NCBI GenBank assembly: GCA_032718475.1
Contig: JAUCBJ010000121.1
Span: forward strand, 23,094-87,093
Length of the DNA: 64,000 nt
From: Nemertoderma westbladi
Lineage: Eukaryota > Animalia > Xenacoelomorpha
Reading direction: 5' to 3'
Shown here: in pieces, positions 1-64,000 of the stretch
How the letters are laid out: each line of letters starts with the position of its first letter
Numbering within the stretch: the first letter of the stretch is position 1
Position numbers and translations under genes: made by a program
Notes under the pieces: generated by a model
What the model was told of the DNA's origin: nothing
What the model saw: the letters and a program-made list of their open reading frames with translations, nothing else
Database searches by the model: none

Positions 1-637
1 CCGGGGTCCGCGGCGGTGTCGTTCCTTTCTCTCCTATTCGGCTCATCTTTGTCTTTGGTGTCAGTCTATCACTGTCAGGGCAGCTGGGCGGATCTGATTC
101 TGTCACTGTGACGAGATCTACGGATCCCGGTTTATCCGTTGGGTTTTCTATCCACGCGTCCCCGCCGTATGTGAAAGGTAAAATAGTTCTGGTGTCCGGT
201 TATATGTATAAGGTATAATAGTCTGATATATATGTAATATAGTATGACACAACAGGTAATATAAGTATGATGGCGGTAGCGGACGGTGACAGAAGTCCCC
301 GTTCCACCCTACTGATCTGACTGAGTAAACTGAATGAATGATTACAGGTTACTGGTTATATTGCACGGTGGCCTTATTGCTACTCAATCGATGCCTTTCC
401 CCCCTCTGATTGGTTGATACCCCTGTTGGCACCCTTTGGAGTGTTTCCCTTCACTCCCTGTGTTCTCTCTCGGTTAGGGGTTTGGCCCCTGACCCCTATT
501 GTGTGTGTCTCCTTTGGGGCCTATTGTCCCCGTTTACTGGGCTGACACGAGGTTGATTGGTAATCAACCTCGTGCTCCCAATATTGCTTTATGGCTCACT
601 CTATGGGTTAGTGTTAGCGGAATTGGATAAGCTAACA
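1..637 (-). mobile_element. 5' end (5' LTR plus start of internal region) of a BEL/Pao-family LTR element extending left of the window, inserted into the gag of the + strand BEL element
   Basis: 1-106 matches 55157-55284 (ATG at 46-44 reads MSRIGEKGTTPPRTP vs MSREKGTTPPRTP). 107-637 matches the LTRs at 48695-49224 and 55285-55814. Sequence after 637 resumes abruptly in the middle of + strand gag. Confidence 0.9.
107..637 (-). repeat. LTR (~531 bp, TG...CA)
   Basis: Begins tgtgac at 107 and ends gctaaca at 637. Highly similar to the two LTRs of the 48695-55814 element. Confidence 0.92.
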
Positions 638-639
638 AG

Positions 640-1306
640 CGGGAATACTCCACTGAAAGGAGAAGAAGAGAAGACAGTAGTAGAAGTATCGCCGCGAACG
701 ATAGAAGAGCGAGGACGGATAGCGAGCCGTCGGTAGTCGAGATGAGAACAGAGAGTCAGTGGGGTCGGACTCCGGGAGATTGCCGTCGCCCCGGAGAGAT
801 GCGACCCGGCGAGGCGCACTACGCGCCGAGAGAGGGGTACGCGATGTACCGGTACGAAGATGAGAACAGTAGAGGGGGGGGTCGAAGAGAAACTTTCCGA
901 CGAAATATACCTACCGATCGAGAATACGGTAGCCGCGGGGAGGACTACTCGAGAAGAATAAACTTCGATCCCGAGCGACACATGCAGACTGTAGGACATA
1001 CTATAGGCCTTACTGCACATACCATAGGCCATACTGAGAGAGGCAATATAGGCAATAGGATAGCGTGGACAACGGGATTAAACCCGGAAGTCGCGGAATA
1101 CATACCGGCGAGTAGCCCAGAAGCTGATAGGCCTATACCGGTACCAGTACAGCAGTGTGACTACAGCATGCAGGGACATAACATATACCCAGGGGAGGGG
1201 GGAATTATTGCGGATAGGTGTATGGGCCCCAATATATTAACATCAACCCCAGTACCAAACATACCGGTGGGGGGGACAGGGTGACATTCCCCCATCACAA
1301 TATTAA
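640..1306 (+). pseudogene. N-terminal, low-complexity part of BEL gag, frameshifted
   Basis: Homologous to ORF 51489-53003 (SQWGRT.GDCRRPGE, TTGLNPEVAEYIP, MGPNILTSTPVPNIP). Frameshift in the G-run at ~1269-1275 and TAA at 1304-1306 where the relative has CGA. Confidence 0.85.
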
Positions 1307-1342
1307 CAATATACCCCGATAGGAGCAAGAACAACGAGACCC

Positions 1343-4300
1343 TTGGATGAGAATAGGTCGTGTGATACAGACATATGGAGGGGGCCGCTACCCCCGATGA
1401 CATACCCAAGTCAGAGAAAGTCAAGAAATAGGACAGACGGAACGCACCAGACAGGAGAAACTATACAGCATCCATCGAACCCATTGGAAGCACAGGCGAT
1501 GGGGATGGCCACGTTGATCGATGCGTTGAAAACGAGGATCGAGCTACCACCCGTGGAACCATTCAAATTCGATGGGAGCAGGCCGGAAGAATATCTACAG
1601 TTTCGGCGCATGTATAGTAACGAAATACGAACAAAAAACTTGACACAGGCGGAGTGCCTAAAGTATCTGCAAGTGTACACGGCAGGCCCAGCATACGATA
1701 TCGTGAGGCAATATCAAGGAATAGAGGGCGGCTTCACAACAGCATGGCGGGCACTGGATAGGGAATACGGGCACCCGGCCAAGATCATCAGGCAGACGCT
1801 GAGAGGCATAACATCGGGTGGCCTACAGGATAATCCCGTTAGCATTAAGACGTTCGCTAACAAAGTCGAAAAGGCGCTAATCGTGCTGAAGACGCTAGAC
1901 GCGCCGTACGAGCTCAATGCGTCCAACAACATCACCACGATAGCGCAGGCACTACCAAACTGGCTGCGCAACAAGTGGGGGAAAATCGCCTTCTCCACTC
2001 GAGATAAGAAGGGTGCGGAACCGGGTTTAGAAGAAATGTCAAACTTCTTAAACTACGAGGCTGAACTAATAACTGACCCAGTCTATAGCGAAGATAGCCT
2101 GGGAAAGGGACCGAAGACAGACTACCATAGACCGAAACCAGAGCACAACACATCAAACGCATTACCGAGACTCAGGCAATCATTGCCATATGCAGCGACG
2201 CAGGGGACTGCAAGTCCACAGCTAGCCGAGGATAAGACAACACCATGGAACGGACAGGGAAACAATAACAACACAAATAAACATAACCCCAGTACATCCA
2301 GTAGGCTGAATCCAAACAATAAGAATAGTAGGGACTTTGGTACAAACGCAACTGCGATACGCAATGCACTGTATAAAGAGGGCTACGACCCAAAGAGCAA
2401 ATGCCAGCTACACGCAAATGCGCTTCATCAAACCATGAACTGCAGGTACTGGCAGGCGCTACCTAGGCAAGATCAGATAGATTATGCATTCAGCAATAAA
2501 ATATGCTCGCGATGTGTAATGAGTGGACATAGAGCAAGGGAGTGCAAGGAGAAGCCAATAAAATTTGGTCAAAGGAGAGGCCAAATGATGGCGACGAGCA
2601 CAGTAGGGGCGAAGAAGAGGGGAACGGTGTTACTTGGAGTAGTACCAGTGCGAGTGATCGGGGAAGGCAATCGATCAGTAATAACACTAATGCTGGTTGA
2701 TAGTGGAGCTGCCTTCACATTAGTCGAGGAATGGGTGGCCGAGGAGATAGGATTGAGAACGAGGCCAAGCAGGATGGCGGTAACAACCATCTCTAGCAAA
2801 GATGAGATCCTGGAGATGAGAACAGGACGGTGCGCAATTGCAGCAGTGGCACCAGGATGCGACTATGGGGCAACCATCGACCCCATCCAAGTGATAGAGT
2901 CAATTAATATTAATGCCAGGCGACCAACCAAGATCGAGGTCGAGCAGTATAAATTCCTGGACGACATTGACTTCTCAATCCCAGACGTGGACGTTAGGAA
3001 GGTGTCCATCATAGTAGGCATGGACTGCCCAACGGCCCACGAAAGAATACAAACGGTCTTCGGCGAAGACAAGCAGAGTGACCCGGTGGCCATATTAACA
3101 CCATTCGGGTGGACGCTGAGTGGTCCAATCAAGAGTAAGATACCATTTAGGATGTCGGAGACATCAGGATGCATGTTCGCGGGAACAATGCAGGAAATGG
3201 GTGACGAGGGAGCAGAGGAGCAGCTTAAAAGACTGCTCAGACATGATTTCGAGGGACTGAAAGAAACCGGAGTCGGGACCTCAGTAGAAGACAAGCAGGC
3301 TTTACAAAGCGTGGAGGAACCGATGACATGCAATGAGGGGCGGTATACTATAGGAATGGTATGGAAACTACCGAAGATACCGCTGCCCGACAATAGGGGG
3401 ATGGTACTCACGAGACTCCGCAAACTGAAACAAACACTAAAATGGAGCCCCGAGAAGAATGAGTACATCCACATTACAATTAAGAAGTACGTCGAGAAAG
3501 GATGGGCCGTGGAGTTACCGGTCGACGAGCCGAACACGGATAGGACATATTACCTGCCACTACACATGGCTTTAGATCCAAAGAAAGGTAAACTACGGAT
3601 GGTAGTCGACGCATCGGCAAAGACCGACGGAAAGTGCTTAAACGACTACCTGTTAGAAGGCCCAAACATATACAATTCAGGCATAGAGGTGTTACTTAGA
3701 TTTAGAAATGGGAAACACGCCTTCACGTGTGACATAGAAGGCATGTTCAACCAAGTCCGTGTAACGGAGGAAGATAGCGACAGTCAGCGCTTCTTATGGT
3801 ATAACGGCGAGAAAGAACCGTCGATAATACCGGCATATAAGATGGTAGTACAGAACATGGGGGCCAAGTCGTCTTCATTTACGACGACTATGGCAGTGAG
3901 AGACACAGTAAAGGGGAAGGAAGATAGATACAGCAGTAGGGCCGTCGATATGATTCGACGCGGCTTCTACGTAGACGACGGAATGGAGTCTGGAAATACG
4001 GTTAAGGAGATACTGGATACAGGGCGCGAGGTTCGCGACATCCTAAAGGGATCCGGCTTTAACCTGACCAAATTCCAATCCAGTTCGGAAGAATTTATCA
4101 AGGCCATAGAGGACAGGAGACCAGAATCGACCATGGATAATCCCACAACAGCCAAAGGGCAGGACATGGCGATTAAGAGAACAGAATCTCAACAGAAGGC
4201 ATTGGGAATCGTGTGGGATAGAGAGACAGACGAACTGAAGTATCAGCTGAGCCAAGAGGGTGCAGACATCCACACGAAGAGGGGCTATGTATCGTATATA

Positions 4301-5029
4301 GCAAGGATATACGATCCCCTAGGCCTAGCATCCCCATTATTAGTCACAGGGAAACAGATACTCAAGAGAGTATACAAACTGAAGGATGAGTGGGACGTAG
4401 AGGTACCAGAGGAAATCAAGAAACAGTGGAGCAAGTGGACAGGAGACTTGGAGAAGATGGGAACATACAACATGCCACGGGTGTATTTCCCGGATGGGAA
4501 CATGACGAATCTGGACCTACACATGTTCTCCGACGCGTCGTTGGAAGCGTACGGAGCGGCACTCTACTTAGTACAACGAGAGGGGGCTCATAAGCCAAGA
4601 CTAGCCTTTAGCAAAGCAAAGTCAACGCCACCAGATTCAGCATCAGTTCCTAAGTTAGAATTGACAGCCGCGAGACTAGGAGTAAGAGCCACAGCCTACC
4701 TAGTGGATACTATTCCCAACATAGTGGAGACACACTACTGGACGGACTCCATGGTAGTGCTTGGCTGGCTACACAACGAAAGGACGAGATACCCGATATT
4801 CGTCGCGAATAGAGTTGACGAAATAAGGGCGAGTACAGAACTGGAAAGGTGGCACTACTGCCCAACAGACGATAACCCAGCGGACTTGTTGTCGAGGGGC
4901 GTGGTACGCCACACTTTCTTGAAGAAGGAAGTATTGTGGCAACATGGGCCACAATTTCTGAGCGATAAAGAGGCCTGGCCGCCGATGAGAAAGGTGGACC
5001 CGGGCTCAGAAGTAGTATCAGAAGGATAA
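1343..5029 (+). CDS. BEL/Pao Gag-protease-reverse transcriptase-RNase H polyprotein (main segment)
   Basis: DUF1759-like gag core (FDGSRPEEYLQF...LDREYG), Cys/His knuckles (CQLHANALHQTMNC, CSRCVMSGHRAREC), protease LVDSGA, RT DIEGMF and FYVDDG, YDPLG, RNase H FSDAS / PKLEL / WTDS / NPADLLSRG. Confidence 0.95.
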   Translation: MDENRSCDTDIWRGPLPPMTYPSQRKSRNRTDGTHQTGETIQHPSNPLEAQAMGMATLIDALKTRIELPPVEPFKFDGSRPEEYLQFRRMYSNEIRTKNLTQAECLKYLQVYTAGPAYDIVRQYQGIEGGFTTAWRALDREYGHPAKIIRQTLRGITSGGLQDNPVSIKTFANKVEKALIVLKTLDAPYELNASNNITTIAQALPNWLRNKWGKIAFSTRDKKGAEPGLEEMSNFLNYEAELITDPVYSEDSLGKGPKTDYHRPKPEHNTSNALPRLRQSLPYAATQGTASPQLAEDKTTPWNGQGNNNNTNKHNPSTSSRLNPNNKNSRDFGTNATAIRNALYKEGYDPKSKCQLHANALHQTMNCRYWQALPRQDQIDYAFSNKICSRCVMSGHRARECKEKPIKFGQRRGQMMATSTVGAKKRGTVLLGVVPVRVIGEGNRSVITLMLVDSGAAFTLVEEWVAEEIGLRTRPSRMAVTTISSKDEILEMRTGRCAIAAVAPGCDYGATIDPIQVIESININARRPTKIEVEQYKFLDDIDFSIPDVDVRKVSIIVGMDCPTAHERIQTVFGEDKQSDPVAILTPFGWTLSGPIKSKIPFRMSETSGCMFAGTMQEMGDEGAEEQLKRLLRHDFEGLKETGVGTSVEDKQALQSVEEPMTCNEGRYTIGMVWKLPKIPLPDNRGMVLTRLRKLKQTLKWSPEKNEYIHITIKKYVEKGWAVELPVDEPNTDRTYYLPLHMALDPKKGKLRMVVDASAKTDGKCLNDYLLEGPNIYNSGIEVLLRFRNGKHAFTCDIEGMFNQVRVTEEDSDSQRFLWYNGEKEPSIIPAYKMVVQNMGAKSSSFTTTMAVRDTVKGKEDRYSSRAVDMIRRGFYVDDGMESGNTVKEILDTGREVRDILKGSGFNLTKFQSSSEEFIKAIEDRRPESTMDNPTTAKGQDMAIKRTESQQKALGIVWDRETDELKYQLSQEGADIHTKRGYVSYIARIYDPLGLASPLLVTGKQILKRVYKLKDEWDVEVPEEIKKQWSKWTGDLEKMGTYNMPRVYFPDGNMTNLDLHMFSDASLEAYGAALYLVQREGAHKPRLAFSKAKSTPPDSASVPKLELTAARLGVRATAYLVDTIPNIVETHYWTDSMVVLGWLHNERTRYPIFVANRVDEIRASTELERWHYCPTDDNPADLLSRGVVRHTFLKKEVLWQHGPQFLSDKEAWPPMRKVDPGSEVVSEG

Positions 5030-5065
5030 GAGGGAGATTCAGAGGGAGAAGATATATACTCCCAG

Positions 5066-6607
5066 ATGGTGAGGGAGATTAGGGACGTGCAACCAGGACG
5101 GGAACTGTGCGATAACCCGACGGATAAACTCCTCAGCTACAGTTCTAGTTGGTATAAGACCAAGAAACTAGTGGCGTACTGGAGAGCCTTCGGCAATTTC
5201 CTTGCGGGAGTTGGCAAGGACAAGAAGATCAGGACAACCATAGATCTGGAAGGAGCGGCCAAGGCAGTGATCCGCTATGAACAACGGAAGAACTATGGCA
5301 ACGAGGTGGAACGCATCGGTAACCAACAGCACCTCCGACAGGACAGCGAGCTGATTACGCTGTCGCCACAACTCAATGACGACAGGATTCTAGTAATGCA
5401 TTCTAGGGTGGGATACAACAACAGCATAGTCGTACCACCGAAACCCATCATCATTCCTACAGGATCGCCAATAGTCCACCAGATTATATGGGACTCCCAC
5501 AAATCGATATTGCATGGGGGCACCAACCGAACCCTCACAGAGATAAGGAGGACCTATTGGGTCAAACAACTGAGGAAGAAGGTAAAAGCGGTAGTGGGGC
5601 AGTGCCAGACCTGCCGACGAGCGAAGAAGGAGCGAGCCGTACAGGAGATGGCGCCACTACCGGCGAGTAGGGTAAGACAGCACGACCCGCCATTTACGCA
5701 TTGCGGTGTGGACATGTTCGGGCCGATAAAGATCAAAGTGATGCGACACACGGAGAAACGCTACGGCATTATCTTCATATGCAACAACACGCAGGCGGTA
5801 GGGATAGAACTCGCCCAAGATGCAACCGCATCAGCGTTCATTAACGCCTTAGAAAGGTTTAGGGACCGCAAAGGTGGGACGATCGCAGTGATATACAGCG
5901 ACAACGGCACCAACTTTGTGGGCACAGAGAGTGAGATGGCAGAGGCCTTGGACATCTTGGAGGGAGAAGAAGTCAGGGCAGCCATGAGGCGACGACAAGT
6001 AAAGTGGGAGAGAAGGACACCGTATGCACCACATACACTAGGGTGCGTCGAGAGACTGGTGGGCAGTTCAAAGCGTCTAATGACGAAGCTAATGAACACC
6101 CACATGGTCACTGAGGACGTCTTACGGACAGTACTTGCGAAGTGCGAGGGGATCATTAATAGCAGACCGCTATATCCGGAGAATGATGACCCTGAGTCAT
6201 TAGACGTGCTGACGCCTAGCCATTTCCTGATGGAAAGGCCAGCGACCATCGATATGCGGGGTGTAGACCCAGATGACATACACTCCCGCCAAAGTTGGAA
6301 AGTCGCTAAAGCAATAAGCGCAGAGTATTGGAGGAGGTGGGTCGACGAATACCTACCCACACTCCATAAACGAAGCAAGTGGAGGAAGTCAAACAGGGAG
6401 TTAAGAGAGGGAGATCTCGTAATCGTTACGGATGATACTATCATCAACAACCAATGGCGGTTGGCGAGAGTTGTAGGCACCTACTCCGACGAGGACGGAA
6501 GAGTCCGATCGGTAGAAGTGCGGATAGGTGGAAAGATAGGTGCGAAGGACAGAAAAACCTACAGGAGAGCTGTAGGCAAATGCTGTCTGTTAGAAGGGGC
6601 AACTTAG
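5066..6607 (+). CDS. BEL/Pao integrase (same frame as upstream pol, separated by premature TAA at 5027-5029)
   Basis: HHCC (HKSILH...CQTC), GVDMFGP, SDNGTNF, ERLV, NSRPL, LTPSHFL and a DUF5641-like tail (YWRRWVDEYL, GDLV, WRLARV, DGRVRSV). The 36-nt gap after the stop keeps the frame. Confidence 0.93.
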   Translation: MVREIRDVQPGRELCDNPTDKLLSYSSSWYKTKKLVAYWRAFGNFLAGVGKDKKIRTTIDLEGAAKAVIRYEQRKNYGNEVERIGNQQHLRQDSELITLSPQLNDDRILVMHSRVGYNNSIVVPPKPIIIPTGSPIVHQIIWDSHKSILHGGTNRTLTEIRRTYWVKQLRKKVKAVVGQCQTCRRAKKERAVQEMAPLPASRVRQHDPPFTHCGVDMFGPIKIKVMRHTEKRYGIIFICNNTQAVGIELAQDATASAFINALERFRDRKGGTIAVIYSDNGTNFVGTESEMAEALDILEGEEVRAAMRRRQVKWERRTPYAPHTLGCVERLVGSSKRLMTKLMNTHMVTEDVLRTVLAKCEGIINSRPLYPENDDPESLDVLTPSHFLMERPATIDMRGVDPDDIHSRQSWKVAKAISAEYWRRWVDEYLPTLHKRSKWRKSNRELREGDLVIVTDDTIINNQWRLARVVGTYSDEDGRVRSVEVRIGGKIGAKDRKTYRRAVGKCCLLEGAT

Positions 6608-6721
6608 TAGAGTTAGAGAAAAGTTTAGTCGTCCAAGTTTTGGACTGAGGGGGGTGGGATTGAGGGCGAGACGCCCTTCCCACAAACAAGCAAATAAAAT
6701 AAAATAAAAATAATAGTACAT

Positions 6722-7535
6722 GGTAGGTACGCAGTTAGTAGGCAGAAGTTAGTTAAGAGGTACGTAGTACCTAGTTAGTTAGTTAGTTAGTTAGAGGGTA
6801 CGTAGTACCGCCAGTCAGAGAGTTAGTTAGAAGGTACGTAGTACCTAGTTAGTTAGTTAGTTAGAGGGTACGTAGTACCGCCAGTTAGAGAGTTAGTTAG
6901 AAGGTACGTAGTACCTAGTTAGTTAGTTAGTTAGAGGGTACGTAGTACCGCCAGTCAGAGAGTTAGTTAGAAGGTACGTAGTACCTAGTTAGTTAGTTAG
7001 TTAGTTAGTTAGAGGGTACGTAGTACCGCCAGTTAGAGAGTTAGTTAGAAGGTACGTAGTACCTAGTTAGTTAGTTAGTTAGAGGGTACGTAGTACCGCC
7101 AGTTAAAGAGTTAGTTAGAAGGTACGTAGTACCTAGTTAGTTAGAGGGTACGTAGTACCGCTAGTTAGTTAGAGTTAGAGGGTACGTAGTACCGCTAGTT
7201 AGTTAGAGAGTTAGAGGGTACATAAGTACCGTTAGTTAGTTAGAGAGTTAGAGGGTACGTAAGTACCGCTAGTTAGTTAGAGAGTTAGAGGGTACGTAAG
7301 TACCGTTAGTTAGTTAGAGAGTTAGAGGGTACGTAAGTACCGCTAGTTAGTTAGAGTTAGAGGGTACGTAGTACCGTTAGTTAGTTAGAGAGTTAGGGGG
7401 TACGTAGTACCGTTAGTTAGAGAAGAGTTAGAGGGTACGTAGTACCGTTAGTTAGAGAAGAGTTAGAGGGTACGTAGTACTGTTAGTTAGTTAGAATTAG
7501 AGTTAGAGGGTACGTAGTACCGTTAGTTAGAAGAT
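6722..7535 (+). repeat. Tandem array of ~20 GGTAC-N3/4-GTACC mini-hairpins separated by (TTAG)n/AG-rich spacers, internal to the BEL element
   Basis: Repeated ggtacgtagtacc, ggtacgtaagtacc and ggtacataagtacc units spaced by agttagttagttagag. A homologous array lies at ~49640-51460 on the - strand. Confidence 0.95.
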
Positions 7536-8020
7536 AGAGAGTAAGAGGTAAAAGGGGGTATATAAGATATAGATATTAGTTAGCAGTTAGTAGAGAGAGG
7601 GGGGCATATGAGTACAGCTGGGTAAATCGTGTGGCCACACGACGCATACTGCTGTACTGCATAGGCCCACAGAGTAGGCCAGAATGTGGATTAGAGAATA
7701 GAATAATCCATAGGCAGTAGTAAGTAGTAGGACAGTAGAATCAAAATTAAATAGGTGAATAAATAGAATAGGGCTGAAAGTTACAAATAATGGCAACACA
7801 AGGAAAGTTATTCTAGAACATAATAAAAGTAACGGACAGAAATTGTAAATTACGCCCATTTACTAGCTTCAAAATTAATTAGTAATAATTTAGGTTAAAA
7901 GGCGCAGTTAAATAGGAAATAGGCCATTATCGAACCGTACAGAACATCCTAGATACATCACTCATCTGTATTGCGCCTTGGTAAGGCACCACCTTGCAGG
8001 TGAGCGAGTGAACGTTCGGA

Positions 8021-10567
8021 ATGGCGAGTAAGTTGATCAGAAAGAGAAAAGCGGAGTCAGGAGGAAAGGAGATACTGGTGGATTTCACCGAGAGGCATCC
8101 GGAAGAGAAGACGAGAGGATACTACGAGAGGTTGGAAAGGGGTCACGCGGCGCGAGCGCTGCAGGATCACTTCAGGGAGATGCACGAACAGCGGCTGGTC
8201 GGGACCTACGGGACGCCGTCGCTGGACAACGCGATCTTCCAACACTTCCACTACGTGGTGAAAGGGGACGAGGCGAAGTTCGGGATTCCGAAGTACCCGA
8301 GGGAATCACCGAGGAAGGACTGGAAAAGATTCATAGAGTCCGTCAACAGAGGAGGATATATGATCCTAGACGACGAGGGAACCGTGGAAGACGAGGCGGG
8401 TTCGAGACGAGGAACGGCGGGGTCGGCCAGGACCATACTCCTACATTTGGCCGCGCCAAATGGGGACATCTTCTTGTTCGACCTAGGGACGTATGGGAAG
8501 AAGGACGGGCCGAAATTAAACCGGTTACCGAAAGCGGTACAAGTTTTGGTAAGAGAGAAGTCGACGACGAAAGTGGGATCGGCGATTCGCAAGGATTCGG
8601 AGAGAATCATCGGTCCGGACGCCACCAACCTCCTGGATATGCAGAAGGTCTTTATGGCTATGACGGCACCGGATGGGTTGGGGGTAGTCGAAAACACAGG
8701 CCAATGCGGGGCGGTGGCAATGGGCCAGCTATTGGGGCTCGTATGCCACAAACCGATGGATTGGGGGAAGTTTAGGGAAGAATACGGAGCAGAACTAGAG
8801 AACTCGCTAAAGTGGGGAGCGAGACCAGGAAAGCAGGAGGTATATCAATTCCGCAGGGGAGCGATAAAGGTATATCAGAAGCGATATATCCTGCAGGAGG
8901 ACTGGATGATGATAAGTTTGCTTAACTTATTCATGACCGTGGTTATCGAGAGGGAACCAGGGGCATTTCTGTTATCGGGATCACCCCTAAGCTACAGGAG
9001 AGCCTTTAAGACGGCCTTTGACGGTCTGGTAGACCACCCGGGGCTGAAGGGCGAGTCGGTGTACTACAACAGCCGACATATGGTAGACGGGGAGACAGAT
9101 ACACCGTATCAGAGATGGGAGCAGCTAGAGACGGATAGACGAGAAGCAAAGCGACTGGAAGAAGTCGCTAGACGGGAGAGGATAGAAGCAGAGGAGAGGG
9201 AAGAGGAGGCCAGGACACAGAGTTACGGCTTCGAGGAACAGGCAGGCCTAGACGAACTTCATTGGACTTCATCAGGGAGTTCGGGGGAGTCTCTAGGGCG
9301 AGAATTGGGATGGACGGTGGGATCGCCGAAACAGTCGACGTCGGGGTTGCAAACGATGCCCATACCAGCGGGCGCCGAGGGCGACCAACCGCCAAGGAAG
9401 TTAAGGGAGCTAGAGGGATGGAGAGCTACGGGCGAGAGCCAAGGCGGGAAGGGACATAGTGTATCCATCGGGATACCGGGGTTGGAGACACTGCCAGAAG
9501 AGGAGGACAACGACGACGAGTTCGGAGAGATGCCGCCCATCGAGAGGATAGGCCACTCGGACACGGACTGGGTTGGCGGAAGGGTGGTGACGGCCAGTTG
9601 GGCGAGGGCCTTCTGGAACAGATCCGGCAAGCGGACCTGGGTGCACGAGGACCCGGCGATGGATTTCGCGGGGAGCACTATCAGGTTGGGCGAGCAACCG
9701 GGGATGGCACCACGGATAGTATTCGGGGAGACGATGCCCGAGAGGGGCGGAGAGATCGACGTAGATAGAGAGACCAACGTAGAGAAGTTCGCCTACCAGC
9801 GACTCCACAAACCGCGGAGATCGCTTGGGACGAAAGACGAGGTGGGACGGGAGACATTGGTACTCGGCTGCGACTACTGTGGGAGACAGACCCATCGGGA
9901 AAGGAGCTGCCTATACCGGTTCCAGAAGGGAACCTTTTGTCTCTACTGCCGAGAACCAAGCCACAGGATGGGGGCGTGTCCACAGTTGCATAACCGATGT
10001 CCAAAGTGCCACTTTCGGGGACACTATGGACGCAAATGCGACTGGATGAACGACGAGGAGAAGTTCACGAGATTCGAGGAGTGGGCCGACGTCGAGGCCA
10101 TGACGCGCCAGCGCATGAAGGCCCAGGAGTTCAAGTGGGGTTTCTTCCTTATCAATCAGGAGACTCACATGGAGATCATAAAGCGGAGGCTACCGTTTAC
10201 CTACCAAGAGTTAGCAACGGCGGCGTCGTACGCCGGAGTGATGAACACGCAAAGATATTTGGACAGGTGGACGCCAGAGAACCGAAGGGAGTTTAGGGAT
10301 TTCTTGGCGGAGCACGTACCACAAGCAATGAAGATGATCCTATGGGACGCCACTAGAGGGAGACAACCGGGCCACTCTGAGGGGCCACCGGCGAAGCGAT
10401 ATCGGGCACTAATAACACCAGCGCCCAGGGAGCCAACGACCGGGATCAGCAGGGAGGTGGCGGCGAAGGTCCGAAAGCAGAAAGCGGATCCCAGAGGAAC
10501 GGTGGTAACCAAGAAACGACCCAGGGAAGAGGACGCCAGGGGGAACTATCCCCAGAGGAACAGATAG
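8021..10567 (+). CDS. Accessory ORF3 of the BEL element: DEDDy (WRN/EXD/RNase D-like) 3'-5' exonuclease domain, acidic linker and three CCHC zinc knuckles
   Basis: Uninterrupted 848 codons with ATG start. ExoI-like ILDDEG (D117/E119), LLHLAAPNGDIFLFDL, LPKAVQVLVREKSTTKVGSAIRKD (ExoII D192), LLDMQ, ExoIII-like QKRYILQED. CX2CX4HX4C x3 at 9869-10039 (CDYC..H..C, CLYC..H..C, CPKC..H..C). Located between pol and PPT/3' LTR. Confidence 0.8.
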   Translation: MASKLIRKRKAESGGKEILVDFTERHPEEKTRGYYERLERGHAARALQDHFREMHEQRLVGTYGTPSLDNAIFQHFHYVVKGDEAKFGIPKYPRESPRKDWKRFIESVNRGGYMILDDEGTVEDEAGSRRGTAGSARTILLHLAAPNGDIFLFDLGTYGKKDGPKLNRLPKAVQVLVREKSTTKVGSAIRKDSERIIGPDATNLLDMQKVFMAMTAPDGLGVVENTGQCGAVAMGQLLGLVCHKPMDWGKFREEYGAELENSLKWGARPGKQEVYQFRRGAIKVYQKRYILQEDWMMISLLNLFMTVVIEREPGAFLLSGSPLSYRRAFKTAFDGLVDHPGLKGESVYYNSRHMVDGETDTPYQRWEQLETDRREAKRLEEVARRERIEAEEREEEARTQSYGFEEQAGLDELHWTSSGSSGESLGRELGWTVGSPKQSTSGLQTMPIPAGAEGDQPPRKLRELEGWRATGESQGGKGHSVSIGIPGLETLPEEEDNDDEFGEMPPIERIGHSDTDWVGGRVVTASWARAFWNRSGKRTWVHEDPAMDFAGSTIRLGEQPGMAPRIVFGETMPERGGEIDVDRETNVEKFAYQRLHKPRRSLGTKDEVGRETLVLGCDYCGRQTHRERSCLYRFQKGTFCLYCREPSHRMGACPQLHNRCPKCHFRGHYGRKCDWMNDEEKFTRFEEWADVEAMTRQRMKAQEFKWGFFLINQETHMEIIKRRLPFTYQELATAASYAGVMNTQRYLDRWTPENRREFRDFLAEHVPQAMKMILWDATRGRQPGHSEGPPAKRYRALITPAPREPTTGISREVAAKVRKQKADPRGTVVTKKRPREEDARGNYPQRNR

Positions 10568-11238
10568 GTTCCCAGAGCCGAGGGAGAGAGACTGAGACTT
10601 GGACGTGGTGCGCCTGGAAGGCGCCGCGTGGGACGTACGAACTATTAAGTACAAATTTAATTAATGCAAATAATCATATAAGTGCAATTTGTATGTACGT
10701 ATGTAGTAATTAGTAATCTACGAATATATACGCTCGAAGTAAGTACTATAGTCATACAACCTTTCTCAATTAGCTACTGGGACTGGGGGGTAAACTGACT
10801 ATGGCACTATGGACGAGACACCAGACAATTTCACACTTCTTGAGTGCGACGGCACAAGAGGGGGGGGAGATTCGTCAGAAGGGATGAGGTAGTCAGAGTA
10901 GGGTTGAGGGACAGAGTAGTAGGTGTGAAGTGCGGAGAGAGTGCGGACGCAATTCTAGTGTGGGGGGGATAATAAGAGGCTGAGTGAGGGACGAGGAGGT
11001 CCGAGTGTATGAGAGAGTTAGGATGAGAGTGAAGAAGAGATAGGGCGGAAGTGTTGGGGAAACAAAAGTTGCGTGAGAGGTGAGCGCGATCGGCCCAACA
11101 TGAGTCGCCAGGCACACAGGGTAGCGTTATCATACCCATAGGGAGCGGCCTGGAAAGCCGGATCCGAGAGAAAAGAATTCCACCCCACACCCGATACTAG
11201 ATCGGGATCCAGCGGGATTGTAGCGCACTTTTTGGTTG

Positions 11239-11276
11239 ATGCTATCTTCTTACCGGGAAGATAGCATGGGGGGGAG
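11239..11276 (+). promoter_or_regulatory. 11-bp stem hairpin followed by the polypurine tract
   Basis: ATGCTATCTTC-ttaccgg-GAAGATAGCAT then GGGGGGGAG abutting the LTR TG. Same structure at 49225-49262 (- strand). Confidence 0.85.
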
Positions 11277-11822
11277 TGTTAGCTTATTCAATCCCGCTAA
11301 CACCCCATAAAGTTAAGCCGATAAGCAATATTGGGAGCCACGAGATTGGGTAATTAACCAACTCGTGCCATCCCAATAAGAATGGGAAGGAGAAGCACAC
11401 AATGAGGGTCAGGGGCCAAACCCCTAACCCAGAGAGAATAGGTGGAGTGAACGGGAACACTCCAAAGGGCGCCAACAAGGGTATCAACCAATCAGAGGGG
11501 GGAAAGGCATCGATTAGGTAGAGTAACAAGGACAACCGTGCAATATAGCCACTTGGCAGTAATCATATCAATTCAGTTATCTCAGTGCAATACTGGTGCT
11601 AGTTTAGGTTACATAGTTTAGCTAGGGAAGGACCGGGACTTTAGTTACCGTATCCCGCCTTCCGTATACAACAACTATATTATCTCATATCTATATCTAT
11701 ATCTGTATACCCAAATATTATATACGACGAACAGCACAAACTCATTCACTCTTTATACACGGCGGGGACGCGTGAACTAACAACGGATAAGTTTATTACT
11801 AACAACGGATAGGTTTATTACA
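11277..11822 (+). repeat. 3' LTR of the + strand BEL element (diverged subfamily)
   Basis: Starts TGTTAGCTTAT and is colinear with the reverse complement of 107-637 (CCAATCAGAGGGGGGAAAGGCATCGATT, GGCGGGGACGCGTG). A 22-bp terminal tandem duplication blurs the end. Confidence 0.85.
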
Positions 11823-12889
11823 ACTTTAATTAAATGCATACTTACTGACACTTAGGCTTCTTTCAGCAATGTACCCATAAGCTATCATGACGCTGATCTT
11901 CTAGTGTGCCGTACATGCTGCTGCACAAACAACAACGATTTCCTTTGGACGGCTTTCTTTTTAAAGGTTTTTGGACATTCGATGGTGAGTAGTTAAGTGA
12001 TCGCCGTACCCCACATGATCTATCTTTATCGATCTCAGCCACGAGTTTTCCTAGTGAAGCACTCACCTCCTAGATTTGGACATAATAATTTTAATATTTT
12101 CATATATATAAACTTAGTTATAACGAACGCAGTCTTACATTTTAGTAAATTAGGCATAAAAATAGTATTATTATTGTACCTCAGTTATTATGTTCCTTGT
12201 TATTGGGCTATCTGGGATGGGCCCTTTATGATGATGGGATGTTTGTCCTAAACGATAAATAACGTTAGATGGAATAGATAATTGAAACTGTATTGCAGAC
12301 TTGGCTATCGCTTGTTAAGTGTTAACTAATTTTTAATCAAACCTGATATGCGAGCCTTTTTTTAAGGATAGAGGTAAAAGATAAGTAATTTATATAAACT
12401 TAGTCACAATATTTATTTACTACATTAACTTTACTTTTATTCGCTAGGGTAGTACCGAATGTGTGAGTTAGTAGTTATGTAATCATATTAGGCCTAAATG
12501 TAATCATATGTGCGTACGGTACTGTAGGGCCTGTTATGAAATAAAATCTATAAATTAAAGTACTTTATGTTACGTTTGTTATTTTAGTTCCCCCTTAACG
12601 CAGCCTGAGCGGATGGGTCACGTAGTCATTAACAGCGGATGGGTCAGAAAATGACCAAGCTATAAATTTTACTATATTCAATTAGAATTAATATGAAAAG
12701 TTGGTTAAGGAGCCGCCAACGAGGCCTTGAGGTCTAGTTCTGCACAATACGAAACAGTATATGAGTACAGTACAGCATATACAGCAGATGATACTATGTA
12801 TACTTACGAAGTTAGCTGTACTGGCCTACTGACGTACTACTGCTTAGGCCTATATAAATATTGGAATACTTAAAAGCATCTTATTTACA

Positions 12890-14588
12890 ATGACGCATCC
12901 ACAGAATATTAATGTCGCAAATGATGAAAACGATCACAGTATTATTGCTAGTATTATTTCATCAACGGATGACCCTGAAATAAAGAATTGTTTAAGCTGC
13001 TGGTCCCAGGAGGAGACAGGAACTACAATCACCAAAAAACTTAACAAATGTCCAACCAGCCAACTTCGCAAGACAGCCCTTTACATGGGATGTGAAAGGG
13101 CGAATGACAACCTCTATAAGGCGCAATTAGTAGTTGAGGTTGTTAAATCAATTGAACGTTTCCTACCTGAGGAATGCGCGAACTGTGGGGCTGACTACTC
13201 ATGCGAGTTTGGAGAGAAAACCGCTATTCAATGTTTTATTTGTCAACGAGGTGTTCACAGTGGTTGTGTCACTGATCCAACGCAAACAGAAGAATATAAA
13301 GCACTAACGTCGGCCCACGGATTTGTCTGGGTATGCCTCTATTGCCAACAACGGGCCATAGCTGGCAAAGCAATTATTCGCAATAAAGAAGGCAAATCCA
13401 TTGCCGGTATTCGTAAGCGTCAAATTCTAGGCGCAGTGGCTACGACTGAAGGAGTACCGGTACCGTTGTCAGAACAAATGAGGGTTAAGGAACTGCAAAC
13501 GAGAAGTCCAACTGTCAATGGGCCAAGTCAGTTCGAGAGTGATAACTGCATTCTCACCATTACAAACACCGCTACTGGTAGAGACAACACTGATAGTGTT
13601 GTACAACCAATTCACCGTCAGTACCAGTATATGGATTCGACCAACCAAACTCAAGTTAGTCGACTACAAAACCGCTTTGATATACTGGACGGTGAAGATG
13701 ATGATGTTGTCGATTTAGGTTCTGTACATTATGAAAGAGGATGAATGGGTAAATCCCAACAGTACTGTTGGTAGAGAGACATCACCGGTATCACACAACC
13801 ACAATAAATCGGAACCTCATTCTACAAACAGCAGCAATGAAAATAGACCTGTCTGTCGGTTCTTTCGCAATGGGAACTGCCAGTTTGGCCGATCGGGACG
13901 AGGCTGTTCATATCGACATCCAAAACTTTGTCTTAAATTCTTAAACAAAGGAAAATCAAGCCAAGGTGGCTGCACTAAGGGGACGTCCTGTAGGTACTTT
14001 CATCCCACACTGTGCCGCAATTCTGTCAACGAAAAACAATGCCTTAATGGCTAATGTAACTTCTACCATATCCGTGGCACTCAACGTGTCAAGAGGCTGC
14101 AGGAAAATCGCGTGGAAGACAGATATAATATCAGGGAACAAAGTGTTGGGCTACAAGGGAATAACATAGTCTCCCGGAGCTACACCAAGTCGAACCTCCC
14201 TCCTCATAGAGAAATCGACCAACCAAACACCAATGGTCAAATCCAGCAGCGTAACGTGGAATGCTATCGCTATGGTGAAGCTCAGACTTTGCAGACCACG
14301 GATCAGAGTTCTTTTTTAGAGAACGCCATGGCGGAAATGCAGAACTCGTTTACTATGCAAATGTCTCAGATGCAGGATCAAATATTGGGTATGCAGCGCC
14401 AGTTCTCTCACCAACTTCAGCAGTTGGTGCAGCTACAGCCCCAGGCAGCTGCATCCCCACCTCAAACCCAAACACAATACTATACTCAGCAACCGAGTGT
14501 CCACAACACACAACAAATGCAAGGTTTTGCCCAGTCGGGCCAGGTTCATATAGTACCGGTATCCAACCCAACCCAAATTATGGTGTGA
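12890..14588 (+). pseudogene. LINE ORF1 with a PHD finger, three CCCH zinc fingers and a Gln-rich C-terminus (one frameshift, one stop)
   Basis: PHD: CANC...CFIC...H..C...WVCLYC. CCCH: CRFF..C..C...H, CLKF..C..C...H, CRNS..C..*C...H. Frameshift at ~13735, in-frame TAA at 14052-14054. Confidence 0.85.
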
Positions 14589-14872
14589 ACCATGGCTCTT
14601 ACAGTTATGTAAATAATTTTGAGGATACCATTTTTCATAGAGGAATGAGTGCCAATAATAATTTTCGCACTCATATTAATAACTTTGAATTGAATAATAA
14701 TAAAGCCAAAATGCAAAACGCTGTTGGTTCTTCCCCTAAGGAAAATATAAATGCAAATTTTACCAATTTACATAATATTAAGAGCCAGGGCTACACGAAT
14801 AATTTCAATTGTGCTCCAAGTAATACTAATCTTACTACCGGTTCTACAAACACTAATATTAGTAGTAGTAAT

Positions 14873-15069
14873 TGTACAGTGTTGATCTAAGTTACCCTTA
14901 AGTGATATTATATACTTATATATATGTAGGCCTACAGGCCTATGGAAAGTCAAGTATTCAATATATATAACATAAGTACTTCTGTACTTTGTCATCTGGC
15001 AATCCCATATTTTCATACACAGCAGTCTGGCAGTATATCTACTGCCTACTGGTACTTCAGTACTTTACA
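14873..15069 (+). repeat. Gypsy 5' LTR
   Basis: tgtacagtg...tactttaca; no differences seen versus 20357-20553. Confidence 0.97.
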
Positions 15070-15080
15070 TGGCGCTGCGA
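15070..15080 (+). promoter_or_regulatory. Primer binding site, probably tRNA-Ser type
   Basis: TGGCGCTGCGA directly after the 5' LTR. tRNA identity is inferred from the typical Ser(CGA) 3' end. Confidence 0.7.
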
Positions 15081-15324
15081 ATCTGGAAATACAAATACAC
15101 TGCGGCACTACACACTACAAGATGGAACAAATAAATAATAGGTCTTAAAACTTAACTGGTCTACAAACAATACTGCAATAGGCCTACCCCATCATTGGTT
15201 AGCCAACAAGATAACCTACAATCTACAGCTCTACAGACATATAGGCCTACCAATAGGCCTATAACCTAGCCTACAACAGGTGTCAGGGTGCTTACAATAA
15301 GCACCTACAGCTCAACATAGCAAC

Positions 15325-16905
15325 ATGACGGATACCGGCACCGGTACTACAGCTACATCTATTACAGCAGCCAAATATTCGCGATCAGCCTTCAAGGGAC
15401 GTGTTACTACAGCAATGAGACGCCTTGAGGACTCGCTACAAAAATATACCACCATGGACCATGAACAATTAACGCCATTAATAATTGAAGCAGTAACAAG
15501 CCGATTAACAGATTTTCAAATGGCTGCAAACAAATATTTCGAAGCACACCACAATGTCCAGGTGTTAGAACCTACAAAGGATGGTGACAAAGAAACATTA
15601 TATGTGAATTCACTGGAAGATAATGTTGTAGAATTCCGCGACCGGGTTCAATAATTAAGTTACCGGTACTCAAGTACTTTGAACATTTTAAATCATTCTC
15701 AGGTTAGTGATGTTAATACTAATGGTAGGCCTGCTGATCCAGTAGCTACCGGTACACATATTAAAAATCCACGCATAGATCGAACCTGTCAGCCAGATCG
15801 TCTGAACAAAGACGTTTCTATCGCAGACTACAATACATGGAAAATTAATTTCCTCCAATTTTTCCGCATAAATGCGATGCAACACATGGAGCATGATTAC
15901 CAAATTGCTCAACTTCAAGCATGTATTTCTCCAGAATTACAAACTACAAGTCGTCTGTCCCTTAATGTCACACCACAACATACTGTTGATGAAATTCTGG
16001 ACATTCTCCATGAATATTACAAAAAAAAATGTAGTTGGATTCGCAGATGTGTCGAATTCAACAGTTGTCATCAGGTCGCTGGTGAACCATTTAATGATTT
16101 TTTTGTTCGCCTGCGTGGCCTGCAAGAATTAACTGAACCATGCCACAGATGTATAGACCGCAACTTAATGGTCCAAATATGTCAAGGTGTCATAAACATT
16201 GAACTCCAACGGAAATTATTTGCTTTACAAATGGGGCACCCTACCTTAGATGACGTTAGAAATGAATGTATTGCATTTGAACACGGTGACCATGAATCAA
16301 ATGTTTCCAAACAACCAAACCGTGATCAATTAATACACAATATACAAACAATTTCGTCCCCAGATGGGGCTGTTGAAATACCGGTACCACAATATACATT
16401 TACTATTGATGAAATTCGAGAAACAATGTTAAATAGTAAAGGTACTGATTCTGATATAATTCATGCACTTCAAGTTTTAAAAACGCAACAACTTCCAGCA
16501 CGGTCAAAGAAAACTTACCCTATTTATAGGGGTAAAGGCAATACACAAACCCAATCTACATTCTCAAAAAGTACTTCATCAAAAAGCCGGAATTGCCCTT
16601 GGTGTGGTGGACCATCACCACATGAAAATAATAGACAAAACTGTCCAGCCAGTGGGAAATTATGTGTCAATTGTGGGAGAAAGGGACACTTTTCATTTGC
16701 TTGTAAAGCAAACCCAGCTATGCAATCTTTTCAACAACGACAAATTAATCAAATTGAATATAATAAACAATGCGATGAAGGGGATGATGACAGTGACCAA
16801 TCATCCTATGTTTATCGTGCTGGCGTTAATATTAATGTGATTTCAGATGAAGTTCATATTACTCAAATTAAATTTTCACATTCTGCACCATTGATTTCGA
16901 ATTAA
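15325..16905 (+). pseudogene. Gypsy gag with an in-frame premature stop (15652-15654)
   Basis: Two ORFs in the same frame. Capsid-like QVAGEPFNDFFVRLR and Mag-type knuckles CPWCGG..H...CPA...CVNCGRKGHFSFAC. Confidence 0.9.
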
Positions 16906-19900
16906 TGTATGTGGAACACAAAATAATGCCATTTTTGTTTGTGACTCACTTCCAGATACTGGTGCAGATGCCCCAATCGTACCATATGGTCTAATAAAAG
17001 ACAATGATTTAATAATGGAGATTAAAAAATCTCACAAGCCGAAGGTATTTGCTGCAAACGGTACTGTAATCCAATCCATTGGTATCATAACTTTAAAATT
17101 ACATTACTATGGACATAAGGCTATAATCAATGCAGTGGTTACTGAAACAGCATCTACCTTTTTGCTACCCTGGTTTACCCTGAAACAATTAAAAATCATA
17201 CCAGAATGTTTTCCCCTTCCATATATATTTCCAAAAGACAGCAGGGATCTTTATGTCCAAGAAGTATCATCAGCTAATAATGTGCGATCAACATTATTAG
17301 ATGAATATTCTGATGTCTTTGATACTGAACAGTTCCAGGCTATGGACATAACTCCAATGAAAATACACCTTAAACAAAATGCAATTCCATCTAAGATATA
17401 TACTGCAAGAAAAATCCCTGTTCATCTAGAGGCAGACACAAAGGCAGAATTAGAAAATATGACCAAACTAGGAGTAATTAAAAAATTAGAATCTGATGCT
17501 GAACCCCCAGAATGGATTTCTCCAATGGTGGTTATACAAAAACCACGAGGTGGGATTCGAATATGTGTGGACTACACTGCTCTAAATCAATACATAGAAC
17601 GCCCGGTACATCCATTTAAGTGTCCTGCTGATATCGTTGCAAATTTAAATAATGGGTGTCACTTTTTCTCAACTTTAGATGCAGTAAAAGGATACTGGCA
17701 AGTTCCTCTTGAATTCAATAGCCAAAAATATACAACATTCCTAACTCCATGGGGTTGCTATGTTTTTCTTCGAGCCCCAATGGGCCTTAGTTCAACTGGT
17801 GATGTATATTGTATATGGGGAGATACAGCAATATCTGGAATCCCTTCAGTAGAAAAAGTTGTAGATGATATGCTGGTTCATACAGTTACATTTGAAGAAC
17901 ATGTGACTGTTGTGAGATCCATACTAGACCGATGTAGACAATACAAGATTACATTGTCAAAAGATAAATTTATCTTCGCCCAGCCAGAAGTGGAATTTAT
18001 TGGAATGCGCATCGGGCGAAATGGTATTCATGGTGATCCATTAAAGATGGAAGCTATTAGAGAATTCCCAATACCAAAAGACATTTCCATGTTGAAATCT
18101 TTTTTTGGTATTATTACACAACTTCAAATGTTTACACCAAATCTGGCTCAGATATCTGCACCATTACGTGGTTTGTTGAGCCCTAAGAATGCATTTGTAT
18201 GGACCCATGATCATACACAAGCTTTCAATGCAACCAAAAATTTACTTACTTGTTTACCGGCCCTTCAACCATTCGATAAAACATTACCAATTTCACTACA
18301 CACAGATGCCTCTAAAGATGGTATTGGATATGTACTCATGCAAAAACATGACAGCAATTGGTGTATAGTAACCTGTGGAAGCCGTTTTGTCACTCCCACA
18401 GAGTCGAATTGGGCTGTCATTGAACGTGAGCTGTTAGCTGTTCAATGGGCAGTAACGAAATGCAGAGTATATTTACAAGGTTGCCCAAATTTTTCTGTTA
18501 ACACAGATCATAAACCTCTAATCACCATATTAAATAGTAAAACATTGGACAAAATAGGTAATTTACGACTTCAGAGAATCAAAGAAAAGCTTATTGGATA
18601 TAACTTTACTGCTATATGGATACCGGGTAAGAATAATGGCTTTGCCGATGCTCTATCTAGAGCACCTGTATCTCAACCTGATAAAGAGGATATAGATCAA
18701 GTAAATGAGATCATCACTCAAGTAAACGAAGTCATTACAGTAAATTCTAATGATATTGACCCATCGCACACTCTATTTACGAAAGCTGTTAGTGAAGATA
18801 CCGAATATAAACTCCTTATTTCTCATATTATTTCTGGATGTTACAAGATACCTCAAGAGTTAATTATGTTCAAAAACATAATTAAAGACCTTTCAATATG
18901 TAATGAGCTAATCTTGTATGGAGATCGTATTGTTGTACCAAAAAAGGCCAGAAATGAGGTTCTGCGTCGATTACATGTACCACATCAAGGAATTCGTCGA
19001 TCCAAAGAAAGAGCCCGCCGATTATATTATTGGCCAGGAATGAATAGTGATATAACCAACACTGTTGAGAACTGTCATAATTGTCAAAAATATAGACCCA
19101 GTCAGGCACCAGAACCAATGACTCTTGATGTTAATCCGACTCGACCATTTGAAAATGTCTCGACTGACCTTTGTAGCTATGGAAATAATATATATCTCAT
19201 ATATGTGGACCGTTTTTCTGGATGGCCAATAGTTATTTTGTTCAATAAACCTCCAACAACATCCCAAATAACTTCAAAACTAATCGATCTGTTTTGTGAT
19301 ACAGGCGTTCCTGTGAAAATGCGATCAGATGGTGGATCACAATATGCTTCAGCAGAGTTCAATACTTTTTGCAACAATTGGCATATAGACCACACCCTTA
19401 GTAGTGCATATTATCCCCAATCTAATGGTCATGCCGAAGCTGGAATAAAATCAATGAAATCTTTAATTAAAAAATATACTTCAACTAATGGCCAATTAAA
19501 TCATGAAGGATTCAAAGAAGCAATATTAGAGTGGAGAAATACTCCCCGTGATGGTGATACTCCAGCTCCTTCAGTACTACTATATGGAAGACTAATGCGC
19601 ACTCGTCTCCCTGCAAGCAAAGAAGCCTTGGACTTTCAGTGGAATAAAGTATTTGACGAAATTGATAGAAAAGTAGTGGATAAAAAACGTTGGGTGACAA
19701 AATCAAGATACGACTTACACACACATCCACTCAAACCTCTCTCCATAGGCACCTCTGTATTTGTTCAGGATGTCAGGACAAAGTTATGGGATCGAGTAGG
19801 TCGAATAACTGATATAAGAGATAATGGTCATAGTTATTACGTTGCATTTCCATCTGGTCGTATCCTGCTGAGAAATAGGCGTTTTTTACGCCCAGAACCT

Positions 19901-20038
19901 TTGATAAATAGCAATATAAATGATAGTGATAATAAATACAAAGAAATGGCTTCAGATACTGTAATTGTAGATCTACCCCTTCGGCGAAGCATCAGAGCAA
20001 AACAGTTACCAAACCGATATGGACAATTGATTAAGTAA
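16895..20038 (+). CDS. Gypsy pol (protease, RT, RNase H, integrase)
   Basis: LPDTGAD at ~16949 in frame with ORF 17015-20038. RT LDAVKGYWQ and VVDDML, RNase H TDAS / ERELLA / TDHKPL / ADALSR, IN HVPHQG..CHNC, SDGG, SNGHAE. Confidence 0.95.
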   Translation, partial: FRINVCGTQNNAIFVCDSLPDTGADAPIVPYGLIKDNDLIMEIKKSHKPKVFAANGTVIQSIGIITLKLHYYGHKAIINAVVTETASTFLLPWFTLKQLKIIPECFPLPYIFPKDSRDLYVQEVSSANNVRSTLLDEYSDVFDTEQFQAMDITPMKIHLKQNAIPSKIYTARKIPVHLEADTKAELENMTKLGVIKKLESDAEPPEWISPMVVIQKPRGGIRICVDYTALNQYIERPVHPFKCPADIVANLNNGCHFFSTLDAVKGYWQVPLEFNSQKYTTFLTPWGCYVFLRAPMGLSSTGDVYCIWGDTAISGIPSVEKVVDDMLVHTVTFEEHVTVVRSILDRCRQYKITLSKDKFIFAQPEVEFIGMRIGRNGIHGDPLKMEAIREFPIPKDISMLKSFFGIITQLQMFTPNLAQISAPLRGLLSPKNAFVWTHDHTQAFNATKNLLTCLPALQPFDKTLPISLHTDASKDGIGYVLMQKHDSNWCIVTCGSRFVTPTESNWAVIERELLAVQWAVTKCRVYLQGCPNFSVNTDHKPLITILNSKTLDKIGNLRLQRIKEKLIGYNFTAIWIPGKNNGFADALSRAPVSQPDKEDIDQVNEIITQVNEVITVNSNDIDPSHTLFTKAVSEDTEYKLLISHIISGCYKIPQELIMFKNIIKDLSICNELILYGDRIVVPKKARNEVLRRLHVPHQGIRRSKERARRLYYWPGMNSDITNTVENCHNCQKYRPSQAPEPMTLDVNPTRPFENVSTDLCSYGNNIYLIYVDRFSGWPIVILFNKPPTTSQITSKLIDLFCDTGVPVKMRSDGGSQYASAEFNTFCNNWHIDHTLSSAYYPQSNGHAEAGIKSMKSLIKKYTSTNGQLNHEGFKEAILEWRNTPRDGDTPAPSVLLYGRLMRTRLPASKEALDFQWNKVFDEIDRKVVDKKRWVTKSRYDLHTHPLKPLSIGTSVFVQDVRTKLWDRVGRITDIRDNGHSYYVAFPSGRILLRNRRFLRPEPLINSNINDSDNKYKEMASDTVIVDLPLRRSIRAKQLPNRYGQLIK

Positions 20039-20356
20039 ATAATGTTCCTTGGTATTATTTTTAAGATTATTACAATAAATGACTAAGAATGAAGATTGAA
20101 TTAATTTTGAGTAATTTGTATTGTATTGTAATAGATTATGTTTAAGCTATTTTGAATATGAAAGATGGTATATAATTTAGAATCAAAAACTGAAAAGGGA
20201 TGTATATTATTTTAGAGTATATCTATATATATCGAGTCAAGATTATTGATTGTGTATTGATTATATATTTAGGACCATATTTTTGTTAGAGGATTTAGTA
20301 TGATTTTTTTTTTTGTTTATTTCTGATCTTTTGAGTTCAAAGATCATGGGGGGAGG

Positions 20357-20553
20357 TGTACAGTGTTGATCTAAGTTACCCTTAAGTGATATTATATACT
20401 TATATATATGTAGGCCTACAGGCCTATGGAAAGTCAAGTATTCAATATATATAACATAAGTACTTCTGTACTTTGTCATCTGGCAATCCCATATTTTCAT
20501 ACACAGCAGTCTGGCAGTATATCTACTGCCTACTGGTACTTCAGTACTTTACA
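20357..20553 (+). repeat. Gypsy 3' LTR
   Basis: Preceded by the PPT and followed by TSD GTAAT. Confidence 0.97.
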
Positions 20554-20654
20554 GTAATACTTATACTACTACTAATAGTAGTAACCAAAAAGGGCTCAGT
20601 GATGGCAATTTTTCTAGCTACACGAATTGTTATCAAAATAATATTAATCAACAT

Positions 20655-21356
20655 TTTATTGTACTAAATATCCAAGGGCTACATTTTCAAGGCCAGCCAT
20701 CTAAAGTACCACATATTCAGGACTTGGCTAGTTCTTCTCCCCAATTTATTGCCCTAACCGAAACCCATTTAAATAGAAAGTTTTTGGATGCTGAATTAAA
20801 AGTACCAGGCTATACCTTAGTTAGGGCTGACAGGGATTCTAGAGCCAAAGGAGGTGCCGGTATATATATAAATGATAATATTGTTTTCACAATAATCGAA
20901 AAATACTCAAATACTGTTTGTGAATTCTTGGCTGTTCATTTTCAGTGTAGTGATACCTTAGTATTTGTAGTATATCGGCCTTCCTGTGAATTAAAATTAT
21001 TTAAGGAGTGTTTAAATAGGGTTGAAAATATTATTGAATGCGAAAATTTCAATAATAGTAGACTCCTAATCTCTGGGGACTTTAATTTTCCCAACATTTC
21101 TGGGGACAGGGACACTTTTTCATCTCACTCTCCAATAGCCTCTATAAATTATCAGGGCAATGCATTGCTTGGATTAATGTCACGCTGGTTTATGACCCAG
21201 GTCGTTGACAAACCAACCCGCTTGAACAGTACCATCGATCTACTTATTACCAACGATTTAGACTACATAGACAAAGTAAATGTGTATGGTACCAATTATT
21301 CAGACCACAATGTTGTACAAATTTTCACGAGTAAAATAGAAGCAAACACACAACAA
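20655..21356 (+). pseudogene. LINE ORF2 apurinic endonuclease domain
   Basis: VLNIQGL, ALTETHL, GGAGIY, VYRP, SGDFNFP, PTR..STIDL, SDHN. Confidence 0.92.
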
Positions 21357-21770
21357 GTTATGCAGTGAAATCTGCAGTTAAATCTCATCTCCGTGTGCAA
21401 TGTAAAAATAGGTACAATAGTCCTACAGTAAGTTATTAGTTTATTAATTATTTACTATTTATACTGTAATTACGTTTTATAATAAATTGTTCTGTACATT
21501 ACATCTTTATCGTTGAGTCGGGCATTGTCACGCTCTCGGTAAAGTTGTACATGTACATAGTGTAATTACGTTTTATATTGGTTTTAGGTTAGCGTAGTGT
21601 AATATTGTACTGTATTTGTAACCAAGTGACATAAAGGACCCCCTTGGAAATAAGCTGCAAAGCTTTAGGGGTAATCCTATATATGTTATGTTTGACAATA
21701 CCTTTATACCGGTACATTGTTTGGTGTATTTGTTATTGTTTTTACATAATGTATAAATAAATCTATATCT
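21357..21770 (+). mobile_element. 5'-truncated 3' tail of the LINE family at 47434-57342, inserted in ORF2
   Basis: 21368-21764 is nearly identical to ~56945-57334. TSD AACAA (21352-21356 and 21771-21775). Removing the insert restores the frame ...ANTQQNIERNNVPVQGF. Confidence 0.9.
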
Positions 21771-21775
21771 AACAA

Positions 21776-24038
21776 AATATAGAACGCAATAACGTACCGG
21801 TGCAAGGTTTTAAGAACCTGAACTTTATTTCTGAAAAAACTGATTGGGTATCCATGAAATCAGAAATTAAAGAAACAGATTGGTCAGAATTATTTCGAGA
21901 TAAAACGTTGGACCAAAAAGTTGAAATTTTGTTACAAAATTTAGAATCTATTTACGAAAGTAACGTCCCACCGAGAAAACCAAATTCAAAAGCAAAAATT
22001 CCCTTAGAGAGACGGTCATTATTTAAAAAACGAACAAAGTTGTTGAAAAGAATAATAAATTCAACGTCAAAAGTGAAAATAGCCAAATTAAATTCCGATT
22101 TGACTAAACTCGATTCAGAGTTATATCTATCTCGCCAGGCATGAATCAAAAAGGAACGAAATTAATGCCGTGAATAAGATCAAAGTAAATCCGAAATTAT
22201 TTTTTACCTTTGCTAACACGAAACGTAAGGATAAAGTAAATGTTGGTCCTTTTGTTATTAACGGCAAAATAGTTTCTAATCCCGTTGATGTTTGTGAAAC
22301 TTTACACGAACAATACCAATCAGTTTTTTCCAATCCAATTGCAGCTCTTAGGGTCTACTCACCCTCAGAGTTCTTTAAAGTCGATCAAGATACCAAACTA
22401 ACTGATGTCCCGATTACATTAGAACTTATTATCATGGCTATTGATAAGCAATGTGCAGCCTCATCGGCAGGTCCTGATGGTATTCCAGCTCTTCTACTCA
22501 AATCATGTAAGAATGAGTTGGCCCATCCCCTCTCTATAATCTATCAGGAATCATTATCATCTGGTATATTTCCATCTACTTTTAAATTTGGACATATTAC
22601 CCCAATATTTAAGAAAGGATCCCGACTGGAGCCAATTAATTATCGACCAGTAAGTCTTACATCCATCCTCTCAAAGACCCTTGAACGTTTAGTAAGGTGG
22701 AGACTAGTAGAATATCTGGAGATAAATAACCTCCTTAATGTGACTCAGCATGGCTTCCGGGCTGGGCGTTCTTGTCTTTCCCAACTACTAGACCATTACA
22801 CATACATTCTAGACTTGCTGGCAACGGCTGAAGGAGCCGATGTGATCTACCTTGACTTTGCCAAGGCATTTGACAAGGTAGACCACGGCGTCTTACTTCA
22901 CAAAATTAAAAAACTTGGTATCAGCGGTAGTTTGGGAGTGTGGCTCGCAAACTTCCTAACAAATCGGTCCCAGAAAGTTGTAATAAACGGTGCCAGTTCC
23001 CATCCCCAACCCATCCTTAGCGGGGTTCCACAAGGAACGGTACTTGGACCCCTACTGTTCCTTATTATGGTTGGGGACATTAACACTAACACAAACAATA
23101 AATTATCATCATTTGCTGACGACACAAGAGTAACTGCTCCATCTCTTAACAATGATGACAATAATCTACAAAGAGATTTGAATACAATATATGATTGGGC
23201 TGTAAATAACAATATGCATCTGCATGGTGACAAATTTGAGCATCTGCACTACAGCAACAAACCCAAATCTCATCCACACAATAGCTACACTTATATAAAT
23301 TCTACTGGCGACCATTTGATAATAACTTCAGATCATGCAACTAAAGATCTAGGTGTGACCATGAGTGATAATGGGCGTTTTTCATTACATATCACAAACA
23401 TTTGTAAAACCGGATCTCAGTTATGTGGCTGGATACTAAGGACATTTACAACCCGTAATGTAATCCCCATGGTTACGCTTTTTAATTCTCTCGTCCGTCC
23501 AAGACTCGAATATTGCTGCCAGTTGTGGAACCCAGCTACTGTAGCTGATATCCAAAAAATTGAAAATGTACAACGGGCCTACACCCGCCGCATATTTGGA
23601 ATGAAGGATATAAATTATTGGGAACGCTTGAAAATGTTACGGTTATATTCGCTCGAGCGGAGGAGAGAAAGGTATATAATGATATATACATGGAAAATTA
23701 TCGAAAATAGAGTTCCAAATATTTCAGATTTAACCTATAAAATTAAATCTACAAAAAACATCCGCAGAGGTCGACTTTGTACCATACCGTCCCTTGCAAG
23801 TAAGGCTACATGTCGCGTCTCCTCTCTTACAGACAACAGTTTTTGTGTTATTGGACCTAAATTATTTAACACCATCCCAAAACATATAAGAGACTTGACA
23901 GGCTGCGCACTGGAGACTTTTAAAAAGCATCTTGATGCATATCTTTTCACCGTCCCAGATTGTCCCGGCTCGCCTGGATACACTGACTCGAGACCTATCC
24001 AGTCAAACTCCCTAACTAAGGTACAAGTATTAAAATAA
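21776..24038 (+). pseudogene. LINE ORF2 linker plus reverse transcriptase (disrupted at ~22144)
   Basis: GPDGI, NYRPVSLTS, QHGFR, DFAKAFD, GVPQG, FADD, EYCCQLW, YWERL..LYSLERRRERY. Confidence 0.95.
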
Positions 24039-24257
24039 ATTAAATGGACTACATTTCTTTCATTGCATTGTCCATTTAAACAGAAGAATTAGCCAGTTTT
24101 TGCACAATTTGTATACAATGTATATTTTTACTATAATGTTTTATTTTTTTCTCATTATTAGTTATGTGCATTTTGTGCCTTATTTGCGAAATTTTTACAA
24201 CTGTAGGCCCGTACTTAATTATTTGATATACTGCAGTTTTTAGGTTTATGTTCTTAA

Positions 24258-24880
24258 TTTGGTGTGCTCTACGAGTTCTACCGTGTGAATTTTAAATCAC
24301 TAAATATATATACAAGAATCATATTCATACTGTAATTACTGCTGCGGACCACAAGACTTGCAGGTGATTGATTCAACTCTTGTTTTCTTGGAGTGGTTCT
24401 TGCAAGAGTATTTAGAGTAACTGGAGCAAACTAGTGCAGTTTTCAGTCCGCACTTTTGTTGCTCACATCGACGCCGGCGTCCACATTCAACTGCGGAAGG
24501 ATTCCCCTGTACAATGTTTATAATTGCAGCTTTTACCTTTCTTACTGAGATTGAATCATTAATCAGTTCACGAGATACATTCAATAGGAACATATGTCGA
24601 GTTTTAGCTTTCCCACGAATTGAAGGGAACTTCAAGTTATATATAACGTATGCTGCCAAGGCAGCAACGTCTATAATGGTGTAGAGTAACTTCGTAGGCC
24701 AGCGCCTAGTGGCGCGGTGGACAGAACTCAATGACACCATCTTATCCATGGTGTCGACCCCACACTTTGATGCGATATAATCGAGTACTATGGCTGGTCT
24801 CTTAATACCGGTGGTTTCAACCTCGTTGTCGTGGTGCATACTCGATATAAGTGTGAAAGTTTTGCCCTTTTTAGGAACAT
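24258..24880 (-). mobile_element. 3' part of a piggyBac (PGBD4-like) transposase remnant with its terminus next to TTAA
   Basis: ORF 24336-24839: MHH...PAIVLDY..SKCGVDTMDKM...RRWP...IDVAALAAY and a C-terminal Cys-rich domain. The frame continues across the RTE insertion (TTIVSHVPK|GKTFTLISSMHH) into ~26714-26850. TTAA at 24254-24257. Confidence 0.88.
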
Positions 24881-26138
24881 ACTACTACTACTAGGATCGG
24901 CATGCTGCATTGCAGCTGCATTTTTAAGAATGCTGTGCCGGCTTGTCAACAAAATTGCACCGCCACAACTCCCTATCACCCATGACATTTGCTAGATCAT
25001 CCGCATCTTCAAGGCCAGTGTCCTTTAGGATGCGTCACAAGAAAGTCATGGGCTGTCCACCATGTTTATTCACGCCATGAGGCTGCCAAAGTACAAGATT
25101 ATGCACTGGCTGGTCCTCACGGCGAAAGCAATGTCCTGCAAAGCGGAGGCGATTTTGTTCTAGTGTCAAGCTTGGGGGAACCAATGAGACACCTCCAATG
25201 TTATATAGTGTCTGGTTGGAGATGTGTGCATTGTACTTGACACAATGAACCCGGCGTAGCATTCTTGTGAATGTGCCATCCAGAGATTTGGTGTCCTCAG
25301 CAGTTAGAGCCCAGCATGGACTCCTGTAGAGGAGTACTGGAACTACTGCTGCTCTAAATAATCGGACCTTAAGTTTCCGATTAATTCTCGGTGACTTCTA
25401 AATCCTGGAAAGCCTATTCAAGGCTGCCCATGCCTTTCCCTTACGTATTCGAAGGTCCTCACCTGACTTCCGGATCCATGATCCCAGGTAACAGAAGTCG
25501 TCCACATGCTCAAGCATACCATCCTTTGAGCTTATGCTCATCCGATCAGAGACTTGCTGAGGACTTTCAAAGTTAACTGTCAGAATTTTGGTCTTTCTGG
25601 AGTTAATAAAAAGACCAACACTAGAAGCAGCATGTTCTAATGAGCTGAGGAGCCGTTGGGCTCCCTCTAATGATTCTGAGAGTACTCCTAAGTCATCAGC
25701 AAAGTCTAGATCAGTTAGGTACTTGGCAGGATTTCCTCGACTTCTGGAGCCAGTAGGTGGAGTTATCATCACCCCATCATCATTATAATGATCTAAGGAC
25801 ATGCGTAGAACATAGTCAACCACAATAATGAACAAAAATGGTGCAAGTGTGTCTCCTTGGAGGACGCCCCATAACACTTCAAATGGTTCTGTGTCACCAT
25901 CAACAGTAGACACAAATGTTGTCGAACCATCGTATACTGATCTGATTGCTGCAATAATTTCATCAGGAATCCCATATAATGAAAGTATGCTGAACATACG
26001 TGAGCGAGAGACTGAATCAAAGGCCTTGAAGAAGTCAACAAAGATAACAGCCAGATGCCTGTCTTTCTTTTTTGATAACTCTTCAATTATCCTTCTAAGT
26101 GCCAAAATGGGCTCCATGGTCCCACGACCTTTACGGAA
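24881..26138 (-). mobile_element. 5'-truncated RTE-clade LINE (RT C-terminal half, (TAG)n tail)
   Basis: FRKGRGTMEPI, FVDFFKAFDS, GVLQGDTLAPFLF, DLDFADD, FCYLGS; tail actactactactag at 24881. Confidence 0.93.
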
Positions 26139-26163
26139 CAGGGGACCATGTTCCTTTTAGGAA

Positions 26164-26713
26164 TGGGCCTTGAATAGGCTTTCCAGGATTTGGAAGTCAC
26201 CTAGAATTAATCGGAATCTTAAGGTCCGATTATTTAGAGCAGCAGTAGTTCCAGTACTCCTCTACGGGAGTCCATGCTGGGCTCTAACTGCTGAGGACAC
26301 CAAATCTCTGGATGGCACATTCACAAGAATGCTACGCCGGGTACATTGTGTCAAGTACAATGCACACATCTCCAACCAGACACTATATAACATTGGAGGT
26401 GTCTCATTGGTTCCCCCAAGCTTGACACTAGAACAAAATCGCCTCCGCTTTGCAGGACATTGCTTTCGCCGTGAGGACCAGCCAGTGCATAATCTTGTAC
26501 TTTGGCAGCCTCATGGAGTGAATAAGCATGGTGGACAGCCCATGACTTTCTTGAGACGCATCTTAAAGGACACTGGCCTTAAAGATGCGGATGATCTAGC
26601 AAATGTCATGGGTGATAGGGAGTTGTGGCGGTGCAATTTTGTTGACAAGCCGGCACAGCATTCTTAAAAATGCAGCTGCAATGCAGCATGCCGATCCTAG
26701 TAGTAGTAGTAGT
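26164..26713 (+). mobile_element. 5'-truncated RTE copy of the same family, opposite orientation
   Basis: LLYGSPCW, RLRFAGHCFR, tagtagtagtagt tail. Flanked by (t)ccttttaggaa at 26152-26163 and 26713-26724. Confidence 0.93.
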
Positions 26714-27904
26714 CCTTTTAGGAACATGGGAAACTATGGTTGTCTTGTTTATATGTCCAAATAAACTTGACTCAACCACAAGCCCTTTAGCAGTAACGAA
26801 CTCAGATGGGTGCTCAGTAATATATTGAGTATTAATCAGGAAAAATATCAGCTGAATTATTAATACTTACCCATCTATTTATTTCTCGCGATTTTCATAC
26901 TGTTACTTAAACTATTCTTCATACCCCCCCCCCCCCCCCCCCCCATCCTCTTGTGTAATATATAGTATGCCGAACTCTCACCTTAGAATAAGGGTTAAAT
27001 CGGTGGCATGGTATTCACATCTCTTTGGAAGTAGTGGGTACGATTCCGCATGGTACGTCGCTCTTCTTCTTCTTCTCCTCCTCCTTGTCTCGTCTCGTCT
27101 CGTATCTTCTCTTGGATTTGTCATCCGCTCTCTTTCTCATCTTATTTACTATTCTCCTCTTCTCTTCTATTATTATTCTCTTCATTTATTTATTCTCTAT
27201 CTCTATTATTCCTTCCTCTACGATGACTAAAATTTTAAAGATGTAAACTCTAGTTGAATTATTGGTGAAAAAATTTTAGGTTTACTATAATTTGTAAAAA
27301 TCTGGGCTTTATTTAGCCCAGGGAACAAATTATTATTTCCCCAATCCCCTCACAGAAGAATTGGGAATTGAAAATTGTAGTTTGATGACAAATTATACAA
27401 CACAAGAGTTGCTATCAGGTACTTACCGAGTTATAATTATGTGTGTCGACAGAGTAAGAGTAAGGTTGCTGGACTTGTCAAAGTTGAAAGAAGATTCAAA
27501 TTCTAAAATTAAATATAAAAATAATGTTAGATTTAGATTCGGGAACAAAGTAATTTGGGGAAACTACGGTTTATTTTACTATGCAGTACTTCCAACACTG
27601 AATATACAGTAAAGATTAATTATTGATTATGTACATTACATTACCGATTATGATTCGGGGGCACCCCGTTTATTTACTTACACCCTTCCTTACTTACCGA
27701 TGTGACATGTATTGGCTCAACTGCATGTGGAATATATTATTAATAAATAAATATAATATATTTTCATGTTTCTTCTATCAGAATCTATCAGATCTAAATT
27801 TGTAACATGTCATAAATGGCATATACTACAAAATGATTGATGAAAATAATGAAAATGACAAATAAATATACTAGTACTAATATACTAACTATTGTATTTT
27901 TTAG

Positions 27905-28735
27905 GATAAATGTTATGAGAATCCGTGCGAGTTCAAATTCGAAAACCACTTATGGAGGATCCTTGCAGTTACAGTGCCGTTAAAAACTGCGTTGAACAAA
28001 CATTAAACTCGGCCCTACAAACTGAAGTTAGGAAATGGACCGAGGTCATATTTGATGGCAATCCCATGTGACTGTCTTTAAGAACACTGGAAGGACAGCC
28101 CGGGTGGTGTGATAAACTATTATTGCGACCCGGATGGGGTCATTACGAACACAATATGTTAAAAACATATAATTCGATTCGGCTATGAGGATAAATATTT
28201 TGCTTTAACCAATAGCTATGTCACTGATAAAGCTTTAGACTATTTTATTTCAGCTAGTGACCATCACAAAGACTTTGAAACAATGGAAGTTGTACTGTAT
28301 GGGACTGCTCGGGAACTTTTAGGTGAATTTGTGAATCACCAAATGAAATCCCACAACTCTGCTAATCGTAATGACTTTAACTCATCAAATCTCACTGAAT
28401 TTTTGTCTCAAGCATGTCAGAGTTATCGGTTCATATTCTTTTTTATTTTTGAAACCTGCTTCAGTATAAAATTATTTCGAATTGGGGTAAGAAAGAATAT
28501 GGCAGTCATGGTGAAATTTTCATCAATTTTTTTTACTATGAGACATCCAACCTATCAGATTATCTCATCATCATATTATCTCACCGAACATCTTCGCTTG
28601 ACAGACAATATTCTGGAACACATCAGACAAACCGAGGCAATGTCACGCACATTGTCTCCTGGGAGGAACCAGGGGGGAGATTACATAATGGAGGAATTTC
28701 ATCACTTAATTAAAGCCATTGAAGGTACGACATGA
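27905..28735 (+). pseudogene. Degenerate ORF, probably a DNA-transposon-derived protein (PGWGHYEHNML motif, DUF6589-like style)
   Basis: Broken frames with LLRPGWGHYEHNMLK, DHHK, HPTYQ and QGGDYIMEEF. The family assignment is only a resemblance. Confidence 0.35.
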
Positions 28736-30608
28736 CCAACTGACATAAATTCGTTGAATATAGTATATGGGTCGGTTGCGAAACAAGTTTATGTGACCTC
28801 TGATATATTGTTAATTTGACCTATTTATATTCTGCTTACCAATTATTGGGCTGATATATTTTTCCTGTTATGAGGTCCTTAATTATTAGAACAAATTATT
28901 TTACATTTTATATTATATTATATTACTTTGACAATGACAATGAACCAATACACAATACAATACACAAACCACTACTGGCGAGGAGCAGAGCCTAGTGTCT
29001 ATTCTAGGTACGTGGGCGGGTCTAATGCCTACGAACTAGACAAAAGGATACCTGTCCTCTAACCGGTATAGCAGATGTACAGTTACAGTAACAGACCAAA
29101 CTCACGGGAAAACAATCCCCGCGCAGCGAATCCTAACTATCGCTGACAGTCCTAAATACCGTAACTTGCCGCGGTGTGATTTATATGGTTTATATACGAG
29201 CTAGGTGGGTTACAGCCCTAGCGTAACAATGCTGATCCCCCTGTCTGAATCAGCCTAAAAGAGGTCGTACCTAAATGTAACAATAACTGATCGCCCTGCA
29301 CGGAATCAGTCTAAAAGGTCAGGCCTAAATGTAACAATAACTGCTGCGCAGAAAACAACAGTTTAATAACGAAAATGAAATACTCCTTTTGCCGTAACTA
29401 AATATCAGATCCTAATTTACGAATACAGATAAATTCTGCCTAAAGTAATATAAAGTGCTCTATAACTAGTAGAAACTCTAAGGGTAAATATGTTTTAGGG
29501 CGTGTGTGTGTGGGTGTGTTACAAATAAAACAATTTTGGTGTATATCTTTCACTAGGTTTTAGTGATTTTCTGACCGAAATGATACCGTGCGCTTGCTAC
29601 TAAAATAAGCTAATCGCGTTTTGTAGAACTTTATACTCACAAATGACGTCAAAGCTCTCTCCTTCTTATCCACAACTCAAATGGGCAACCATGGTGTTAG
29701 AAACTACACCCGTGATCGGCACAAATACCAGATTCTGGTTGTAAGATAAGAAATAGGGGTTAATCGCTACCGTACGTTAGCTGATCTGGTATACAAATTT
29801 GATTCTAGAACTTTGTTGCCGCGGTAGTTAGCAGCAAATACCTATCAGTATGTGGCAAGGCGCGGTAGGATATTAATAAACCTCCCTAGGCCAAGCAGTG
29901 TGCCAGTAGCAGAAATGCTCCTTGCCTGATCAAATAACCAACTTCAGGCAGGGGGGGGGTGTATTAATGTATGCTCTACAGAGCGAACCGGTACCAAACA
30001 GTCAGTACTACAAATCACTAAATTATGGAACGTATGCTGTCCGTACCTAATATGTACTTGCGTACTGACGAACGGCAATAGCTCGCTATACCTGTGAGGT
30101 ATACAGGTAACCCAGGGGTTTGCAGGACTGACAAAGGGGGTTCTGCCTAAAATATAGTTATTTGATCCTAAAATTTGCGGCGTCCAGGACGGCGTCACGC
30201 TTACCCTGATCTATAGGTCTTACGGCGGGCAAGGGCGTCGAACGAAGTCTTACCTTCCTCATAAAGCGGGCGCTGCATGGCGTGTGGAGTATTTCGAAGG
30301 GCGAAGGGGGTGCGCGGTCTAATCTAAAGTGGGCGCTAGCGTGTTGTGGACATCTTTCCCCTGCGTTGCTGACGGCCTAACTGTCTAGGCTGCCATCTTC
30401 CCGATGTTTGGCTGTCCCAAGGTTGGACCAAAAGAAAACATGTTCAGGAGTTTGCAGTATATTTACAGTTTAGCAAAAGATTATCAAACAGATTTAACAA
30501 AGTTTCAACAAGAAACCAAATAACTAATAACAATTTACTAAAGGTACTAGTGAAGGTATATAGGTGATAACCGAAGGCAAACCGGCCCTTTTATACTAAA
30601 TATCGCAC

Positions 30609-30812
30609 ATGGAAACCAAAGAGAATTTTCCACAGCTTCACATTTGAGCAATAAAGTGCTTTATGCCCTATGATTGGCCCAGCTCATCGTTCAACGCAAT
30701 CCGGCCCTTACACTAATCTGGGACATGGAATCCTAACAGAATTTTCCATAGCCTCACATTTGAGCAATAAGATATTTATGCCCCATGATTGGCCTGGCTC
30801 ATCGTTCGCTAC
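30609..30812. repeat. Imperfect ~115-bp direct duplication
   Basis: catggaa...gaattttcca.agc.tcacatttgagcaataa...atgattggcc..gctcatcgttc occurs twice. Confidence 0.75.
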
Positions 30813-30879
30813 GTTGTACGCTTCTCATTGGTCCACCAATTTGCACCAAATGAAAATAAATGGCCCCAAAATACAAATT

Positions 30880-30952
30880 TCCCGACCGGGATTCAAACTC
30901 GTAACATCTGTAATGTAACCAACGCCTTAACCATCTGACCACTACGCCACGA
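30880..30952 (-). mobile_element. tRNA-derived (SINE head or pseudo-tRNA) sequence
   Basis: Minus strand shows A-box-like TGGTCAGATGGTTAAGGCG and B-box-like GAGTTTGAATCCC. No clean cloverleaf. Confidence 0.45.
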
Positions 30953-31089
30953 GTGTACCTAGGGGCTTTATGTGTACAAATATGAATAGGCATATTACAT
31001 TACTGTAACTTAATCAAAATGCGTCGGATTTTCGAAAGTTTTTACGTTAAAGTTAAACTACAAATGCTATCTTATAGTGAAATAATTCA

Positions 31090-34060
31090 TCAATATCTGT
31101 CACAATAATTAGGGTACCGGTATGTTCCTATAACAGTATGTTTATATCTGTCACAGAACTTACTCTTCTTTTCATTGATTACCATATTATGTGACCTACA
31201 GAATTTATCTAAAATATTTAGCTTTTCTATACAACTCTCTCGGTTCTCAGCTAAAATAGCAGTATCGTCCATGAACAGGAGAAGATGCAAGGCTCCTAGG
31301 TATGTGTTAGTAGATGTTAGTGAATCAAACATGGCGACTAGGACATCAATGTAAAGAGTGAATAGAAATAAACTTGATGGCGCTCCTTGACGCAAACCGC
31401 TGTCGACACGAATATCAATTGATCTAAGGTTTAAAAACGTCGTCCTATATATTGCTTTTATTGCGTTAATCATATTAAATCCACAACCGAGAAAAAGTAA
31501 CTTTGATATAAGAGTAGACCTAGAGACTCTATCATAGGCTTTACTGAAGTCGATGAAGATGATGAATAGTTTCTTGTTCTTGGTGTAAGCATAATCGACA
31601 ACCAAGCGTAGAGCGAGTATCTGTTCATAACATGATCTCCCTTTTTGACCGCCCGCTTGAGCTCTTGACTGTTTGTACCATCTCACTAGTCTGTTCGCTA
31701 AAACGTAGTCATAAATCTTTGCTAGAGAGTCCATAATCGTGATTCCACGGTAATTGTTACAGTTAAAACGATCACCTGTTTTATACAAAATACTTAATAA
31801 GCTATATGCCCAAACTGCCGGTAAGCATCCGAATATGAATATCGCATTCAATATAAATGTAATAAATACCACAATATTCACTGGTAGATCCTTCCAAAGA
31901 GGTGATGAAATTCCTAGCGCTGCCTTGTTCGCTTTTATTGAGTTTATCGCCTCGTCCACTTCCTGTGGTTGTATCGGGTCATCCAGGAGTGGTATAACTG
32001 GAGCCTGTGAGGTGTCAATATCGTCTACGGTATCCCCTTGATTATACAGAAGACTCTCAAAATGGTCTTTAAATTCATCGTCGGTGGGTTTGTCGATATC
32101 ATCAGCTTTATCTCCAAGTTTGCCATTCCAATTTATGGCGCGCCAAACAGATTTCGAATCCTTCGTTAGCAACAAGTTTTCCCATCGGTTATTTTCACTA
32201 CAATGATTGGTTAAGGTAACACCAGACCTCATCTTAGAAGAGTTAACTGCGTCTTGAAAAAGTTTTCCCAAAGTATTGACTGCCTCGTTGACATCTCCTA
32301 TGTTTCCATGAACGCAACCGTTTGCTCTTTGATCATGCTCCAAAGCTTCTATAAATTTCGATCTGTCTATCCCTTGTCGAGGTACCCTCACAGTCTTTGA
32401 ACTATAATTGGTTTCCGTGGTATTGCGATTGTACTCATCATAGAATGAGGAACCCATTCGCAGGGAACGCTGTAGAAGCCCGTTCCAGTTTCTATTCCCC
32501 GAAGTTGTCAGTAATATCTCCAAAGGCGCATGATCCGAAGGTTTTGTTAAATCTTGATTTACCTTTAATTCAATATCTTTGTTTACCGACTTACTTGCTA
32601 AACACAGGTCTATCTCACTAATCCACCTTTCTTTTCTTCTGAAAGTAAGGTCACTTGTAGCAGGAGGGACCTTATTGACAATAATGAAATCGGCGTCGTC
32701 ACAGACCCGGTCCACTTCTTGGCCATGCGAATTTTTCGGATGATAAACTCTTGCATTAAGGTCACCAAACACAAGCTGTTTCTCTCTATCTCCTAAGCAA
32801 AGTCCCTGAAGAACCCCCCACAATTTATCATCATAAAATAGCGAATCTTTTGGTTTGATGTAACCGCCGCTAAACTCGTACTGTCCGAGTGAATGAAATC
32901 TTGTTGATATGAATCCAATGAAACTAGTATCAACTGATTCGATGTCGCCCACTAAATAGTTTTCTATTAAAAGCGCTACGCCCCCCCCCCCCCCCCCCCC
33001 TTCTCTGAAAATTTCTGTAAATAATTAAGACAGTTGGAGTTTAGTAATTTTTCCCTTACACCTCCTATATTCCAAGAAAGAATTTTCAACAAGTTATTAG
33101 GCTTACTATTATCATCATTCCCATCACCATAAATACTAGTAGAACTGTATTGACTGTTGTCGGGCCTGTACTATTGAAAGAACTTTGGCTGATAACGGTC
33201 AATAATCATACCATCCCGATACACGATACTGGCTCTGTAGTCGTAAACAATGCGACATCCTTGGTTTTCAGGTTTCTCCTTCTCTTTGTTTTCTACTTCA
33301 TGCAACCTTGCTCTCTCTCATCGTACCGCCGGGTGTATATCCTTCTTTATAAATACCTTACAATAGTCATTATTTTCTTTCAACTTCTTGGCGTTCTCTA
33401 ACACAATATCCCTTTTCTCTTTCTTCTTGAATGTGAGTAAGATAGGCCGCGCTCTCATGGCCGTGTTGCTGTTGCCCTGTGTTTGCTCATTTCTAGTTTT
33501 TCCTAATCGCCTGTATTCTACATCTTCCATTGCTCCTCCTCAATTTCCGGTGTTCTCATCGTCGATGTTCAACTCTACATTTATTTCATTAAAAATTTTA
33601 GACAACTTTTCACTGTCATTGTCATTTGTTTCGCCAGCCTGTTCTGGTAAACCTAAGACTACTAAGTTTTTAGCTCTTTTATCGGTATCTATCGATTCTA
33701 AGAAATGTTGTTGATTGCGAATAATGCTGTAACACATATCTAACTCCTTTCGCACCCCACCTATTTCTCGATCGAACTTATCATCGAAATACCCTTTTAG
33801 TTTTTGGATTTCTTTGATCATGTCCCTATTATCGTTATGGTCATCGTTACTTGCGGTTGGTACCGATACCGGTACCTCGTCTATTAGGTTCCGTAGAATG
33901 TTCCGCATCTCATCATTTTTAAAACTGCTTATTCTCGATCTGCTCATACCTCTCAACTCGGCGAATGTACTAGGGATCGGTACAGCCATGGTTGCAAACT
34001 CAAAGTCCAAATCGGTAATAAACACAGTAAACACACTACAGTACTGTCTGACAGTTCTAC
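31090..34060 (-). mobile_element. 3'-truncated non-LTR retrotransposon (RTEX/Proto2-like): ORF1 ~33318-34034, ORF2 APE-RT ~31090-33080
   Basis: ORF1 NLVVLGLPE, RRLGK...RPILLTF, VFIKKD. ORF2 FGDLNAR, SDHAPL, NYRGIT, QAGGQKGRS, FIDFSKAYD, GLRQG, LFMDD. Clade call is tentative. Confidence 0.88.
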
Positions 34061-34107
34061 TATATCAAATATCATTCATATTCTCATTCATCTCATTCTC
34101 ATTCATA

Positions 34108-34437
34108 TAATGTACAGTATATAGGTGGAGGGTGGGTTTAGATACATGCTGTAATGTATATGGTTGGAGGGTGGATTTATAGATAATGCAGTAATGTACA
34201 GTATATAGGTGGAGGGTGGGTTTAGATACATGCAGTATGCAGTAGTCTATATAGGTCGAGGGTGGGTTTAGATAATGCAGTAATAATATACAGTATATGG
34301 GTGGAGGGTGGGTTTAGATATATGCAAGTTGCAGTAGTCTATATGGGTGGAGGGTGGGTTTAGATATATGCAGGTTGCAGTAGTCTATATGGGTCGAGGG
34401 TGGGTTTAGATAATGCAGTAATATACAGTATATGGGT
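34108..34437. repeat. Minisatellite, ~40-45-bp unit (tatataggtggagggtgggtttagata..tgcagta), ~8 copies
   Basis: Repeated ggtggagggtgggtttagata core. Confidence 0.9.
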
Positions 34438-34689
34438 TACAAGGCGTTCAGATAAGTACCACAAGTAGTTTTCCGACTTACTGCGAGCAGCACCAACTAG
34501 TGAGCTGAAGTTGACTGGCCACTGTAGCCTCTCTCTTGAAAAACATCTTCATTAAATCGAGGTCGTTCTGAGTGGCATCCTGTACAGAGGTAGAAGTCAG
34601 GCTAGGCTGGTGATTGAATCAAGCTGATCAGTTGTATAAACATTCTGGATTTCAGATCGTAAAAAGGCATCTTAACAAGGCATTGTGTC

Positions 34690-34916
34690 ATTGTGTCAAG
34701 TACAATGCACACATCTCCAACCAGACACTATATAACATTGGAGGTGTCTCATTGGTTCCCCCAAGCTTGACACTAGAACAAAATCACCTCCGCTTTGCAG
34801 GACATTGCTTTCGCCGTGAGGACCAGCCAGTGCATAATCTTGTACTTTGGCAGCCTCATGGAGTGAATAAGCATGGTGGACAGCCCATGACTTTCTTGAG
34901 ACGCATATTAAAGGAC
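34690..34916 (+). mobile_element. Internal fragment of the same RTE family (no tail)
   Basis: Near-identical to ~26344-26572. Confidence 0.9.
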
Positions 34917-36290
34917 TACGATTTCTGTGGTGGCCTGAAGTAGACCTCAACCAGAAACCGGTGGAGTACTGGATGACCATCCAGGCTTTTGGGATCATCT
35001 CGAGCCCTTCAAACGCCTGCTCAGTAGTGCGTACCACTGCTGATGACAACCGGGATGCCTTCTCCAAAGAGGTTATCGACAACATCAAATGGGATATATA
35101 CATGGACGACAATTTAAAGTCCCTCCCATCGGTGGAAGAAGCCATTGATGTCGCCAAAGGAACGGTAGAGTGCTTGAAAAGAGGTGGATTTCGATTAACT
35201 AAATTCACCAGTAACTCCCGTGAGTTTCTGGAATCGATCCCGGTAGAAGACCGAGGAGTTAAAGATCTAGACCTAATCAAGGACGATCTTCCAGAAACCA
35301 AGACGCTTGGTTTGAAATGGGACACAGAGAGAGATATCCTGTTTTTCCAGCTAAAACAGCCAGTTCGGACTAAACGGATTTGTCGAAGTATCCTGAGCAC
35401 TTATTTCGATCCATTGGGATTTATTAGCCCAGTTATATTTATTGCTCGGAGTTTAGTACAACAAATGTGGCTTGAAAACCACTCATGGGACGATCCACTT
35501 AAGGGAGAACTATTAAAGAAGTGGATGAAATGGGAAGATTCTCTACCATCCATCGAGAACTTTATAATTTCCCGTTCCTATTTTGGTCATGTTCTCCCCA
35601 CGTATTCCTATCAACTCCATGTGTTTGGAGACGCCAGCGATATGGGAATAGGTATAGTAGCCTACCTGAGAGTTGAAACTCCGGATGGAATCAAGGTCGC
35701 CTTGGTTACCTCTAAGGCATTGATAAACAACAAGTTGAAAGTTCCTCGAGCGGAGTTAAAAGCGGCTCTATACGCTGTCTATACGCTGAAAACTGTCTAT
35801 TGGACCGATGCTTTACTCGTGTTGGAGTATATCACCAATGAAGTCTGTCAGTTCAGCGTCTTCGTTACCAACAGAGTAGCCATTATACTTAGTCGCACGA
35901 AGATAGATCAATGGAGACATTGCCCCGGAACGATTAATCCAGCCGACATCGCCTCCAGAGGAGCAACTCCACAGGAACTGATAGATACTCCAGACTGGTT
36001 AGGTGGACCCGACTTCCTAAGCAAAGAAGAGGATGAATGGCCTCCTCATCTTACTATGGCGGAGATTAGACAAGCCAAGGGAGTGGAGAAAGTCAAACCT
36101 AAAACCCGGGCAAGTAAATCGAAGTTATTTAAACCCGTGATAGATCTGTCTGTATTACACACTTCCAGGGACGACACTTTGGATCCAAAACCCCCAGCCA
36201 CTAATAAGTCTGTTGTGGAAATTAGAGAGAGAGATTGGAAATCTGAGACACCAGACGTCTCGCAAGGACTCTCATCTCTCCTGCAGAGAG
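34917..36290 (+). pseudogene. Fragment of a second, distinct BEL/Pao pol (RT plus RNase H)
   Basis: IYMDDNL, GGFRLTKFTSN, TLGLKWD, FDPLGF, FGDAS, PRAELKAA, WTDA, NRV, NPADIASRG. No LTRs seen. Confidence 0.9.
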
Positions 36291-36329
36291 CAATAATAAT
36301 GATATGAAATAATAATATGAAATAGTAAA

Positions 36330-37145
36330 TCATTACACTTATCTCGGAATAGTACTACAACCAACCCTTTCATTCACTCGACACATAATTAACACCACAT
36401 GCAAATCGTTTAAAGTGATCCATTCTATCAAACAACCCAGCCTTTTATCTCTCAACACAGCAATCAAGTTATTTACAATCAAAATCGAACCAATCATCAG
36501 TTATGGGCTCACTGTTATATGGGAATTTCTGAAATCAAAGGACTTTGAGAACCTGGACAAGATTAAGTCATCGTACCTTAAAAGAGTTCTGTCAGTACAC
36601 AAATCTGCTCAGAACAGGCTTGTCCTGGCGCTGAGTGGAAGCAAGAACCTGCGTATGGATCTGCAACAAAAACTCAATCTCCTCAAAACTCAATACAAAA
36701 CTGGGGTCAATTCGAAGAACAACAAAATAATTCCAGAATTCTGGCGTTCTCCCGGATTTACAAACCCAAAATGGAGAACCTCAAACTATAAAAACCGGCA
36801 CATCATCACACGGGTGTCTATACATGGGTTTCATCACCTAATTTGTAAAAACCCCGCGTTTCACGAGACTGCAGATGAATGTGTCTGCCGATTGTGGGAC
36901 GCCAGAGCCAGCCGATACCACATTTTAAATTGTCACAAGAATGATGCACCCCTTGTGAACTGGGCAAATACAAAATGAGCCCATGTAAATGGAAGAACTG
37001 CATTTTATTTTATTTTGTATATATTTTATAATAATTTGTATAGTTGTGTGTGTTATTGATGTAATTTTAGCCTAATTTCTCGTTCCTACTGTAGAAGTGC
37101 CATCCTTTTGGCTTAATTAATAATAATATTAAAAAAAATAAAACA
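36330..37145 (+). mobile_element. 3' end of a non-LTR retrotransposon (post-RT region with terminal Cys/His motif and A-rich tail)
   Basis: KLF..KIEPIISYGL..IW, YLKRVL, GFHHLIC...CVCRL...RYHILNC; A-rich tail ~37130. Confidence 0.7.
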
Positions 37146-37304
37146 AAAAATAACCAACAGGTCATAAAACATTGTTGCACGGGTGTAGCCTACATGTATT
37201 TTACACATTTTTGTATGGTATTGTTAAATAATTTATAATAGTTTTTGAGTTATTAAAAAAAATCAAGTCTCCCCTAAAGTCAAGTCTCCCTCACTCACCC
37301 TACT

Positions 37305-37420
37305 CCTATCTCAGTAATTCAACTGGTTCTCATTTGATTGAAGCCAGTTAAGGAAAGGCTGAGTGGATCCAGGCGGGGCTCGAACATACAACCAAGGGAT
37401 CAACCAACAGTCGTCCTAAC
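37305..37420 (-). mobile_element. Degenerate tRNA-headed SINE with a conserved central domain (Meta/Sauria-like)
   Basis: ctggttctcattt...gaaaggctgagtggatcc followed by the B-box complement ggggctcgaac. Confidence 0.4.
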
Positions 37421-38080
37421 CTGCCTTTTTTTTATAAAAGGTTTAGGTACATAGTGTATCTAAACCTACTGTGTATACTATATTAAACACCTAAAACATG
37501 GTGTAGACCTACAAATTATCACATCCTACAGCACATAGTGCTCGGAATAGACACAAAAAACCAAGTCAAGTCTCTCATTTAATGAATTCCGTGAACTATA
37601 GTTCCAATGTAAGTAACCCCCTGCTGGTGTGTTACTGTGTTTCATAATGTTCCTTATGTATAACAGTTTAAGTAATCAATAACACTTTGTTCACTAAAGC
37701 TGGATAATAATTGTGCTGCATGACGATTGTGCTCGACCTTTGCTTGAGTTTCTTATCATGGCTGCTCAGTGTGATACCAAACTTATTAATAAAGTAGTAA
37801 TGTAGTACCCAACATTGTTAAAAATATAACGCTCTCGCTTTATTAATTAATTTAGATGAATCACAACTTTTTTATTTTGTTATACAATTGTTTTTATGTG
37901 TATAATTTCATGGTTAAATTTTCCGAATAATTACACTGTAAGTTAGCAGTCAGTCAGTCAATTACGCAGTGTTCTTGCGCAGAACACTTGTTGATATGGC
38001 CTCTTCATATTAAATGCATTATTCAATCATTATTTAATAATTATAAAATTAAATTATCTATGTAACATTTTCCCTTATAG

Positions 38081-39925
38081 CACAGTGCCGGCGGACCCAG
38101 CAGTCTAGCGCCCCCAGATGTAATGGTCAGCCATACACAGTGGCGGCGCACCCAGGAGCATAGCGCCCACAGATGTAACGATCAGCCATACACAGTGCTG
38201 GCGGACTCAGCAGCATAGCACCCACAGATCTAATGGTCAGCTATACACAGTGCCGGCGCACCCAGCAGCATAGCGCCCACAGATGTAACGATCAGCTATA
38301 CACAGTGCTGGTGGACTCAGCAGCATAGCACCCACAGATCTAATGGTCAGCCATACACAGTGCCGGCGCACCCAGCAGCATAGCGCCCTCAGACCTAATG
38401 GTCAGCCACTAACAGTGCCGGCGCACCCAGCAGCATAGCGCCCTCAGATCTAATGGTCAGCCATATACAGTGCCGGCGCACCCAGCAGCATAGCGCCCTC
38501 AGACCTAATGGTCAGCCATACACAGTGCCGGCGGACCCAGCAGCATAGCGCCCACAGATGTAACGATCAGCCACACACAGTGCCAGCGGACCCAGCAGCA
38601 TAGCGCCCACAGATCTAACGATCAGCCATACACAGTGGTGGCGGACCCAGCAGCATAACACCCACAGATCTAACGGTCAGCCATACACAGTGCCGGTGGA
38701 CCCAGCAGCATAGCACCTCCAGATCTAATGGTAAGCCACACACAGTGCCGGTGGACCCAGCAGCATAGCGCCCCCAGATCTAATGGTCAGCCATACACAG
38801 TGCCTGACCAGTGGACCCAGCAGCATAGCGCACCCAGATCTAACAGGCAGCCATACACAGTGCCGGCGGACCCAGCAGCATAGCACCCCCAGATCTAAGT
38901 GTCAGCCACACACAGTGCCGGCGGACCCAGCAGCATAGCGCCCACAGATCTAACGATCAGCCATAAACAGTGCTGGCGGACCCAGCAGCATAGCACCCCC
39001 AGATCTAAGGGTCAGCCACACACAGTGCCGGCGGACCCAGCAGCCTAGCGCACCAATTCTAATTATCAGCCATACACAGTGACGGCGCACCCAGCAGCAT
39101 AGCGCCCTCAGACCTAATGGTCAGCCATACACAGTGCCGGCGGACCCAGCAGCATAGCGCCCACAGATCTAACTGTCAGCCATACACAGTGCCGGTGGAC
39201 CCAGCAGCATAGTGCCCACAGACCTAATGGTCAGCCATGATACACAGTGCCGGCGGACCCAGCATCATAGAGCCCACAGATCTAACGATCAGCCATACAC
39301 AATGCCGGCTGACCCAGCAACATAGCGCCCTCCACGGTCAGCCACACACAGTGCCGGCGGACCCAGCAGCATAACACCCACAGATCTAATGGTCAGCCAT
39401 ACACAGTGCCAGTGGACCCAGCAGCATAGCACCCCCAGATCTAATGGTCAGCCACACACAGTGCCGGTGGACCCAGCAGCATAGCGTACCCAGATCTAAC
39501 GGACAGCCATACACAGTACCGGCGGACCCAGCAGCATAGCACCCCCAGATCTAAGGGTCAGCCACACACAGTGCCAGTGGACCCCGCCGCATAGCGCCCA
39601 CAGATCCAACGATCAGCCATGCACAGTGCAGGCGCACCCAGCAGCATACCGCCCCCAGATCTAACGGTCAGCCACACAAAGTGCCGGTGGACCCAGCAGC
39701 ATAGCGCCCACAGATCTAACGATCAGTCATACACAGTCCTGGTGCACCCAGCAGCATAGCACCCCCAGATCTAACGGTCAGCTATACACAGTGCCGGTGG
39801 ACCCAGCAGCATAGCACCCCCAGATCTAATGGTCAGTAACACACAGTGCCGGTGGATCCAGCAGCATAGCGCCCTCAGATCAAATGGTCACCCATACACA
39901 GTGCCAGTGGACCCAGCAGTGTAGC
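38081..39925. repeat. 55-bp satellite, ~33 copies
   Basis: Consensus acacagtgccggcggacccagcagcatagcgcccacagatctaatggtcagccat; period 55 (e.g. 38521 to 38576). Confidence 0.97.
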
Positions 39926-39974
39926 AGCAGCATCTTACGGTCATCCATGAACTTTCCTAGTTCATGGCTGCTTC

Positions 39975-40298
39975 TATAACATTGGAGGTGTCTCATTGGT
40001 TCCCCCAAGCTTGACACTAGAACAAAATCGCCTCCGCTTTGCAGGACATTGCTTTCGCCATGAGGACCAGCCAGTGCATAATCTTGTACTTTGGCAGCCT
40101 CATGGAGTGAATAAGCATGGTGGACAGCCAATGACTTTCTTGAGACGCATCTTAAAGGACACTGGCCTTGAAGATGCGGATAATTTATCAAATGTCATGG
40201 GTGATAGGGAGCTGTGGCGGCGCAATTTTGTCGACAAGCCGGCACAGCATTCTTAAAAATGCAGCTGCAGTGCAGCATGCCGATACTAGTAGTAGTAG
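39975..40298 (+). mobile_element. Short 3' copy of the RTE family with (TAG)n tail
   Basis: Matches ~26384-26712. Confidence 0.92.
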
Positions 40299-41819
40299 AA
40301 CTGCAATAATTGCTCAAAGTTAGTCATGCATTGAATTGGGATGATGTTCTACCTGCTACTAGTGAAACTCATTAAAGTTAAGGAGTCACTGGTGAGGAAG
40401 TGTCATAACTCCAACAGATTTTGAATAATTCTGCTGGCTAACTTCAATTCCTCCTCTGGTCCTGCTATGAGTAAAGTGTCGTTCACATAACAATAGATCC
40501 GAGCCACATCAAACAAAGTAAGTCATAGAAACCATCTCCATAAGACATTCTAACACCTCATTAATATATAAAGTATAGAAAGAATATAAAGAAACTAGTA
40601 GGAAGGAGGGAAATTGTGTGACCTCTTATAGCCTCAGGTTCATTCCATTGGATTCATTGGATTGTTTGATCAATTCTACTTAAGATTTAAAATCGTCAAA
40701 GTTAATCAGACATCTGTATGGGCTGATGATATGTAGGATTTGTATTTGATGGATTTGGAAACATTATAAATCAGTAAATCAAATTAATATAAATTAATTA
40801 AACTCAAGTTTATTATTAGTATAAATAAATAATTAATTCAATTTGTTTTAACAATAATCTAAAATAATAAAATTGTATTATTATCTCCCTTCTCAAATAT
40901 ATCTCTCTTCTATATAAATTTTACAATCCTACAAAGACCCACTAACCACACCTGATACGCCTATACACAAACCTCAGTCATCTCATAATATTAATTAGTA
41001 ATCAACGTACATCATTATTGCATATACATAGCACATAGGTTATAGAGTCCACTACAGATATGTATTAGTTTTTGTAACAACTAGTTCGTTTCGTTGATTA
41101 CAAAATGTATATTATTATAAAAGTAATGTTAATAAATGAAATTAAATATATTTAAATGGCTAAGTACCAACATTGTCAATAATCCTCGCAGACTAGTCGT
41201 TAAAATTTGACGGTCAAATGTACATTTTATAGGAGTGGTTTGTTAACAATCAAGGAAACAAAGAAACCTTCACCGTGCGTAACTCAATTGGAGTAATTCG
41301 TTCACCATTGGGGTGATTTTGGGTTAAAATTTAAATGTGACTAAAATTAATCAAATCTGTCCACAGGAAATTTTTTTACGTACAAATTCCCTGTAGAATA
41401 TTGGAATATTTCAGTTGCTTTCACTTCAAATTTAACCATTTAGTGCTAGAAGTTACCAATTGGGAAAAAAATAAACATTTTGGGAAGGTCGGGCCACGAA
41501 ATGTAAAAAACAAAATTATGTAAAATTCTTAGAATAACGAAAATTAAATAAACAATTTTCAGAGAATAAAATTCCTAGGAAGTTGTAAATCACTCCGAGT
41601 AAGCTCCACTTACTATATACTAATGTTGTATGCTTTGCGCCCGGTGTGGGAGAATCCTTACAAAGGATCCTCTCACGTTATGTTGTTTTTAGATTTAGAT
41701 TAACAATCGCATATCCGAGTAGTTATATATTTTTCAACATCAATCATCGGGAATATCCTTATTAGTCATTTTAATGATATATTATTATAATATAATCATA
41801 TTGGACCATGGATAATCAT

Positions 41820-41887
41820 ATTCTTGTATATATATATTTATTGATTTAAAATTCAAACGGTAGAACTCGTAGAGCACACCAAATTAA
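41820..41887 (+). repeat. Inverted copy of the piggyBac-remnant terminus, ending in TTAA
   Basis: Reverse complement of ~24254-24319 (acggtagaactcgtagagcacaccaaaTTAA) with a few mismatches. Confidence 0.8.
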
Positions 41888-42065
41888 GTATATTGCTTTA
41901 TAGCTGTACCATATCAGTTGACTGGTAATTATAACTTAAGTGAAAAAAGCGGATTTTTTATATACAATCAATAATTGATTATCTTTTTAAATATTAACAG
42001 ACTTTGAATAACTCTATTTAATATTCTACAGTTTACAAACGGTGTCAGTATCAATTTATAACGCC

Positions 42066-42716
42066 ATGCAAGTTATCTCCACGCTATTATTTGCTTTACA
42101 CACAACAATGGCTGCTTCCAACTTTACATGTCCTGTTGGAGTGACATGGAAAATTTCCTCTGAAAGCGACGGCATAAAAAAGGCGTATCAAGATAAGATA
42201 GCGAGGTTTATAAAAAGTAACCCCCAGTTTCAAAACGAAACAACCACTGTGAACGGAGGTTGTTCGGCTTGCGGTGTGGTAGCATACATTGCTTCTGGTT
42301 ATGTTGATGGCTTTGGCCAGGAAGAAGGCGCCATTGAGTTTCATAGTCATGAATGCAAAAACCACAATTGTGTTCAACTGGTCGAGGATGGTTGTATTTA
42401 CTACATGCAGGTTGTCCTTCGTGATCATGGTGAGAGGGATGATCATTATGTGAGATTGTTAAATATTGTGAACTGGCTGCAGAATGATGTCGCAGTAACA
42501 TATGAATCATGCCAAGTGATATGTTGCAGCGGCGAAGATCAGTGTCCCGCAATCGTTTGGAAAGAAAGGGTCACCGACAACCAAACCCCAACCACAGCGG
42601 ATAACATCGAAACCTCATTGGCGGACGGATCCAACAATGTCCAATCAACCCGGGATATGGTTGTGGCCCTTATTGCTGCCGTTGTTTTAGGTGGAGGGCT
42701 TTATCAGAGACAATAA
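42066..42716 (+). CDS. Putative secreted/GPI-anchored cysteine-rich protein, divergent Ly6/uPAR (three-finger)-like; host gene
   Basis: ATG at 42066, signal-peptide-like MQVISTLLFALHTTMAA, 10 Cys ending CQVICCSGEDQC, S/T linker, GS small residues and hydrophobic tail (MVVALIAAVVLGG). Acceptor-like ttctacag at ~42031 and AATAAA overlapping the stop. Confidence 0.7.
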   Translation: MQVISTLLFALHTTMAASNFTCPVGVTWKISSESDGIKKAYQDKIARFIKSNPQFQNETTTVNGGCSACGVVAYIASGYVDGFGQEEGAIEFHSHECKNHNCVQLVEDGCIYYMQVVLRDHGERDDHYVRLLNIVNWLQNDVAVTYESCQVICCSGEDQCPAIVWKERVTDNQTPTTADNIETSLADGSNNVQSTRDMVVALIAAVVLGGGLYQRQ

Positions 42717-43539
42717 ATATTCAAATGAAACAAAATGTTGAAACTAAAATATTGATATATGCAAGAATGATTCTAATTCATTATCTAATATATCATGGAT
42801 AAATATATTTATCTTAAGCACGCGAACTTGACCAAGTTCGAAACAAGTTCGATTTGATCTGGAGTCAAAAGTTCGAGAGGCTTTAGGCCGTAACTTTAGA
42901 AAATATTGGAACTTTTTCTCTAGTATGCCCATACTATATACTACTATTTATAATGACCTTTTAAGTCACACCTTTTAAAAATCGAAGTTTACCTTTATTT
43001 CAAACAATAGAACACATCTCAACCCAAGAACTAACAAAATAAAAATCACTAAAACAAACAACAATGCTGGGTACCGTAGTCTATTAATGATTAAAACTCG
43101 TCTATGGAACAATCTCGATAAGAGCCTCACAGGAATTAAACATCGGCAAATATTCGACACCAAAATAAAACTCCATTTTTATACAAAATATGAACGTGAG
43201 AAAATTAAATGAAAATATCAGATTAATTACATAGATTTCAATTATACAGTGGATTAGTGTAGGGAAGTTCCAATTTAGGTTACGTACGTAAAATTTCATA
43301 TACAGTAAGGAAAGAATAGTACCGTAGGGTATGTAGGTGAAATTATCGCCGACATTTATTCTCCCAATTAACAGCTATGCCGGGGCAACCCGTCTGAGGT
43401 GCCTCCATAAATATGTAATGTTGTTGAGTTCAGAATAATAATAATCTAATCTAATCTAATACAAAATTTGGTTGAAAATGGTAAAAATCATCAAAAGTTA
43501 TTTATGAATAGAATTGAATGAATTTGAAATAATTTTTCA

Positions 43540-43765
43540 TTACAGACGGACAGACAGACGGACAGACAGACAGACGGACATAAAATTTTGCCCTATTTAC
43601 TAATTATTATTAGAAAGCCAGCAAGCTGGCTGGAAGGAACCCGGGGGAAGAATCCTAGCTAAGACTATTACCAATGAACTATGTCAGTCAGCAGTAAGTA
43701 AACTAAACAATTGTCTAAACTGTAAGGCGTGAGGCTAGCTGTCTTTGTGGCTCGCCCCACATAAT
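43540..43765. repeat. (GACA/GACG)n microsatellite plus a small GTGG..CCAC hairpin; possible non-autonomous Helentron/DINE-like remnant
   Basis: acagacggacagacagacgg... at 43542-43580. gtggctcgccccac at 43747-43760 recurs at 44704-44717 after a tcag/tgag repeat. Confidence 0.35.
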
Positions 43766-46700
43766 AAAAAATGAAACTTAGCTACCACTAACAAAAATAT
43801 CATATGAAGCAAATAAATTCATTATCAAGCACGTTTACAAGATATAAGATACGATTACCAAATATTTATAAAAAAAAATGGCCATGGTGCACAACCAGAT
43901 AAATAACAACGAATAGAGCCAAATAACAAATTTAGTATCCTTCTAAATGTATAATACATGATAGAAACACCAGTTGGTGCGGATACGCCCAAACTACAGA
44001 GAAGTATTTTACTTGCCAAGTTTTAGTAAGGTTCTGTTTACTCACTCACACTATCACAGACAGTAATCAAACATCAACTGTTTATAATGTAATACCCCGT
44101 CAGCTGAATATCTCTTCCCAGTGAATCCTATGGGAATATCTATAAGGTTTCTCACTGCTGTGTTAGGTGGTAGGCCAGCTGATTGAATTATAAGCACAGG
44201 GTCCTTCAAATTTTTTATAGGTTAATAATAATAATGAGTGGGGAGGGACCCAGCTACACTACATTTGTCTATGGACGGTCTTCTTATAGCGTATAGCTAT
44301 ACTGCTTATAGCTTATTAATTAATTAATTAATAGGGCTGCCTTCGATGTATTCTAATAGGTCAGGCCCGCCCAAAGCCAACTCTCTATGTATTCCATTTC
44401 CACAACTGTCAATGAATGTATATGAATGTATATAATACTGTACATATAATTTCGCGACAACATAATTTCAAAAAAACGAAATATTTCGAATACCAGACAT
44501 ATAATCGATCTGAAATTTTGTATCGTGATTATGAACCACCAAAGCACATAAGAAACGCCAGGCAGGAAGAGCCTGAACCTGGATTATTATCAGTGAGTGA
44601 GTCAGTCAGTACGTCAGTGTTATATGACCTGAGATTTTTTCAGTAATCATCCCACTGTCGAGCAGGCTCCTAATTGTGCACTAAGAAGGCTCACCCTGAC
44701 TGCGTGGCTCGCCCCACAGTTCTATAATTAAGTGGCGAAATAACGTTACGTTTTATCCTCTAACAAACATATTATGTAAAACGATTATTGTAATAAAATG
44801 TAGTATTCTATTATTATTATAATTATCAAATTTATAACAAACCTGTTTTTAGACTGGGTAGTTCTTGTCTATTGCGTACGCCCGGCGGTTGGATGTTTTA
44901 CGATTAACTACTGAATTATCTAATGACTGAACAACCAGAATACTCATATCGGGTAAACCTATCCAGCCTCGGATCCCGGCACCTTTCTACCGTCCTGGCT
45001 GCCCGGAGCGTACGAGATATCAACATATCAGTTCTCAGTTTCTATTTCAGTGTTCACGTTATTCCGTATTGATATGTTACAACTTTGCACCATTCTTGTT
45101 CATAATTGTGGTTGACTATGTTCTACGCATGTCCTTAGATAATCGTAATGATGATCTAATATAATCATTGCTAAATTTAATTGATCCTAACATGAGGTGG
45201 TTTTATAGTTTTGGTACAAAATCATTTCTTTGTTTTTTTTGTTGTTGAAAGTTTAGCAAGCTTAACTTTGGGGGGAGTTTGTAACGAAAGAAATGATGAT
45301 ATATACACCAAAGTAATTTTATCCTTTCTCAAAACGTTGTAAAGGACCTTAAGGCTCGCCCCATTCAATATAACGACTTTAGATTCAATATTAATAATAT
45401 AAGTAGGAAATCGAAGTAAGGGCATCTTGGCAATCTCCCAACTAGTACTAGTGATGTTATTATTTGGTTAATGGTGATGGGTTTGTAATGTAGGAAGGAG
45501 CGAGCCAATCACAGAATGCCACCGCCCGCGCCACTTGGAATGGCAGAGATGATAATTGATAAGACAAAGTAGTTTTTCCATTATGGCCCCAGTGTTGACT
45601 CTTTCCCCCCAGAGAGCGGGGATAGAGAAATAGCCGTGGTGGAAACACTATTTCTGACGAGTGTCTCCCACTCGTTAATAATTGCATTCTGTGATTGTCT
45701 CTAATTAATAACTGTGTGTAACATATAATTACAATAAAACTGTTATTACACTGTATAAAGTGTGGGCTCGTACAGGAAGTGTTTTTCTCCAAGTAAAAAG
45801 TATATATAAAAAACCCTTTCATCATCAATGATTTTTACGATAAACTTGAAAATATTTTTCATACAACTGATCTGAAAGATAAACCTGCTAATTGTTGGAA
45901 CTTCTGAGATGATTACGGCTTTCCCATGGACCCAAATAATGTTGAAACAGTATCTCGAGTTGGTCAGAAAGTGGTTTTTGTAAGTGGTTTTTGGTAACCC
46001 CCCTCGCTAAAAATTTAAAAAATTTGTATTTTATTGCATCTAGAGTAGAATTTAAAATAATGGGGATTTCAAATCTGAAAACGGCTTAGACATCAGATCA
46101 TTAAAAACTCCTATTGCTTCACTGGTTGAATCAGGGTAAGCCACAGTTTTATGACCTGGCTGCAGCCACGTAGTGCAAACAACCCCAGTATATTCGACAT
46201 TAATATGATGATCCGGATCAGTTGTGAATATAATCACACAATATGCCATGGTGATTGTGATACCGTAATAATAATATATAGTTGATTTGTTGTTTATATA
46301 TCTAGGGTCTATAATCTATCTATAGCTTACTGTTATAATCGATCATGCAAACACAACTACAGCGCTACAGGAGCAGTGAGTGATGATTGGGGGTTATTAA
46401 GCTAGTGATGAAACAAAACACCTGTTTATTTAGTTATTACAGTAGATTAGTTATTAGTACCGATAATAAATATAGAAAATGTTGAGAGTGAAAGGTGTCC
46501 ATAGCAGTGATTAAGAGAATATAATGATAGAAGGCAAATTTTATATGTTAATTATGTAATGTTCTGATAGTAGCCAAGATTTCAAAGCTCGGTTGAATTG
46601 ATATTTCTTAGGAAAGATGCATATATCGTTTGGAATTTCATTCCAAATTACAGGGCCCTGGTATTGTATCGAAAATTGGCCCCTAGCTGTATTGAATCTA

Positions 46701-48694
46701 GGAATGAAATATTTGTTACTTGTAGTTAGTTGAACGAGTACCGTATCTATGTACTGTATTGGAGAGTCTAAATAGACTAGATATACCTACAGGAAGATTG
46801 TTAGAGCTAGCATCATACATAGTTTACCTACATTATATTTATACAGTAGATTGTTAGAGCTAGCATCATACATAGTTTACCTACATTATATTTATACATT
46901 AGATTCACAGGTAAGACAGTTAAGTTCTTATATATTGGAAAGGAGTGGGCTTTCCAGTCACTAAAAGTTATTCCACGGACAATCTTATTTACTTGAGTTC
47001 TGATTTTAGAGATATTTATTATTATATTTATTATTATTATATTTAGAGATATATTTATTATAAGTACAACCCCATAGTTCTATACCATAATTTAATTTAC
47101 TATGTATTAGACTAAAGTAGATCGTTTTTAATACAAATAATGGCAGGATGTGACGAATTTTAAAGAATAATCCTGTTAACTTGCAGAGGTAAGAAAATAT
47201 GTGATCGCATGAGCTGTCCAACTTAATAATTTATCAATATATATACCCAAATATTTAACAACGTCCTGTTTTTCGATAATTGTATTCCTAATTTTGACCT
47301 TTGGTGCTGCTTCAATGATTCTAGGATTAGAGGTCGATAAACTATATACAGTTTTACTCAGGTTGAGGGATAGTTTATTTACAGCGCACCAATTACTTAG
47401 TTCACATAATTCAATATTTGTATTTCTTATTAATAATTCTTATTTCTTATTAATTTTAATATCTGTTACCATCACAAAGCATCCCCCATCTGTAAACAGT
47501 ACCAAAGTATTTTAAATTTGTTTGGTTGAAAACAAATTATTCGAGATTCTACCAGAATTACCAGTAAAACTTCTACTTTACTAGATCACATCCTTTGTAA
47601 TAATACCGATATTATTTCTCAATCTGGGGTTTTACCAATAGGTCTAAGCTAAAATCTTTTTTCGGGGATCATAAAACAGTAACAGTTAGGTCTATGAAAA
47701 ATTACAGCAAGGAACGCTTTTTAAGTTTGTTAGTTAATTCTGACTGGGAACCCTGTTTTAAGGCCGCTGGCATTAACCTTGCGTACACTGTTTTTAAAGA
47801 TATATTTCTAAAGGCACTTAATACTGTAGCACCAATTAAAGAAATTAGTCTTAAACAACGCACTGAGCCCTGGATGATCTCGGGTATTCTTAGTAATATT
47901 CAGAGAAAGAGATAACTATTTGTATAAATTTAGGAAATACCGTGTTTTAGCTGATTATAATAATTACTGCAAATATAGAAACCTTGTCCAACGGGAAATA
48001 AAAAAAGCGAAATCTGAATATTTGTACAACAAAATAAGTGAGAATAAAGATAATCCTAAAAGTCTATGGTCTACCCTAAAATCTTTAGGTTATAAAAAAC
48101 TTAAATCTAAATCGAATATTGTTCTGCAAGATAACGGTGAGCTGATTCATGATCATACTCTATAGTTAGTAATTTATTTAATAATTATTTTACTAATGTT
48201 GCCTCTAATTTAGTTAAGAAGTTACCGTTACCAAGTAATAAATATAGTTTATAGGGTCCGAAACTCTAAATAATTTTTATTTAGAAGAGTTACAAAATTC
48301 AGAAAAGTTATTTTTAAAACCCGTTTCTGAGGATTTCGTTTTTCAAAATCTACTTCGCCTATCAGCCTCAAAAAGTACCGGTCTAGACCTAATACCTGCC
48401 CGTTTTCTTAAGGATGGTGCTGAAGTACTTAAAGTGCCCATTACTTTTAGTATTAATTACTCTATCGTAGATAATGTAGTACCAGACGAACTGAAATTAG
48501 CTAAGGTTGTCCCTCTGTATAAAAAGAATAGTAAAGTAGAACCCTGTAATTACAGACCTGTTAGTATCTTAAGTATTGTATCTAAAATTCTAGAACGTTC
48601 TGTTTTTCTACAGCTGGAGGCACATCTTAGTAGGCTAAATCTGATCTATGAACTTCAGTCCGGTTTTCGTAAATCATATTCTACAGACACCTGC

Positions 48695-49224
48695 TGTGAC
48701 GGGATCTACGGATCCCGGTTTATCCGTTGGGTTTTCTATCCACGCGTCCCCGCCGTGTGTGAAAGGTAAAAGAGTTCTGATGTTGGGTAATATGTATAAA
48801 GGTATAATAGTCTGACAGTTGATATAGTATAGTATGACACAACAGGTAATATATAATGGCGGTAGCGGACGGTGACAGAAGTCCCCGTTCCACCCTACTG
48901 ATCTGACTGAGTAAACTGAATGAATGATTACAGGTTACTGGTTATATTGCACGGTGGCCTTATTGCTACTCAATCGATGCCTTTCCCCCCTCTGATTGGT
49001 TGGTATCCCTGTTGTCACCCTTTGGAGTGTTTCCCTTCACTCCCAGTTGTTCTCTCTCGGTTAGGGGTTTGGCCCCTGACCCTTATTGTGTGTGTCTCCT
49101 TTGGGGCCTATTGTCCCCGTTTACTGGGCTGACACGAGGTTGATTGGTAATCAACCTCGTGCTCCCAATATTGCTTAATGCCTCACTCTATGGGTTTGTG
49201 TTAGCGGAATTGGATAAGCTAACA
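48695..49224 (-). repeat. 3' LTR of the non-autonomous element
   Basis: Adjacent to the PPT complement ctccccccc at 49225. Confidence 0.96.
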
Positions 49225-49639
49225 CTCCCCCCCATGCTATCTTCCCGGTAAGAAGATAGCATCCAACTAAAGTGCGCTACAATTCCGCTGGAACTCGATC
49301 TATTATCGGGTGTGGGGTGGGGTTATTTTCTTGGAGTCGGCTTTCCAGGCCGCTCCCTATGGGTATGATGTCACTACCCTCTGGCGTCTCGTGTCGGGCC
49401 GATCGTGCGCTTCTCTCACACAATTTTTGTTTCCCCAACACTCTCACCACTCTACTCCAACTCTCTCATACCCCCGGACCTCCTCGTCCCACAATCTTTC
49501 TCTCACTTCTCCTCCCCCACACTTGAATTGCGCCCACGCTCTCTTCGCACTCCGCACTATCACTCCATCACTCTCTCGTCACTCCCTAAGGCTTTATTCT
49601 CTAATGCTACCCCTGTGCTATCATACTATCTACCTACTG

Positions 49640-51460
49640 CTTACTAACTCTAACTATCTAACTAACTCTGCTAACTACTAACTCTTACTACTTCTAGCTC
49701 TAACTGAGAGCCTCTAACTTTCTACTGACTCTAACTCTCTACTAAGTCTAACTAACTCCTACTAACTTTCTACTTCTACTAACTCTACTTGACTCCTCTG
49801 AGTCTACCAACTCTGCTAACTAGCTCTACTAACTCTACTCCACTAGCTCTGCTAACTCTACTCCACTAGCTCTACTAACTCTACTCCACTCTTCTAACTA
49901 CGTGGCGCTTGCGGTGCCCACAACCACTCGACTATCTGGCACCCTATGTGCCCTTCTACTACTCAACTACCTCTCTAGCTCTACTACCTGGCACCCTATG
50001 TGCCCCCTCTGCTCTACTCTACTACCTGGCACCCTATGTGCCCTCTCTACTACTCTACTCTATCTCTAACTCTCTAACTCTACTACCCGGCACCCTATGT
50101 GCCCTCTCTACTACACTACTACCTCTCTAACTCTACTACCTGGCACCCTATGTGCCCGTCTCTACTACTCTACTCTATCTCTAACTCTCTAACTCTACTA
50201 CCTGGCACCCTACGTGCCCGTCTCTACTCTTCTACTCACTGGTACCCTATGTACCCTCTCTACTACCTCTAACACTCTACTCTACTACCTGGCACCCTAT
50301 GTGCCCTCTCTACTCTTCTACTACCTGGCACCCAATGTGCCCGTCTCTACTCCTCTACTCCCCTTTACGTCTCATCGCCTACACGTGACGCTCTGAGTGC
50401 CGGCAGAGTGGGTACGTTAATTATGTGAACTACTACTGACTCTACTAACTCTCTTCTAACTCTACTAACTCTTTTTGTGCCCGGCACCTCTTGTGCCCGG
50501 CACCTTCTAACTCTACTAACTCTTTTTGTGCCCGGCACCTCTTGTGCCCGGCACCTTCTAACTCTACTAACTCTCTACTAACTCAACTAACTCTACTACT
50601 AACTCAACTAACTCTACTACTAACTCTTTTTGTGCCCGGCACCTCTTGTGCCCGGCACCCACCCTAATTAACATACCCTGCTCTTACATCAAACACGTCA
50701 TCACGCCCGTGCCCCACTAAGTTCAGCGCATTCCCTACTAACTCTAACTACGTGGCGCTTATGGTGCCCACAACCCTCTACTGCTCTACTAACACTCCTA
50801 ACTAGCGGTACTACGTACCCTCTTACTACTCTAGCTCTCTCTACTAGCTAGCGGTACAACGTACCCTCTTACTACTCCTACTCTCTAGCCGGTACTTACG
50901 TACCCTCTAACTCTAACTAACTAGCGGTACTTACGTACCCTCTAACTCTAACTCTAACTAGGTACTACGTACCTTCTAACTCTAACTCTAACTAGGTACT
51001 ACGTACCTACTAACTCTCTAACTATCGGTACTACGTACCCTCTAACTCTAACTCTAACTAGGTACTACGTACCTACTGACTCTCTAACTAACTCTAGGTA
51101 CTACGTACCTACTAACTCTAACTCTAACTAGGTACTACGTACCTACTAACTCTAACTCTAACTAGGTACTACGTACCTACTAACTCTTACTAACTCTCTA
51201 ACGGTACTACGTACCTACTAACTCTAACTCTAACTAGGTACTACGTACCTACTGACTCTCTAACTAGGTACTACGTACCTACTAACTCTTACTAACTCTA
51301 TAACGGTACTACGTACCCCTTAACTCCTACTCTCTAACGGTAGAGAGACTCTCGAACTCTTACTCTAACACTAACTATCAGTGCTAACTGACTAACTAAC
51401 TAACTCTGACTCTAGGTACTACGTACCTCCTAAATAACTCCTAACTACCTAACTTCTACC
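49640..51460 (-). repeat. Expanded hairpin/(TTAG, TAG)n array of the non-autonomous element
   Basis: Plus-strand units ggtactacgtacc, ggcaccctatgtgcc and ggcacctcttgtgcc separated by ctaac/ctact repeats. Confidence 0.92.
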
Positions 51461-51488
51461 TACTTTATTATTTAATTATTTTATTTAA

Positions 51489-53003
51489 TTAAATAATTAT
51501 TTTATATTTTGTGCGTGGGAAGGGCGTCTCGCCCTCATTCCCACCCCCCTCAGTCCAAAACTTTGGACGACTAAAAACTCTCACGTGCCCCTTCTTCCGG
51601 TAGGCACTCTCCTGCTGCCCTCCTATACGTCCTCTAACTCTTCGCCACACTCTCTTCGGTGCTACCTTTGCTGGCCTCCCCCTTCGTATGTGCGCTGGCA
51701 TTAGAGCCCTCGACGACCCCCGCTCGTCCCTCGGTATACGCGGTGTCTGCCCGTGCAATGCCCCCCCGCACTGTGTCAGCCCTGCGTGTGTATGCAACAC
51801 GCCTCCTTCTACTTTCCCGACTCCTTTGCTCATGGACTTCTCTACCCCTGGTTTAGTCCTTTCACATCCTCTCCCTTTCCAACACTCTCCGGATCTGTGT
51901 CCTTTTACCATACATCGATGACATAGTCCGTTTGCGTCTGTGTAGGCTACACGATCTCGTTTGGGCAACGCTTGCCAGTACTTGCAACTCCTGGTCTTAT
52001 GGGTTCCGTCCCGATGTAATTGACATTGGAATCCTGGATTATAGCGTTTCCTGTATAGTCCTTCACGTATCGCGCTTAGGTTTATATGTACCGATTTAAT
52101 GTTTCGATTGTCTAGACTCGGCCTACTGGGTATATTGGGATTGTGTTTATTATATATGGTGTTATTTTCTTCCTGTCCCTGCCACGGTGTGGCCCTGCTA
52201 CCACCTAACTGTGGACTAGCAGTCCCCTGTACGGCCGCGTGTGGTATTGACTGTCCGCACGACCTGTTCTCTTCCAAGGGGTTCGATGTTCTCGCTCCTA
52301 TTGGGGTATATTGTCGATATTGTGATGGGGGAATGTCACCCTGTCCCCCCCCGGCCGGTATGTTTGGTACTGGGGTTGATGTTAATATATTGGGGCCCAT
52401 ACATCTATCTCCAATAACTCCCCCCTCCCCTGGATATATGTTATGTCCCTGTGTATTATAGTCATGCTGCTGTACCGATATAGGCCTACCTACCTCTCGC
52501 CTACCTACTGGTATGTACTCCGCGACTTCCGGGTTTAATCCCGTTGTTCGCGCTACCCTATCGCCTACTCTATCTCTCCCAGCATGGTCTATAATAGTAT
52601 GTGCAGTAAGGCCTACAGTATGTCCTGCAGTCTGCATGTGCCCTTCCGAACCGAAGTTTATTCTTCGCGAATCTCGAATCTCCCCGCGGCTACTGCACTC
52701 TCGATCGGCAGCTATATCCCGTCGGGAAGTTTCCCTTCGATCCCCTATCCTGCTCTCGTCTTCGTATTTGTACGTCCTGTACCCCTCTCTTGGCGTGCGG
52801 TGCGTTTCTCCGGGGCGACGGCAATCTCCCGAAGTTCGACCCCACTGGCTCCCTGACTCCATCTCTACTATCGACGGTCCGTTATCCGTCCTCGCACTCC
52901 TATCGTTCGTGGCGACACCTTTTCTACTATCTCCTCTTCTTCTCTTTTCGGTGCAGTATTCCGGCTCGTGAGATCTCTCGTCGACCTCCCGGTTAAACTC
53001 CAC
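51489..53003 (-). CDS. Internally deleted Gag derivative (N-terminal region fused to the zinc knuckles; capsid core absent)
   Basis: Aligns to 640-1360, then jumps (EENRSC|GQSIPHAAVQGTASPQL) to the region at ~2173. Retains CQLHRDGTHKTRSC and CHRCMVKGHRSGEC and ends in sequence matching the post-pol region. Confidence 0.75.
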   Translation of the reverse strand: MEFNREVDERSHEPEYCTEKRRRGDSRKGVATNDRSARTDNGPSIVEMESGSQWGRTSGDCRRPGETHRTPREGYRTYKYEDESRIGDRRETSRRDIAADRECSSRGEIRDSRRINFGSEGHMQTAGHTVGLTAHTIIDHAGRDRVGDRVARTTGLNPEVAEYIPVGRREVGRPISVQQHDYNTQGHNIYPGEGGVIGDRCMGPNILTSTPVPNIPAGGGQGDIPPSQYRQYTPIGARTSNPLEENRSCGQSIPHAAVQGTASPQLGGSRATPWQGQEENNTIYNKHNPNIPSRPSLDNRNIKSVHINLSAIREGLYRKRYNPGFQCQLHRDGTHKTRSCKYWQALPKRDRVAYTDANGLCHRCMVKGHRSGECWKGRGCERTKPGVEKSMSKGVGKVEGGVLHTHAGLTQCGGALHGQTPRIPRDERGSSRALMPAHIRRGRPAKVAPKRVWRRVRGRIGGQQESAYRKKGHVRVFSRPKFWTEGGGNEGETPFPRTKYKIII

Positions 53004-53146
53004 TGTTCTTCTTCCCTCTTCTAATCAGGCTCGACGCTTCGTCTGCCCTCTCGCGACGTCAACCTGCTTCTCTCTGCTCGATTGCACGCCGCTGGGGATA
53101 CTCGCAATCCCCCTATTACTTTCCGTCGCCGGTTGTTGCAGTTTAC

Positions 53147-55195
53147 CTATTTCGGCCCTCGCATTATCCGCTGACGGCTGTGGGACACTCTCTGCCCCCC
53201 CTCTCTCTCTACTAACTTCTCGTGGTGGGGTGTCCGTAGCCCCCCCCCCCACCCGCCACTTCTAACTTCACTACTTCTTACTACACTTCTACACTCCTCT
53301 TGTGGGGCATTCTCTGCCCCCCCTCTCTCGCCACTAATCTTATGTGGTGGGGCGCCCGTAGCTCCCCCCCACTCGCCACATCTTACTTCACTATCTCTTA
53401 CTTCGTCTCTACACCCCTCTCTAGTCGACGCACTGTCTCTACTACGGCTGGGTCTATTCACCCCCGCCTCTCTCTCTACTACTGCGTGGCCCATCAGGCC
53501 TACTTCGGGTTGGCTCAACCCCGCTACCCCCTGCCTACCAACTACGTGGCCTACCAGGCCGCCGTCGGGTTGGCTCAACCCTGCCACTTCCTGCCTACTA
53601 ACTACGTGGCCTACCAGGCCACCGTCTGCCGGGTTATGTACGTCCGACACGCTCATATTAATAGCACCATTCCCAATATTATTTGTTAAATCAATTAAAT
53701 TATTAGAATTTGAAACGGGATTATTATTTAAATTATTTAAATTACTTAGATCACTACTATTCTCTAAACTTAAATTATTATTCGAATTATTTTGCGGGTT
53801 TGAATTGAAATTATTATTTAGAATATTTGTATTTAAATTTAAATTACTACTACCCGGTAAAATATTATTTCCTGTAATAAAGGGATTAGGGTTATCTACT
53901 ACGGTACTATTAATATTAACTACTTCTGACGTACTACTACTACCCCCCTCGCCCGTACGGCTACACCAGTTCTGGTTCTCTCGCCCGGTGCCTGTAAGTG
54001 GGGTCTCACTCTCTGACATTTCCAACCGCGCCGGTTCTAGTCGGCGCCGCTCCAGTTTGGCTTGATATTGCGCAAGCCTGCCTAGCCGGGCACGCAAATC
54101 ATCCCGCACACGCTCTGCCTCTATCTCTCTCTCTATGCACTCTCGTAAACTTTGCTCGGCCAACTCGGTATCTCTCGCAACCATCTCAAACCGCCTCGCC
54201 GGCTCGCTCTCTACTCTCATCTCCCGCTCTCTACACTCCTTGACTCTCTCTCTACACACCTCGACTCTCTCTCTATCCTCCCTTGCCCACTCTCTTTCTC
54301 TCTCTATAACGGCGGCATTATCCCTCAGTTGCCGCTCTGTGCTATTCAGCTTTGCCGCTACCATTTCTAATTCATACGTCAGATTTATTTTCAGCACCCT
54401 TCTTTCTTTCGCGGAGGATGTAGCAGACTTATCGGTTGCGACGGACTCCCGTCGCCCCTCCGTCCTACCAACTCCCTCCGACCCCGCCTCCGACCGACGA
54501 GACCGAATCCTCGGAGTTAACCTCGGATTCGCCCTCCCCAGGTCTCTTCCAACCCACTAATTTTATATCCTGGGCATCGACTAAGTATGGCCCTATGTAC
54601 ACTACACTATACCCCCACATTCCCATAGTTCAAACAGTTCGAAGGCAACTCCCCACGCCCTCAACTCTGCTAGTTCTCTCTGCCCAGAACGCACTAGGTG
54701 ATCAAAGTATCTGTTCGACTCACCTAGTCCCTTTCTCAGTCTCACCTCGTCTATCTTCGCCCCTCCTTTGGCCTCTCTCAGTTGCTCCCGGGTCGCGAGG
54801 TAGGCCCGTCGAAGTCGATCAGAAACCCCGACGTCCTCGTCACCGACCTCTCCTCCATCTCTCCAGGTCCGACGTCGTACCGACGGCCCCACCGTCGCCG
54901 TTCCGGTGGACCGTTCGTCGTCCTCGGCCTGTGGCTGGCCGGTGACATCGGTATGTCGACCCTCGCTCCGCGTCGACTCGTCTTTCTCTTCTTCTCCCTT
55001 CTCGTCTCCTTCCCTCGACTCGCTCTCCAGTTGTAGACGACCCCCCACATCTCGGTTCGCCGGGTTGCTCGTTGTCGACGTGGTCGGCGTAGCATCGACC
55101 GGCGTCGTGGGTTCGTATCGTCTCGCCATGGCCTCGCGGATCGTTAGATCGTCGTCCGGGGTCCGCGGCGGTGTCGTTCCTTTCTCTCGACTCAT
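53147..55195 (-). pseudogene. 5' gag extension (coiled-coil, Asn-rich, with internal peptide repeats), split into ORFs 54602-55195 and 53147-54397
   Basis: ATG shortly after the 5' LTR, E/R-rich coiled-coil, 20-aa repeats (DGGLVGHVV.RQ.VAGLSQP). Apparent frameshifts near 54600 and at the C-run ~53240-53250. Confidence 0.6.
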
Positions 55196-55284
55196 CGTCG
55201 TCTTTGGTAGCTGGTCGTCGCTAGCTAGGACGGTAGCTCTATTCTATCTCTGTCAGGGCAGCTGGGCGGATCTAGTTCTGTCAC

Positions 55285-55814
55285 TGTGACGGGATCTACG
55301 GATCCCGGTTTATCCGTTGGGTTTTCTATCCACGCGTCCCCGCCGTGTGTGAAAGGTAAAAGAGTTCTGATGTTGGGTAATATGTATAAAGGTATAATAG
55401 TCTGACAGTTGATATAGTATAGTATGACACAACAGGTAATATATAATGGCGGTAGCGGACGGTGACAGAAGTCCCCGTTCCACCCTACTGATCTGACTGA
55501 GTAAACTGAATGAATGATTACAGGTTACTGGTTATATTGCACGGTGGCCTTATTGCTACTCAATCGATGCCTTTCCCCCCTCTGATTGGTTGGTATCCCT
55601 GTTGGCACCCTTTGGAGTGTTTCCCTTCACTCCCTGTTGTTCTCTCTCGGTTAGGGGTTTGGCCCCTGACCCTTATTGTGTGTGTCTCCTTTGGGGCCTA
55701 TTGTCCCCGTTTACTGGGCTGACACGAGGTTGATTGGTAATCAACCTCGTGCTCCCAATATTGCTTAATGGCTCACTCTATGGGTTTGTGTTAGCGGAAT
55801 TGGATAAGCTAACA
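55285..55814 (-). repeat. 5' LTR of the non-autonomous element, with CCAAT, TATA-like (AATATAA) and TCAGT initiator-like motifs on the sense strand
   Basis: Sense strand reads ...CCAATCAG...GCAATATAACC...TTCAGTTT; followed on the + strand by TSD CCTGC. Confidence 0.95.
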
Positions 55815-55819
55815 CCTGC

Positions 55820-56776
55820 CTTATTAACTTAACTGATACAATTAGATGTAATAACGCAAAGGGTTTATATACTGGTATGGTAATGTTGGACCTACAAAAG
55901 GCTTTCGATACTGTAGATCATGAAATTCTGCTTGGTAAGTTAGGGCTGATGGGTGTAGGTTCTATAGACTGGTTCAAGTCCTACCTGTCAGACAGAGGTC
56001 AAACTGTAGTCATTAGCAAATCGCAGTCTACTGTACAAGAGATTACCTGTGGTGTACCGCAAGGTAGTATATTAGGTCCTCTGCTTTTTGTATGCTATGT
56101 AAATGATATGATAAGTAGTATATATCCCGATTTTAGACTCATTTTATATGCCGACGACAGTGCTCTTATTTTCTCTCATAAAGATCCTATCCATATTTCC
56201 CAAAAGTTAAGCGCAGTTCTAGAATCCTGTAATGAGTGGTTGGTTGATAATAAGCTATCCATTCACTACGGTAAGACTGAAAGTATTTTGTTTGGTTCCA
56301 AAAGAAAGTTAACGAAGGTAACTAAGTTTGAAGTCACTAGTAATGGACATAAGATTGAAAATAAAATGGAAGTTAAATATTTAGGCGCCACATTGGATAA
56401 CTGCTTATCAGGAGAAAGTACAGTGAAAAATATTTTTTCGAAAGTTAACAGTAGGCTTAGGTTTCTATACAGAAATAAAAATAGTTTAAATACCGACTCC
56501 CGCAAGTTACTTTGCTCTTCTTTAATACAGTGTCACATGGACTATGCATGCTCTTCTTGGTATGAAGGCTTAACCAAACAGCTTAAATGTAAATTACAAG
56601 TAGCTCAGAATAAAGTAGTACGATTTATTAAAGACTACAAACCTAGGCACCACCTAACTACAGATGACTTTTCTGAATCTGGACTACTTAACTTAGATAG
56701 TAGAGTTAAGCAGCTACGCCTTAACCATGTGCATAAAGTGTATAATGGTAAATGTCCCAATTACCTAAAACAATAA
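55820..56776 (+). pseudogene. RT C-terminal part of the middle LINE
   Basis: ...SYSTDTC|[10 protein letters not shown]... joins across the LTR element; ORF 55877-56776. Confidence 0.92.
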
Positions 56777-59700
56777 TTCAACAGAGTACGCGATACACAC
56801 TCTTACAGTACCAGAGCTAGTGCTTCAAACTTCTACCTCCCAAATTGTAAATCCTTTGAATCTGATACTTTCTTTTTTAACGGCATTAAAAATTGGAACG
56901 CTCTGCCAAATGAAATTAAAAACCTAGATAATCAACATTCTTTTAAATCTGCAGTTAAATCTCACCTCCGTGTGCAATGTAAAAATAGGTACAATAGTCC
57001 TACAGTAAGTTATTAGTTTATTAATTATTTACTATTTATACTGTAATTACGTTTTATATTAAATTGTTCTGTACATTACATCTTTATCGTTGAGTCGGGC
57101 ATTGTCACGCTCTCGGTAAAGTTGTACATGTACATAGTGTAATTACGTTTTATATTGGTTTTAGGTTAGCGTAGTGTAATAATGTATTTGTAACCAAGTA
57201 CCATAAAGGACCCCCTTGGAAATAAGCTGCAAAGCTTTAGGGGTAATCCTATATGTTATGTTGGACAATACCTATATACCGGTACATTGTTTGGTGTATT
57301 TGTTATTGTTTTTACATAATGTATAAATAAATCTTTAAATCTATATTTGTATTTCTTATTAAGTTCGTAATATTATTATCAACGTCGGCAAATAATACAC
57401 TAAGCATAGATGTAGCAGAAGGCAAGTCATTAATAAACAAAAGGAAAAAAGAGGGCCCAGTACCGAGCCCTGTGGTACACCGGTAGTAATAGGTAATGTT
57501 CTAGAATATACATTGTTGAGTTTAACTGATTGAGAGCGATTGGATATATAACTACTAAAGAACTTGTGAGGTAAGCCACGTACACCGTATTGTATCTAGT
57601 TTATCTAAAAGTATTCTATGGGCCCTCTATTGTATCGAACGCCTTACATAAATCTATGTAGGTTGTACAGGTCTGTAGAAGTATTTAAGTACTGATTGGT
57701 CTGTGATTTTGTACGAATGTCGGATTTTCTGATTTGAAATTAGGTGTGATACATGCAATTTTCATTTGTTTTGGTACTGATCCACTACTGAGAGATATAT
57801 TCACAATGTATGAGAGCGGTTCAGCTATTAGTGTGATGGTCGGGTACACAGCAGCGGCTGGCAATTTGTCATGGCCTGGGCTTGTCTATGCTTGTTTAAT
57901 CCATTGGCAGTCAGTAATATTTCTTGAGGGGTAATAGTATTGAGGGTGTGTAGTTTTTCAGAGGGTTCTGTCTGGGAGGTAGTCTAAGAGGAGATACATT
58001 CGGTTTTGGTATCTGTTTGTCTAATGTAATACCTACAGTTTGATATTGACTATTGAAACAGTTAGTAATCTACTTATGGTCTGTGTATGTGCGATTGTTG
58101 TTGATTATTAGTGCTGGTGCGGATTGTTTAGGTGGTCTTTGAAGGAGTCCTGTTATGTTTTTCCATAATATTCTTGTTGTCTGAGTTTTGAAATCCAGTG
58201 CTTTACTGTAGAAATATTTCTTAGCTGTTTGTAGTATGCTGTCAAGTGGGTTTCTGTATGTTTTAAATTTTAGTAAGTTTTCTGCTGCTGGATGTTTAGT
58301 ATAATTTCCATAGTCTGTCCCGTTTTCTCTGTGCTTTGTATATAATGTGTCTGTAAACCATGGTTTCTGTATATTTCGCACCTTAGTTCGTTCTAGAGGG
58401 AAGTTGATATCGAATTGTCATTTATAGATAGTTATAAATGCATCATAAGCATTGTCTGCAGAATTCTTAGTGTATACTTCAGTCCAGTCTGTATTTTGTA
58501 GACTCATTTTGAAATTTCATTGATTGATTTTATCATTTAGTTTTCGCTTGAAAATGTATTGCGGTTTTGATTTCTGTGTGGTAACAATGTCAGTAAGTAA
58601 AAATATTGGGAGGTGATCAGAAATTGGTGATATTAGTATACCCGATTTGAGGTTAGAGTCTGTGTTGGTAAATATATTGTCTATAAGAGTAGCAGAGTGG
58701 TTGGTTATTTGGGTTGGTTTAGATATTGTATGGATATAATTGAAGGATGTCATAAAGTTCAAAAAGTCACTGGTAATTGGGTTGGAGCTAGTCTTTAGTA
58801 AGTCGATGTTGTAATCCCCTAGTAGAAAGTTTGGTTTGTTTTTGTAATTAATTTTTGTTAGAATGGGATTAAGTGCACTTGTTTCATCTGGGACACTAGT
58901 TCCGGGTGGTCGTTATAAAACACCAGCAATGATATTTTTTGTTTTTGGTTGAGTAATTTCAACAAACAGCGACTCCACAGGAGTACCCGATTTACTTCGT
59001 AGGTCCCTCCGTTCTATCGCTGGTAGGTCGGAGATATATAGAGCAACCCCACCGCTGGATGTATCTCGTCTTTTCGTGAAAATTGAGTGTAATTTGGTAG
59101 CGGGAATTGGAAAATTTTGTTGTCATCTAGCCAGGTCTCAGAGAGTGCAATAATAGAGAACTTTCTTTTGAGGTTCGTTAGCAAACTTTCTACCTTCTCA
59201 AAATTAGCTGATATGCTGCGCACATTAAAATGTATCATGGATAGTTTTGGTGTCAGTGTTGCAAAATCTGTGTTATATTCGTCTGCAAAGTGGTAGTTAC
59301 AATTTCTTAAATATGATGTGGTAGTTGGTGCATGAATGTCAGTGTCTAAATCATTGTCGAAGTAGTTGTCTTTGGACTTGTGGACTTGTTGTTTGGGTTG
59401 TGGGGTCAGTAATTGTGTATTTGTCGAAGTATTGCGTATCAAGGTAAGAAATATTGATACAATCAGGAATTTTGTAATCTCTCACAGTGAGAATAGATTC
59501 GTCATCATCTGTAATGTTCATAAACGGTAGTGCATCTGCAAGACAAGGGGGATAGTACCAGGGAGAGTTGGAGTTCTGAAATTGTCTGTAATCTTTCTGT
59601 GTAAGTGAAAGTTACACACACTTTAGATGTAGCCATTGGCCACACAGGTCGCACCCTAAGGCCTTACTTAATTTTGATTATTATTTGTTGTTGGTAAGTT

Positions 59701-61449
59701 AATTAACGTTTTAGTTTTACTACAATATTACTTTGTGACGTTACGTGGCTGACGTGGCTTGTTACCAACCTTCCTGGAGGAAGACTTTGATGGTGGTTTA
59801 ACAGTTTTATCATGGACGTTCGTTGTCTGTTGATTGCGCTGCAGCTGTACTGGCTTGGGGTTGTTGCTAGTAGTTGACGTTGGTGGGGACCATGCATTGA
59901 CGTCCTTATCATGGTAATAACCTGTAAGGGTCTCTACCATTGGATTTGGCCACCATGATCCGACCATCTATCGACCACGCCGCCCGAATCCCTCCCTTAT
60001 CCTTGGCCGCCTTCAGAAGTGTACCACGATGCTTGGTTAAGCTCTCTTATATAGTTGTTCCCTTTAGTTTTGGATGCACTTCTGTTTAGCTCTATAGTTT
60101 GTAAACTCTATAATAGCGACATTGTTTTCAGTTTCCGTTCTCTACTGGAAGATTGTGGCAGTTATCGATTTCATCGAGAGAGATGTTTAGGTTTAACTTC
60201 TCTTTAAGAAACACCATAACGTATTTCGCAGGTTCGTCGACAACATCCTTTATCAGATGGAAGACAAATACCGCGGATTAAGATGCAGTTTTTTCTCGAA
60301 TACTGCCAGGTCGGTATTGGCGATACAATCGTTTAGTTTATCTAGAACCTCGGTTGATCTGCTCTGTCAGTCCCGGAGATTCTCGATGTCATGGTTGATA
60401 CCCTTATAAACTTCCTGAGAGATTCTTTCTATAAGGGATTGATTGCTTTTGCTGCAGCCAGTAGGTTTATCTCCCACTGGCAGAGATAGGCAGATGCGTT
60501 CGTCAATTATCACTGGGAGATTCGAGAGGGTATCAACGATCTTTATATTGTCACTGATAGTATATCTTTCATTATTGATAGCTTCTCTAGTTGCCTCAAT
60601 CGAATCAGCAAGTTCAGAGAAGTGGTTTACAGTAGGCTATTACTGTATTACTCAATGAATAACCTCAATGAATAAAGCAAATAGATGCTCAAACGTTTAG
60701 TGTTCCATGACGCACAGTAATAAAATAAAACAATCAAAAAGTGAAGTCGCAATAGCTTCTACAGAATCGGAAGAAGGAGCCAAGAGAATCGATGACATGA
60801 CAATCCACCAAAGCTTCGAGTAAGTTTCAGCTATCACAACCACGTAAATAAATAATGAGATAATATCAAATAATAATAATAATAATAATTGCAATCAATA
60901 GCAATCAATCAGGCCTAAATAATAAATATAAAAAGTACCTGGTACCGGTTCGGTAGGCTATTGTAATTAGGGCTGCTGGCAGGCCAGGTTGGAATTCATG
61001 CATGAGTGCGCAGGTAAGGTACACTTTGTTGTTTCGAGATCACCGCGCACCTGAAATTAGCTTGTCGCGCACCTGAAATTAGCTTGTCGCGCACCTCATA
61101 ATCCATACAAAATCGCGCAGCTCATGTCAGCATGTCATGCATATCTCAAAAAATCGTACAGCTCATAAGAACAATTTTACATACCTATTTTACAAGTTTG
61201 AGTGTTTCAAAGCTTACCGGTGCGGTATCTTAGTGCGTTTGTACTTTGAATCTACATAATAAATGTAAAATCAAATCAAAATTGTTAATATTAAAAAATA
61301 TTTATTTGAAAAGGCTCTTTTTCTCACTAATATTTTTAAAATTGAGTTAATTAACTTTTTTTCACAAATTTCCAGAAAAATACGTCTTTTTTTAAACTAA
61401 TTTTTTACTTTTTTTTAACTAATTTTTTACCCTTTTTCAAGAGCACTGA

Positions 61450-61992
61450 ATGCAGACTGGACAGACTGATGAGGTTCTGATTAAGGACATGGGGAGCAGT
61501 TGGCGACTCGCCAACTCGTCAGCAGATGATAGTGGCAATGGTTGTATTGGTCTATTGATGAATCCAACTGCACATGCAGCATTGGATAAAATAGACCAAA
61601 TCTCTAACCGCATCATCCGTTGCCACTTCTCATGTTCTGGAAGACTGGCTAAGAAGTTCCCTAAGGTGGTTCTGATTGTGTGCTACTCTCCAACTAGTGT
61701 TGCCCCTGTAGAGGAGGTGGAAAATTTCTACCACATTCTTCAAGCAGCTACTGATGGAGTGGATCAGCATGCATTCTTAACATTCCTGGGAGACTTTAAT
61801 GCAAGTCTGCATCAATCACCTACATCGCCCCGGGTCTATAGCAATAGTGTCAACCGAAATTCCGTCCATCTTCAGGATTTTATCTCTGGAAATGGATTGT
61901 TTTCCAGGAACCCAGTTCAAGAAGCGAACTGGAAAGCTATGGACTCATAGTGGACCCAATGGTCACAAGTCCCAGATAGACCATATTCTGTT
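61450..61992 (+). pseudogene. RTE-type apurinic endonuclease fragment
   Basis: GCIGLLM, ISNRII, VCYSPT, ENFY, LGDFNA, then a frameshift into LWTHSGPNGHKSQIDHIL. Confidence 0.85.
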
Positions 61993-63025
61993 ACTGGAGA
62001 GTCGCTTCCTATTCACCCAGTTCCAGGTCATAGTACAGCAAGGGAACACTGCCATGACAGTATATCTATGTCGGAGGTTTCGGTAGACCTGGGGGTGGAC
62101 AAGGAGAACTTACGGGATTATGAAATCGCGAGGCTTCAATATAAATTAAAGTCTACCAGTAATGTAAATCGGGAGAGAAAGGTAGAGCTTACACAACGAA
62201 TTAAGAATTTGAAAAGGAGAAAGATTCCGATTGTGGATGGAGCTCAATTACGCTGCGGTACGAAGTCTGAAAATCTTGGTGAGTGAGTCTGAGTCCAAGT
62301 CATTCTTGTCATTCAATTTAACCCCATCTGAAATTTGGAAATAAATTTTGATTTCATCAATCATTATTGGGGATGAATTTCAGGTATGTTATTATGGGTT
62401 TACGAGGTCGCTGATCATGCCACAACTTGATAAACTTTATTGGTAGGTAACCACCGTTTTTGGTGCCAGTCTGGTGGGACGAAAAGTACAAGCAGCACAA
62501 CATTTCAAACTGCCAAAAGTTTAATTTGATTCCAGGATAATTTTGAAGCCTGATAGTAAATTATTACATAACAATACACAACATTACATAAATTATTACA
62601 ACTAACATTTACCTTTATTTTCAATTATAATTATATGAAATTATTCACAAGTTCAGTAGTCACAAAGGCTAAGAAAACTCATTTCTTAAAGTAATTACGT
62701 TGTTATGTCTAATTGAATTAACAATATATTTTCAAACTTATATCGCAATCAAAGTCACATATTTATTTCTCAGTATGTCACTAGTCACTAGTCACTACCC
62801 AATGCGTGTACGTTGTCAGTCGTACCTTAATATAGAATTTATGTCTTATGGATGGTGTAATTTTAGGAAAAAATGTTAATTACTTAAATAATAATAATTT
62901 GTACCAACAGAATATAACATTGGTCAGATGCAAACCAAGGGACTGTAAAGAATGGGTGGCATAAATATTTATCAGCACCACAATGGTACCATGCTACATT
63001 TTATTATTATAAGAAAGATAATTCT

Positions 63026-63697
63026 GTGCCTTTGTTGCTTCAAGTAAACATAATATCTGGTAAATTTCTAGTTCATGGAGACCCAATATGTCGTCTACCT
63101 GACTCTATATGTAAACACAAAGACTTTTGTCTTGTATTTGGATCAAATATATTTGTAGTTCAACCAACTGGCAAACCAGGATCATATGTTACAGCTCATA
63201 AATTATATGGGGCAACATATACATTTGCTGTTGATGGTTCATCACTTATCATCGAAGAGCGAAAATCTGACAATACAACCTATAGATTAATACCAAGCCA
63301 TGTATTTGAAAATGACATTCCAGAATTACTTAGGAGCAATCATAGCCATTGGCTAGACATAACTAGTAATATAATTTATTTTCGACAAAGAGAATTCAAT
63401 AATCCTCAATTTGCTTGTGATAATGTTGAGTCATTGCCATATATTCTGGATTTGAAAAACTATCAACTCATTGATAGACAGGCTAAGCAGAGGTTTTTGG
63501 ACCTTAACAGTTCCAGCTTTTTAGAGCTTTATGAGAAAGTCTTCTATCGTGTGGATAAATCACAGTTTGTACACATACTAATGGACGAAAAAGATACTAT
63601 TACAGTTTTCCTTCCCAATATTGGTTTGCATTTTACCCTTAAAGAAAGGAGTGACAGTTGTGTGGAGTTTGTGTGGAGTTTGTGCGTTTGTAGGTGA
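63026..63697 (+). pseudogene. Fragment or exon resembling the giant DUF3638/DUF3645-type proteins
   Basis: VNIISGKFLVHGDPICRLPDSICKH..F..VFG...F.V.P, LIIEE, LIP.HVF..DIP.LL...HSHW match my recollection of this family's conserved region. No start context, and it ends abruptly. Confidence 0.5.
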
Positions 63698-64000
63698 ATG
63701 CTGCTACTAAAGTGTGTTTACAGTAGCTAGTCGCAATTGTAAAGTAGACCTAACTCTCATATAAAGAACCTTAAGTAATTTCAAGACTTTGGGACGGACA
63801 GTGGAGTGACTTGTGCCGGTTACCGTGTCGTACTGTTGCCACAACGTTGGCGTAAACACCGCGACAACGGTGCATCGGCGCTGAGGATCCCACTGTCCGG
63901 GGTTAGAGAGGGTTAGGCAGCAACGCCCGCTCGCCTAAAGCTAAACTCATTATAATATTAATAAACTCATATAACAGATATGACGGAGTTGATAGAAGAT

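Follow-up and report, generated by a model that had tools for sequence, protein, structure and literature searches.

Organization of the ORF3-bearing element

The window (64,000 nucleotides of a Nemertoderma westbladi contig) contains an LTR retrotransposon that carries an accessory gene, ORF3 (Table 1). Judged by its Pfam profiles, the carrier is a BEL/Pao element. The gag-protease-RT-RNase H frame matches DUF1759 (2.8e-11) and Peptidase_A17 (2e-40), with weak matches to aspartic protease and RVT_1, and the following frame matches Integrase_H2C2 (7.7e-13) and DUF5641 (1.7e-24), with a weak match to rve; the BEL-specific profiles DUF1759, Peptidase_A17, and DUF5641 occur in that order, all over the cut-off. 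The polypurine tract and the 3' LTR of this copy lie inside the window. Its own 5' LTR is outside, since the LTR at 107-637, in inverted orientation, belongs to a sister element that had inserted into gag; inverted terminal repeats were rejected on the same grounds. In other copies, gag continues beyond 638 with a different sequence. At least three lesions had been predicted in gag-pol of this copy. The frame is indeed broken, by two reading-frame lesions (a switch of frame located between 1284 and 1307 and an in-frame stop at 5027-5029), and additionally by the nested sister insertion. No second copy of ORF3 was found by tblastn within the window, no tRNA gene was found anywhere in it, and no Rfam match of note was obtained in 1-12000.

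Table 1. Features of the ORF3-bearing element and of its sister elements in the window.
Feature	Position	Strand	Basis or remark
5' LTR of sister element, inserted inversely into gag	107..637	-	
5' gag fragment, severed at 637/638 by nested sister element	638..1284	+	
BEL gag-protease-RT-RNase H frame, terminated by in-frame stop	1307..5029	+	Pfam
BEL integrase	5030..6607	+	Pfam
Tandem array, 35-37 and 70 nt units, pol-ORF3 interval	6720..7560	+	Related array in sister element
Candidate splice acceptor, CAG ending at 7999, 21 nt upstream of ORF3 ATG	7981..8020	+	By eye
ORF3, 848 aa accessory gene, env position	8021..10567	+	ORF reading; multi-copy, purifying selection
Predicted DEDDy exonuclease domain (RNase D/WRN/Mut-7-like, 3'-5'), aa ~105-305	8333..8935	+	ESM Atlas; pairwise and profile tests
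DEDDy-domain motif residues D117, E119, D192, Y289, E293 (D294 adjacent)	8333..8935	+	
Long charged helix, aa 361-408	9101..9244	+	Single confident stretch of full-length model, block pLDDT 77-88
Linker after the aa 361-408 helix			Low-confidence prediction
Three CX2CX4HX4C zinc knuckles, aa 617-673	9869..10039	+	Pattern scan; zf-CCHC look-alikes
Helical region behind knuckles, aa ~682-777	10064..10351	+	Low-confidence predicted helices; no Pfam match
Polypurine tract	11268..11276	+	
3' LTR, TG start, 11822 end approximate	11277..11822	+	~79% identity to sister LTRs over first ~310 nt
Non-autonomous sister element, no pol, no ORF3	48695..55814	-	LTRs 99.4% identical, 5-bp target duplication
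Sister element: predicted 46-nt transcript start and pairing leader	55240..55507	-	Same arrangement in element at 1-637

The original prediction of an uninterrupted 848-codon frame between the integrase and repeat array and the polypurine tract and 3' LTR was confirmed: ORF3 runs from the ATG at 8021 to the stop ending at 10567 without a break, while the longest open stretch over 200 shuffles was 387 codons. It also has the purine bias ascribed to it, with an A+G content of 0.63, compared to 0.61 in gag-pol and 0.50 in 12000-48000 of the window. Codon usage of ORF3 is positively correlated with that of BEL gag-pol and integrase (0.67-0.70), and negatively with that of the neighbouring gypsy and LINE ORFs (about -0.5). 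An independent single insertion was rejected based on the many copies, the element-like codon usage, and the spacer and 3' UTR that are joined to ORF3 in other copies. As anticipated, env features are absent: no R-x-K/R-R (furin-type) site, signal peptide, or transmembrane segment was found in ORF3, its peak 19-residue hydropathy is 1.3, and a single N-glycosylation sequon is present. We therefore rejected an env gene. Clusters of basic residues are located at aa 7-10, 789-795, and 831-835, and resemble nuclear localisation signals.

ORF3 is shared across the element family and under purifying selection

Three adverse outcomes had been named for ORF3 (presence in this copy only, a dN/dS near 1, and acidic residues not conserved among copies), and none was borne out. 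ORF3 is covered by hundreds of diverged contig pieces. Among 40 listed variants of the nuclease region, 30 were silent, versus 12.2 expected (P 9e-9); the crude omega was 0.15, and would be 0.48 in the worst case, were 23 further variants all non-silent. In the same 40 variants, the codons of D117 and D192 were affected by silent changes only, and no variant was present at the codons of E119, Y289, E293, and D294, so there was no amino-acid change at the motif codons. We conclude that ORF3 belongs to the element family as a whole and that purifying selection acts on it.

A different picture was obtained for the copy in the window. Three out of four copy-specific changes in the nuclease region of its ORF3 alter the protein, and this copy seems to be drifting. 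The contrast between an intact ORF3 and a lesioned gag-pol, to which the original prediction gave weight, was not upheld, because chance alone, by length, gives such a combination with a P of about 0.35-0.5. Domestication or special preservation of this copy was rejected in view of the protein-altering changes.

The ORF3 nuclease domain is likely DEDDy-derived

Family PF01612 comprises RNase D, WRN, EXD2, Mut-7/Nibbler, Rrp6, and the inactive EXD1, and the order of its motifs (DxE...KVG-x3-x-D...D...W...Y-x3-acid) is common to ORF3. The residues D117, E119, D192, Y289, E293, and D294 were located at the positions originally claimed. In ExoI, D117/E119 align with the D-T-E of references; in ExoII, D192 lies within KVGSAIRKD, the top-scoring stretch of the domain; in ExoIII, Y289-x3-E293 is in register, with Glu in place of the reference Asp and with D294 one residue on. 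The ExoIII acid had been given as E293 or D294; both are present, and the alignment places E293, not the Asp, in register. An insertion of ca. 12 residues relative to references precedes the ExoIII acid. WRN-like references match best at the ExoII region (KVGxxIxxD) and at the W that follows ExoIII. Overall, the domain differs from PF01612 by scores under every Pfam threshold, about 18% identity, the ExoIII Glu, and insertions.

Several comparisons point to this family. When aa 70-350 were searched against the ESM Atlas, 24 out of 30 matches were PF01612-bearing clusters (score 0.94, 170 shared features, PF01612 on 34% of members of the listed cluster), although shuffled proteins reach 0.9 in 4-10 cases out of 100 and the figures are not calibrated for protein parts. 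A 54-sequence RNase D/WRN/PolI profile aligned globally over 170 columns, with ExoI, ExoII, and ExoIII in register, and scored 20.0, versus 5.9 or less in 40 shuffles, none of which reached the ORF3 score; the local score was 30.0, versus 19.0 in shuffles. In hmmsearch, the custom profile gave 5.7 bits, a score reached by 0/1000 full and 1/1000 local shuffles, and custom-profile matches to the domain had a P of about 1e-3. BLASTP against E. coli RNase D gave an E of 3e-4 in a single-pair comparison. A 17-sequence WRN-like profile was marginal (5/1000 shuffles reached the ORF3 score), hhalign with 10 sequences gave an E of 0.016, and HH probabilities were 10-31%. An RNase D-only profile missed ORF3, with 92/1000 shuffles equalling its score, and neither the WRN-only global run nor the two RNase D-only runs were better than shuffles. 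A search aimed at eukaryotic EXD2/WRN listed 120 matches, whose named members were bacterial except one.

Database searches with the nuclease domain gave no match in Pfam, NCBIfam, or, using phmmer, the PDB. No homologs of whole ORF3 were found among 7993 candidates, and none of the nuclease domain among 823. A single HMMER match over 1.84 billion representatives, to a 14-fold repeat protein with 18 residues matched, was rejected. Searches of viral, metagenome, and prokaryote contigs yielded no relatives, and two matches with an E of 9 were all that plasmids yielded. Juno or Vesta ORF3 did not come up in any of the homolog searches. A scan of metagenome and viral contigs for the PPT/LTR patterns was negative. 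Single-sequence AlphaFold models of ORF3 (pLDDT 35 and 32) were unusable, and the best Foldseek E with the low-pLDDT domain model (0.81) is meaningless.

Thus, the original assignment of a DEDDy domain to aa ~105-305 stands as far as the motifs and the ESM Atlas are concerned, while profile scores are weak and no usable structure model was obtained. A failure to predict an RNase H-like DEDD fold, which was named as evidence against it, did not appear, the fold being backed by weak profiles and language-model features. The domain is likely, though not proven, to be DEDDy-derived, and a two-metal site may be predicted from D117, E119, D192, and E293 or D294.

As predicted, ORF3 also contains three consecutive CX2CX4HX4C knuckles, starting at aa 617, 640, and 660, about 300 residues away from the nuclease domain. 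None was found in 20000 protein shuffles. Their matches were zf-CCHC look-alikes, with weak nucleocapsid, LIN-28, and 7c42 matches.

Discussion

Juno and Vesta, two LTR elements of bdelloid rotifers, are Ty3/gypsy-like. DEDDy ORF3s have been published in both, and in Athena/Terminon elements (PMC5408684; PMC6431247), so that the precedent cited in the original prediction is real. Bdelloid ORF3 is likewise a separate, non-env ORF past pol with an RNase D-like DEDDy domain in which one acidic position has turned into Glu, but the bdelloid variant is DEED, whereas ORF3 here reads D, E, D, E, with the change in ExoIII. The carrier here is BEL/Pao, and the word BEL is absent from the bdelloid paper (PMC5408684). 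ORF3 additionally has three CCHC knuckles, which are not described for bdelloid ORF3 in the text consulted, as well as a long helix, a linker, and a helical tail; purifying selection is demonstrated here. Other BEL/Pao elements have an extra ORF in the same integrase-3' LTR interval, namely the F-like protein of Roo and a chuvirus-like glycoprotein in mosquitoes (PMC13524379), but ORF3, unlike these env genes, lacks a signal peptide, transmembrane segment, and furin site.

A similar layout is that of Trypanosoma brucei RNase D, TbRND (PDB 7C42 series), whose Exo domain is followed by four C-terminal RNA-binding CCHC fingers, and whose overexpression depletes guide RNAs (PMC7797062). ORF3 shares the RNase D-type Exo domain followed by a C-terminal CCHC array. 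TbRND, however, is a cellular enzyme; its fingers number four, its DEDD is canonical, and its linker spans 28 residues, versus ~300 residues in ORF3. The two sequences match in the knuckles only, and weakly (E 0.98), the Exo domain having no PDB match; the shared layout is therefore probably convergent.

Our best explanation, to which we give somewhat less than an even chance, is that the ORF3 protein acts in trans, trimming RNA in the 3'-5' direction and thereby countering silencing by small RNAs. The three knuckles would hold single-stranded RNA for the exoribonuclease domain, which would trim or eliminate the small RNAs that the host uses for silencing, or the precursors of these. That the substrate would be RNA rather than DNA is suggested by the knuckle array and the analogy to TbRND; the choice of small RNAs as the target is likewise by analogy. 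Since an acceptor-like site is located 21 nt upstream of the ATG, ORF3 may be expressed separately from spliced RNA, and the basic clusters at both ends suggest that the protein would be imported into the nucleus. The recently inserted sister without ORF3 fits action in trans. Against this reading, the bdelloid authors saw no clear link of DEDDy ORF3 with copy number (PMC5408684).

As the main alternative, in our view rather unlikely, ORF3 may be an active exoribonuclease that works on the RNA of the element itself, recruited by nucleocapsid-like knuckles, which would trim the 3' end to a duplex, yielding a self-priming primer or removing inhibitory tails. The bdelloid paper likewise suggests 3'-end processing of element RNA (PMC5408684). 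The sister elements provide further evidence, as both look self-primed. No TGG follows the 5' LTR in either, and the first 9 nt of each leader complement the LTR of the same element (18/5000 shuffles). The predicted 46-nt transcript start of the sister can pair with the first 45 nt past the LTR, with 9 perfect pairs from the LTR edge, on which the predicted primer end exactly falls; this 46-nt duplex (-43 to -46 kcal/mol), which starts at the predicted transcript start, was matched by 0/200 shuffled LTRs and 1/66 control windows. However, the ORF3-bearing copy has its leader outside the window, and its LTR, which is different where the pairing would occur, pairs with the sister leader no better than shuffles do (-27.1). 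In the free fold, pairs of the 9-bp helix reach a probability of 0.07 at most, and the helix costs 1-3 kcal/mol; the two sisters are closely related and without compensatory change, and the basic clusters suggest the nucleus over particles. A tRNA-Asp half would pair over 7 nt only and was rejected as a primer. Tf1/sushi-type elements prime themselves through a pairing segment of about 11 nt, and we know of no comparable ORF in them. Self-priming has been described for Tf1/sushi and other LTR elements (PMC6317226), and they share with the sister elements a primer site that complements the own LTR, and no tRNA site; the sister elements are BEL, not Ty3/gypsy, and pair over 46 nt. The extended version of this scenario, in which a BEL/Pao lineage abandoned its tRNA primer and captured an RNase D-zinc-knuckle enzyme for primer maturation at the LTR-leader duplex, we hold to be decidedly unlikely.

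It is unlikely that nuclease activity is low or lost and that the protein serves to bind RNA as a decoy or scaffold, in the manner of EXD1 and Maelstrom, which are catalytically inactive, RNA-binding DEDD derivatives in piRNA biogenesis (PMC5408684). The literature searched gave nothing on how Glu at ExoIII affects such enzymes. The Glu for Asp in ExoIII, the insertions nearby, and the extreme divergence of the domain from every reference would be expected of such a protein, but four acids and the Tyr are retained, without an amino-acid-changing variant among 40 listed, the adjoining D294 could substitute for E293, and bdelloid ORF3s with a D-to-E change (DEED) were judged possibly active (PMC5408684).

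That the domain is no DEDD nuclease, and ORF3 is an orphan knuckle protein with a chance resemblance, is improbable: Pfam, NCBIfam, PDB, and database searches were without match, HH probabilities are low, and shuffles come close to the Atlas score, but language-model features and profile alignment converge on one family, and five motif blocks occur in correct order and spacing. Still less probable is a WRN/Klenow-like DNA 3'-5' exonuclease that would proofread cDNA or trim its ends pre-integration, since ORF3 is separate and unfused to RT or integrase, its knuckle array is typical of RNA binders, and most LTR elements, to our knowledge, manage without such an enzyme, even though the ExoII region and post-ExoIII W best match WRN-like references and Dada DNA transposons carry an embedded DEDDy domain with proposed DNA-end processing (PMC3706591).

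We found no published report of an exonuclease and CCHC-knuckle ORF in a retrotransposon, or of a BEL carrier. ORF3 is a further exonuclease capture, in a different LTR superfamily, and adds clear purifying selection over many copies. The activity and benefit of bdelloid ORF3 were left untested in the report, and the role of exonuclease ORF3s has been open since; substrate tests are made concrete here, because the RNA-binding knuckle array mirrors a solved enzyme, TbRND. If primer-making proved true, ORF3 would tie an accessory gene to tRNA-free priming. If small-RNA degradation did, an animal retrotransposon would encode, in ORF3, a counter-silencing factor that works as an enzyme.

ORF3 and Its BEL/Pao Carrier

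ORF3, the accessory frame in the env position of the BEL/Pao element, is open over 848 codons, while the longest open stretch among 200 shuffles was 387 codons. It encodes three CX2CX4HX4C knuckles with first residues at positions 617, 640, and 660 (none in 20000 shuffles), no hydrophobic stretch of transmembrane strength (maximum hydropathy 1.3), and, on scanning of the protein, no furin-type site. The original prediction of an intact frame with a triple knuckle and no env features was thus borne out. The purine (A+G) content, 0.63, matches that of BEL gag-pol, as had been claimed, and codon usage correlates with gag-pol (r 0.67-0.70), whereas its correlation with nearby gypsy and LINE ORFs is negative (r about -0.5). 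Because both properties follow gag-pol rather than the neighbours, they suggest long residence of ORF3 in the element. From the N- to the C-terminus, the protein consists of a basic N-terminus, the nuclease region, a long charged helix, a low-confidence linker, the knuckles, a helical region, and a basic tail; the charged helix is the sole confident part of the single-sequence AlphaFold model. An acceptor-like CAG, read by eye, ends 21 nt upstream of the ATG; spliced messages are the usual route of ORF3 expression (PMC5408684).

Pfam matches above cut-off to DUF1759, Peptidase_A17, Integrase_H2C2, and DUF5641 were obtained in the carrier, which is therefore a BEL/Pao element, ordered gag-pol, tandem array, spacer, ORF3, 3' UTR, PPT, and LTR. 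The absence of lesions from ORF3 beside two to three in gag-pol is expected by chance (P 0.49-0.35), and the earlier hint that this contrast is meaningful was not upheld. The inverted repeat at the window start proved to be the 5' LTR of a related element, or sister, inserted backwards into gag at 637/638; beyond 638, other copies in contigs of public runs continue with different sequence. In a second sister (55814-48695), which has a 5-bp target duplication, the two LTRs are 99.4% identical; comparison within the window revealed neither pol nor ORF3 in it.

Features of the window
Feature	Coordinates	Remarks
Frame change in gag-pol	between 1284 and 1307	carrier
Stop in gag-pol	5027-5029	carrier
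Conserved G-rich block	6624-6690; 51575-51510 (-)	directly after pol, before tandem array; retained by the deletion derivative; may act in cis, as a packaging signal, internal promoter or central PPT
Tandem array	about 6720-7560	carrier, between pol and spacer
ORF3	8021-10567 (+)	ATG to stop
Internal ORF3 deletion joints	8324-10173; 9840-10591; 10033-10590	some copies (runs X1, X3, X5); two of three end shortly past stop codon
PPT	11268-11276	carrier
3' LTR	starts 11277	carrier
LINE-like element	12848-14890 and 20460-24038	split by gypsy-type element; endonuclease and RT-like frames in second part
LINE-like ORF	12848-14054	PHD/C1-like and CCCH-like fingers
Gypsy-type LTR element	14873-20553	197-bp LTRs 100% identical; 1047-aa open pol frame; very recent insertion
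545-bp inverted repeat pair	24880-26711, 34688-34916, 39975-40298	on either side of RT-like fragments; incomplete copies at other places in window
Piece of another BEL pol	34871-36307 (+)	RT-RNase H-like motifs by eye
Satellite array	38076-39952	period about 55 bp
234-aa frame	42012-42716 (+)	signal-peptide-like start, many cysteines, hydrophobic C-terminus; may be a secreted or surface protein of the host
Young non-autonomous BEL derivative	48695-55814 (-)	gag 5' region long, Asn-rich
Purine-rich tandem arrays of derivative	about 49600-51500	several, at the positions expected for pol and ORF3
Candidate self-priming sites	55507-55240 (-) and 331-62 (-)	approximate; predicted 46-nt pairing ends exactly at LTR edge

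Copies and Selection

Copies were surveyed in contigs from public sequencing runs, X1 and X2 being from the same sample. At least part of the studied stretch was found in six of the seven runs listed, and all 30 bins of 600-12000 were covered in three DNA runs. Contig pieces aligned to the 630-nt nuclease region at 80-100% identity numbered 1332 (X1), 761 (X2), and 858 (X3); summed contig depths do not equal copy numbers. One X5 contig (7919-8324) crosses from the spacer into ORF3, and the last two deletion joints in the table connect the ORF3 interior with the 3' UTR. We infer pol-ORF3 linkage in other copies, since none of the contigs listed spans both.

Variants of the nuclease region comprised 63 rows at 12% or more, 40 of which were evaluated. 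Thirty of the 40 were silent, whereas changes of these kinds would be expected to yield 12.2 silent rows (P 9e-9, crude omega 0.15); counted in the two other frames, silent rows numbered 11 and 2. In the worst case, with all 23 remaining rows non-silent, P was 0.003 and omega 0.48. No indels at 12% or more were present in this region of the contig pieces. In the 600-12000 comparison, 14/20 ORF3 rows were silent (from 40 of 2045 rows). We conclude that ORF3 is a family gene under selection. At four places in the nuclease region the window copy differs from a state that nearly all other copies share, and three of these differences change the protein (22 of 40 rows entered this count, the others being judged below threshold by reading the variant list), and seems to be drifting.

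The Predicted Nuclease Domain

Pfam and NCBIfam gave no match to the nuclease domain, a PDB sequence search no relative of it, and three large database searches no real relative; the sole match of the large HMMER search, a repeat protein, was spurious. Scans of viral, metagenome, and prokaryote contigs also revealed no relatives. AlphaFold without an alignment produced no usable model of ORF3 or the domain, making a fold search with the domain model meaningless. By ESM Atlas features, residues 70-350 scored 0.94-0.95, with 24 of 30 matches in the PF01612 set and six in unnamed clusters; a few sequences in 100 would score this high by chance, and the scale is uncalibrated for protein parts.

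Reference profiles were built from retrieved RNase D, WRN-like, and PolI domains. The WRN-like seed is a fair reference because it retrieves WRN, EXD2, Mut-7, Rrp6, and TbRND (Trypanosoma brucei RNase D) from the PDB. With the combined profile of 54 non-redundant sequences (of 169), hmmsearch gave ORF3 5.7 bits, matched by 0/1000 full and 1/1000 local shuffles; none of seven further ORFs in the window exceeded 0.8. Global hhalign covered 170 columns with a score of 20.0, versus 2.4 +/- 1.3 in 40 shuffles. ILDDE aligned with ALDTE, LLHLA and IFLFDL with two core strands, KVGSAIRKD with ExoII, LLDM with D-T-Q, W-G-A-R-P with W-L-A-R-P, and YILQEDW with YAATDAW, placing E293 as the in-register ExoIII acid. 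HH probabilities were 10-31%, and neither the global run with the WRN-only profile nor the runs with RNase D alone gave a positive result. The predicted domain very probably adopts a DEDDy fold and is likely to be catalytically active; ORF3 is real and under selection, and its product is probably a DEDDy-derived RNA nuclease with knuckles.

Proposed Role

In TbRND, CCHC fingers hold single-stranded RNA 5-9 nt from the 3' end and a two-cation site removes nucleotides; overexpression depletes guide RNAs (PMC7797062). Since TbRND shows how an exonuclease-CCHC layout works, the ORF3 protein would be an RNA 3'-trimmer working in trans. By analogy, it may, tentatively, act on the small RNAs of host silencing or on their precursors, a choice favoured because ORF3 stands apart from pol, carries NLS-like sequences at both ends, and is missing from a young sister. 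Among viruses, Lassa NP offers a parallel: its exonuclease digests dsRNA and thereby suppresses immune signalling (PMC3429428).

A less probable reading is that ORF3 processes the element's own RNA in general, for example by finishing a self-primed RT primer, as a 3'-5' nuclease could. In neither sister is the 5' LTR followed by TGG or another tRNA-type primer site, and the first 9 nt of the sister leader are complementary to the LTR from position 344/345 on (18/5000 shuffles). These 9 nt end a 46-nt duplex between the leader and the transcript start, predicted by eye from TATA/Inr spacing; its strength, -43 to -46 kcal/mol, was matched by 0/200 shuffled LTRs and 1/66 control windows. The pairing resembles the self-priming of Tf1 type that is known from Tf1/sushi, Tcn1, and TAR (PMC6317226). 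However, free folding works against the 9-bp helix (pair probability no higher than 0.07), the leader of the ORF3-bearing copy lies outside the window, and its LTR differs from the sisters at the pairing site. AATAAA/ATTAAA is absent from the sister LTRs.

Among the 40 of 63 variants, the D117 and D192 codons had only silent rows, and D118, E119, D206, Y289, E293, and D294 none; that ORF3 is an inactive decoy appears improbable. A fold other than DEDD is more doubtful still: Pfam gave no match to the originally predicted DEDDy pattern and AlphaFold no usable model, but its motifs all lay in register in the combined profile, and the ESM features pointed to PF01612. A DNA exonuclease, in place of the RNA nuclease with knuckles, is the most unlikely reading.

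Relation to Known Systems

The precedent named in the original prediction is published: bdelloid Juno, Vesta, and Terminons carry DEDDy ORF3s, for which a DEED variant but no activity is reported (PMC5408684). Dada DNA transposons embed a DEDDy domain (PMC3706591). For exonuclease ORF3s, the accessible parts of PMC6431247 and PMC6338049 cite rotifer cases only, and those of PMC13524379 list env-type ORFs of BEL with no mention of an exonuclease. A literature search, with most subscription papers and Repbase outside its scope, found no BEL carrier of an exonuclease or of an exonuclease-knuckle architecture. Exonuclease capture by mobile elements thus recurs, and the new parts here are the carrier, from a BEL/Pao group restricted to metazoans (PMC3601003), the knuckle fusion (bdelloid ORF3s may also bear knuckles), and the evidence of selection.
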